Part shown: positions 1 to 64,000 of the stretch, piece after piece
Layout: every line of letters starts with the position of its first letter
How positions within the stretch are numbered: position 1 is the stretch's first letter
From: Microbotryum violaceum
Lineage: Eukaryota
Assembly (NCBI GenBank): GCA_001244265.2
Contig: CDLV01000011.1
Span: 434,001-498,000 of the forward strand
DNA: 64,000 bases
Direction of reading: 5' to 3'
Program-made: the position numbers and the translations under genes
The notes under the pieces: generated by a model
Told to the model about the DNA's origin: nothing
The model's database searches: none
What the model saw: the letters and a program-made list of their open reading frames with translations, nothing else

Positions 1-1857
1 ATCCCATACCATCGAGCGCGAGAACTGTCGGACGAGCATGGCGTCACGCATCTACTCGTGCCTCTTTTCGACTATGTTCCCCCACCAGGCTACGACTCTC
101 TCGGCGCTGCTGGCCCCAGTGCATCGAGCGCCTCCGCCCCTGTTCACCGTCAAACCGCCAATGTCGCTGCCGCGGCCCAATCCTCACCAGGAGCATTCTC
201 TTCCCCCGTCTCGCGTCGCCCGCAAGAGACGATGTCTGAAACATCCGAGTCGGCCCCTCCTTCGACCCGCAAGCATGCCTCGGCGCGTGCCTCCATCGTC
301 TCGGATGAGAATAAGCGACCGAGGCGGGAAGCGGCTGCCTCGACGAGCCAAGCGAACGGCCATGCCCCTCGCCCCGTCGACGTCTTTGCCAACAACCCCG
401 AAGAGCAATGGAAGTTGCGCTCTTCGTCAGCGCCCCTGTCGAACCAGGCTCTGGCCGAGGATCCGAGTCGGACCGATCGTAACCGCTCGACGCTCAAATC
501 CATCTTTGCCATGGAACCCGAAAACAGCCTCGTCGTTCCCAACTTAGCGTCGAGGTTCCCGGCCGACGTCGACCCCGACACGCCGATCGACGAGAACATG
601 CACACCGCACTGCATTGGGCTGCTGCCTTGGCCCGCATCACGATCGCCAAAGCGCTCGTCAACTTTGGTGCCGACGTCTTCCGGGGGAACAACGTTGGTG
701 AGACGGCGTTGATTCGAGCGGTGCTGGTAACCAACAATTGCGACCAAGATACCTTCCCGGCTCTTCTTGAAGTGCTCGGTCCCAGTCTTCGAACAATCGA
801 CAAGTCCGGTCGAACGGTGATGCACCACGCTGCTCTCGTTGCTGGCGTCAAGGGTCGAGCCAGTTCAGCTCGCTATTACCTAGAGAGCGTGCTCGAGTAC
901 GTCGCGCGCGTCGAAGGCGGTCGATTCCAGGACCTCGTCGATGCCCAAGACAACCACGGGGACACAGCGCTCAACATCGCTGCTCGTATCGGTAATCGGT
1001 CTTTGGTACGAGCCTTGATTGACGTTGGAGCAGACAAGCGCAAGGCCAACAACCTCGGTCTTCGACCAGGGGACTTTGGCCTCGATGGTGTCGGACTCGA
1101 AGCAACAGAAGGAGAACTCGCTATTGAGTCCCTACGGTCCACGCCTTCGACGAACAAGAACGCCGGTTTGAGTGCGCCTACGCACGCTTCGAACGAGGTG
1201 TTGCAGAACTTGACGACAATGATCAAGTCGCTCGAAGCGGACTTCAAAGCCGAATTGGGAAGCAAGGCCGAAGATTTCCAAGCGACGCAAACCCATCTTC
1301 ATTCGGTCACGAAAGAACTACAAGCCCAACGCCGCGAGTTGGATCAATGGCAACAGAAGGCCGCTGCGCTCGATGCGCAACATGCGCGAATCAGGAACCT
1401 CAAACGAGCGATTCACGAAGAGGACCATTTCGACTGGACGGGAAGGACCGAGATCGATGGATCGCCCGCGATCGTTGCTGCTGGCCCTAGTTTCACCTAC
1501 CGAGGTCCAATGAGCGTCCAACTGCCCAACAGCAGCAACGTAGAGTTCGATGCCGATCCTAAACTACCCGCACCTGGATCCGAACGAGAATTGATCCACC
1601 TGATCCGTTTGCAAGGTTGGTACGAACGCGTGTTGGGATTACTCGATAATCGTCTCAGTCGACTTGAAGGTGGGGAGATCGAATTGGAGAACGAGTTGCA
1701 ACGCATCGTCGCGAAGGTTTGTGGTGTTGACGTGGACAAGGTCGATACGATGTTTGAGACGTTGTTCGCGGCGTTGGAGTCGGATGGGTCGACGATGAAT
1801 CAGGCGAGGATTGCGGGTTTTTTGTCTAAGGTCAAGGATGGCTCGTTCGTTCAGTAA
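1..1857 (+). CDS. Swi6/Cdc10/Mbp1-family cell-cycle transcription factor (APSES end + ankyrin repeats + coiled coil); 5' part lies outside the window
   Basis: Frame 1 is open from base 1 (IPYHRARELSDEHGVTHLLVPLFDY, resembling the end of an APSES domain). Ankyrin motifs HTALHWAAALAR, GETALIRAV, GRTVMHHAA, GDTALNIAARIGN; C-terminal coiled coil; TAA at 1855-1857. Confidence 0.88.
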   Translation: MPYHRARELSDEHGVTHLLVPLFDYVPPPGYDSLGAAGPSASSASAPVHRQTANVAAAAQSSPGAFSSPVSRRPQETMSETSESAPPSTRKHASARASIVSDENKRPRREAAASTSQANGHAPRPVDVFANNPEEQWKLRSSSAPLSNQALAEDPSRTDRNRSTLKSIFAMEPENSLVVPNLASRFPADVDPDTPIDENMHTALHWAAALARITIAKALVNFGADVFRGNNVGETALIRAVLVTNNCDQDTFPALLEVLGPSLRTIDKSGRTVMHHAALVAGVKGRASSARYYLESVLEYVARVEGGRFQDLVDAQDNHGDTALNIAARIGNRSLVRALIDVGADKRKANNLGLRPGDFGLDGVGLEATEGELAIESLRSTPSTNKNAGLSAPTHASNEVLQNLTTMIKSLEADFKAELGSKAEDFQATQTHLHSVTKELQAQRRELDQWQQKAAALDAQHARIRNLKRAIHEEDHFDWTGRTEIDGSPAIVAAGPSFTYRGPMSVQLPNSSNVEFDADPKLPAPGSERELIHLIRLQGWYERVLGLLDNRLSRLEGGEIELENELQRIVAKVCGVDVDKVDTMFETLFAALESDGSTMNQARIAGFLSKVKDGSFVQ

Positions 1858-2259
1858 AATAGGAGCGGGATAAATGGGTGTGCTTGTGTTTAGAGAACGC
1901 GGGGGTGTTTCAGTCGAGTACCCATTTTCTTCTTTTGTTCTTGTCTCCTTTCCTTGGTGTCGACGTGGTTTTAAAGGGAGGCTCTTCCTGAATCCTGCCC
2001 TTTTCCTCCCCAAAAAGTGTAGCTACCAGCGGTACTTCTTGTCACTCAGCACTTCCGATTGTAGTCCCATTTTTTTTGCCTAGCACGCTCGAGAGATGTG
2101 ATGATGTTTGCAAATGTAATATATGTTATTGTATGATTGAGCCGACGAGCTACACGGATCTTCTTGTGATCCTGGGGGGGGGGGAACGAGATCAACCTAG
2201 ACCCGCGCCCCGAATTGTCGATATTTTCGCGTCGACCGGCGACCGTATATATCGCGGCC

Positions 2260-2866
2260 TCAAGCAACGTCCTTGCCCGCTCTCCTGTCTTCTCTTCGTT
2301 GAGTGAGCTGTGATGAGGCAAAATGACAAAGTCAGTCTACCGATGTCGCCAAGGAAGAAGCAGAGCCCAGGCCAAAACCGGCACGGACCCATGTCTGCTT
2401 GCAGTCCCGATACTGTGTTGGGAGAGAGGGCGCAACGATCGCCCAAGAACGGATCAGCAAACGAGGTCACATTCCGAGCTTTGATCTGGATACCTAATGA
2501 CTGACTGCTTGAAAGAACTGTGAGAACCCGTCAAGATACAGCTACACGTCAGCGGACGAGACACTTCTCGGCTGTTTTCGAGTCGTCGAAAGTAACGAGT
2601 TTCGTGAGGACTCACGTCGGTGCATTTAGCCTTGTTGTAATTATTCCGGTCGAGGCATTTCATTGATTGCTGAGGAGTTGATTCGTCAAGATCCAACAGT
2701 CAATGATCCTCGCAGTCCGTAGGCCTACATCCTAGGCCTGCTCAGTAGCTGAACGTACCTGCCTCGCAATCTCACACGGATCAGCGAATTCAGACTCGGC
2801 GGATCGACTTCGGAATGCATCGTTGTAAGAACCCGGGGCTTGGCCTGTGGGCTGAGGTGTCGTCAT
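2260..2866 (-). CDS. COX23: Mitochondrial twin CX9C cytochrome c oxidase assembly factor Cox23-like
   Basis: Spliced model MTTPQP...EFADPCEIARQ|QSMKCLDRNNYNKAKCTD|FFQA|YRDCKQTW|LTQRREDRRAGKDVA*, with two CX9C motifs and GT-AG introns. Confidence 0.8.
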
Positions 2867-3315
2867 ATTCGAGGAGGGTGCAATAGAGGTGATGCCGTGT
2901 TGCGGTCGTCAGAGGAGGTCACGGGTCCAGGAACCAGTCAAGTGGGGGTGTTTGGAGCGGATCTATTGAAGTGTTGATGAGTAGATAAGGTACGATGTGT
3001 CGCTTGGATCGTTGAGGGCTTTTCAAGGTGTTGCCACGAGATGCGAAGCGTGTGTGTCGGAATGACGGGGGCGTACGGAAGCCAGGTGGGGAACGACCAC
3101 AGCGGTCGCAAGAGCTCGCCCGGCTCTGGCTGCACGTCTCGCTCTCGATCCTCATATTCGTGCAACACACCCTGACAAACGTAATGCATAGCTTGCTCAT
3201 CCCCCATCTTAGTTCCAGAAATTATGACGAACTCTCCCGAGACGACGCGAGCCTTACAGGAACCGTCCAACAAGGAAGTGCAACTCCCAAGTCTATAAAA
3301 AAAAGACATCGTTCT

Positions 3316-5310
<1,995 letters not shown>

Positions 5311-5436
5311 CGTGTGTGCGGGTCTGTTGAGCGTTGCCTGCCACGAGCGGGAACAGCGGGAACAGCGGGAACAGTCAAACGTTAAACCCCGGCTTTACGC
5401 CCGCCGTCGCACGCCTTCTCACGCGCCTTCCCTATA

Positions 5437-6456
5437 ATGGTCTTTTCGGCTTTTGCTGCAAGGATTAACGCGCCCCCGGAGGGGGCGACGGGTCCCTGAA
5501 CCTCTGACGGAGTAACACCGACTGACAGCGTCAGCTAATTTAATCAAGAACGTGCTAGTGTCTGCATTTGCTGCAAGGTATGCGCCTCTAATGTGCATGA
5601 AATACAATCTGTCGTTCTTGGCCGCTAGGCTAAAAGCAAGTCGTAACTAGAACTTGAGAGTTCTAGCTACTCAGAGGCTACTTATGGGGCTGTTCCTGTA
5701 AGGCATCCCCTTTTACGATCATTTATCGCCGTTTTTTGATCGTCTCTCGCTCAGAACGCCGACTTGTCGAGCTACGTCTCCTCTTCTTCCTTTCGATCTG
5801 GAAGCTTGCCGAGAAATATCTTTATTTTCCTAGTCGGTCGACAGATTCACAGGGTTCGCCGGCGCCGATTCTCGTCGAATCCTTTGGAACCGATCAGCGA
5901 AAGGGCACTCGAAGAGCTCGGCGTCAATTCAGGAGTGCAAGGCTCGCCTTGTGTCTCTGCAAATTACCCAAGGGGGATTTCGCGGGCATGATTGGTTCTG
6001 ACTCCGGGTCAATGAGTCCTGCGCTACTGGCCTAGCCAGTTTGCTTAACTGCATTTCCTCCGACTTTTCCAGAGATTTCTGGGTACTAGGATATAGCGCG
6101 CGGTCCATTTCATTTTGAAAAGGCTCGTTGGCGGTCGCCTGGCGGCGCTCTTGGCAGCTTGGCCTCTTATAGTGCGCGTAGCGCAGAAAAATTTCTGAGC
6201 ATTGAAGAGCTCGTAGAGTAGTCTTGAAAAATTATTCAACACTAGGCGGCCCTCATTTTTGGACATTTTCAGTCAGAATCCGGGAAAAAGGTTGGTCATT
6301 TTGCCTCGAAAAGGACCGTTTTTAGAGGGCCGCCTATGGCTGTGCTTTCGGGGGTCCTGCCTAGCACAGCTATAGCATCCACGGGGGAGAAAGGGTCCGT
6401 GCGCGCGAGCCTGAAGCGGCGCGTCAAATCCTTGCAGCAAAAGCCGAAAAGACTGT
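5437..6456. mobile_element. ~1.02 kb non-autonomous TIR element (Tc1/mariner-pogo-like MITE)
   Basis: ~38-bp terminal inverted repeats (5437-5474 and 6418-6456) with a perfect 27-bp core GTCTTTTCGGCTTTTGCTGCAAGGATT. TA at both flanks (5435-5436, 6457-6458). No convincing ORF inside. Confidence 0.75.
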
Positions 6457-6457
6457 T

Positions 6458-9400
6458 AGTTTCACTCGTTGGAAACCTTACTTGTAAAGTTCCGTACTCT
6501 TTTGCTAGATTGCTGTGGTGAGAATTACAGTATATATTACATAGACAAAAATGACAACTCGGGTAAATGGCTCTGATGAAGCGGAATGAGTGGCGGGGCG
6601 CCACAATGAACCTCTTCTAGCCCAAGGACCTGTTAAGTGATCAAGGAACCAAACTGGTCATGTTAGCTTGGCAATCTCCTGTGGGTGCGATAGACTGGCG
6701 GCTTGAGAATGCGATTGAGCTCCTCACCAAGTTGAAGCCAGTTCAGAAAACGATTTGAATCTGTTGCAGTGAATGGGAGATGCAGTGGACAGGGCAGCGG
6801 TTGGGGGCGCACAGTGACAAGATGCGATGATACCTGCTCATCAGCTTGCGCCCACATCAAGGATCGAGCTTCGAGGTTTCGAGGGACCCACGCATCAGTG
6901 TTCGCGCAATCGATGGCGCTACTCTCTTCCACTGGCAGAGAGATCGTTGTTCCTTCCACCCCTCTGATAAAAACGGCTGTGGGTCAACAGGGGGCTCATT
7001 AACATTTCCCAAAGCCGAAACTGTAGACTGTGAACTTTTCTCGGTCACAGTCAGACCGAACCGACAGACGTACGGACTTTCCCAAACCCACTGGTAATGG
7101 TGATAACTTGATAGTCGGTTTCTGGGGGTGCCGGATGGGAAGACGAGATTCAGCGAATTTGGACTGTAGCGTTTGTCCCGAGCCGAGCCTCGGCACGGTC
7201 ACGCACTCCCGATAAGAATGCTTTCCACCAGCGCATTCGTCGTGTAGTCAGCCACCTTCGCCAAATTGGTGACGCCATACACGAACTCGGGATGACCTTG
7301 AGTCAGCCCAGTGACGACGAGTCGGTCGGGGAATTGTCTCAAGGCAGCTGCCTCCAATGTGGGTGAGTCCGTGACGAGGTAATACACGACCCTCTGATCG
7401 TTCCGCGCGTAACGCTCGGCGAGCTTGTCGGCGCAGTCAAAGAACCGTTGGTGACGTTTGACGGTATTCACCGTATCTATCCCGGAATTCGTCTAGAAAC
7501 CCCCGGGACATCGAGGGCCAAAAAGGAGGGTTGATGGCTTGGGTCAGAATCTTCATGATGAAATGAGGCCAACTCATTACGGCTATCATTTCTCATCGCT
7601 CAGCAAAGCGCTGCTGTGAATAATGCCGAGCCGGGTCTCGCGGTAGACATTCCATGCAGGCTCACCATAGAGCTGTCTCCTGTCCGAATCTGAATTGCGA
7701 TGGAGAACACAGTAGGAAGACTGAACACTGAATCGTATTCAGTAATGAAGCGCATCGATTCGCGCTTGGGCCGGAAGAGGAAGTCGGCCATGCAGGAGTA
7801 GGCGGATGTCCGATCGAACCCCCGTTCCAGCAATGCAGGCTTCACCGCGGAGTAGTCGAAAGAAGTTATGACTCCTCCTCGATTCGTCGAGACCTGTAGA
7901 ATAAAAGTTTTGACGTTGTTTTGATCAGATCCCGTTGAGATGCACGCGAAGGAAGGTCGAGGCGCATTGGAGCGGCATTAAAGTGACGAGCGAGATGCAA
8001 GAGATCACCCCTCCGCAAGCTTACCTGGAGCCAAGGCGGATCGTCCCGCTTCTCAGCGAAAAGTTCTACGCTCAAGTAGTACTCCATATTCGACATCGGA
8101 GGAGCAACCATCTTGAGCAAATCGACGCTATTGATGGTGACCAACTGCGTCTCAAGCACGGATAGACCAGGATGAATCGAGCGTTTCGATATGGGCATGT
8201 ATGGCTGTGCCCAGTCGATCCGGACGGCGTCGAAGAATACTTCGAAAGGCAATACGTCCCAGGTGATGAGTAGTGCTCGGTTGGTGAGAATGGCGTAGAG
8301 AAGCGAAGTGAATATACCCAGCAGTCTATCGAGGTGAGTACGACACTCGAACGAAACGGCGTATCAGCGCTGCGGCTTCTGATGGAGTTGAGTACAAGTA
8401 ACAATCACGCACCGGTCCGAATTGCCGCCGCAAGCGTAGCCTTTCCGACAGCTGAATTCGAGGACCTTGGTGGGACGAGCTCCAGTCACGATCTCGTGAT
8501 GTAGCTTCGCATAATCGGCCATCCATGACGTGTTGCGGCATTGTGAGTGTGGGCGGCCGGTCTGCCATTCGTCACGCAGCGACTCCCACCTGGAAAGGCA
8601 CAAAAGAGGAAGTTCTCACCCTCAATCAAAACCGCCGCCGCTCGGTGCTCTGGAGACGTATCAGAGTCAAACCCACTTTTTACGCGACCCTTTTATATAG
8701 CTCCCTGGTCCTGCACCCGTTCGAACCATCGCGGGCCCTTCGCGGATCCGTGCTGGAACTGGCGAGCTCTGCGATAACCCGACGGGCGCGCCGGTCTGTG
8801 AAAGGGGCCTCGTCGACAGGAGCCATTCTCTGATAGAAACCTCTTCCTGCACTCGAAGGAATGGAAGCGCAGGGGCCGAAGAAAAGGAAACAGGGTCAAC
8901 AACGATGTTCAGGTTCAAGAGACCTGATCACAGCCAGCGACGCGGGCACGGCGACCAGTGCCAAACCTTCGGCCTGTGCTCGAGTCTCACCTTCGTGAGC
9001 GCCGTGACCATCCGAGTGAGACTCTCATGAGGTTCCTGGAACTCCCGCTTGTAGTTCCTCCACATTTCAGCCTCTCCAGACCAATCGAGGCCTTGAGCTT
9101 GCTCAACACCGGACCCAGCCTCGCCCGACAACTCCCATTCGTGCAGGCGCGACAAGACGGTCGCCACGTCGCGGTCTCGGCGCACAACCAGAATGATCGT
9201 CGTCATGACGATGAAGACGATCACCGTCATCACGACGATCACAGGGAGGCCTTTGTGTACATTTCGGATTGTTTTGAAGTGTTGTCTAACGGGACTTGTG
9301 TACGACGTCATCCCTCTCTTGCCAGATCGCAAGTAGGGCGGTTGGAATCGGTCCTCGATAGCTTGCGAGGCGTCCTCCTCACCCTTGTGATCCACGTCCA

Positions 9401-9589
9401 GGTCAAGGTCGACGTCGTACCGACTATCATCTCGATCTTCAACCCTCAGCAGAGGAACGACCACCGCATCATTCGAAAGGGTCATGTGGTCTCGGAGAAG
9501 CGAGTGGGTGTTCGCCGTTCGGCCAGTGTCGTGAACTCGAAAGGGGCAGTAATGCGGGGCCCTTCCTTTAAACTCTCGGCGCGCAAACT
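6458..9589. repeat. Direct segmental duplication, copy A (~3.13 kb)
   Basis: Colinear with 11518-14649 from AGTTTCACT to GCGCAAACT, at an offset of about 5060 bp. Confidence 0.97.
6617..9485 (-). CDS. Putative type II membrane fucosyltransferase-like glycosyltransferase (GT11/GT23/GT37 superfamily), copy A
   Basis: N-terminal TM segment LPVIVVMTVIVFIVMTTIILVV; CGGNSDR|LLGIFTSLLYAILTNRA; motif I-like IQIRTGD; motif II-like YYLVTDS; motif III-like TDYQVITITSGFGK; ends ELASTW|SLG*. Many GT-AG introns; the splice pattern of the 5' exons is uncertain. Confidence 0.72.
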
Positions 9590-9944
9590 GTTGAATGTGG
9601 ACCGGAGGGCTTTAGACGTTCCGAGTAGCTACCGCTGGGAGCTACGGTTGGGTGCGACGACGTGGCAAGAGTTGCGACGGACGGTCCAAACGGAGAAGTC
9701 GCGAGGCGGCACGTGCGCGGTCTGACGAGACGTACGCGGTGCGGCTGGACGATCTGTTCTCTACCGAAGATTAGCAGCTTGGCTTATATTGGGAAGCGGT
9801 GGATATGATTGCAACTAACCTGTGTTCTACCAAAGAGCAGCAGTCTGGCCAATGTTGGGAAGCGGTAGAGAAAGGAAGAGGGGCGCAGGGGCGCGCGAGT
9901 CTGACTCGGTTTAAAGAAGGGAAGCGCGCGAGAGCAGCCCCTGA

Positions 9945-10186
9945 AGGACCCGGGAAAGCTCAGCCGAAGGTGCGTCTCGAAAAACCCCGTTTTTAGGCCG
10001 ATTTGTACACGGAATATCCCATTATAAGGGGTGTACGTATTCCGGCTCAAGACCAGATTATCGGGTTGTGTTGGAAAAATTACTGTACCGTGAAAAATCA
10101 TGTCATGTAGCATATCACAAGGCATAATGGGGCCCGTAAAGTACAAATCTCCGAGACGCACATTGGGCTGAGCTTTCCCGGGTCCT
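9945..10186. repeat. Inverted repeat / fold-back remnant in the spacer between the two gene copies
   Basis: 9945-9979 pairs with 10152-10186 (35 bp, 2 mismatches); inner GATTTGTAC/GTACAAATC pair at ~10000 and ~10141. Confidence 0.75.
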
Positions 10187-10948
10187 GCTGATCCTGCCCC
10201 TGAAAGCCCCGCCGGAGGCGCATTTTTCTTTTTGACACTTTGAGGACCCAGAATCCTGAAAATTGTCGAGGCGCATTGCCAAAAAGTGACATTTTGGAAC
10301 CAAGAACACGTTTTCCCACTAAAACGCCTTTGCAGATTTTGACTATTTCCCGTGGATCGACGTAATTTTGGCCGACCTTGAGCGGCCTTCGGCATGACTT
10401 TGGTCACCTCGGGCAGACATAAAAAGTACGTCTCAACAGACGCGCGCGCAGCGCCCTCCCACGCGCCTTCCAATCCACAATCACAACGGATTGCAACCTT
10501 GCTATTCCAGGTAGCAGATCAGGCCCAGGTTGCGCCCAACTCCCTGCTTCGAGTCGATTCTGTGTACACACAACACTCTCACAGCTGCTAGATTGGCATT
10601 ACTTCCTTCATCTTTTTCTCGCATCTTTCGGGTGTCGTCAGAGTCACATGTCCGAAGCGTCGCGCGCCGGGACTTCGATCCTCGCCTCTGATCCAAAACT
10701 CGTTTAGCAGATGAATGCAACGCTCCAGAACAAGGGTGGCCGACCCCGCATTGGAACCCGACCAATCGACATGACCAGCCCACGTGCACGTGGCACCTCC
10801 TAGATGTCCTCGACTACGTCTACACAGAAGAAAGACTTGGGCCAGCGGGAACCCGATATCATTGACCAATCTCCCTCAGTGACGCACTCCAATCAAATCT
10901 CAATGACGCTTGAGGGCTGCTCCGACGATGTTGACTCGAACGCCGACC

Positions 10949-11227
10949 GAAATACCCAGGCGTCTGGGTAATACCCGACGGCCTGGTATTTCCAAGTGAC
11001 GGCTGGAATTACCACGCGCTTGGGTAAAATCAGCGCGCGCGTGGAAATAACACCCTGCGCCCTGGAAATACCCAGGCGCGTGGTAAAACCAGGACCGTGG
11101 TAAAACCAGGCGCCCTGGAAATACCAGGCTGTCGGGTATTACCCAAGCGCGCTTTTGTAAATACCAGACGAGACCTCGGGTATTCCCCTCCGAGGGTGGA
11201 ATTCCCCGCTCTCTACGGCCCTCAGTG
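10949..11227 (-). mobile_element. Truncated solo left end of the CACTA-like element, inverted
   Basis: 279 bp reverse complement of 14880-15158 (one mismatch seen), ending in GGCCCTCAGTG, with a dense array of GGWWWWWCC subterminal motifs. Confidence 0.85.
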
Positions 11228-11517
11228 TTCGGGGGTTAAACGCGTGCGCGTAGTAGTTTGTAATTACACTTACACCATTTACTCGCGGCATTATGTATGG
11301 ATACATCTCGAGTCTCACTGATTCCGAGTCCAAACTGAAAGGATCAAACGGTGTAATTCGCAGGCGAAGAAAGACTACTAAAACGACTAAGGTCAAGAGA
11401 CGTTGCGGCGTCGCGCGCTAAGGCAAGCGTGACGCCGCTGAGGTGGGCTTGACGTCGTCGTGAGGCGTAGGCGGAGCGACGCCTTACAGTATTCTTACCC
11501 TTCAATTATGCGCCATC

Positions 11518-14500
11518 AGTTTCACTGGTTGGAAACCTTACTGGTAAAGTTCCGTAGTCTTTCTCTAGATTGCTGTGGTGAGGATTGTAGTACAGGTTCC
11601 ATACAGATTTAAAAAAGAGGTAAATGGCTCTGATGAAGCGGAAGGGAATGAGGGGCGGGGCGCCACAGTGAACCTCTTCTAGCCCAAGGACCTGTTAAGT
11701 GATCAAGGAACCAAACTGGTCATGTTAGCTTGGCAATCTCCTGTGGGTGCGATAGACTGGCGGCTTGAGAATGCGATTGAGCTCCTCACCAAGTTGAAGC
11801 CAGTTCAGAAAACGATTTGAATCTGTTGCAGTGAATGGGAGATGAAGTGGACAGGGCAGCGGTTGGGGGTGCACAGTGACAAGATGCGATGATACCTGCT
11901 CATCAGCTTGCGCCCACATCAAGGATCGAGCTTCGAGGTTTCGAGGGACCCACGCATCAGTGTTCGCGCAATCGATGGCGCTACGCCGTGCCCTCGGCAG
12001 AGAGATCGTTGTTCCTTCCACGCCTCTGATAAGAACGGCTGTGGATCAGACAGAGGGCTCACTAGCCCTTAGCCAATACTTCAGACCGTGAACTTTTCTC
12101 GGTCACAGTAGGACCGAATCGACAGACGTACGGACTTTCCCAAACCCACTGGTATCGGTGATAATTTGATAGTCGGTTTCTGGGGGTGCCAGATGGGAAG
12201 ACGAGATTCAGCGATTTTAGACTGGAGCGTTGGGTCCCGAGCCGAGCCTTGGCACGGTCACGCACTCCCGATAAGAATGCTTTCCACCAGCGCATTCGTC
12301 GTGTAGTCAGCCACCTTCGCCAAATTGGTGACGTTATACACGAACTCGGGATGACCTTGGGTCAGCCCAGTGACGACGAGTCGGTCGGGGAATTGTCTCA
12401 AGGCAGCTGCCTCCAATGTGGGTGAGTCCGTGACGAGGTAATACACGACCTTCTGATCGTCCCGTGCGTAACGCTCGGCGAGCTTGGCGGCGCAGTCAAA
12501 GAACTGTCGGTGACGTTTGACGGTATGGATCTTATCTTTCCTGGAATTGGTCTAGAACCCCCCGGGACATCGAGGGCCAAAAAGGAGGATTGATGGCTTG
12601 GGTCAGAATCTTCATGATGAAATGAGGCCAGCTCATTACGGCTATCATTTCTCATCGCTCAGCAAAGCGTTGCTGCGAATAATGCCGAGCCGGGTCTCGC
12701 GGTAGACATTCCATGCAGGCTCACCATAGAGCTGTCTCCTGTCCGAATCTGAATTGCGATGGAGAACACAGTAGGAAGACTGAACACTGAATCGTATTCA
12801 GTAATGAAGCGCATCGATTCGCGCTTGGGCCGGAAGAGGAAGTCGGCCATGCAGGAGTAGGCGGATGTCCGATCGAACCCCCGTTCCAGCAATGCAGGCT
12901 TCACCGCGGAGTAGTCGAAAGAAGTTATGACTCCTCCTCGATTCGTCGAGACCTGTAGAATAAATGTTTTGACGTTGTTTTGATCAGAGCCCGTTGAGAT
13001 GCACGCGAAGGAAGGTCGAGGCGCATTGGAGCGGCATTAAAGTGACGAGCGAGATGCAAGAGATCACCCCTCCGCAAGCTTACCTGGAGCCAAGGCGGAT
13101 CGTCCCGCTTCTCAGCGAAAAGTTCTACGCTCAAGTAGTACTCCATATTCGACATTGGAGGAGCAACTATCTTCTGCACCTCGGCGTTTATGATGGTAAA
13201 CCATTGCCTCTTAAGCACGGGTAGACCAGGGTGAATCGAGCGTTTCGATATGGGCATGTATGGCTGTGCCCAGTCGATCCGGACGGCGTCGAAGAATACT
13301 TCGAAAGGCAATACTTCCCAGGTGATGAGTAGTGCTCGGTTGGTGAGAATGGCGTAGAGAAGCGAAGTGAATATACCCAGCAGTCTATCGAGGTGAGTAC
13401 GACACTCGAACGAAACGGCGTATCAGCGCTGCGGCTTCTGATGGAGTTGAGTACAAAGTAACAATCACGCACCGGTCCGAAATGCCGCCGCAACCGTGGC
13501 GTTCCCGACAGATGCATTCGAGGACCTTGGTGGGACGAGCTCCAGTCACGATCTCGTGATGTAGCTTCGCATAATCGGCCATCCATGACGTGTTGCGGCA
13601 TTGTGAGTGTGGGCGGCCGGTCTGCCATTCGTCACGCAGCGACTCCCACCTGGAAAGGCACAAAAGAGGAAGTTCTCACCCTCAATCAAAACCGCCGCCG
13701 CTCGGTGCTCTGGAGACGTATCAGAGTCAAACCCACTTTTTACGCGACCCTTTTATATAGCTCCCTGGTCCTGCACCCGTTCGAACCATCGCGGGCCCTT
13801 CGCGGATCCGTGCTGGAACTGGCGAGCTCTGCGATAACCCGACGGGCGCGCCGGTCTGTGAAAGGGGCCTCGTCGACAGGAGCCATTCTCTGATAGAAAC
13901 CTCTTCCTGCACTCGAAGGAATGGAAGCGCAGGGGCCGAAGAAAAGGAAACAGGGTCAACAACGATGTTCAGGTTCAAGAGACCTGATCACAGCCAGCGA
14001 CGCGGGCACGGCGACCAGTGCCAAACCTTCGGCCTGTGCTCGAGTCTCACCTTCGTGAGCGCCGTGACCATCCGAGTGAGACTCTCATGAGGTTCCTGGA
14101 ACTCCCGCTTGTAGTTCCTCCACATTTCAGCCTCTCCAGACCAATCGAGGCCTTGAGCTTGCTCAACACCGGACCCAGCCTCGCCCGACAACTCCCATTC
14201 GTGCAGGCGCGACAAGACGGTCGCCACGTCGCGGTCTCGGCGCACAGCCAGAATGATCGTCGTCATGACGATGAAGACGATCACCGTCATCACGACGATC
14301 ACAGGGAGGCCTTTGTGTACATTTCGGATTGTTTTGAAGTGTTGTCCAACGGGACTTGTGTACGACGTCATCCCTCCCTTGCCAGATCGCAAGTAGGGCG
14401 GTTGGAATCGGTCCTCGATAGCTTGCGAGGCGTCCTCCTCACCCTTGTAATCCACGTCCAGGTCAAGGTCGACGTCGTACCGACTATCATCTCGATCTTC

Positions 14501-14649
14501 AACCCTCAGCAGAGGAACGACCACCGCATCATTCGAAAGGGTCATGTGGTCTCGGAGAAGCGAGTGGGTGTTCGCCGTTCGGCCAGTGTCGTGAACTCGA
14601 AAGGGGCAGTAATGCGGGGCCCTTCCTTCAAACTCTCGGCGCGCAAACT
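11518..14649. repeat. Direct segmental duplication, copy B (~3.13 kb)
   Basis: Colinear with 6458-9589. Confidence 0.97.
11679..14545 (-). CDS. Putative fucosyltransferase-like glycosyltransferase, copy B
   Basis: Same exon-intron layout and motifs as copy A (CGGISDR, IQIRTGD, YYLVTDS, TDYQIITDTSGFGK, WSLG*). No frameshift or stop seen in the exons compared. Confidence 0.72.
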
Positions 14650-15028
14650 ACTTATTAATGGTCTTTTCAGCTTTTGTCCCGGGGACAGGATCGGCGATAG
14701 GTACCGATAGGTTCCTGCCACGTCTGTTCGGATCGGGGCGGGTGTCATCACCGATCAGATGTACCTGAGCAGCTGTGTTCAGGACGCGGGAGTATTTACC
14801 TCAGGGCAATGCTGGCGGATGTACCTACCCTTTCCCGCCTCACAAACACAATATCACTCACCGAGCGGCGCAGATCTTACACTGAGGGCCGTAGAGAGCG
14901 GGGAATTCCACCCTCGGAGGGGAATACCCGAGGTCTCGTCTGGTATTTACAAAAGCGCGCTTGGGTAATACCCGACAGCCTGGTATTTCCAGGGCGCCTG
15001 GTTTTACCACGGTCCTGGTTTTACCACG

Positions 15029-15272
15029 CGCCTGGGTATTTCCAGGGCGCAGGGTGTTATTTCCACGCGCGCGCTGATTTTACCCAAGCGCGTGGTAATT
15101 CCAGCCGTCACTTGGAAATACCAGGCCGTCGAGTATTACCCAGACGCCTGGGTATTTCTAGGGCGCAGGGTGTTATTTCCACGCGCGCGCTGATTTTACC
15201 CAAGCGCGTGGTAATTCCAGCCGTCACTTGGAAATACCAGGCCGTCGAGTATTACCCAGACGCCTGGGTATT
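15029..15272. repeat. 116-bp tandem duplication in the left subterminal array
   Basis: Units start CGCCTGGGTATT at 15029, 15145 and 15261 (period 116). Confidence 0.9.
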
Positions 15273-15860
15273 ACCAGGTCGCAAGGTGATATCGCCCCGG
15301 CCGAATGAGATTCTGCCCAGGCGCGTGGTAATACCAGCCGGCACCATTATTACCCTCGCCCGGTGGTTTTCCCAGCCAGGTATGGTATTGTCCACTTATG
15401 TATTGGATCTAGATCCTAGTCATACCGCTACTCTCAGCTGTCTCAGCATGTGCCAAATGACTTCTAGCCTAGCAGATGGAAAACAGCTGGGAATGGATTA
15501 CAAGTTCAAGAAATTGGGCCGAGCTTCGTCCTCCAATCGGTCACAGATATACTCGCGAGGCTCCTCTCGAGTCTCGACCCACCCTCCGATAGATGCGACC
15601 AGCTGAGCCTAAGATGCAGCGCAGATCTATAATCTCGATCGCTCCCAGAGTTCCTTGACCTCGAGTGAAAAACAGGTTTTGGTGCCTCTGCGCACTGACA
15701 ACAAAAGCAGCCTTTCTTTTTTGCCGCCTTTGCGCTGGCTTGGCCACCGGAGTCCGCTCGATAGCGTCGACGGCTTCCAATCGACTTAGACTAAGAGACC
15801 TGACTTTCCTGCCAGGAAAGTCTGTGGAGTGAGAGGCACAAATTAGCGTTTGTACGTGAG

Positions 15861-15893
15861 TCGTCGTCGTCGTCGTCGTCGTCGACGTCGTCG
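15861..15893. repeat. (CGT)n / (GAC)n microsatellite
   Basis: TCGTCGTCG run; reads poly-Asp on the minus strand. Confidence 0.8.
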
Positions 15894-16979
15894 AATGGGA
15901 GCGAGCTGGAGCTGGAGCGGTCCTCGTATTCCAGGTCAGGAGACACCATTCCCCAATCAAATGCCGCGTCAAACTGTTGTGTCTCGCGAAAATCCTCTTC
16001 ATCCAATCCTAGCGCTTGGTCCTCACTTGACCCCATTGATCCCCGACCGAAGAAGCTCGCTCGGACCCGTGATCTCCTTGAGGAGAGTAGGGACCCTTGG
16101 GACTGGTGGGCACTCCATATTCCGCTTCATTTGTGGCTGATTGTGGTGGCGAGCGACTTGCAAACCAACCAGGAGTTGGTAAAGGGGGCTGGAACGATTG
16201 GGCCTCAGGAGCAAGCAACGTTGGAGGTTCCGATGGCTGCCGCGAGAACTCGAGGATAGCAGTTGCGTCGGCTCTGGAAGAGTCAACAGATTGTAGGCGT
16301 TTGTGGCGGTAGAACTAGTGTCGCTCTTGGTACCATTGCATCGTTGCACAACGAACAATGGCATAGGCGAGAAGATTGGTTGCGTGTCATGGTGGCGCAA
16401 TCGAATGGTTAATTACGGTAAATAGTGGATCTAAGCAACGTGCCGCGTCTAAAAATATATATATATAAATTACTGTGAGACGTGAGACTCAAGAGCAACG
16501 AACGACGCTAAGTCCGGCAGGCCATCCGGGACATTAGGGCTACAGTAATGCGCAATACGAGCAGCAATTAGGCAGATTTGATTATGTGCGCTGAAGAATG
16601 GCGCCATGCGTCCGCGCGCTTCTTTCCTTCTTTCGCCTTCGATCCACTTGTGCCCACGTCGAAGCTCAACCCTCCCCGCCTACGTCTTCCTACCATGACA
16701 CGAACATTGTCGACCACGGCAAGACGTACAACAAGGATGGACAAGTCGAACGAACCACCGCATGAATGACGTCCACGTGTGTACAGAAAGCTGAAATTTT
16801 CGCGGTCTGCGTCTGCACCGCCACAGTTGAGGGAATTTGCTGACGTGTTCTTTTTCAACCGCGCCGCCGTCCTTCACCATCGGCCCACTGCGGCTACCTG
16901 TCTTCTTGTTTCTTCCAGGCAGAAAATACGTTGAAAAGACAAGGGTTCTATGAGCCTGCGCGAGTATACTATAATTGGG

Positions 16980-18026
16980 TTCGCGTGAGTACCGGCGGCT
17001 CAACGATCGGGGCGCGACGCCATCTCGTCGATCTGACTCCTCAGTGCTCACCATCTGTGTGATGTCCTTCGACCAGTCGGTTGTACGGGATGCACTAGTA
17101 AAGTCAGGAATCACCACACCTGACCCCATCAACCTTTATGGTCGGCATGTGGACTCCAGACTACCACACGCCTAAGGAGTTCAACCTCAAGGACGCGTTC
17201 AGGCTCATTCAAGCCAAAACGCAAAGCAACACTACTGTGTGGGGATGTCTTGGACCTGCAAAACAACAAGATATCGTCAAATATGTGAGTTGCGCGGAAT
17301 GTACGGAACGTGCGCTTGCTCGGGCACTCACTCATCCTCTTTCAGATTCGTGAGCGCACGGCTTTCTTAGGGGTCACATCGGGCGACTGGCTCTATGAAG
17401 AATTTGTTATTGATGTGTTGGCGAATGTCCTGAGCCGCGTATAAACTGCAGTACGACCGTGAGGCCTGTCGGTTGGCGGGGATCATGGGACGGCTTTCCA
17501 GGGCGGACATCACAAGATTGCGCAACGAGCTAGGCGTAGGATCTGCTCTAAAGGTTAGTCACTACTCTCGATTGAACAAGAGGCCCGGGTCAGTCAAAAT
17601 CGACGAAGGAGGCGAACGCTAAACAATCTTCTCGCATTAGCCAGAAGACCATCACCAGGCGGGTCCGCCACAAGATTGCGCAACGAGCTAGCGTAGGATC
17701 GCTCTGAAGGTTAGTCACTATTCTCGATTGAACAAGAGGCCCGGGTCAGTTAAAATCGACGAAGGGAGGCAAACGCTAAACAATCTTCTCGCATCAGCCA
17801 GAACACCATCACCAGGCGGGTCCGCCGCAGAGAAGAAAGCGAGGAAGAGCAGTCTCGGGTAGAGGAAGAGGAGGAAGAATAATCAGAGCCGACTAAAGGG
17901 TATAAGAAACGGGCAAGAGGAGCGGCAGCCGGAGCTTCGGGCGGTTTAGATCTTGATCAATCTGACAATCCAGACAAATGGGAGGAGCCTGTGACGGACG
18001 TGGACACTCAGTTTGCTGCTTTGTAG
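16980..18026 (+). pseudogene. Degenerate intron-containing gene inside the CACTA-like element (possible accessory ORF)
   Basis: Protein-like pieces (...WGCLGPAKQQDIVKY|IRERTAFLGVTSGDWLYEEFVIDVLANVL..., LQYDREACRLAGIMGRLSRADITRLRNELG) joined by GT-AG introns but broken by frameshifts and stops. Boundaries approximate. Confidence 0.45.
17511..17825. repeat. ~158-bp tandem duplication
   Basis: 17511-17668 and 17669-17825 both run CACAAGATTG...GGGTCCGC, with a few substitutions and indels. Confidence 0.92.
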
Positions 18027-18085
18027 TGTACCTATATCATAATACAGGAAAAAACCCTGCATTGAAAATCTGCAATTCGGATATG

Positions 18086-18166
18086 AGCATTAGTAAGTTC
18101 GAATACAAGTATTAGTAAACTCGAGTGTAAGCATTAGTAAATTCGAATCTGAGCAGAGCATTAGTA
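18086..18166. repeat. 22-bp degenerate tandem repeat (~3.5 units)
   Basis: AGCATTAGTAAGTTCGAATACA / AGTATTAGTAAACTCGAGTGTA / AGCATTAGTAAATTCGAATCTG / AGCATTAGTA. Confidence 0.75.
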
Positions 18167-19232
18167 CTACAAAGGTGACACCCATTACAAAAAACCTGCG
18201 CTCGGTCGTGCTCCGCACAAGAGCCCCTATTGAGGCTTTCCGGGTGGAAATACCAGCTGAGAAGGTGAATACCCAACCGACAGAAATACCAGCGGCTTGG
18301 GTAATACCCCTCGTGAAGTGGTAATACCCGCGCGTCTGGAAATACCAGTGGGTCGGGTATTACCACCTCACGAGGGTATTACCCAAGCCCCTGGTATTTC
18401 CAGGCGCCTGGTATTTCCAGCCGCGCGCCTGGAATTACCAGGCCAAAAAGGCCCTCGGTGTTATTTCTCCGAGTTTTCGCCCACGTTCGCCACCTTCATG
18501 CCAGACGCGTTCGATATGCTGTCCATAAGATATCACACTCTGAAAGCTCGTCCCCGGGGACAACATTAGGTGTATGACAGGTCCGAATCGTACGCCGTGT
18601 TGGACCTCCGATTACCTGCCGGCAAGCGGCGGCGAAAAGGAAAAAAAAGCGATCGCACCAGTTTGTTCATGAAATGGATCGCCGAGAGCTTCTCGATCAC
18701 CCTCTGTGCTCTGTGGCTCTCTGTGGCGCCGGCACCGGCGGCAGCCGCCGGTCATTTGCCGACCGCCATCCTCTCAACCTAACAACCTACATTCTCGAGT
18801 CAGCTCACAGTCCCGCCCAGCAGCAATCGCCGAGTGAAAGGCACGTGTACTGTCCCTCAGCTTCAGATCTGTCCATTCTCAGTCAAACACTTGGACATGT
18901 TGGTGACGCTCCAGCACCGGCGACCGCTCCCGCCACCACTGTATTATCGGATGACGTCGTACCCAAGCGAGCTTCTGCTACATCACCCCTCGAGGATCGC
19001 TTTCCGACCATGAGCACGTAGAACCAGTGCATCAAGGCCCCTTCTGCCTGAAGCGGCCCACACACTTTGACGCGTTCCACACTTGTTCGGAATGGCGCGC
19101 TGACTCGTGCTTGCAATTGTCTCACTCCCACTATCGCAGCCTATCGCAGCGACCGAGGATCGAGCGAACGGAAGCGCACCCCCGGACTCGGCTCTGTTCG
19201 ATCTGAACCGCCTCCCTCAACCCGAATAGGCC

Positions 19233-22200
19233 ATGTCTTGGAGAGCCTCGCCTTCCCGTCCTGCACCACCCGTCACGTCGACTTGGCCTGACTCGCTCTT
19301 CGTCTCGTCGTCGTCCTCCTCTCGGGTGGCCCGACCCGGTCTGCGCGTCGGCGGTGGCGCGTCGGGGTCATCCTCGGCATCGTCCGCTTCCTCCTCGTCT
19401 ACGAGCGCCATCTCGTTGTTAACCAGGCAAAAGGCCGAGTTCGACGACGACCGCGCGAGCGTGAGGAGTGGCAGGAACGTGTCCGGCTCGTCGTCAACGT
19501 GGGGGCGGAGCCGATCTGCGAGCACGGCGACCAATAGCAGCGTATGCACGGCCGCCAGTTCCAAGACGCTCGTCAAGGGTCATCGCACACCATCGAGGGG
19601 GAACAGTGCTGAGAGTAGATTGTCCACAAAAGCTCAGGGCAAGCAGAAGCAGCAAGAATCGACGGACTCGAACAAAGGGCCGGAGTCGGTGTCGAATGGC
19701 AATGCGGAACTGACTCGACCAAAGGGTCTACACTCCAATTCGCACATCGACAAACGTCCCAAATTGGTCGAAACAGCTTCTAGCGCGGCCAATTCGACCA
19801 ACTCCGCAACCAGTGTCGCGTCGTCCTCGTCAGCCTCGCAGGTTGCTCGCAAATCGAGCTGGCTGTGGCGATCGAACGACCCACAGAAAGTGGGCCCTTC
19901 CGAAATGGTGGACGAGTCGTCCGTGAATCCAACGAGCACGACAGCAACTCTGTCCGAGAGACCTTCGATCTCCATCGTGTCGTCTAATTCGAGGATTGAC
20001 ACTTCCTCGCAAGCCTCGATTCTCTCGAGCTCGGCGGGCTCTACGACCCCTCCTCAAGTTTTCCACACCCCCGACCCCAGTCCAACTAAACCGACACGCC
20101 GACAGCCGTCCGATGATACGAACATGCCGCCGCCTCCATTGCCCAAAAGAGGATGGTTCGGGTCTGTGAAAGTTGCTCCTGCGCCCGAATCGGCAGCTTC
20201 TACTCCACCTGTCGCCCCACAAAAAAGATCTGAGGAGCCGAGGCCCGAATCCGCACTTGAAGAAGTCGATGATGCTGAGGTCAAATCTCGAAGTTCGAAA
20301 CTTCCATTGCCTGTTGGTGCTCCGCCTCCGCAAGCCGGCGCATCTCGAGGCTCTTCTTGGTTCGGGTGGGGCGGAGCAGAACCCGAGCCAGCCGAACCGA
20401 GCGGTTGGAACACGCAATCTGAAGACCTTCAAGTGGAGCCGGATTATTCGACCGACGAGAGCGAAAAGGAAGAAGGGACTTTGAAGAAGGAAGCCACTCG
20501 AAGTGCTGAGACGTTGAGAACGCCACGTACTTCGGCCGAGAACAAGTCGTGGCTGCGGACGATTTGGGGCGAACCTCCTCCGGGGAATGCCACCGGTCGC
20601 ACTTCAACAGAAGAGCACGACGCTCCGACCATGGGCGTGGATCCACCACTGTCCTCTTCGGCTTCAACGTCGTCAGCCGCCTTGACGGTTGAAGAGTCAC
20701 TTCCTCAGCCAATCACCGTGCCCGCGCCAGCCGCGACAAAACCATCCTCGTGGTTCGGCCGTCGACATGGAGATGTTGCGGGACAGACGCCATCTACAGC
20801 TGCTTCTTCACTGAACTTACCCCCAGCTTTTGCTGCCGTGGCACGGCCTGTCGGCGGACTGGTCTCCTCGGCGGCATCAATTCGTTCGCGAACGTCGACC
20901 ACGGATCGAACGGCCCCGTCATCGCCTCACCTAGTCGCGCCTGACAACGCCCCCGTCAAGCCTCTGACGGGGTCCATCCGTGGTGGTGCATCCCCTCGAG
21001 TGGGACCTTACGATACCGACGCGCCTTTTGATAACCTCGTTCTGCCGACGTTCCGAGACACTTTCGAACGATTGCCGCGAAGCCGCAAGGTCGAAAAGGG
21101 CAAGTTGACCAAAGCCGTTTCAGCGGTCTCGGCCTACTTCTTCCACCAACCGCCACCGATGGGGATGTCCGCTCATGGGCCAGGCGATAAGCCCGTGCGG
21201 GACGACCCCGCTGCAAAATTTCCGAAATCGCTCGAAATCATGGAAGAGCCGTCGCGATTAGATCGAGTGAGGCGAGTGGTCACGATCGGCGTACACGGGT
21301 GGTTCCCCAACCCGCGACTGCGGTCCGTTTTCGGTGAACCGACGGGCACGAGCGTCAAGTTCGCAACGATGATGCATGATGCGGTCCATTCGTATCTGGT
21401 CGACCACGATATGACCTCATTCAATATTCAAGCGATAGGTCTGGAAGGACAGGGTGAGGTTGAGGCTCGAGTTGAGAAGCACCTTCAGCAGATCATTGAT
21501 CGAGCAGAGTGGGTCGAGGCGCTCAAAAAGGCCGATGCCGTGTTCCTCGCCACGCATAGTCAAGGTACGGTCGTCTCTACCCAGCTCTTGGCCAAGTTAC
21601 TCGAGCGGAATATCATCGTCGGACACAAAACACACATGTGAGTACCGACTCTAGGGAATCGGTCCTGCAGGGATATTCGAGTTGACCTGGACATGTTCTA
21701 CCAGGCTCGCCATGTGTGGCATTTCGCAGGGACCCTTCGTGTATCTGTCGCAAAGTTTCGTCTTGACGCCGTACTTTAACTACCTTGAGTCTGCTCCGGC
21801 TCGAGAACTTTTCGAGTTCCAAAGCCCGGATAGTGCTCAGACAATCAAGTTCCTCGACAGGTGAGCACTCCTCGCATTACGCTTCCCCTCGCATTCCACT
21901 GACTTCGATCCCCCTTCATCAGTTTGCGCATCACGCTCGCTCATGGCATAAAGATCACGGCCACGGGCTCAATCAACGACCAGGTCGTGCCGCTCTACTC
22001 TGCACTCTTCTCCGGCATTACTCATCCCGGCATCCTCCGAGCTGTCTACATTGACTCTCAGGCGTTCCGGACGTCTGACTTCCTCGCCAACTTGGTCGTC
22101 TTCGCGGCTCGGCTTCGCAACGCGGGTTTGCACGACCATGACTTGATCTATCACGTCTCGGAGGCCTTGGCGGGTGCTTTAATGGGTGTAGGACATTCCA

Positions 22201-22649
22201 AGATCTACGAGGAGGAAGAGGTGTTTGCGTACGTTCTCTCTTCCCTGACTCTGTGCAAGTGGCAGAGCTAATTTCTTCTCTGTTCCTCCTCTGTCTCAAC
22301 GTCTGTCTCAACGTGTAGTCTGGCAATTCGCTACCACTTCGAGACAACGACCCTGCACGAGCCCCCAACGTGCCTCGAACCACCTACGACCCAGCATCTC
22401 GATTCGATCCCCCCCTTGAGCATGTCCTTCAACCCGCGCGATCGTCGCAACCCTTACCTCCTCACCTGGGCCTTACGTGGTATCATCGAGGATCCCAAAG
22501 TGAGGGATCTGTTCGGGAACGAGTTGCAGGCTTTGAGAGACGCGTTCGAAAGTTGGAGACCGGTTAGTAAGGCGCTCAAGGAGGTGAGGTTGAAGTTGGA
22601 ACCGATCAGAATGTTGCCCAAGGTGAATACGCAGCAGGGAAAGTTATAG
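19233..22649 (+). CDS. YML020W-like protein (long disordered N-terminus + alpha/beta-hydrolase-like domain)
   Basis: VVTIGVHGWFP...GEPTGTSVKFA, ATHSQGT, ARELFEFQ, GSINDQVVPLYSA, NPYLLTWALRG; 802-aa first exon, then short exons. Confidence 0.82.
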
Positions 22650-24080
22650 AGCTGAGGGAGGGGAGGCCATCGTCTGAGGTAAAGTTAGAGTGTATAGGTT
22701 ATTTTCTTGCAATGCATTAAGTGTTTTGTTGTCATGGGTTAATTTTCGTATCTTTGTCCATACAGTTGTAACGCGATGATTGATTGCACAAAAGCATTTG
22801 GGGGGGATTCACTGGCGTAGGCGATTCGGATGGAATACTGCTCATCCGCGGAAGTCAAAAATAGTCAAGGCATCTAGAGCATGAGGACCGCCTCCGGCGC
22901 GGTGTGTTGTGCCTTGGAAATGCTCTGAACCCCAACGCCATCGCACAGGAAGTGTGGCCTATGACAGAATCCGATGGCAAACTACGTGCCTAGCTGGACC
23001 ACTCACCGAATCGAGTCGGGAAGAGATGCAGGTCACCAAGGGGCGTTCTTCAAGCACACCTGTTGTCATCCACATACCCGTAAAGATGCCATATCAAGAA
23101 GCAAATTGTCAGCGATTGTGGCCAACATGAATGCCTAAAGAAGGACCACGCAATGGCAATCGACGAGGTTGGGAACGAATCAGTGCTTGAGAATTCGAAG
23201 CGGTGTACAGCTTTTTCGTCAACGAGATGAGGACCCAAGAAAGGGGTCCCATCCGAGTGTCCGAAAGACTAATCGTAAATTGACATCATATTGAGGTGGA
23301 CGGTGGGCTGGTGGAGGACGGGAGGGAATGGGAGGTAGAGACAGAGTCGAAGAAGAGGGAGATGACTAACCCTAAACCGTGTGGGCTACTCCAGCGGACC
23401 TGTGATCACCGAAAGAGACCCTACAACCCAAGCAAATTATTTTTGGATCAGTACGTTGTTCCCTTGCGTCCCCACAGTAAGAGGGCGAATCCCAAAAAAA
23501 ACAGCCCCATGACTCGTCGCGTCGATTTCGAGTAAGGATCAGTATTTTCAGTGTATACATAGCTCTCATAGGAAGCGGAGGGTAAGAGACGAGTTTGGCA
23601 AAGTGAACCCAACGCTCATAGTGAGACAGGCAGAGCACAGGTCATGCACAAAAGTCTCGATCGTTTAGGAACCCCGTCTCGAACCCGCCTGGTCGAGAAG
23701 AGTAAAAATGCTAACATCTTGTCCTTGGGGGGGGGGGGTGCGGTCGAGTTGATCGTGGGATGCATAGCAGATACGAAGAGAAAAGAGGGCACTCACAGAT
23801 GGGGGAGGCGTGTCATTCCGGTTGGAGCGCGATTGATCGAGACATGGGTGTCGTGTGTGTGTGTGTGGATCGTGACGAGAGAACGGAGAAAGAAGCCTGC
23901 AGTGCGCGCTGCGAAGTGGAAAAGGGGTAGCTCTCCGCGTTACAAACCAGCGATAGCGATTTGCGCACTTGGTGTGGAAATTGGGAAATGCGCAATTGCG
24001 ATCCGCGCCACCCGTTTTGGCCCGGCGCACGACCCAACCACCTCCGCTTGCTATCCCGCTTCCGCTCGACTCCCTGTGGA

Positions 24081-24115
24081 CCCGTCACCCGTCACCCGTC
24101 ACCCGTCACCCGTCA
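24081..24115. repeat. (CCCGTCA)5 heptamer repeat just upstream of the ATP20 start codon
   Basis: Five perfect units read directly from the sequence. Confidence 0.9.
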
Positions 24116-24128
24116 CCCGCCCATCAGC

Positions 24129-25140
24129 ATGTTGTCTCGCACCCTCTTGCGTCGTCCCGCGCCGGTGCGCTCGATGCTGCAGCAACGTTTCGCCTCGTCT
24201 TCTTCGTCGTCGTCGTCGTCGTCGTCGACTTCGGCTGCAACGGAGCAGGCCGCGCAAAAGGCCTCGGACGTCGCCGCAAAGGCAAAATCCGCCGCCGGTC
24301 CCGCCATCGAGAAGGTGCAGCAGGCATCGGCCAAGGCCCAGGCACTCGTCGGTAACGCCCTTGGTGGTCAGTCACTGGCGTTGTCTACCCCGCGATGCGC
24401 GCCGTGGCGGTCTGAGCTGACCGAGAACGACGTGGGTTACCTCGCCTCGCTTGGCCCCTCCCTCGATTGCGATCGCGCCCATTCCTATCCCCGATCCTGA
24501 CCCCTCCGGAACAGCCTACAAGGAGCCCATCTTTTACAACGTGAGCCCGAGCCCAATTAATCCCCGCGGCTTGACGGACAACGCCGAGCTGACCGCTGTA
24601 CGACTCTCGATGCGCCAGGCCGCCGTGGCCAAGGAGATTGTCAAACAGGTCTACGTTAAGGAGAAGCTTGCTCCCCCTTCTCTAGGCCAAGTCACCTATG
24701 TCTGTGAGTGGCAACAAAACCACTCTACTTAGTTTCTGTGGGAATCTCACCTGATTGATAATGCGCCGGCCTGCTCCTCCACCCATCTCTCAGACCAACA
24801 ATTCTTCAACTCGGCCCGCGACGTCAACTACTGGCAACAACTGTACAAGTCCGGCGAGTGGAAGAGATGGGCCATCTACGCCGTCGAGGCCTACGGCATT
24901 TTCAAGATTGGGGAAATGATTGGTCGAAGGTGAGCGATGAGCGACACCGAGTACCAGCGTGTCGGGTACCACGTCAGTCAGCCAATTGACGCATACACTC
25001 TATTCCCTTTCACAGACACGTTGTTGGGTACAAGCTCGACGGTGAGTTGAACTTGTTCAAAGATGCGACATACCAGACCAACTCGCTAACCTGTGTTTTT
25101 GTACCTACCTACAGAGTCGCGCTACTCGGCCTTGACGTAA
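24129..25140 (+). CDS. ATP20: Mitochondrial ATP synthase subunit g
   Basis: Presequence MLSRTLLRR...QRFAS; YKEPIFYN|AAVAKEIVKQVYVKEKLAPPS; AIYAVEAYGIFKIGEMIGR|RHVVGY. Confidence 0.92.
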
Positions 25141-25428
25141 ATGAGTGGGGTTGAATGAATGAGCGATGGGGCCCTTTGGAGGGATGACGTAGATGCTTTG
25201 CTGTGTGTATGAACGTAAAAACAACCCTACCTGGATGGCTGCCTTCTTCATCATTCGCTTCTCATTTTTGGTTCTCTTTGGGTTGTCACTTCTCGGTATA
25301 AAAGTAGACGTGCGCTTTCTGTGTTTTCCGAGAACGAACCTGAACAGCATTCCTTCCGGGTTCAGACGAAAGCGGGCCGCCAACGATCAGGAAGTTGCAA
25401 AAGGATCTTGGGTAGCGAATCTACAATT

Positions 25429-27663
25429 TCAGGTGGATTCTTCTACGATCTCAATCTCCCGATCAGGGGCAGGCGCGGCAAACCCCGAGATCAGAACTGG
25501 ACTCGGTGGACGATCCTGCATCTCCACGTCGCATGAATCAGTCGTCGTCGAAGCAGCTGCACTCGTCGTATTCGCAGCTTCCACCGTCGAAGCAGTGAAG
25601 ACGTCATTCTTCGCCTCTTTGATGTTATCCGTGATCGGTCCGCGACTGAGCACCTCGATCGCCGTGCGAGGCACGATCCTCCCTTCGAACACGACCTTGT
25701 CCTTCCCCGCCTCGCCATCCCTCTCTAAAACCATTTCTTCCAAACCAGAACCATGCAACTCAAACTCGTATTGTCGCATTACGATGGCTTCGGGAAAACG
25801 TTGACCGAAAGCGTAGGACGTGCGTGAACTCGAACGTCGCCCATTGCCTCCCGGTGCTGAAGGGTCGTCTGAGGAAGGTTGGTGCATCTGCAGCATGTAG
25901 GCGTCTCGAAGTGCGGTGGAGGTGAAGAAGGAGTCCTTCAATCTGATACGCTTCGGAAGAGGTCGAGCACGTGGTAGTCTCAAAGGCGAAGACGTCAACA
26001 CCGCTTCCGGGCGCTTCGTCGCTGGCGCGGCAGCAAGATGCGATCTCGGAGTAGTGGTCGAGGTCGAGGTCGAGGCCGACGATGTGCGCGGTGGCGTTCC
26101 AGCTTGTCGGGCTTGAGCTTGAGCTTCTCGCGCTTGAATTAGATCCGACATCGGCCCCTTGATCGGTAACCCCAATCGCTGCCTTTCCAGCGCACGGGCG
26201 TGCTCCGCAGCTCGGTCGCGTTTCTTGTAGACGGTCGTGCCGTCACCGCGATTACCCACCCCGCCGCCGTTCCCGTTCGGTTTGGGCAGAGGTTTGCTTT
26301 CGGTAACGGAAGCTTCATCGTCGGTCGTCAGTTCCAAATGCGTCGATTTGCGAGACCGAGCATGACCGTTACTTTTGGTGTTGGTCATCGAAGAAGTGAG
26401 GTTGCCTACCCCGAACTTGAGCTTGATCGTCGTCGAACCGTCGCCTGAAGCCGAGACCAGCGCCGACGGTTTGGGGCGCGCGGTTGATGACGAGGAAGGT
26501 TTGTCGTGGCTGGTCTCGGCTGTTACAGCAGCTGAAGTTCCTTTGACATGGGTTGTAGAAGATGTAGGGTCTTGTTGGACTAGCACGTTCGATTTGCGAG
26601 GTTGGTTGGGCAGTAGAGCATCGTATCTATGGATTGACAACAATTCCGAATAATTAGACTTAGCGCGTGGACCTGAACTCGAAGGGAAAGGGAGACGTAC
26701 CTCGCCAGTCTGAGTTCGCCTTCTTTGATCTTCCTTCGCCTCTCTTCCTCTCCTTTCCCACCTTGGGCCCCGATGTAGACCCATCCGCGCCCTTTCAGCT
26801 CTTCGAGTTCGAGAATGAGCTTGCTCCGCTCGTGAATGAGGCGATCCCGTTCGACTCGAGCAGATCGTTTTTCCAGCACCTCGGGGAAGCGGTGAAGGCG
26901 TTGGTAGTGTGCGTCCGAGGTATCAGTCTATAATCAGTAGGTATAAGTCAGTTGGGAGATCGGTATGCACAGGACTGGGGACACCGAGATCACGATCTAC
27001 CTCGGGTCCCGTCACATGTCGACTTCTCCCGAGACTGGTATCTCCGGCTCGATCAAGCAACCGATAACTTGGAACGGAATGGGGTAACGGCGTAATAGGG
27101 GGTATAGGACATGGTTCCTCGCCAAAGGACCAACCCAGATCGGTCTTGAGCGGTGGGAAGTGGACGGCGTCACTCGGCATGCTCGAAGTGAGCAAGATCC
27201 GAGTTGCCAGAGGCAGATGAGGTCGGTTCAGCCCTGTTTTGGAGGGCGTAACATAGCTCGCATCAGCTTCCCGAACCCAGTTTAGATACGATGAATAGAC
27301 TAAGATGATATTTGACCTACCTTCTGCTGCACTAGCCTCGCTACCTTGCCTACTCATCGCTCCGGACCGTAGACCCTCGGCACCATAAACCCCATTCGAC
27401 GCGCCGTAACCGCCCAAACTGCTCCTCGTCACGCGCTTCTCCCTCGGGGCCATCAAATGAGGCGATGATAATCGGGTAGCTGGGTTGGATTCGACGTGTA
27501 CATGATCCTGATCGGGGTCCTTGCGCTTGCCCATCGCCTTGTCCGACAAGGGCAAGTTGACGCTCCCATCGCTGAGGCTTGTTTGGGTCATCGTCGAGGC
27601 TTCTGCCTGGAGTGCTGTAGGGTCTGGAGCGGGTGGTACAGCCTTGGCCACCGTCTCATGCAT
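25429..27663 (-). CDS. Sas4-domain (SAS acetyltransferase complex subunit)-like protein
   Basis: HYQRLHRFPEVLEKRSARVERDRLIHERSKL...LKGRGW resembles the SAS4 domain; the rest is low complexity; start uncertain. Confidence 0.6.
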
Positions 27664-29097
27664 CTCTGGGACCGATAAATAGCCACCGGCGGCAGACACA
27701 GCCCAGGGCGAGGAAAGGGTTCAGGTCGAGGTCGGACAGCGGGTCGACTCGCGTTTCCAAAACCGGTTAGTATTTCCCCGACGCCCAAGCAGAGAAGCGC
27801 GCTAATGCGAAATTGGGAGGTGCCCCACTCTCCAAATTTGCTTCAAAGCCGGGCGCCGAAACTTGGGTAGTACTTTGGTGCGATCCTAAGCGAACTTGCA
27901 ATACTCCCTCTAAAGTTCAGTAACTTCGAAGTCATAGTAAGTCGTCCAGAGCTAACCTATTCGGCTATCTGTTATATATAAGCTATGCGATCCCCATCAT
28001 TTGTAACCTGAGACCCCGACTCGAACAAGTTGCGGCGCTACTTCAAATCAACTCGAATCGGAAGACTTTGACTCCAGGCCCTATACCGATGAACATCTGC
28101 TGTTAGATGGAGTCAAACGCGTACACACCTATTGAAGGAACCCATGTTGAGTTCGGACTGAGATTCCTACGGCCTGGTCGCTGGATATTGTTATCGGAAT
28201 TCTCGAGCTCTTAATCGGTTTTAAAGGGGTCGCACAACTCGAACTCTCCTGGTCAAGTTTCGCCTTGTTTCTTTTCCTTCTTGTCTCCTGAGAATCTTCT
28301 CATCTCTGGAGCCTTTTAAAAGGCTTCATACCACTATACCAAAAAGGCCAAGGGTGAAAGAGGTAGAGCATGCTCTACAGCTTTGCACGGCCCTGTCCAA
28401 TTTCAAGCTAAAGGCGATCGGCGGACGACCTTCCACGCTGTCACCGGCCCCTTTCGATCGCGACCGCTACGGCGCTACTCACGGCTGTTGAACCCACGCT
28501 GGCGGCTGCAGTGGCGGCTGGCGGCTAGCGCATACTTTGATTTGATCCTCTATATACTATGTCTAGTTCAAACCGTACATTTGCGACACCTACTAGTATT
28601 CTCAGCTGGTGAAGCTGTGCAGATGCGTCGGACCTGAAAGCTGAATAATTTCTACTACTCGCAGTGATTTTTGAGCTCCAGACACCCTCGTCATAGCTTC
28701 ACTTATTTCGATTGGGGCTCCTTACATACAGAACTATATATGGAGATCCTGAAAAGAAGCGATTCAGATACCCCCCAGAGAGTCCCTTCCGTGTAAAAGA
28801 AAGCACCCCACTGCAGCGAATATAATCGTGGTCTGCGCACGGGCCCTGTGTACGTCGCACTGCCTTGTCCCGACTCGGGCCGCCGTGCACCTCCACACTC
28901 CACTTTCACACTCGACCCGCCGAATCAGCTCCACGACTCTTGCCTCTCATCGGTCTTTCCCGAACAGCATCTTTGACCGCCGGTTGACTTGCCGTAGCCC
29001 CAGCTGGTGAGCCAGGCTCCTCTTCAAAGGCAGTGTCACTACTGCCCACGTCACCCCCACATCGCTGCCGACCGCGAACAACGCACAGCGACAAGGC

Positions 29098-31392
29098 ATG
29101 CCCTTGCACAGTCCCGACGAGAGCACGCCCACTTTTACAAGCTCTCCAACAACCGATGAGCACCTCGACCAGTTCCTGACGATTCCGTCCTCTTCGTCGA
29201 CCGCCATTGGGAGCGCGGCGCCGCTTCGCCCACTCAACTCGTCAGGGGTCCCTGCGTTGGCGACGCTGGGCCGTGGTGCTGGCGGTGGAGATGGTAGCCC
29301 CAGCAACGGGCATCGATTCTATGCGACGCATTCGGACAAACCTTTTGCACGCTCGGCCGCAAATAGAGCTTCTGTGATGACACTTCCTTCGATCGAGTAC
29401 TTGCAACATCAATACGTCAAGCTTGGCATTCGCGACAAGACCGCTGCAAAGGCGACCCCTCCAGAGTCGGTCCAGCAAGACCCGCATGCGTCGATGGAGT
29501 CTCATCCCATTCATATTCCAGGGTCCGAATCAAATCGTCTGCTATCGAGCCCGCGACGTGTCAGCCCCGGGCCTCTCAAGTTGATCGAGCAACACGGCCT
29601 GTCACGCTTAACCGAGGACGATCTCCCCCCGTCACCTGCTCGCCCAGAGCAGGAACACAAAGTGCCGTGGGAGCAGGGACGAAGCGTCAAAGACGAGCGC
29701 GAGTTGAGAGCAGAAGTACAACATCGTGTCAAGACCGTTTGCCAGCAGTACGTATGTATGCGACGCACAGGGCTGCTATGACCTCCGCACTGACCAGGTC
29801 AGGGATGTCCCCCTTTCGGCAGCTGGCACATCTCGATTCCGTCCTCGCTGAACACACTACGTTCAGTTCGATCCGCCATCGGTCTTCCATTCGAAACCTC
29901 AAACGCCGCGATCGACAAACACGGATCTTCTGAGAGCACCAATCTCGTACCTCTTCTCCTCCAATCGACGACATCGGCGATTCGAGCCGTGCAACGCTAC
30001 GTTATTTCGCTTCCTTCAGACTCAATCTCACCTGCGGCCCATTCCCCCGAGTGTCGATCCCCAATCTCGCCTTCCAAGCCTACCCGTCCACTATTGGCTC
30101 GACCACGCATTTCTGTTCTCACGTCAGCTACATCCCCGACTGCAACTACCAATCGATCGAGCGGAATTACGCCGCCCGACCCTCTGTCGTTCTTGCGTCA
30201 CGCTTCTCTCGACCTTTTGGGGGCTCTACATGATCTCGAGATCAAGTATCGAATCCTGCCTTCATCTTCTCCGACTGAGCCAATCGATCAAAACGGAGTC
30301 AAATGTAATGCGACGACTTCTTCAGATAACTCAGCTTCACGCTCGATACCCAGCTCGTCAAGTCTTTCCGATCTGTCCATAATTGACCCCGACGCGGTTT
30401 ACGAGGAGGTCGGGCTAGTACAGCTGAGCAAGGAGACGGAGTTGGTCAAGGTATGGGTTAACTATGTCGAAGAGCTGCTCTCACGACTTAGTAAACCTTC
30501 GGCAGCCTCAAGGCGTGCCTCTGTGAAGCTCGAGTCGGCTCTTCCGACGATGGGTGAAGCTATGGAGGATGAGTCACCGGCGTGGGCGATTGGTGAAGTT
30601 GACGAGGAGAACGTGCTAGGTAAGAGAGCCAACTCTTTCCAAGAGCGACACTTACTCATCCGAAGGCAATCGCCCCCAGACCGTTTCTATGCCATCTTGG
30701 AGACACATCTAGATGCCGAACTCTTGGAACACGTTCACAAGTCGCGCGAACCGACCAATCTGCTGAGCTCGGGATCGGGGGTTGATGCAGTTGATGACCG
30801 AGGAGAATGGCACAGAACACTCCTAGACGCACTGTCGTAAGGAACCTCCAGATTGAGCGTTTGTGAGGAGTGGATATTGAATTTGATCGTCTGTCTACTT
30901 CGATAGAAATGGGTACCTGCTCCTCCTCGCGTTCAACTCGATCGTCCGAGCTTCCGATCAACCGTTTGGGTTTGTGGCTCCTACGTCGATCCATGCGTTC
31001 CCAACGGATAGCCACGCGACGAGGGAGCGACGAGTATCGATAGACGCTTCTGGTGATAGCAAGAGTAGATCTACGGCAAAATTGGGGGACCTGTACAGGA
31101 GGACCGAGAATCTACAGCACTGGGTCGGGTGAGCGTTGCCTCGGTCCGCCGAAGTTCGTCAGATCTGAAAGAAAATATTGACCCGCAGTGTCCTTTCCCC
31201 TGTAGAGCCATCAAATTCCGTTATCTGTTCGATCTCACCAAGTCAGGTTTGGACGCGAAACTAATCGCCAAGAAGGGGGAAGGATGGGAAGCGCAAATGA
31301 AGAGAGGGCTCATGAAGTGGGTCGAGGCGATTCTTTGCGAGATGAGAACAGGGGACGCGAGTCGACGAGGCAGTGAGGAACGCGGGTGGTGA
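29098..31392 (+). CDS. Hypothetical multi-exon protein
   Basis: Long coding-like ORFs 29098-29781, 29989-30840 and up to 31392, joined by GT-AG introns; no family recognised. Confidence 0.65.
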
Positions 31393-31927
31393 ACGGGTTT
31401 GTCGCACAAGCATCTTACTCCACTGTCCATTAATAGGAGATTTGTACCGATCTGACAACCAAAGCAAAATGTTACCTGGTTAAACGGCTTTCGAAGTGGT
31501 AATCGAGAGAAGATTTGCAGCTGCCGTGTGCCGCCGCCGGGCCGCCGGGGCCGATGGGGCTCCTCGGGCCCGGGAAAGTCTGCCACGGACGGGTCTTGGC
31601 AGATTATCCAATATTGCAACTTCTCTATGAACGCTAACGGCCGGTATGTATATTTTTGTGGCCTTGGTTGTGAGACTAAATTATTTGGGAAATATACTAC
31701 GATCATCGACTGTTTACTGAGCAAGATGTTTGAGCCTGTGGCTTTCCGGCGGGAATTGACGTGGGCGGATTCACACCGAGTTGAGCCGTGAGACTGCGTG
31801 AGATGGATGGGGCTTGAGATGGAGCGGGCCCGATTGGACGCGGGCCGATTGGTTCAGTCGACTCTTGGTTCGTGCTTGTCCTTCTCGTCCGTGTTCGCAC
31901 ACGCCCATCCTACCGTTCGACACCATT

Positions 31928-33917
31928 ATGGCGCCCACCACAGCAGCACGTTTCCTCGCCTCTGCTACTCGCCAAGTATGCCGCAGGCCGAGCAGCAGCG
32001 GTAATTCGTCGTTGCTCGGGGCTGCGTCGCCGCGTGGTGCGAGTGCGGCGATTATCAGGTCCCAACTCGACGGAGCGGGTGCCAGTGCCGGATCAACGAT
32101 CACTCGTAGGGGCAATGCGACCGCCGTCGAAGCACCGGGGATCAAGCAATGGTCCAGGGAGGACGTTCAGCAAGTCTACGACACCCCCTTGATGGATCTT
32201 ATCTTCCGTGCGGTCAGTCGTCTCTCCTTCGAGCTGAGCTTCCGCCCTCGAACGAGCAGCCGCGAGCTACTTCTCGACAGATCGGCTCGCGCGCGGCCCC
32301 CACCCCATCAAGCCGAGGCCCAAGCCTTACGATCAGAAGCTGATCCTTCCGTGTCACTGCGTTAATATCTAGGCTTCCGTGCACCGAGTGAACCACCCGT
32401 CGGACCAGGTACAGCTGTGCACGCTGCTCAACATCAAGACCGGCGGCTGCGGCGAGGACTGCTCCTACTGCGCCCAATCGTCCAAATACTCGGACAAGGT
32501 CGGCTTGAAGGCCGAGAAGTTGACCGAGGTTGAACCCGTACTCATGTGAGCCTACTCCAAGGTATTTGATTTTTACTGTTATGCTTGATCCGAGCGCTCA
32601 TCTCACGATGCGCTTGTGCTCTGGCTTCCCCCACTCGTACCCCATTCCACCCCCAACGCTTTTCATCTCGTCAAACTCGCCGATAATCCCTCGACCCTTG
32701 CTCGGAACACCTCCACCCACGCAACCACCCACAGTGAGGCAAGAAAGGCAAAAGCCAATGGATCGACTCGATTCTGTATGGGTGCGGCTTGGCGCGATCT
32801 GTCCGGTCGCAAGCGCGGGTTCGAGAGGATCTTGAAGATGGTGGAGGGTGTCCGGTGAGTCGAATCTCGAACAGGCGTTCGTAGCGCACGCCGGGAAGTA
32901 TCGTCTAACTGAAGGTCGTATATACCTGCTATCGACAGAGCCTTGGACATGGAAGTGTGCACTACCCTCGGAATGCTCAGCCCCGAACAAGCTCAGCAGC
33001 TCAAGAAGGCCGGGCTGACGGCGTACAACCACAACCTCGACACCTCGCGAGAGTACTACCCAAGGTGAGCATCCGCCAGTGTGCCTGGGAGCATGCCACA
33101 GCATCTCATGCGGTAGTGTCTCACAGGTCATCACGACCCGCAAGTACGACGAGCGATTGGAGACACTCGCGGCGGTCCGAGAGGCAGGCATCAGTGTCTG
33201 CAGTGGTGGCATCATCGGCCTCGGTGAAGACGATGGTGACCGAGTTGGATTGATCTGGGAGATGAGCCAGTGAGTGCATCTTCAGAAGACGGGCTGTAGG
33301 CGATGGAGAGGGTGACTGAACAACTTCCCTGCGCCTGCCGTCGAAAGACTTCCTGAGGCTCCCGAGTCGTTCCCAGTCAACGCCCTCGTTGCCATCCCCG
33401 GTACACCGCTCGAGAAGAACGAGCGTGTCACCGTCACCGAGCTCCTCCGAACCATCGCCACCGCTCGCATCGTTCTTCCTACGTGAGTCTTTCACGACGT
33501 ACTCGGGGCTAGCGAGAGCAGTCGCTGATTGGCCCTTTTGCGCGTGTCGGCAGGTCCATCATCCGTTTCGCCGCCGGTCGAATCAGTTACAGCGAGTCTG
33601 AGCAAGCCATGTGCTTCATGGCTGGAGCGAACGCCATCTTCACCGTAAGTCTCAGTTGAGACGACGAAACGTCAAATCTAGGCTGACAAATTCCTCAACA
33701 CACTTGATCATTTCATCAGGGCGAGCGCATGTTGACGACTCCGACATCAGCTTGGGACGAGGATATTTCGATGCTCACGCGCTGGGGTCTCAAGAGGATG
33801 AAGTCGTTCGAGTCGACGACGGTGAGGATGAAGGAGGACGAGGCGGCGCTCAGAGCGACCGAGGAGAGGAAAGCGCTTGCCGAAGCCGAATCGGCTCAAG
33901 CGCAGGCTCAGATTTAG
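31928..33917 (+). CDS. BIO2: Biotin synthase (radical SAM)
   Basis: [24 protein letters not shown] (CxxxCxxC), [37 protein letters not shown]. Confidence 0.97.
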
Positions 33918-34400
33918 ATTTTGTCAGGATGAAAACATATAGATAGATGTGTTTGTTTTCTAAAGGGGATTGTGGTTGAAAGCAGGGCACGCTCTGTGAT
34001 GATTTCTAAATAAATGGGAGCGAAACATTCTTGCGTGCCAGGCAGCAACTTGAGAATCGGGGTAAACACAGCATGGCTGACGAAGGACACTTGGACCGAG
34101 TCAATGAAATGGTCGCCAAAACGGTATGCGAAGCGGTGATGCGGAGCTCCGTCGGACCTTGCTCGGAGATCGGCGCAGTTTGGCGCGACGGCAAACGCCG
34201 TCCGTCGCCCGACGCGCGACAAATGAACGCGAGCCGGAACGTGAAAAAAGGCGTGACTGATCGACCGAGTCGAGTGCGAACCGAACCGAGCCGACCAAAG
34301 CTCCCATCGCTCTCGGGAACTCCTCCTTCGTTCCCTTTCCCGCTCACCCCCAAATTCTTCCCCCGCTCCTCCTCGCCACTGCCCTCTTCCACACTACAAC

Positions 34401-36198
34401 AGTGAGTCATTCCAGGCACGCGAGGTAGTCGTGTATGGCCAGTCGTTGATCAGCTGCCTCGGACGACGCCCTTTGCCAGTGTCGCCCATTTCCATCAACG
34501 GCTCCGACGATGCTCCTCGACGAGCGAGCGTGTCGGTACGACCGATCCAGATCCACACCGGCTCGCCCCCCTTGAACTCTGCTTCCGTCACGTCCCCCCT
34601 CTTTGCGACCTCGCCCCCAAACTCGACCCTGTTTGGATCGCCGCCGGCCGGTTCGGCTCATTCGGGCGGACGTTCGTTGACGGCTTCTCACAGCTTCTCG
34701 GCTCGCGTTGGCAAGGCCTTGGCCCCGTTCCCCATCAACGAGTCGCCAGTCAAGATCCTCCTGCTTGAGAACGTCAACACGGCTGCCGTGGACCTGCTCA
34801 AGGCGCAGGGTTACCACGTCGACGAGATCAAGTCCGCGCTCGGCGAACAGGAACTCATCACCAAGCTTATGGAGGGCGGCTACCAGGCCGTCGGTATCCG
34901 TTCCAAGACCAAGGTCACCGCCAAGGTCATCTCCGAGGTCCCCTCTGTAAGTTTTACAAGGCCAGGACCGTGGTCACTTCCCCGGGGTTCCAGCGCTTTG
35001 CCAAGCTCTTGCCTGCGAAAGGCTTCTGATGACTCATCGCCGGCCACCTTCGCAAACACGCGTGTGTCTCGCTTATGCTCGATGTACCTCCCTACAGTTG
35101 CTTGTCATCGGCTGCTTCTGCATCGGCACAAATCAAGTCGATCTCATCGCCGCTGCCAAGGCGGGTATCGCCGTCTTCAACTCGCCCTTTTCCAACTCGC
35201 GCTCGGTCGCCGAGCTCGTCATTTCCGAGGTTATTGCGCTCTCGCGTCAATTGTGCGATCGCTCGAGGGAGATGAGGGAGGGCATCTGGAACAAGGTCTC
35301 CAAGGGATGCTGGGAGATCCGCGGCAAATGCCTCGGCGTGAGTGTTCAAGCCAGCACTATTTGATTGCGTGCCGGCGTTGACCAAGAACGTGCACGCCTA
35401 CAGATCGTCGGGTACGGTCACATTGGAAGTCAATTGTCGGTCTTGGCTGAGGCGATGGGAATGTCGGTTCTCTACTACGACGTGATGCCCATCATGCCCC
35501 TCGGCTCGGCGAAGCAGGTCGATACGCTCGATGACCTGCTCGGCGCGGTCGACTTCCTCTCGCTGCACGTGCCCGAGCTGCCCGAAACGACAAACCTCAT
35601 CTCGGACGCGCAGCTCAATCTGATGAAGGACGGCGCATACTTGCTCAACAACGCCCGAGGCAAAGTCGTCGACATCCCCGCTCTCGTCCGCGCCCTTCAG
35701 TCCGGCAAGCTCGCGGGTGCTGCGATCGATGTGTTCCCGTCGGAGCCGGCAGCGAACGGTCCCAACTTTGGCGATGCGCTCAACACATGGGCGACCGAGC
35801 TGCGCGCGTGCCCGAACCTCATCCTAACGCCGCACATTGGTGGTTCGACCGAGGAGGCGCAATCGATGATTGGTGCGGAGGTCGGCTCTGCCCTGATCCG
35901 CTACATCAACTACGGCTCGTCGATCGGCGCGGTCAACTTCCCCGAGGTCTCGCTTCGACCCATCTTGTCGGACGGCACCGTTCGCTTGTGCCACGTGCAC
36001 CTGAACCAACCTGGTGTGCTCAAGATTGTCAACTCAATCCTGGGGGAACACAACGTCGAGAAGCAGTTTTCGGATTCTAAGGGCGACACGGCTTACCTCT
36101 TGGCGGATATCTCGCACGTCGGCGAGGCCGAGATCAAGGAGATTTACGAGGCCATCTCGGGTACGAGGAGCAACATTGTCACAAGGATGTTGTTCTAA
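34401..36198 (+). CDS. SER3: D-3-phosphoglycerate dehydrogenase
   Basis: KILLLENV, GIRSKT, IGCFCIGTNQVDL, NSRSVAEL, GYGHIGSQL, LTPHIGGSTEEAQ. Start codon proposed as A|TG across intron 34402-34479. Confidence 0.95.
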
Positions 36199-36401
36199 GC
36201 GTGGCGCACCTACACCACGTCTCTCTACTTCTGCTATAGCCCGCATGCTCTCCTCCTTGCAGTACACTTGTTTCAACACGTCATCATCTAGGTCTTTTCA
36301 GCTTCCTTCTTACCTGTATACATGTCTATCAAACTCCAAGCTTCAACGCTCTTCATGGTCGTGCGACATGTGAGGAACGATGAGCAATGTGTGCGAGTCT
36401 T

Positions 36402-37339
36402 CTAAGATGATTGGCGCAAGGTGAATGCCTTGTTGGATGAGCTGCTCTTGGTCCTTTTTTCAATCTCGTCAAAATTATTCTTCTTCGCTTGATCCTGTTC
36501 CTTCGGGAAGCTGGCCTTGTCCTTCTTCGACTGTTGATACTCCTTTGGCCGCACACTTTACTCGTGACTGGGGAAGAAGTTGGGGGCACCGGACAAGCAA
36601 GACTATGGTTGCAGAACATAACAGGATGAGACCGAGCAAGTGCAGACGCAGGTGATCGATTTACGCGACCGTTTACTTCGCCCTGGGATCCGAGAGATTC
36701 CTGAGAGGTTCGATGTCATTTTTCATCGGCTTCACGGCCACGGCTCGACTGTTCTACCTGTCGCCGTCTGATGAAGGGAAAATCAGACCCGGGGAGCTCG
36801 ACGCACTCAAGTGAGTTTGAACTTACCATATGGTGAAGCACACTCGAACTAATGCGCAGCAACTCGCATGTTTCAGTCGCCAAGTTCTAGCTCGCTTTCC
36901 GTGCTCGGTTGTCGCCCTCGTCTTCACCCCAGCTGGCGTGCTGCTGTGGCTCGGCCATCAGAACCACGTGATCGACCTGTGGTTTTTCGACCCCGACCAA
37001 AGTCGGGGACGATGATCGAGTAGGGCGATTCTCCGACGGAGTGGTGCTGCCGGACTTCGGCTTCTCCGACACAGTCTGGAAGCTCTCGTCCGTGTCATTG
37101 GTGCCCAGCCAGACACCTGGATACAGCACACACCGCCTGAGCTGGACTTTGAAAGCGACGAATCTGACCCTTGCAGTCTCCGAAAACTTCACCTTGCCAG
37201 GACGCTATGGTGAGGCCGAGCGCGACAAAGCCGTGAATGGCGGCAGTTGCAATGACTACCAGCGTAGACAACACCGCCGACTTGGAGACCCCGACCGGAG
37301 AACATCGTCGCGCTCGGCCTGTGTACCACTATCCGACAT
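36402..37339 (-). CDS. Possible small hypothetical spliced gene
   Basis: Coding-like segments (KFSETARVRF...; SVRPKEYQQSKKDK...RQSS*) and a GTAAGT donor near 36826; no family recognised. Confidence 0.3.
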
Positions 37340-37485
37340 GAGCTTTGTTACACAAGTATAAACTGACTACATAATTATGTTCTCATTTTGTAGCTGTCAT
37401 GCGAAACCCACCTACACCGGCGAGGGCAACGCGCGCACTGCAATCGGAGCTCATAAAAAAGGCAATCAGTGAGGTCATCATTTCG

Positions 37486-37512
37486 GATGATGATGATGAT
37501 GATGATGATGAT
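37486..37512. repeat. (GAT)9 microsatellite
   Basis: Direct reading. Confidence 0.85.
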
Positions 37513-37937
37513 TTGTTGCCATATAAAGGCATGCACAGTTCAATGTCTCAGATCAAATTGATCCTTCTGGGCAGGATCAAGAAAGGAACTATTGACGCGG
37601 ATCGGGAAGAAAGAAGATCGGATCGGATCGGATCCTCCGGTGATCTGATCTTATGAGAACCGTTGGAAGGCGAGGAGGACGACGCGGCTGCCGCTCGGAC
37701 CGCTGATACAAAGCGGGCTTCGCAGCCTTGGTGCCGCAGTCGGTCAGTCGCCTCGTGCTTCTTCCCCACCTCTCTGCACGTCCATCTATCCTTCTGTGCA
37801 TCGTGAGCTCCCTGTCGAGCTTTTCATTACGTTACCCTATTGCGACTCCTCGGATAATCTTTCACGTGTGTGACGGATCACCTGTTCATTGCTCCTCCAT
37901 CGGGCCTTCGCAAGTCCCTCGACGGTGATCGAACGAG

Positions 37938-40731
37938 ATGCCCAAGCAACGTCATCGTAAGAGGGTCCGCACCGCTCGTCTCAACGCGAACCCATTGGGC
38001 CATACCGAAGCGGAGGCTCCCACCACTATCAACGGTGCTAGTACAGCTGCTCCGAGTGGGTCTGTAGCTTCTACCTCGTCGTCGACGGCGACGGCGACGG
38101 CTCAGCCTGCGAAGGTCGGCAAGAAGGAAGCCGACGCCAGCAACCTCATCGAGCAGCTCAAGTCGGAAGATGACAACCAACGCATTTGGGCAACAGTAAG
38201 TATTCCTTCAACGTCAGAGTTCAGGACTCAAGTTCCGCGGCGAGGGCAGCACAGACAGCGGCTCAATCCATGTTCTCCCTCTCTCCGCAGTCGGCGCTAT
38301 CAAATCTTTTTCTCACCTTACCACCGGGGACTCAGCGACTGTTGCTGTCCAAGAATCTCGTCGGTCTTTTGATCGAGCGTTTGACCGACTCGAACGACCA
38401 TGTCGCCGTCGAAGCGCTCGGTACCTTGCGCAACCTCGCCGTCGCGACCACTTCTTCGCTCGTTTCCGAGATGCACAACAAAAAGGTGCTCGTACCGCTC
38501 GTCACGCACCACCTCCCGATCCTTATTCAACTCTTACCCGAACGATTGGGTCGTGTTCCTCGTGCTGCACCCGCGACTGCACCCCTCCCGAGCACAGCAG
38601 AGGACCGAAAACGAGTCGAAGCCGAGAACGACTCACGCGACACTAGGCATCGACTGTACTGGGACTGGTGCGAGAACGTCGCGATGCTGTTGTGGTGCCT
38701 TGCCGAGACCAACACCAAGGTCTTGAACGGTTTGAACGCCCACGCTTCTCTGCTCGTCGAATTTGCGCTCGCTTTGATCGATTGCGAGGCCCTGGGGCTC
38801 GGCGCGGCTTTTGTCGAGTCACAGGGGATGGAAGTGGAGGGAAAGAAAGGGGGCAAGAAGAACAAGAAGACTGCGGATCAGAAGCGGGAACGAGTCCCGC
38901 TCTTTGTCGCCGTGGCTGCAGGTGAGTTACGTATCCGACTGAATCGAGAGGCAGTAGCTGACGTTCACGTTGAATCGTGGCCGCAGCACAATTCCTTAAC
39001 GCATTCTTGTCCGCGAATCCGACCGCCCACACCTCCATCTGGGCCACGAATGGATCACGTGTTTCCCTCCTCCTGCTCTTGTCGACCTCCGATGCGCCTT
39101 TAGGCAAGACTGCGCGAACCGAAACCCATGCCGCTTCGGACCCCGCGACCGATGCCGAGGAATGGTTGCAACTGCGCGTCTTGGCGTTCGGTATCTTGCT
39201 TCAGTTGTCTAGTGTTGGTGGTGGACGCAAGGTTGAGCGCACAACTATTCGCGACCAGCTCAAGGAGTGCCAAACTTTGTTGTTGGAGTTGGTCGGAACT
39301 GATTTGGCGGCGGTGGCGACGGCGAGTCATGAGTCGCTCAAGGAGGTAGGTGCTACGTTGGAACGCTGAGAATGATATACAGAACACCTCGCTGACTCAT
39401 TTTCGGAACACCCGTAGGAGGCGAGTCTCGCCGACAAGTCGACAAGCTCGGCAGCGACAGCCAAACTTGCCTCATACGAGAGGCAACTCTCGACATTGCA
39501 GCTCTCAATGGAAGTGCTCAGCGAATGGTGTGCCTCCTTGGACGCCGAGGCTTTGGGCCAGGACGCTATCGAGGATGAGGATGAAGAATGGGGAGGGATC
39601 GCGAAGGATGGTGAAGGTGACGTCGAGATGGATGAGGAGGAGGCGGAGATGGGCGAACCTGAGGACGGCATTATTCGCAAGGTCCTTCCAATGGAGGAGG
39701 ATGAGGACTTGGATGTGCAGCCGACACTTGAACTTGGAGCTTCGGCATTGACACTCTTTGTCGATCTCCAAGCCAAGCTCGCCAAGCTTGCTCAACCTTC
39801 GACTTCATTGTCATTCGCTCAATCGGCGTCTTCGGGTGTAGCACCAGCTTTCGCACCGTCTCTTCTCCCAACATCAACGACGGCGGATTCCACAGCCACG
39901 GTCGAGGCTGCCTCGCTTCTCTCCTCGAACGTTGTCCCGTCCGAACTCGCCCCCATTGCCGATATCATCTCTACCATCCATGTTCGAGCGATCGAAACGC
40001 TCAACAACTTGTACATTACTCTTGCCCGAGCAATTTCCGCACCGAACGTCACGTCGTTCCTGTCTTCCCGGAAGGACGAATTGCAACAGGTTTGGGAATC
40101 GATACTTAACCTCGTCCACCGAGCAACAGTCCCCTCTGGTCTCCCATCGACTTCTGCGGATGCCGAAACCATCGAGGAACGTCAGCGTGAGATCGTCATG
40201 GCCGGCACTGGAGTCGCATGGGGTCTCGCACGCATTAGCCACGAGATGGAGAACGCAGCCCTCATCGTCGGTCAAGCGACGACCCCTTTCCTCCTCTCCC
40301 TCTTCTCCCACCCTTTCGCAACCGCCACAACTCCTGCGGCCGAATCGATCCGCGTTCGTATCGCCGGTGCGTTGGGTTGGTTGGGTCGAAGGGAAGGCGT
40401 TTCGAACGAAGAGAACGAAACGATCGGCACGTTCCTGCTTTCCATCTTGCCCCTCGACAAATCGACCTTTTCACCTTTCAACCCCACACCCGAAGTCTTG
40501 ATCCAATCGATCGATTCGCTCATCGATCTCTACGCCGACGAAGATAGCGCCTACGACGTCGCCGTTTTCCGCTCCAAGGGTTTCTTGCCTCGCTTGGAAG
40601 TAAGCGTATCGGGGGTGAGGGCTCAGATGAAGAAGATTGATCGGAAAAAGTTCCCCGAGCTGAGGACGAGGGCCGATGGCGCGCTGGAGAACTTGGACGC
40701 TTTCGTCAAGTACCGCAAGAATATCGTTTAA
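37938..40731 (+). CDS. SYO1: Symportin-1 (ARM/HEAT adaptor for Rpl5/Rpl11 import)
   Basis: Basic N-terminal NLS MPKQRHRKRVR...NPLG; VEALGTLRNL; acidic loop; C-terminal IDLYADED...RADGALENLDAFVKYR. Confidence 0.8.
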
Positions 40732-40897
40732 GATATTGTTCGTTCTTCGTTGCAAGTATTCGGTCGCTTTTGCATGGTATCTTGTCCTCGCTTTGTCTTC
40801 CGATTTTTGTAATCGCACATGGAAATTGAATTACGTAACAAGGATCTCATGCATGGACTTGTTTTGCTCTATCGTGAGGATGCCCCGAGAGCGTAGT

Positions 40898-42972
40898 CTA
40901 CACCTTTCGAACCCTGACGCCACTCTGCTTCAAGTGCGATTTGACATCCTCGATGGGCACCTCCTTGCGGTGGAAGATCCCCGCCGCTAAAGCCGCTTCA
41001 GCTCTCGTTTCCCTAAACACTTCTTTGAAATCCTCAGGTTTGCCTGCTCCCGAACTAGCGACGACAGGGATCCCGACGGCGCTTCGGACCAAGTCGACTA
41101 GTCGAAGGTCAAAGCCGGCTTTGGACCCATCGCGATCGACCGAATTGAGTAACAACTCGCCCGCGCCCAAGCGTTCGACCCCTTGCGCGAGTTGGACCAC
41201 GTCGAGGTCCCGCATCTCTCGCCCGCCTCGGACGGTACATTGGTACCAGCAGAACTGCTCGCCCTTCGGTCCGAGGTCGGGTTTGACGGGCGCCGTTGTC
41301 GGTGCCTTGCTCGGCAGCTGAGGCGAAGCAAGATCAACAGCATTTTTCCGGTGAGGTTGAGGAATCTGATCCAAAGAGGTCGCATAGACTCGTTTCGGGT
41401 CGATCGAGACCACGACGGCTTGGTTGCCGTACGCCTTGGAGATGGTCTCGATGCCGGTCTTGCCACTTAGGGGTTCCTCGCCCTTGGCCTCTCGTTCCAG
41501 CAGGTCCTCGACAGCAAAGACGGCATCGGACCCGATCGAGACCTTGTCGGCACCACATCGGAAGTAAGTACCCGCGACTTCCAGAGCGCTTCGTTGCGAT
41601 CCATCAGGATCAACCGTATCGCGAATGCCTCCTCCGATCGTCAGAGGGACAAAGACGGTCTTGGCGGATTGTCGAACGACGTCAAGCATCGGTTGATCGT
41701 GCAATGGACAAGAGCGGAACGAAGTAATATTGAGGAAGGCAATCTCGTCCGCGCCTTCGGCAAAGTATCGCCGGGCCAGATCGACGGGTTTGCCGAGGTT
41801 GCGCACGGCTCGCGAAGGTTTTGGCGGTGGGACATCGGTGGAAGAGGATCCCTCGTCGGCGTTGATGGAGGGTGTGGGCGTCGCTGTTGTTGTCGATTCT
41901 TCTGCTTCCCGTACATCGTATTGATCCCCCTTGGTGACGACGAGATCACCTTGATCGTTCGCTCGGACGTCGAGGCAGGCGACAACACGCTTTGTGAACC
42001 CACGCGCGACGAGTTCCTCCTTCACATCTGCCCTCGGTCGCTTTTGCTGTCCACTCGTGTCGACCATGGCTTCACCTTGGTCCAACCAAGCCCTGAGCAC
42101 ATCCAGTCCGGCTTGCCCACTCTTCTCGGGATGGAACTGGGTGGCGAAAACGTTGCCTTTCTGCACTGACGAGACGTAGACCTCGTCGCCGTACTGCGTC
42201 AAGGTCAACGCCCAGTCCTCAACGTCCGGACCGAATTCAACGCGATACGAGTGAACAAAGTAAAAAGCACTTTCGCCGGACAGACCGAACGCCTCGGCCC
42301 TGTCCGCTCGAAGAGGGATTGCGCCGTTCCATCCCATGCAAGGAACACTCTTGCCTCCTGCGGGAGAGAACTTGCCGACGTGGGCGGGGATAACACCCAG
42401 ACCTTGTTCGGACGAGGACTCAGACGAGGATTGAAAGAGGGCTTGCATGCCGATGCAGATACCCATGTAGGGGCGACCCGAGGCGATGTACTTCTTGAGC
42501 GGTTCGGCGAAGCCCTTGTCACGAAGCGATCGCAGCGCCGAGTCGAACGAGCCTACGCCGGGAAAGAGGATGCGCTGCGGGATAGTATTCGCATCATCAG
42601 CATTTGAGCACATTTCGATCATCGTGGAGCAACCCCCGATCGATGAGAATCGGCCGAGACACGAGCTGATCGACAATGTGAGTGCACGACGACGAGCGGA
42701 GGTGGGTCGACACGCTTCGCAGGGAGTGTACAGCCGACGTATTGAGCTTGGGAGGTCACTCACATCTGCTTTTTCAATATCCTCGACTGTCTCTACCCAT
42801 TTGAAGTCGAATCCGAGCGATCGAACCGAGTTGGCTGCACCGGAAGCACCGGAAGCACCCGAGCCCAGCATCATCGTTAGCTCGTCGAGCATCTCGGAAA
42901 CGGTACACAAAAAGCGTGCGACTCACCCAAAGAGGCAACATTACCAGCACCATAATCGAGGATGTAGAGCAT
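40898..42972 (-). CDS. HIS7: Imidazole glycerol phosphate synthase (fused HisH-HisF)
   Basis: MLYILDYGAGNV, FPGVG, GICIGMQ, FYFVHSY, TQFHPEKSG, ACLDVRAND, ALAAGIFHR. Confidence 0.97.
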
Positions 42973-44437
42973 GATGGACTGGGACCGAGGATGCCGACGG
43001 CGATGAGGAACGACGTAGCGAAAGAACATCCGTAAAGAGCATCCGTCGCGCTTGACTCACAAGACGGTTATCACCCCAGCGCGGTCCGAGCTCAATTTTC
43101 ACCTTCCGATCCTTGCACCCGAGACATGATTTGACTCCAACAGCTGACATGGAGCCGATGTTCTGCCCCACTCGTTGACCAGTCTTTGACTTTGAAGTTC
43201 CCTCCACCAAGAATGAACCCCTATCCCAATCAGAAAATCCCGAGGTTTTGCGAGGCCAGTGACCCGTCTTGCTCCCCATTGCCGTTCAGCTCATTGCTAT
43301 AGAGTGCTGTACTAATCCGGTAAGCAGCACTTACAACACAGAGCGACTTACAACACAGAACAATTCAGTCGTCATCAACGTCCCAAGTCCGGTCAAGTTG
43401 CTACGCGAGCGATATCCGGACTTTCCGCCGTCTATAGACTCGGGCTTGTTCGGGAGTAGTCCCCAAGTCCCACATGTAAAAGGAAAGCGACTAGACCATA
43501 GCTTAGCGGATGGTGAGGCACGGTGTTACAACACGACGGTCAGAACTTGATATCAATCCAAATAGAAAGCTAAGAGGAAGCGCTCTCGGGTTGAACTCGT
43601 TCCAAAATCCCTACGGCGCCATCCACACTCGCGCCCAAACTTCAAAAGCGGCCTTGTCGGGAGCTTGTAGGCTCGTGCTCGTGGAAACTCCAACCCTCAC
43701 TTTCACCGGACATCAAACCTCCTCTGATGCTCTTGCGCTCGTCGAAGCGTCCGTCGTTCAGATGCAGCATCTTTCGAGAGAGCCGTGAAGACCTACCGGA
43801 GCTTGATCCGGTCCCAGATAACGAGGGACACGAGCGTACAAAACCACTCGCGCCCATAAAAGTATACGTGGCGACCCGCAGCTCCGTTAAAGAGGGTCAA
43901 ATACACCGTCAACCGGATCGAAGCGAGCGTACAGTGCAGCTTTCCGCTCGCATGATCTCCTATGGTCAATGTGTAAACTTTGATCTGTTCCAGAAACATC
44001 GTTCCCCGACCGGTGAAAAGGCCCTTGAACAAGGGCGGCTGATGTGAGGGTCACCATCCGAGTCTTGTTCCCAGACAAACATTTTAATCGAGTAGACGAC
44101 CTGGGAACAAAGCAAGGGAAAGCGCATTTCTCGCCGCCGTCTCCTTCGACGAGCAAGTGAGGCTGCACCGAGACAGACAAAGGCTCGAGATGGGCCGCGC
44201 TGACGGTGTGGAGTCAAAGACAGGCCGGGCATTCGTTCCTACATCACAGCAGAAGGAGTAAGCGCATGGTTCTGACTGGTGCCCACGATGCCGGCACGAG
44301 TCCACCATCGCCATCTATCGCTTAGCCACGAACTCCATCACCAAGAGCACCTCGTACTCGTCGACTAGGAGGCGGGACCGGTCGTAGCAAGAGGGGATGC
44401 GGGGCTTCTCGCCTACAACATCGAGACAGCCCCACTT

Positions 44438-44813
44438 GACGCGACACCGCTACGGGCGGCATTGTTCCAAGACTTGGAACAGCAAGTAATACCGGCGGTC
44501 TGCTCCCTCTACCAATCTCTGCGCGCTACACTTCCACGAGGGTGCAAAAAACGGCCGCCGGCTCAGCGAGATGGGGTCAAGTCATTCAATCCAAGCCCTC
44601 TCGTGTACTACTCGAGCAGATCAGGGCTGCAACAGTCGACAGAGGGTCTGCTCAAGTGGTACACGAGAGGGCATGGATTGAATGACTTGACCCCATCTCG
44701 CTGAGCCGGCGGCTGTTTCCTGCACCCTCGTGGAAGTGTAGCGCGCAGAGATTGGTAGGGGGTACTTGCTGTTCCAAGCCTTGCAACAATGGCGCCTGTA
44801 CCGGTGTCGCGTC
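44438..44813. repeat. Long imperfect inverted repeat (fold-back hairpin)
   Basis: 44438-44620 pairs with 44647-44813; 26-nt loop, ~12 mismatches, one ~17-nt bulge. Confidence 0.93.
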
Positions 44814-45447
44814 GTGTCGGTACGATCCGCGTGCTGTATTGGCTGACCGTTCTCCCGTGGTTAGATTGCCTCGTTCTGGGCCCCACCTTGTGCAGTGCAC
44901 TGACCTAGAGTCGGCTACCTATTGGTTCAGGTACGTGCTGAGCTTTTTCTTCTTGCCGCGAGACCGGGTTTTGGAGAACGCTCTACTTCCCTCCCGAGTC
45001 GGTCGAGGACGACCTGGGTCACTTCAGCTTCTACGACGCACACAGCACTCTCTGGGAGAAAAGCCCTCACCCTCTTACTCGTGCAACACTTTGTTGTCCG
45101 TCCTCGGTAAACGCTCGCCGGAATTGAGGGGTTGGTTTTCTTGATCCAAGGGTATCCCCCTGACTACGCTTGGAACCCGGATGCGGAGGCCCTCAAGGGG
45201 ACTTGCACAAAGCTCAAAATGGAGAGGGTGCAGGCGAGACTGCGTCAGTTGCTCAAGCTCGATGAAGTGGACTCGAAAACTTCATGGTTTGCAAAAGCTG
45301 CGAAGCGTGTGGCTGTGTGGTCGGACAGAAATTGCACGCGTCCGGTTCCGAATCAGACGACAGCCCAATCAGGTTCACGAGAGCTTCATCAGGGTTTTCA
45401 GATATCAATTACATGCATGCAATTACACTCTATTCGCTTCGCCATAA

Positions 45448-48400
45448 TCAAGCCTTGACAATCGCATCCGATGATCCTGCTTTCGCAGCCAAAGGCCAAG
45501 AGCAGTACCGATCGGCGATGTAGGAAACGGACCACGTCCCTTCTTGTCTCGTCAAAATGGAGTACTTGTGTTCCGTGATACCTCTGTGAAGACGTTTAAG
45601 CCATCTCAAACGTGTCAGCTTGGTTGCCCAAGGCACGTACAGAGTATGTCGAACAACTCACACAACAGTATGCGTCTCCAACACGGTCTTATCCTTGGAT
45701 CGATCCTGCGGCCTTCGACGCGAATACGTAAACGAGAAAGGCGGTGTCCCCGTAAAGCTAAACACGATCTCAGTTTTATCCCCTTCTCGAATATCAACAA
45801 CGATCGAGTCCCCTTCCGAGACGGAGGCCGTCGGGATCGGGTGTATTTTCTTATATCTGAGAGCGAATTTAAGCGCCATCCAAAGTTAGCAACGCACGCT
45901 GGATTGTCAGATAAACAGCAGGAAGTCTGAACTCACAGATCCACATCGTTGGATCGACACTGATCATTCTCATGCCCCACACTGACGATCTTGAACGTTC
46001 CCGGTGCGCTAGCGAGTCGCGAGAATTTGCTCATCGCCAACGCCGCCGAATGGGCCTTGCCCTCGAACTCGTACTTGACCGTGAAGGGGGGAGCCCCTTG
46101 TACGATGTAGTCGAGCGTCTCGCCCACGCAGGCATCAATGGTGGGCAATACAGGAGTGATCGACGCAATCTCTGCGACGGACAGAGTCACCGACGCGTCG
46201 GCCAACCCCGGTAGCATGCGTTCGCATCCGTGGGCATCAACGACCCTTCGAACGGTGATGGTATGCGGTGAAGGCGAGTCGATCCGGAACGGAACCGAGG
46301 CGGGCCAATCGTGACTATTAATTCGGTCGATCGCAAACTCCTTGGTATGGCGATGCCCCTCGTCCTTGACCTCGATCTCGATGTTGAAAGGTGGTGTACC
46401 TTCAAGGTGCAAAATGAGATCATCCGGGCCACGCGACTCGATCTTGTCCTTGACGCAAAAGCCCTGCTTGGGACCGTGGGTGAACTTGGTCGAGGGTAGA
46501 GGCCAGACATCTTGCTCGATGCGAACGACGCCGGATCGACCGCCCGTCGGTGCGACCAGTCCTCTTTCTGACGGATTCGAGTAGACGGAATCGCCAACGC
46601 CAGTGAAGGTGTACGTGTGGTGGCCCGCAGCTCCAGTGAAGAGGGTCAGATCCGCAGTCGACTGGATCGACGCCAGCGTCCGAGGAAGCTTTTCGCTCGC
46701 ATGTCCTCCCTTGGTCAAAGTGTAGGCACCCTTGTACGGGGCCTTGCCCTTGAACCTGATCGAAGTGGAATCGACGACGTTCTCGCAAACCCCTCGGCGA
46801 ATGAGGCTACCATTCTTGACGAGGGTGTTGCCCTTGAGCCCTTCAACGATTTGCAAAGAAGGCCGCTCAATCATCGACACGGACCAATCCGTCTCCGAGA
46901 CATCGCCAGGGCAGTACGAGTCGCGCACGCCCAAGAGCTCGTACGTCCCCGGTCGAGGGTTCTCGATGTCAAGGTCGACGTTCGGTCGAGACGATTTGAA
47001 CTGCAGAGGTTGACTCGGAGTCGAGCCAATCGAAGGCGGTCGGTACGTGACGGTCCAGGGTCCTTCGCCCGTCAGTCGTAGAGGGATGCGAGCGTTCTCG
47101 TTGTCGCGAATCGTGATCGAGCGAGCTCCCTCGGCGCCGTGGAAGCGTGCAGTTGGCTTGGTCCTTCGCACATCGACGATGAGATCGTCGGTGTTGAGCG
47201 TGCGTCGACATCCGTTGGCATCCTTGACGCTCTCTGCGGGTGCACGGGTCCACAATCATATCAGTAGAAGCTCCGGCGGCGACGACAGTCACTCGACGTA
47301 CCAAGCGAAATCGCAAACTGTCCACCCCTCTTCGCAACACTACTCGGCACCGCAACCTCGAAAGCATACCTCTGCGTCTTGATCGCTCCCACCTTCTTCG
47401 TTCCCTGCCCAACAAGCGAGTACTCAATCTCCCAAGGCGCAGTCCCCTTGAGATCCACCTGAACCTCCAACGATTCCCCTTCGCACGAATGCACAATTTT
47501 TCTTTCCCTCGGGTTGACCCAGGCCGCATCACTGATCGGGTCGATCTTTTGCTTCGTACGGTAAGTCGGATCGTCGTTCGCTAGATCGATCCCGTCGGGG
47601 TAATTCGCATCCGCGACGCGAAGGAAGCGGTATTCCCATTCGCCTGGACCGGGAGGCTCGAGTCGAAGTTCGTCGCGCGCATGCAAGATACGATGCCTCA
47701 TACGTGTGGGTCGATGCGGAGCAGCGGCAGAGACGAGTTCGTAGTGAATCGTGAAGGGCGCTTTGCCCGTCATGTGGAGCGTGGCGATGGACCCGACCTC
47801 GAGATTGCAGACATCGTGAACGGGTTTGAACGACGTCGTGAGCGATGGGAGAGGTTGTGAGACAACGGTGCACTGTGGTAGTTATCGCGGGACTATCAGG
47901 TCTGCGAGTCATTCGCAGTAAATTACCGCCGTCGACTCACCGAACTCGGCACCAACACGCTCCCCTGACACCACTTGCTCTTGACGCTAACGATCTCATA
48001 CACCCCTGGTTCGTTTACAGCAAGTTGTACAGGCGCGACCGTCGTCGGCATCTCCTGCTCCCTCACATGCCCTTGCTCCGACGTGAACCTCACCACAATC
48101 TTCCACCCCTCCGCCGCTCCATTCTGAGCCTCCACGCCGGTCAATCGCAAATTTAACGCCGCGGTCTTGCCTTGCAACAGGTTGACGTCCTCGCCTTTTC
48201 CGCAGACTCCGACGAATTGTACTTCGGGTGGTCGATGCACCGTCACGGATCTCGAGTCCGACATTCCCTTGAGGATCCCTCGACTTTCAGGGCTTTTCTT
48301 CTTCGAATGAGATCCTCCTTCCTCTGTTTGATGATTCGAGAATACAACCTCGTTCCCCGCCGCGTCGGTAACTCGTTCCAAGAAGAAGGTCGTCTTGCCT

Positions 48401-50057
48401 CCCCTCGTCGCCGCGTTCGTAAGCGAAACGTTCATCGGGACGGGGATGATGGCGTTATCTTGTGCCTCGGAAGGGGAAACGATCCCTTCGATCCCATCCT
48501 CGATCTTTCTGCTCGTCAAGGTGCCGACCTCACCTTCCCTCGAGTACCACCTCACACTCAGCGGTTGCTTTCCCTTGACGCTCAAGCCCAAGTCCCACGA
48601 CGCAGCCTCGGTCGAACAGATATGACTCTCCCTGGGTCCCCGCAATCCCGCACGTGGGCAAGTGATGATCTTGATGCGATCGTCGGAAGCGAGGCTCGAC
48701 AAAGGCGAAGTCAAAGGGTTGTTGGCCAAGGCTGAAGCCAGACGATGACGACGGATCTTGATGGGTGTACCGTCGGCGTCGTGTACGGATTCGAGTTGGA
48801 TTTCCCCAACCTCTTTGATGGGGATGTAGTAGAGGTTCTCGGTCGAGGACGCTCTCCGATCGGACGACGAAGCCGAGCCGGACGCTGATGAGCCCTCCTT
48901 TTGGGACGAAGCAGATGATGAGGGAACCAATGCACCCCAGGATGCTAATGTGGCATCGACATCATCGTCGTCGTCGTCATCATCGCGCGCACCGCTGTCG
49001 TTCTTGATTTGCTTGCGGGAAGTCGTTCGCCCACCGGATGATGATGCTTGCACGAGGTCGGCCGAAGTGAGCGTGACCAGACGAGGTTCGTCCGAGCCAG
49101 GTTTCTTGATCGAGTAGACGATCTTGGAGGGCAGGGTGTTGTTGATGCGCAGAGGCAGGTGTATTGTCTCGGTGGAGGAGGAGGTGAGGCAGTATTTGGA
49201 GAGTAACGAGGTATCAAGATGGGCCGTGCTGTGGGACGTGACGAGCTGATCAGCATCAGAGTTTGAGTCGTGATCGAACGCTGGTAACACTCACGACACG
49301 GCGAGGATATGGACGGTGTATTCACCGCGGAGATGGGATCGGTCTGTGCCGATGACGGAGGATATCCGCACCGACTTTTCGGTCGTCGAGAGAGTGGTGC
49401 TCAGCAGCGACGATATCGTGGAGGGCATCAGGAGGGACACCGAGAACTGTGGACATTAAGCGTTTGGGTGAGCAGTTTGCAGGGATGTGGATGCTACGTC
49501 GACTGACCTTCCACTGGCCAAAGAGGATGTAATCGCTCGCGACGAGCACGAGCCGGAGCAGCATCGGCAATTTCCACCCCGCGTCGAACCGCGGTACGCT
49601 GAGCCATACGGCAAAGGCGACAAAGGCAAGGTCGAAACTGATCCACTTGAGCAACTTGGATCCGAGAAAGAGGCCGTCCCAGTCGAGCAGAGCGGTCGAG
49701 GCTGGCTCAGAGGAGGAGGAAGGAAAGACGACCTGCGAGAGCTTGAACGCCTGCAGCAGCACCAGTGACGCGACGACATCTGTAGGATGTAGCAGCAGGC
49801 TTGGTAAGTGGGTTTCAAAGTGATGTGTGGTTCCGTGGATAGCGCTTCGATCGCATCGACCGTGGGCTGGATTGAGCTGAGTCCATGACGACAAGTTGTG
49901 AGTGAGTGCACCTACATAGTCGCTGGGTGGGTGCATCAAGCACATCGAGTGGTATCCGAGGTGATCGCGGGGGAGACGCAGAGCTGGCCGTCTTGGCTGT
50001 TGCTCGACCAGCTGATGATGAGGGTGGAGCTGCTTTGACTGCGGCGACGACGGCCAT
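45448..50057 (-). CDS. POM152: Nuclear pore membrane protein Pom152
   Basis: N-terminal PRIPLDVLDAPTQRL, a TM region, and repeated Ig-like units with G(T/A)PP(F/W) and V.D..GC motifs. Confidence 0.9.
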
Positions 50058-50408
50058 TACGACGTTGCACACCCGACCCGACACCGCGCTGACGTCGTTT
50101 GGGTTGAGCGCGCTCAAGTCGATCGCTGGGAAAGCGCCCCGCGAAAGAGCCGCCGGTGATTGTGAAGCGCACGCAGAAGAGCCGCAGGAGAGCCGCAGGA
50201 GAGCCGCGCGAGAGTACGCAAGTATAGAGCGTCGTCTCTCGTCGTCGGCTGCCTGGTGAGACCGGTGAGACGGGGACAGACAAGGCACTGACAAGCTCTG
50301 ATAAGGCGCTGAGAAAGGCGACCAAGGCGCGTCGCGTGCTTTGACCGCGGTGGGATTCTCTGGACATTCCACGCTCGTATCATCCCACCACAACGAACGA
50401 GTGCGGAC

Positions 50409-51661
50409 ATGGACCCGAACCACTCCCAAGATGGCATGGCCGCACCAGCACCACTCCAACGGTCCGCGCTGAGCGCGACGTCGTCGTCCTCCTCGAGCGC
50501 TCCCCTCAAGCTCACCTTTCGACTCGGTGGCGCCAGTTCACATGCAGCAGCCAGCACCTCCATCAGCATTTCCAACCCCAACCCCAACCCCCACCCCACT
50601 CCTCCAGCTTCCTCTGCGTCGCTCCTCATTCCCACTCCAGCCCCGTACGCTTCCCCCTCCAGCTCACCCTGGACTTCGACCGCTCCACTTGCTCAGCCGA
50701 GCACGTCAGCACCTAGCCCACTCGCTCCCACGCCCAGTGGCAGTGGTAATCGCAGCGCACCTCCAACCCCCATCACCACCTCCACCAGCTCAAGAGCGAG
50801 CTCCGTCGCCTTGTCAATCGGACCGGGCGATGCACCACCCAAGAAAAAGCAGCGCAAGCCGACGGTGAAACGAGCTCCGGGAGAAGCTGGACCGGGCAAG
50901 CACTGGAGAAAGGGGCTCAAGGGGTATGTGCTTTCGTTTGTGGGTAGATGGACCAAGCAGCTAACCAAACACTCTTGCAGAACGATCGTCGCCGGACAGC
51001 CATTGCGCGCGTTTGCCCTGGTGCCGTGCCTTTCACGATCCATCTGAAACCGCCGAGCTGACCCACGAAAGGACGTATGCGCACAGCACCACGACCCGTG
51101 AACCCCGCGGACTCGCCTGCATCCGACTCGGTCTCCTTACCAGCGCCCATCGAAATCTCGACACCTCGGACCTCGTTCCCGATCGCCCCATCCCTTCCCG
51201 GTGCACCCGCGGTCAAAGCCTCCGGAGCGGCCCCTTTCCTCCCTGCCCTCCCCCTCGAAACGAGGACACCCGCACCGAGGAGATGGAACAGAGCTGTTAT
51301 TGCGATAAAATCACTTCGAGGAGGCTGGCTCAAGCTTCCGACGTGGGAGGGCCATCCCAAGTCCGACTACGCGGCGTACAAAACATCACTTAACCCACCC
51401 CCACCCCCGCCGCCCGTCATCGACGTCACACCTGGTCCAACGGGAACAGCAGGAGGCAATGCAATGTCGCAATCACCTTCTATTGACCCTTTGTCCCCTG
51501 CTGTGCTCTTGTCACAAGCCTCACCATCGGTCGCACCATTGCCCAGCGGATCAGCGGGGACTCTGCCAGCCGACCCGGACGAGGCTGGAGGCGCCGTCGG
51601 AACGAGCCCACTCAAGGTGGAACAAGATGCGATGGGCGACACCGTCATGGCCAGTGTATGA
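50409..51661 (+). CDS. Pro/Ser-rich nuclear protein, possibly INO80 subunit Ies4-like
   Basis: Basic NLS PKKKQRKP; PRRWNRAVIAIKSLRGGWLKLPTW resembles the Ies4 W..KS..G..W..P.W motif. Divergent from POM152 by ~350 bp. Confidence 0.5.
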
Positions 51662-52143
51662 ATAGTTTCTGTGTCTGTAGCATTACCCATTGCATATCGT
51701 CAGTAGAAAACCCCGTACCTCTGTACCCGGAACCGTGTTGTCCTGCAATCGCGCGCCTCGGTGTTGGGCCGGCGAAAAAAGTTCGCCTCTAGCGGTCTCA
51801 GGAACGTTAATAAGGAAGCAAGCTCGGCACATGCATCTCCAGAGCTAAACCTACAACCCGTTTTCGCCTCTTGGCTAAAGTCTGGAACCCCTGACCCGAC
51901 ATACTTTAGCCCATCGATACCTCCCCACCTGATGTAGTGCGTACACCGTGGTCGAACGCGGCAAGCTTCGGCACGGGTCGAGTCCCGAAACGCTTTCTTG
52001 GCCAAGACCGCGCAAACCCCCACATGGTGCGCTCCGTCTGGACGAGTCGTCGCTTTTCTTCCTCCGTCCCTGTCCCCGCCTGCTGAGCTTATCACTACCG
52101 TCCTCCCTTCTAATTCCCTCTCCCGGCCTTCCAACATCACACG

Positions 52144-54023
52144 ATGATCCACCTCACTCGTCGTCGTCTAGTCGTAGCACTATCTCCCTCCTCCAGCCTG
52201 CGAACGGGTGGGGGTCAGTCCTATTCGGCGTCGCGTACGTTGTCCTCGGCGGCTTCCTCGGCCCTCTCGCGCTTGGGCCTCTCCTCTTCAAGTCCCAACG
52301 CAGGCGTCTACGATGGCACCTCCTTCCAAGCCTCGGGCCCGCTCATCAAATCCATCAACCCCTCGACAGGGGAAACGATCGCCCAAGTGATCCAAGCCTC
52401 CCCGGAGGACACCGAACGCGTGATCAGCTCGGCTCGAAAAGCCTACCTCTCTTGGCGGAACGTCTCCGCACCCAATCGAGGGCTATTGCTTCGTGAGATC
52501 GCTCAAACGTTGCGTCATCACAAGGACGATTTGGGTCTTTTGGTTTCGTTGGAAATGGGTAAGATTTATTCCGAAGGCAAAGGAGAGGTGCAAGAGATCA
52601 TCGACGTCGCGGATTATGCGGTCGGGTTATCTAGATCGATCGGGGGCAGTGTCGTCCCTTCGGAGAGGGAAAAACACTTCATCACCGAAGTTTCGAACCC
52701 TCTTGGCGTGGTCGGTTGCATCACAGCTTTCAATTTCCCCGTCGCTGTCGCGGGATGGAACTTGGCCCTCTCGTTGATCACGGGCAACGCGATGGTATGG
52801 AAACCCTCGCCTTCGACGCCATTGACCGCGATCGCCATGACGAAATTGATGAGCAAGGTTTTCGAAGCCCGCGGTCATTCGGGCGCGTTGGCGAGTTTGG
52901 TCTGTGGTGGTGCGCAGGTTGGGGAGAAGCTCGTCAATGATAAGAGGGTCGATTTGATCAGCTTCACCGGATCAGAGGCGAGAGGGAGAGAAGTGTCGAT
53001 GGCCGTGGCGGGGAGGTTCGGCAAGTCCATCTTGGAACTTGGTGGAAATAATGTGAGTCACAACACCAGACGACGAGAGTAAGGATTAGCTCTGATGGTG
53101 TCCTCTGTCGAGCGACTTTTCAGGCCGCCATCGTCCTGCCTGACGCCAACATACCTCTGGCCCTCCGATCGATCCTCTTTGCCGCGCTCGGAACAGCCGG
53201 GCAAAGGTGCACGACCACACGTCGTCTCTTCCTCCATTCCTCCATCGCCGATTCCTTCATCGAGCAACTCAGGAAGGCCTATATCTCCACCTCGAATCGT
53301 ATCGGTGATCCCCTGGACGACTCTTCCCTCGTCGGTCCTCTACATGGTCAAGACGGCGTACAAAAGTTTAAAGCGGCTATTGAGGATGCCAAGAAGGAAG
53401 GAGGGGAGATCATCGTTGGTGGGAGGACGAAGGAGATGAGGGGTGAATTCAAGGGAGGCAACTGGGTCGAGCCGACGATCGTCAGGTTCAAGGATGCCAC
53501 GAAGGCCGAGGTGATGAAGAGGGAGACGTTCGCGCCGAGTGAGTTTGCGAACGTTTGCTAGGCAGACTCGACGCGCAAAGCTGAGCAGGAACCGTCTATT
53601 GCCACAGTCCTCTATATTTCGACATTCGATACCTTGGAGGAGGCGATCGAGCTCAACAATGCGGTTGAACAAGGATTGTCCTCGACGTTATTCACAAAAG
53701 ACATGTCCTCCGCGTTCCAATGGATCGGTCCCGCAGGCTCCGACACCGGAAGTAAGTTGACCCAACCTCCACCTCCTTCGCCGAGAAACACCCAAAAGTC
53801 TTAGCGTGCTAAACTGACCCCCAACGTCCTCATCTCCGCAGTTGTCAACGTCAACGGCTCAACCTCAGGTGCCGAGATCGGCGCTCCTTTCGGCGGCAAC
53901 AAGAGCACCGGATGGGGTCGTGAATCCGGTGGGGACGCGTGGAAACAGTATTGCCGTTGGTCGTCTTGCACGCTCAATTGGAGTGATGAGGTTGCCTTGG
54001 CTCAAGGGGTCAAGTTCGAGTAG
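52144..54023 (+). CDS. Aldehyde dehydrogenase, ALDH7A1/antiquitin family
   Basis: [71 protein letters not shown]. Confidence 0.93.
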
Positions 54024-55019
54024 AGAGTAATTCTGTCGTTTTTTCGTTGACTTTTAGCTTAGAGAAGGCCGTCTGCAAAGGAGGCCAAGAAGAGATGTTC
54101 CGAGTCCTTGTCCCAGAGAATCAAGGACCGTGCTCAGGACTCCTGTGCGTGCTATTTATCACGAGACAAGACGTCAGAGAAGGATCCTCTTTTAGGAGAG
54201 ACTCGGTACGACTGAGGCCATGGACAGAAAGTGCGTAAGGGTCGAACATAGGGTTCGTTTTCGCACTCGGCGCTCGGCAAAATGCACACTCCGGGCTGGC
54301 CGGTGGACGCATGAGGCCGGGCTATGTCCGACCTTCTATGGCGGGTTCGGCGACTTGGTCAAGTCATCACCACGCTCACCGATAGGTGCGGCTTGACTCA
54401 CGGGCGAGCGGCCACATCGGTGAATTAAGCCGGTGCAGACTGTGTGGGTACACGAAAAGGTACATCTCCACTGAAGTCGCGGCCGACGCCCGGCATTCGG
54501 AGTCGCTCGCCTCAGTCGCTCGGTCTCAGACCAATGTTCGATCTCCTAAGGCCCACGCGCCTTCGCAAAACCCGGAAGCCCTCATCCTCATCTTGGCTCA
54601 CTTTCGCGACGTCTTTAAATCGGCTCGAACTTGGCCCACGACTCCCATAGCTCAGGGCTATGAGCATCACATCCGAGACCATCTTCTTTGGTGATGCTCA
54701 GAGGATTACGACCAAGGCTTCGCAAGTCAAGGTGATTCATACACCGCGTAAATCTTCGGTTCCCGCGCCAAGGTCACATGTTGGCCTCTCTCCTCGTCTC
54801 GTCGTGGACCTTGGAAGACGCTTCGCGTTCTGACCATTAGCTAGGCTGTTGACGTCTCTTGACCAGTTGTAGTGTGGGGTATATTCATTGGCTCAACTCA
54901 ATGGGAAAAACCTGCTCGACTCGGTGTTCCACCTTCTTTGGCATTGCCCGCGGGCCCCGCGAGGCACGGTATCGCAAGACTGACCCGCCCTCAATCCGGG
55001 CTTCCTCATGAATGAGCAG

Positions 55020-56685
55020 ACGATCTCACGACCTGCGAACCGGGGCAACTCCTTCAACGCTGGGATTTCATCAGCCGCTACAATGATGATTGTCTCTCCT
55101 TCTCCTTCACCGATCCGCTTCGACATCGATCCGATCCTCTAACCGACGACGTCGTTGATCTGCTCGATCTGAAACCCGGCCAAGACGGGTTGAAAGCCGT
55201 CGAAGGATATTTCCAGCGCGAAGGCAAGGCCGTTTCGGCTGAAGACGAGAAGATTCCAGAACCGATCCGAAAGTTCTGGAAAGAGGTACATCGGAAACCT
55301 CCGAATTCGATCTCGGGATTCGTAGAGGGGGGAGCGGAGGACAATCCGCGCCAGCTTGTAGAGGCGATGAAGAACCATGATCGAAGCGGGAAGGGGAGAG
55401 TTCCAAACTTGGCGGAGGGGCAAGCGGTATTTTGGAGGTATTCTGCCCCCATCTTTGTCGCTCTGATGCATTTCACCTTGGCTGGTGAGTAGGTTGTGAC
55501 TTTACTTCGAGGGGCGACGCCCGAAGCTGACTATCGCTTACCCTGTCGTGTTGCTTGTTCGAATAGGAGGCTTTTCGGCGCCACACTTGTCCGCGACGAT
55601 GAAAGAGACGAATTACCTGACGTCGAAATTGAGGGACGCGAGCTACAGGAGGTTACTCGAGAGCTCTTTGATGGTTCTGGACTGCATGTCGGACATGACG
55701 ATCGACCAAGGCATAGGGTGGAAGTCGGCGATACGTGTGCGCTTGCTCCACGCCCAGGTCCGTCGACGCATTCGACTCGGCCAAGGACGATTGAATGCGT
55801 ATTCTGTAGAAGAGCACGGCATTCCCATCAATCAATACGACCTGGCGATCGTCTTGGGTGGGTTCATGATTGCCCCGCTTTGGTCGTTGAGGCGTGTGGG
55901 TCTTTACTTGACTTCTTTCGAATCGGCGGCGTACGTTCGGGCGTGGACTCATGTGGGCTTCTATCTCGGAATCGGTGAGTTTGTCGGTTCATTCATGTGT
56001 CCTCATTTGATCGAGTTGCAAAGGAGGCGACACTGACGATTGGCAACATGGGATGTCTTACACAGATGAATCTCTCCTCGAGCGCATGTACGGTCGCACC
56101 TTTGCGACGGCAGAAACTTCGTTCGCTTGGCTCGCGTTCCCTGCGTTCCCCTCCGAGGTCCCCGAAGACGGCTACTCGACTCCCGCCCACCGAATTCTGT
56201 CCGCCGTGTCGGGGCGTCCACCAGCTGCACGTACCGTAGGGCATCACCGTGAATTATCGCGAATGCTACTCGGCACCCGATTGGCGGACCAACTTGCTCT
56301 CCCCAGAGGAACCACAAAAGACTGGTTCACGAGCCGTTACGAAACCTCTTTATCAACGGCGTTCATCCTCTTTGGTCGGTATTGGCCCCGTAAACAGTGG
56401 GAAGAAGAGCGACAAGCGTGGTTCAGGGAAGTGATGTACCTCATCACGTTGTACCACTTGGGTGAGAAGAGGACGACGTTCGCTTGGCGGGAAGAAGGGA
56501 GGCATGAGCACAAACTCGGGGAAGGGGAGGGGGAGGAGGCGGGGAGGAGGATGGGGCCTGCTGTAGGGAGGGAGATTAGGAGGAGGTGGATGTGGTTGTT
56601 GGGTGAGATGGTGGGAGGGACGGTGCTAGTTTTGGGGACGGTGCTGGTCGGAGGTTGGAAGGTGTGGTCGAGGAATCTTTCGTAA
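55020..56685 (+). CDS. ER-bound oxygenase MpaB / latex-clearing-protein-like (DUF2236) protein; 5' exon unresolved
   Basis: GQAVFWRY, YRRLLES, IRVRLLHAQVR, GIPINQYD, WTHVGFYLGI and a C-terminal TM anchor. Confidence 0.82.
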
Positions 56686-56974
56686 GGAGGAATGGGGTCA
56701 CGATAGAACGCTCTGATTTATACACGACGAAATTTCTATTATCGGTTCGTTTTCCCTTTGTATTATTACCTGGTGCACTAGATCTTCTGCGACAACACGT
56801 TATCACATGCATCTGAAAAACACTCTTCATTTTACGCCGCCCGGTCGATTCGGACTGAATTTCGCGCTCACGCGTCGGTTGGAGGGAGGGAGCGCTGAGG
56901 GGAATCTCGAGGCTCACGCTCCTGACGCCAACTTGAATCGTTTCTTGACCTCGCGCATCGCTTCAAGAACCACG

Positions 56975-59378
56975 ATGCAACCCATCGTCATCAACAGTAC
57001 GTCGACGGGCCAGCGTGAGCATCTGACCAGCCCCTGTACTGACGCTTCTTCCTACAGCTGGCGCCGGTCGACAGACTGGTCGCAAGGCCCAGACGAGCAA
57101 CATCACCGCCGCCAAGGTGAGACACCATCATCACGTCTGACCTCTCATGAACTGCGGCTGATTGTTTGCATATGGGCCTATAGACCGTTGCGGATGTGAT
57201 CCGAACATGTCTCGGTCAGTACAATGCAAGACGGGGGTTTTCCACCGCGCATTTGTGACACGCGACAGACGATGGGAGCACCGTGCAAGAGGAGGGGACC
57301 ACTTACGCGCGCTCTCTCTCTCTCTTGGTGTGGTTACTTTGCATCACTACAGGCCCCCGTGCTATGCTCAAGATGATTCTCGATCGTAAGTGACGGGTGG
57401 GAAAGGCGCGACTCCGGGTGTCGCGATCGCCTTCGCACACGGGTCGTGGTCAAGTACGTCTCCCATGCTGTTTCGAGGCTGACACACAATCTCAATATTT
57501 ACCTTCAAACAATCATCAGCTATGGGAGGTATCTTGTGAGTTGGACATAGCTCCAAATCCTGAGTCACAAGCAGCACCACAGGCGTTGACCACATGCGCT
57601 GACCACACGCGCTGACCTGCTCGATCGCCTCCTCGCAGGCTCACGAACGACGGTAATGCCATCCTGCGAGAGATTGAAGTCAGCCACCCGGCAGCCAAGA
57701 GCATGATCGAACTGTCGAGGACCCAGGACGAGGAAGTCGGTGATGGAACGACCAGCGTCATCATCCTCGGTGCGTTCTCAGATCTTTGACCCTTCCACTA
57801 GACCCCACCAGACTGACTCGCGCCTGTCCGCCCCATCTCGTCACCAGCCGGTGAGATCCTCGCCCAGGCCCTTCCCCACCTCGAACGAAACATCCACCCC
57901 GTCGTCATCATCGCCGCGTTCAAGCGTGCACTCGAGGACGCGTTGCAGATCATCGATTCCATCTCGGTCCCCGTCGACTCGACCAACGAGAAGGAGATGC
58001 TCGCCCTGATCAAGACCTCGATCGGCACCAAATTCGTCTCACGATGGTCCGACATGATGTGCAAGCTCGCACTGCAGGCGATTCGCACCGTCGCCAAGGA
58101 CGAGAACGGGTCCAAGACGGTCGACATCAAGCGCTACGCCAAGGTCGAGAAGGTACCCGGAGGCGAGATCGAGGATTCGGTCGTACTCGACGGCGTCATG
58201 GTCAACAAGGATGTCACACATCCCAAGATGCGACGACGCATCGAGAACCCGCGCGTCATCCTGCTCGACTGCCCGCTCGAGTACAAGAAGGGTGAATCGC
58301 AGACCAACATTGAGATCTCGAACGAGGCCGACTGGAACCGCATCCTCGAGATCGAGGAGGAGCAGATCAAAATCATGTGCGAGCGTATCATCGAGTTCAA
58401 GCCCGACCTTATCTTCACCGAGAAGGGTGTCTCGGACCTCGCGCAGCACTACCTACTCAAGGCCGACCCCCCCATCACTGCGATCCGACGCGTCCGTAAA
58501 TCCGACAACAACCGTATCGCTCGCGCGTGCGGTGCGACGATCGTCAACCGTGTCGACGACTTGCGTGAGATTGATGTCGGAACCGAGTGCGGTCTGTTCA
58601 ACGTCGAGAAGCTCGGTGACGAGTGAGTAGGGGTTTGGTGTGAGTCAAGTGCCGTAGGAGCGCAAGCAGCTTATGCCTCTACCCTCTCAATCTTTCTCAC
58701 AGGTACTTCACGTTCATGACCAAGTGCAAGAACCCCAAGGCATGCACCATCCTGCTGCGAGGACCTTCAAAGGACGTCCTGCACGAGATTGACCGGAATC
58801 TAGCGGACGCGATGGCCGTCGCTCGCAACGTCGTCTTTGACCCTCGTCTCGCACCGGGAGGTGGTGCGACCGAGATGGCGATCTCGGTGGGGTTGGCCAA
58901 GAAGGCGCGGAGTATTCAGGGCGTCGAGGGGTGGCCGTTCAGGGCTGTCAGTGATGCGATGGAGGTGATCCCCCGGACGTTGGTGCAGAACTGCGGTGGT
59001 AACGCGATTCGCGTCTTGACCGAGTTGAGGGTAAGCCTTGTCACGTACTTTGCTTTCTCTGTTTTTTATACATCTGGCTGATGTCGTCTTTTGAACCTGT
59101 GCGATCAGGCCAAACACGCCGCGGGAGAGCACCAGTACGGTGTCGATGGTGAGACGGGCAAAGTCGTCGACATGAAGGAGTACGGGCTACTCGAATCGGC
59201 GGCGGTCAAGGTGCAAACGCTCAAGACGGCGATCGAGTCGGCTTGCCTCCTGTTGCGCGTCGACGACATCGTTGCTGCCAAACGGCCGCAAGGCGGTCAA
59301 TCCGGTAGTGGGTTGCCGCAGGGACCGCAAGGTGGTGAGGAGGATGGTGGGGAACCAGGCATGCAACCGGAGCAGTAA
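56975..59378 (+). CDS. CCT3: T-complex protein 1 subunit gamma
   Basis: [61 protein letters not shown]. Confidence 0.97.
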
Positions 59379-59661
59379 GGACGCGTGCACATAAATGGAG
59401 CATCAATTCTCTCCTTCCTGATGTTTAATACCAAAAAAAAAAAGTCACAATTCTGTCCGTCATTGACCTATCACTTGTCCATGGACAAGCACAAAACATG
59501 TCTCGAGTGAGAGAGCTGACCATATACGGATGGAGCTCGGACCACTTGAATGATCGGCGTGCCAACGGAGCGCCAACGGGCTTCGCAAGATCGCTGTCTC
59601 ACCACTCGCGCGCCTCGTCGCCGTCCCCTTGAACCTCTCCAAACGCTCCCCAGACCGCACC

Positions 59662-61164
59662 ATGTCGAACACTACCACGACCAAACGGTCCTCTACCACA
59701 ACGCCCAAGTCGAGCAAAGGGAAAGCGGCTTTGAAACCTTCTGCATCGGCTCCACCGCTCGGCAAATTCCTCGCGAGCAGTCAGTTGCTCATTCTCGTCC
59801 TTTACGGCGCTCCTTGCTTCCTTCTGCATCTCTTCGAACCCAAACTGACTTGATGTATCCTGATTCTACTAGGCGAGAAACATATTCGAGACAAAGCCGT
59901 TGCGTCATTGGCCAAATTCCTCAGTGCCGGCCACAAGCTAACGAGCCACGACGACGGGGAGGACGAACTACCCTTGATCGTCGGGGACTTGCAATGGGAT
60001 ACCAACACAGTCATTGATAAGAGGTTGAGGGATATCGAGATGGCCAAGTTGTGGAAGGGGATCTTTTTCTGTACGTTGAGATCTCGAGCTGGCTGGCTGG
60101 GGTGGAGAAGTGGTCAACATCACCGTGAATGTCGAGGGGCAGTGAATCCAAACCACTCATCTCGATTGCACGTTTACGTTCCAGGCTTTTGGATGTCGGA
60201 TAAACCATTGGTGCAGCAAGCCTTAGCGCAAGACCTCGCCAACTTGACCCTCGACGTTCGGCCAAAAGACAAGGATGCTGGAAGGGTCGAACGCTTCAGG
60301 GCGGCGTTGGCCTACCTTCGAGGGTTTTGGGAAGCCGTGGTCAGGGAATGGTCAGGGTTGGATCGTCTGAGGTGAGTCGCGATCTCTAGACGAAAGGCCG
60401 ACGAGGGCGGGCCAGATTGCTTGCGAAGAATTGGCAGCTCACTCCATAATGGACAATCTCTCCCGCACCTCATGCAGGCTCGACAAGTTCTACCTCCTCA
60501 TCCGAAGATTTGTTTATGCCGCTTTCGCACTTCTCCAAAGAGAGGAATGGGATCCGCGGGCGATCGAAGAGTACAACCAACTCCTTACCGGCCCTGGAGG
60601 CCCACTACAGTCAGTTCCCCATCCGAAAGGTCGCACCGTAATGCGAGTAGTTGCTGATGTGCTCTCGCACTTCATTCGACCAGTGTGACGGATGCTCGAA
60701 TCCCCGCATCACTAGCCTACCACTTGGCCGATATCTACCTCGCCGAAATCGAGCGAATCTGCCCTCCGATCGACTCCCCCTCTCCCGTCGTCCCCGTGAT
60801 CCCGCTCCTCCAACCTTTCCTCACGACCCTCGCCCTCGCCCCTTCCAAGACCTTGTTTCAACGCGTCACTTCCAACGTCACTACACCCCTACTTGAAGAT
60901 GCCCTTCCTGCACCTCCTGCACCACCATTGAAACGAAGAAAGGTCGAATCCTCGATCGAGAAACCGACGTTTCCCGGCATCTTCTCCCACGCCCAAGAAG
61001 CTGGTGAAGACAAGGTCTCGGAGGAGGAGAGGAAGGAGAAGGTCGGCAAAGCGTTATTGAGGGCTTTGTTCGAGGAAGGTGCTAAGTCTGCGACGAACGA
61101 GGTGAACAGGAGACGGTTGTACGAGATTGTCAAGCAGAGGGAAGAGGCGGGCGTCGAATTGTAA
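59662..61164 (+). CDS. RRP1: rRNA processing protein Rrp1/Nop52
   Basis: LGKFLASSEKHIRDKA, KLWKGIFF, WMSDKPLVQQALA, REWSGLDRLRLDKFYLL, NRRRLY. Confidence 0.92.
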
Positions 61165-61514
61165 TTACAGTTTATTTCGTGTCGCGAGGCCAATCTATTG
61201 CGTGACAGTGACTGTAGGAGCTCTGAGGGTCAATCATTTGAGAGCGAGTCGTTACAACTCAATCGGGTGAGATGGATTCAACGTGGGGGAAACTATATCC
61301 GGCTTTATTTCCTCACTAGTTGGGTCGCCATTCGAGCACGGGCCTCCTGTCTTTGAGATTTTATGTGGGGTGTCGTGCGACTTGGCCGCGAGACAAAGGA
61401 CCCTGCGCCCCTTTCGCTTGCCTTGGCAACGTCCTCATCTTCCTCGTACCTCCTCGGACTGCCTTAGCCGCCTACTTCACTCCTCGTTGGACGACGACCT
61501 TGATCGATGCTAGT

Positions 61515-62384
61515 ATGAGTTCACCACCTCATCAAGCGCGGTACGGTCGTCTTGCAAGCGGCAGCGAGGAGGGTGAGCCATCACTGGCATCGGGGGCGAT
61601 CGCGGAGAAAGCCATTGGTGACACGATAATTTCGCCTATTCCGGTGACAACCGCAGCTACTACGACGAGTCGAGGGGATTCAGTGACGAATGGTCGCCGC
61701 ACGGAACCGGATGAGGCCCGCAGCCCCATCATGCCGAGTAGAACACGTACGCGTCAACGTTCTCGCGACAACGGTAGGGGTCTGCCACGGTCGTCTCGAG
61801 ACGTGGCGCCCGGACAGGTTGCTACGCCGTCAGCAAAGCCGAATGTGAGTTTTTCTGGGGGTCTTAGCTCCTTAAGGGCTTAGTAAGGACGGGTTACTGA
61901 ACGAGCTGAGTTCGCGTCACGGTTCGTAGTCGGCCTACACGTTGGATCGAACTCTGCTTGAACTCCCACTCGACTGGTCAAAGCCCACCTCCAAGGTCCG
62001 TTCTCGATCATCCCTCCCCATTCTCCAACTTTTGTGAAACCCTCACTGAAATTCACTTCGTTTGCCACAATATAAACCAAGCAGGATCGTACCGATCATA
62101 TCATGAAGCTCGTCCTCGGAACCTTCTTCCTCATCTCGATTTTGATTCTTACCGCAATCGTCTTCACCGAACTAGGACACGACATATGGCCCGACCGACC
62201 TTCCTCAGCTCCTCTTCACCCCGTCTTAGGGGACATCCGGACTTCAGATGGCGGTCAAGACTCGGTTTTAGACGCGGTTGTGACGACGGATATAGAAGGG
62301 GATCTCGTCGTCGTGCCTATCGAGCAAGGAGGCGCGGAGAATCGTTACGGCCGTAGACTAGGAGCGAGGTCGTGGAAGGGCTGA
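61515..62384 (+). CDS. Hypothetical single-pass membrane protein
   Basis: Disordered first exon, GTGAGT donor near 61845, later TM segment LVLGTFFLISILILTAIVF. Confidence 0.5.
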
Positions 62385-62584
62385 GGAGTAGCTGTAGTAG
62401 TTGGTTTCGTTTAAGTTGTCCTTCGTCACTCATTCACCCTGCAGTTTTCGTACTTTATCGCATCACCTGTCGTTTGGCACAATAGGAAGGACTTGCAATC
62501 CCAGTATACCCCTCGTTCTTTCGCTCTCAGGAAATTGTTTCGCGCCAGAGAGAGCTGCCCATTCCAATCAAAGTTTTGACCAAG

Positions 62585-64000
62585 CTACATCAGATCCGCA
62601 GCCCTTTCCCTCGGCCTCGTCTCGCCCGTATTCCTACTCGCTTCATTGACCGCGGCGGTGATACCTCCCACCTCTTGCTCTGGCGCGTTCTTTGGGATCT
62701 CGACGCGGTACTGCGCCAGACGCGCACGCTTCTCCTCGATCGAAACTTCGTTGTCGCCATAGACGAGCAGTGTCCCCGGCTTGAGCTCGACGGCCGACGA
62801 CGGCAATCTTTCTTTGGGTTTCGGGATGGGGACCGCGGCGAGGGCAGGGTTGAAAGGTGGCGGCATCGGCATGCCTGGGGGTAAGGGCATGCCAGGTGGG
62901 GGAGGCAAGAAGGGGGGAGCGGAGAAGCCGGGTGGGGGGAGGAACCCGGAAGGAGGGGCGACAAAGCCAGGGGGCGGTGCGGGGAGTCCAGGTGGGAAGC
63001 CGGGGAATCCAGGAGGTGGTAATGGTATTCCTGGCGGGGGTGGGATGAAGCCAGGTGGGGGCGCAGAGAAGTTCGGGGGCGGGCCGCCCGAGTAGTTGTG
63101 GGGCGGTTGGTGCTGAGGCGGCGGCGCTCCGTACGAGGGGCCATTGAAGAAGCCCTGCGGCATCATCGGTTGCCCATGCGGTTGCATTTGCATTTGAGGA
63201 GGTGGCCCCATGTACTGCCCCGGCATGGGAGGCAACGGTTGACCGGACATGAGGGCCTTGTGCTGGGCGAGTTGGGCTCGGATCTCGCTTGCGGACAAGG
63301 GTCGATGGTCGTATTTGGGCTTCTTTGACCGTTGTTGCTCGGCCGTGACACCCAGTTCCTCTTCTTGCTTTTTCTTCCACTCTGCGAGATCGGCGGCGGG
63401 GATACCTTCCATACCGTAGATTTCGACCTCGAAGGTGTCGCGACCCGGAAGCGCATTCTCGATCCTGCAGAGCGTGGGCGCCGAGGCCAGTCAGCTCGAT
63501 TGTATGGCATGCCGTATCGCAGCACACATTGCTCCAAGTAGAAGAATCCGTTCTGGCCCGCAGCGCCACATGGCAAAGGGATTGTGGAGATGGGGCGAGG
63601 GGAAGGGAGAAGCTCGAGGCACGTACTTGTCGGGCTGACCAAGCTTGTGCACTTGGTCGATATGGACCGTCAATCCACCGGCCGTGTTCAATCGACGAGG
63701 ACAGTGCGGGCATCTGCGTGTCACCATACCCCTCTTCAACGTCAGTATTCGTGCTCAGAAGGAGCGCAAGGTGGGACGGGATGGGATGAACGCACCGGAA
63801 ATGCTTGGACTTTTGGTGTAACAGCAGCACCTTGTCATCTTCAAAAGTACGATCACAGTACCAGCCTGTTGCATATGCCAAGGGCTGGGTCAGTGTGGTA
63901 CGATGTGAGTGCGGTCAAGCGTGCGACTGACACCACGACTGCGCCGTCGACCTGCAACAAAGACAAACACCTTGGTCAGCCATCACGCAGCTTGGAGGGT
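62585..64000 (-). CDS. BuGZ/ZNF207-like C2H2 zinc-finger protein with Pro-rich tail; 5' end at or beyond the window edge
   Basis: WYCDRTFEDDKVLLLHQKSKHFR|CPHCPRRLNTAGGLTVHIDQVHK, IENALPGR...EIYGMEGIP, LVYGDNEVSIEEKRA. Confidence 0.9.

Follow-up and report, generated by a model that had tools for sequence, protein, structure and literature searches.

Tandem GT37-like genes of Microbotryum lychnidis-dioicae, putative fucosyltransferases, differ in short islands within sequence homogenised by gene conversion

Two neighbouring genes of Microbotryum lychnidis-dioicae, a plant-parasitic smut fungus (a host-specialised anther smut), are identical over long runs and differ in short patches crowded with amino-acid changes, which raises the question of what has kept those patches different. 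An earlier note on the window (the whole 64,000-nucleotide stretch of DNA analysed here) had proposed that twin fucosyltransferase-like enzymes keep their donor site while positive selection diversifies the loops that face the acceptor. The genes, copy A (MVLG_05046) and copy B (MVLG_05045), lie on the minus strand and each has 10 exons, GT-AG introns and an intact open frame of 611 codons, the frames reaching the positions 6617 and 14545 given in the earlier note:

6617..9485, minus strand: copy A gene, type II membrane GT37-like protein (open frame, database match P0006)
9485-8991, 8846-8677, 8589-8413, 8325-8025, 7893-7666, minus strand: copy A exons 1-5
7492-7207, 7121-7074, 6976-6892, 6760-6728, 6629-6617, minus strand: copy A exons 6-10
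11679..14545, minus strand: copy B gene, product of 611 aa like that of copy A (P0001 matches its C-terminal half)
14545-14051, 13906-13737, 13649-13473, 13384-13084, 12952-12725, minus strand: copy B exons 1-5
12551-12266, 12179-12132, 12038-11954, 11822-11790, 11691-11679, minus strand: copy B exons 6-10
6458..9589, no strand: duplicated unit on the copy A side, with its partner at 11518-14649

The two units are 95.9% identical and stop just 104 bp upstream of the ATG, which leaves B without the more distant upstream region of A. That both copies are intact and transcribed was borne out by the open frames and by one run (X19, of unrecorded kind), whose contigs were spliced and skipped introns 1-3 of copy A; an A-type spliced contig extended to 9777, and contigs specific to copy B were present at 13126-13261 and 11354-11689. 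In addition, the expression values in the supplement of the genome paper show copy B to be expressed and regulated.

The long runs identical between A and B, the missing upstream region of B and a transposon 335 bp upstream of the B ATG are features that two haplotypes laid in tandem by the assembly, or a decaying pseudogene, might also produce. Such a reading, both parts of which had been named in advance as refutations, is barely credible and already largely refuted: the genes adjoin on one autosomal scaffold of another, haploid assembly, and M. silenes-dioicae has two copies close together. Furthermore, in the DNA runs X12 and X15 the copy-specific junction contigs have single depth and the common parts about double depth, and the open frames of A and B, with the regulated expression of B, argue against a pseudogene.

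Placement in the fucosyltransferase clan, which comprises GT11, GT23, GT37, GT65 and GT68, was upheld by fold comparison, profile matches and conserved motifs. The 43 best VIA matches of a structure model of the homologue P0002 (pLDDT 77.5) were all FUT1, FUT8, NodZ or POFUT (Z 19.1-11.4; next Z 8.0); a single-sequence AlphaFold model of P0007 was discarded (pLDDT 33). The model has the GT-B fold (Foldseek E 2.7e-10) in common with CAZy family GT37, that is, Arabidopsis FUT1 (5KOE, 5KOR, 5KWK) and FUT4 (9NQH), and aligns to FUT1 over 340 residues (VIA Z 19.1, rmsd 3.9). The type II topology is also alike, and the N-domain motif, the invariant Arg and the Ser-x-Phe-Gly motif of the inverting GDP-fucose GT-B clan align, the Arg following the first C-domain strand and matching the FUT1 residue mutated in 5KX6. 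Residues R451, G453, D454, S563, G564 and G566 (P0002 numbers minus 8) are invariant in 41 homologues. However, the Microbotryum proteins, predicted transferases known here from sequence and model, are only 15-18% identical to GT37 enzymes, and FUT1 D300 aligns to an invariant Asn-Arg-Gly of their family. The GT37 reaction, alpha-1,2-fucosyl transfer from GDP-Fuc to Gal or Araf, is for them a putative one. The GT23 enzymes FUT8 and NodZ tie structurally with FUT1 (Z 18.5 and 18.0, all within 1), whereas the family profile matches GT37 (FUT4 E 2.6e-13, FUT1 1.7e-11) and GT23 only weakly (E 0.5), and Pfam detected no SH3 domain. The gathering score of Pfam PF03254 (XG_FTase), 23.4 bits, was reached by one of eight Microbotryum proteins tested, P0002 with 28.9, followed by P0007 (23.1), P0006 (copy A; 22.2) and the others (15.8-19.1); a Pfam search of nine single exons from the window returned no relevant family. 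Fucose is present in Microbotryum walls, and the CAZy list of the genome paper holds one candidate fucosyltransferase, GT10 MVLG_05795. The GT37-like family, which has six or more members in M. lychnidis-dioicae and is widespread among relatives, therefore supplies candidate enzymes for wall fucose from a family described as plant-specific in passages of PMC7900004.

Over the whole coding sequence, A and B differ in 42 replacement and 8 silent codons, and the proteins are 93% identical. The differences are clustered beyond chance, since 47 of 58 have a neighbour no more than 10 nt away (10,000 shuffles gave 45 at most), and the longest identical run exceeds the null maximum of 353 bp:

8456..9186, no strand: 731-bp run identical in A and B, read as a recent conversion tract; abuts patch 1
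8421..8456, minus strand (B 13481-13516): patch 1, codons 267-278; 7 replacement and 0 silent
8097..8174, minus strand (B 13156-13233): patch 2, codons 332-357, third N-domain strand and next loop; 12 replacement and 3 silent
7445..7492, minus strand (B 12504-12551): patch 3, codons 458-473, loop and helix that follow the invariant IQIRTGD Arg; 7 replacement and 1 silent
6921..6935, minus strand (B 11983-11997): patch 4, codons 583-587, loop after the last strand; 4 replacement and 1 silent
6977..7073, minus strand: intron 7, which alone among the introns has diverged strongly; 14 mismatches in 92 aligned positions, with 2 gaps

The four patches had been described in the earlier note, and its tallies for patches 1 to 3 and the difference at patch 4 were confirmed. 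Patch 1 is a 34-bp island of replacements only, between the 731-bp run and an intron with one indel; it takes in the last part of the first N-domain strand and the loop that leads to the conserved G-G-x-S-D-R motif, a region aligned to the AtFUT1 SGLGNR motif, and its residue 278 differs inside a fourth conserved motif. Patch 2 is partly a clade-specific insertion, and patch 4 is acidic in A and basic in B. Intron 7 lies between the differing residues 561 and 571/584-587, and the 3' flank is a further divergent island (16/152). Exon 5, which carries IQIRTGD, is identical as had been reported, and the intron after it has the five mismatches claimed but measures 173 bp, not 167. Likewise, the cores of the putative donor-binding motifs, IQIRTGD, LVTDS and SGFGK, are unchanged, although A and B disagree at residues 558 and 561, immediately ahead of S-G-F-G. 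Both copies retain 56 of the 57 columns that the family conserves most strongly, and both have replaced the Trp found at residue 549 in 89% of the family.

A and B evolve in concert by gene conversion, short islands excepted. Synonymous differences occupy 7.5 of 43 sites (17%) in the four patches versus 3 of 413 (0.7%) outside (p=4e-6), and seven introns together have just 9 mismatches in 851 positions. Sites 137 and 549 are species-specific and the same in both copies, which is a signature of conversion, and 25 copy-specific residues of M. lychnidis-dioicae are shared by M. silenes-dioicae. Patches 1, 2 and 4 are copy-specific islands with homogenised flanks in both species (in patch 1, five of the seven changes are copy-specific in both alike). 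The duplication predates the split of these two species, and the protein tree, in which the two A proteins and the two B proteins pair with M. saponariae outside, places it after the M. saponariae split. The patches described in the earlier note are real, but it had missed conversion as the maker of the patchiness and the fast change of the same segments between species. Strains with converted patch 1 alleles, read from unbranched contigs in X12, X15 and X19, were rejected because such contigs drop short variants; the X12 contigs also merge known intron differences.

In the B copy of M. silenes-dioicae, patch 3 and residues 488/491 have been overwritten, leaving patch 3 A-type in both copies (seen at the protein level only). 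This B protein is a chimera (B1-B2-A3-B4) such as would arise by modular shuffling under balancing selection, with conversion varying surface glycans against a host or antagonist, and the single M. saponariae protein has third states at 6 of the 25 copy-specific sites. A precedent is the leporid Sec1/Fut2/Fut1 alpha-1,2-fucosyltransferase cluster, rabbit Sec1/Fut2 in particular, where PMC4398370 describes tandem paralogues, gene conversion and glycan diversity; enzyme family and kingdom are different there, and a viral driver and a dominant-negative mechanism are shown in leporids only. Shuffling nevertheless has one chimera from one assembly, in which polishing could have homogenised repeats, and no known receptor or antagonist, and we think it quite improbable. 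A bolder proposal, unlikely in our estimation, would liken the pair to the loci of blood-group fucosyltransferases: conversion would swap active-site loop modules between the tandem enzymes, and host plants or microbial enemies would repeatedly impose positive or balancing selection that renews a fucosylated surface, through a GT37-like family missed by the CAZy list of the genome paper. The leporid enzymes belong to another family, GT11. Programmed diversification (DGR, cassette switching) would call for a dedicated recombinase or reverse transcriptase, silent cassettes and targeted mutation; A and B are both full, expressed genes, and 10 nearby ORFs gave no Pfam match. A search for short relatives found just three distant matches (46-53%).

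Positive selection, which had been deduced from the near-pure non-synonymous change, did not survive as a proven claim. Pairwise dN/dS, from only two DNA sequences, is 1.52 (95% CI about 0.7-3.5, p=0.11; 1.4-1.7 overall, CI about 0.7-3.7), and the non-synonymous share is 82% against a neutral expectation of 75% (p=0.11, or 0.05 to 0.02 with an assumed transition bias of 2 to 4). The pooled patches, at 1.54, are not significantly above 1 either (p=0.18), patch 2 has a ratio of 0.82 (pN 0.22, pS 0.26 with multi-hit codons counted), and the patch pN of 0.25 is higher than the intron 7 divergence of 0.15 at p=0.065 only. Purifying selection of ordinary strength (omega <=0.5) can be rejected (p=5e-4). 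The patches were delimited from the A/B differences themselves, which makes for circularity; a fully non-circular test confined to sites where A equals B gave 4/17 versus 27/316 (p=0.06). Between species, 56 and 54 of 371 residues differ from M. saponariae, compared to 2-14 in five single-copy paralogue pairs, so that the A/B lineage has outpaced its siblings 4- to 28-fold. Among patch residues 28/51 and 25/51 differ, and states unique to M. saponariae are more frequent in patches than outside (13/47 vs 27/324, p=4e-4). The A/B changes are also more radical than the paralogue changes (mean BLOSUM62 -0.32 vs 0.57, p=0.012).

Much of this could be expected of a partly redundant gene under relaxed constraint, whose already variable loops drift neutrally and whose mismatch density blocks conversion tracts, an explanation that we regard as possible, if doubtful. 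Omega is compatible with 1, and outside the patches the lineage is about 3-fold faster than the paralogues (27/324 vs 42/1609), as relaxation would give, with a pN (1.1%) that equals or exceeds the pS (0.7%). Family-wide, the patch columns vary more than the others (entropy 2.14 vs 1.72, p=0.002), yet they are conserved in the five paralogue pairs (7/208 differ), and at equally variable columns A and B differ at 14/21 inside patches versus 3/82 outside, a partly circular comparison. Intron 7 and the 3' flank are islands as well, but seven of nine introns have been homogenised whereas exonic islands of similar divergence have not. The loss of the conserved Trp from both copies and the high-copy repeats around the locus would suit relaxation; the intact frames and retained conserved columns would not. 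In addition, patch 3 was converted in M. silenes-dioicae despite its mismatches, which are thus no absolute barrier to conversion.

The position of the changes in the enzyme bears on the same question. In windows following core strands, 22 of 122 residues differ between A and B versus 16 of 249 elsewhere (naive p<0.001), a bias that the paralogues do not have (13/584 vs 36/1233) and that weakens to p=0.06-0.14 when the shift null used preserves clustering. Judged from secondary structure and alignment, the patches probably lie mainly on the predicted cleft side. Passages of PMC7033129 describe the FUT8 loop after Arg365 (365-378) as building donor and acceptor site, and patch 3 starts 10 residues past the equivalent Arg. 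The idea of a fixed donor and a variable acceptor site is thus retained insofar as the patches resist conversion on what is mainly the putative cleft side; a clean split is not established, as patch 1 and residue 561 impinge on the motifs of donor binding. The role in host, mycoparasite or self recognition that the earlier note had raised is not supported by any of these results.

The pattern suggests selection keeping two enzyme specificities apart, and we give a probability of roughly 0.55 to a 'peak of divergence' under conversion like that of the opsins, the copies differing in acceptor or activity. A fast-evolving GT37-like gene was duplicated in tandem and its copies were homogenised by conversion except in short islands. 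Under this reading, the proteins would be inverting GDP-fucose transferases of the Golgi type, with glycans that the fungus secretes or builds into its own wall as their targets, and selection would purge conversions that overwrite a few cleft-lining loops, whereby A and B would retain different acceptor preferences or activities and linked silent sites would be carried along. The more basic loops of B may fit a more acidic acceptor, a weak, post hoc suggestion. Human red/green opsins likewise have copy-specific exonic islands common to species and homogenised introns, according to passages of PMC3924837. The Microbotryum pair differs in having four to five islands rather than one, in the loss of one island in the sister species, in an intron that is also an island, and in a functional A/B divergence that is putative. 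The overwriting of patch 3 in M. silenes-dioicae counts against this reading.

With 93% identity and a few differing loops, the two enzymes represent a natural experiment on acceptor choice in fucosyltransferases. If selection is confirmed, the pair would be one of the rare instances in which a plant-parasitic fungus has evolved adaptively in an intracellular enzyme that builds glycans, and not in a secreted effector. Nothing on MVLG_05046 or MVLG_05045 was found in the literature consulted, including passages of PMC9023891, and supplements of other Microbotryum selection scans may list them under other identifiers.

The locus sits amid high-copy repeats, and the transposon beside copy B is CACTA-like; none of 10 nearby ORFs tested had a Pfam match at cut-off:

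14880..18460, plus strand: degenerate CACTA-like transposon with terminal inverted repeats of 11 bp, a TTA at either side and subterminal repeats
10949..11227, minus strand: inverted 280-bp copy of the transposon left end, 99.6% identical

That the transposon brought about the duplication was rejected, since its inverted arms are, at that identity, far younger than the islands. Owing to the inverted end copy, copy B is flanked by an inverted repeat.

Self-comparison of the window revealed one direct duplication (6458-9589 versus 11518-14649, 95.9% identity), each unit of which carries one minus-strand gene whose 10 exons, separated by GT-AG introns, form a 611-codon open frame. By database match, these fucosyltransferase-like genes, copy A (6617..9485) and copy B (11679..14545), are M. 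lychnidis-dioicae MVLG_05046 and MVLG_05045, respectively, and Microbotryum proteins match exon 5 at 100%. In the genome paper's gene table, both loci are neighbouring autosomal "hypothetical proteins" of a haploid assembly (scaffold 63; PMC4469406). Because the family C-terminus W-S-x-G requires it, we assigned a last exon of 13 bp (6629-6617), which database protein P0001 also has; the 3' ends of the database gene models P0002, P0005, P0006 and P0007 are wrong or differ.

Four of 24 listed sequencing runs were examined. In two DNA runs, copy-specific junction contigs were at single depth (~113-127 in X12, ~22-31 in X15), whereas stretches common to both copies were at about double depth (202-247 and 41-54, respectively). 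In X19, a run with spliced contigs, the joints exactly match introns 1-4, and B-specific contigs (13126-13261 and 11354-11689) occur together with A-type contigs. Therefore, both copies are transcribed in X19; the contigs give no levels. Mis-assembly and decay of one copy, which the earlier note had raised against its own proposal, are unlikely because of these depths and transcripts, and we consider such an artefact nearly excluded. The genome paper's supplement gives MVLG_05045 expression of 27.6 in late infection, 103.1 in water and 41.5 in rich medium (log2 fold change 1.96, FDR 6e-4), values that cross-mapping between copies may affect, and its expression table lacks MVLG_05046 (PMC4469406). 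Regulatory divergence is plausible, since the duplication ends 104 bp above the ATG and an A-type transcript contig extends to 9777.

A family search gave 36 matches among 5853 candidates, 34 of them named proteins of Microbotryum, Rhodotorula, Rhodosporidiobolus, Sporobolomyces, Pseudohyphozyma, Leucosporidium and Meredithblackwellia, many carrying PF03254; at least six members are in M. lychnidis-dioicae. All eight proteins scanned matched PF03254, one above cut-off. The family profile matched Arabidopsis FUT4 (E 2.6e-13) and FUT1 (1.7e-11) of GT37, but FUT8 of GT23 only at 0.5. The P0002 model (pLDDT 77.5) shows two Rossmann domains preceded by an N-terminal membrane helix, and its structural matches were FUT1 (Z 19.1), closely followed by FUT8 (18.5), NodZ (18.0) and then POFUTs. 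Profile and model suggest a putative inverting GDP-fucose transferase, and GT37 membership is likely; the enzyme clan is known, and the fungal branch to which the pair belongs is uncharacterised. The genes are missing from the genome paper's CAZy list (PMC4469406). Two distant proteins (P0060 and P0061, 27-28%) have the family motifs and C-terminus, and the family may thus reach beyond these fungi.

The differences between copies A and B cluster far beyond chance, with four short diverged exonic patches (copy A coordinates, minus strand):
8421..8456, patch 1, codons 267-278
8097..8174, patch 2, codons 332-357
7445..7492, patch 3, codons 458-473
6921..6935, patch 4, codons 583-587

The earlier note had described such patches as almost purely non-synonymous; all its counts were right on recount and the clustering stands, but the implied excess does not exceed neutral chance. 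A random coding change is a replacement three times in four, and the copies have 47.5 non-synonymous and 10.5 synonymous differences (Nei-Gojobori), a dN/dS of 1.52 (one-sided p=0.11; p=0.05-0.02 with transition bias of 2-4), with 1.54 for the pooled patches (p=0.18) and 0.82 for patch 2. Because omega <=0.5 was rejected (p=5e-4) and the confidence interval is ~0.7-3.5, the differences are either unconstrained or favoured, a choice beyond two sequences. A fifth variable loop, codons 528-533 (~7265-7282), has one A/B change (530), and five changes plus an indel versus M. saponariae.

Synonymous differences were found at 7.5 of 43 sites within the patches versus 3 of 413 elsewhere (p=4e-6). Across seven introns, 9 of 851 positions are different, and the diverged non-coding stretches are intron 6 (6/85), intron 7 (14/92) and the 3' flank (16/152). 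The cross-species comparison used annotated proteins, taken from a single assembly for each species, and was made at the protein rather than DNA level. M. silenes-dioicae has two copies near each other (C012g06983 and g06988), whereas one close protein was found by protein search in M. saponariae, where a second copy is possible. The four copies of the sister species vary at 47 sites: 25 are copy-specific in both species, two (137 and 549) are species-specific and common to both copies, and the remaining 20 follow neither pattern; among these are patch 3 and sites 488/491, at which the M. silenes-dioicae B copy has the A state. A role for active shuffling under balancing selection is improbable but possible. 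In the protein tree A groups with A and B with B, M. saponariae falling outside; therefore, on these annotated proteins, the duplication came before the species split, for which a date of 420 ky has been given (PMC6581054), and conversion has been active since.

In GT-B enzymes the C-terminal ends of strands face the cleft. Placed by alignment and the secondary structure of the P0002 model, patch 1 would cover the first strand's end and the loop leading to the motif that aligns with FUT1 SGLGNR, residue 304 would follow strand 2, patch 2 would cover strand 3 and its loop, and patch 4 would follow the last strand. Residue 561 is two positions ahead of the Ser in S-G-F-G. By alignment, the changed regions reach FUT1 H271, W481 and R501, which we take to be acceptor contacts. 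Patch 3 begins 10 residues past the invariant Arg, and in FUT8 the loop after the equivalent Arg forms donor and acceptor sites (PMC7033129); patch 4 is predicted at the start of the region leading in FUT1 to an additional C-terminal segment to which acceptor binding is attributed (PMC9201394). Of 38 A/B changes, 22 fall in windows that follow the nine core strands and make up one third of residues (naive p=7e-4; p=0.06-0.14 under a clustering-preserving shift test), a bias that the paralogues lack. Relative to A, copy B shifts towards basic at 12 changed sites and towards acidic at 4 (post hoc; two-sided p=0.08). The putative placement of the changes on the cleft side is suggestive.

We favour, at slightly better than even odds (about 0.55), the reading that selection rejects conversion over cleft-lining loops: conversion events crossing them would be removed, and two enzyme variants would thereby be kept apart. 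The best single case is patch 1, 34 bp with seven replacements and converted DNA either side, which predates the species split. Comparable selection has been reported in red/green opsins (PMC3924837). A serious rival, which we hold to be the less probable, is relaxed constraint combined with stochastic conversion; counting for it and against selection, family-wide variability is higher in the patch columns (p=0.002) and the copies' lineage is also ~3-fold faster outside the patches. Across the 371 columns compared in the catalytic domain (codons 223-597 less four splice-variant columns), A differs from M. saponariae at 56 and B at 54, versus 13, 6, 2, 14 and 14 in five single-copy paralogue pairs (four lychnidis-saponariae, one silenes-saponariae), whose 7 differences in 208 patch columns are not above 42 in 1609 elsewhere. 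Of 47 patch sites, 13 have an M. saponariae state that none of the four copies shows, against 27 of 324 sites elsewhere (p=4e-4); where A equals B the counts are 4 of 17 and 27 of 316, respectively (p=0.06). In favour of continued function, of the 57 columns that 85% or more of 38 other homologues conserve, both copies retain 56, the sole loss being Trp to Ile at 549 (~7219, ~12278), a position that is Trp in 89% of those homologues and Met in the proteins of the two other species.

The pair is a real instance of a known evolutionary pattern, apparently unreported according to literature searches for these genes. We found no evidence for a dedicated diversification machine, and a role in host, mycoparasite or self recognition would be conjecture, with rabbit Sec1/Fut2 as precedent (PMC4398370).

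High-copy repeats fill both intergenic stretches, and the surroundings contain the following:
14880-18460, degenerate element of 3.58 kb that has TTA at either side, terminal inverted repeats of 11 bp, subterminal repeats and internal 116-bp and 157-bp tandem duplications
10949-11227 and 14880-15158, left ends of the element facing outward around copy B, 99.6% identity, the downstream one inverted
5440-6453, ~1-kb stretch with 36-bp inverted ends adjoining the 3' edge of copy A
14661-14676, 16-bp end motif shared with 5440-6453, 12 bp past the upstream duplication edge of copy B (3 matches versus 0 expected)
9690-11500, spacer between the copies, high-copy repeats with contig depth up to >20x single copy
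9934-10197, 46-bp inverted repeat within the spacer
44431-44820, imperfect palindrome of ~390 bp
43868-43975 and 46617-46724, diverged 108-bp duplication involving part of an adjacent coding region

The element, which we take to be CACTA-like, begins 335 bp upstream of copy B, and none of its ORFs tested had a Pfam match at cut-off. Copy B is bracketed because of this element and the inverted left-end copy downstream, and the outward ends could allow inversion of the 3.65-kb B segment; a second repeat family, at 5440-6453 and 14661-14676, may mark the duplication breakpoints. ORFs lie near 3000-5000, 34257-36198, 40898-42922, 52114-53561 and 57817-58626, and from their translations neighbouring ORFs presumably represent housekeeping genes (adenylosuccinate synthetase, phosphoglycerate dehydrogenase, imidazole-glycerol-phosphate synthase, aldehyde dehydrogenase and a chaperonin subunit).
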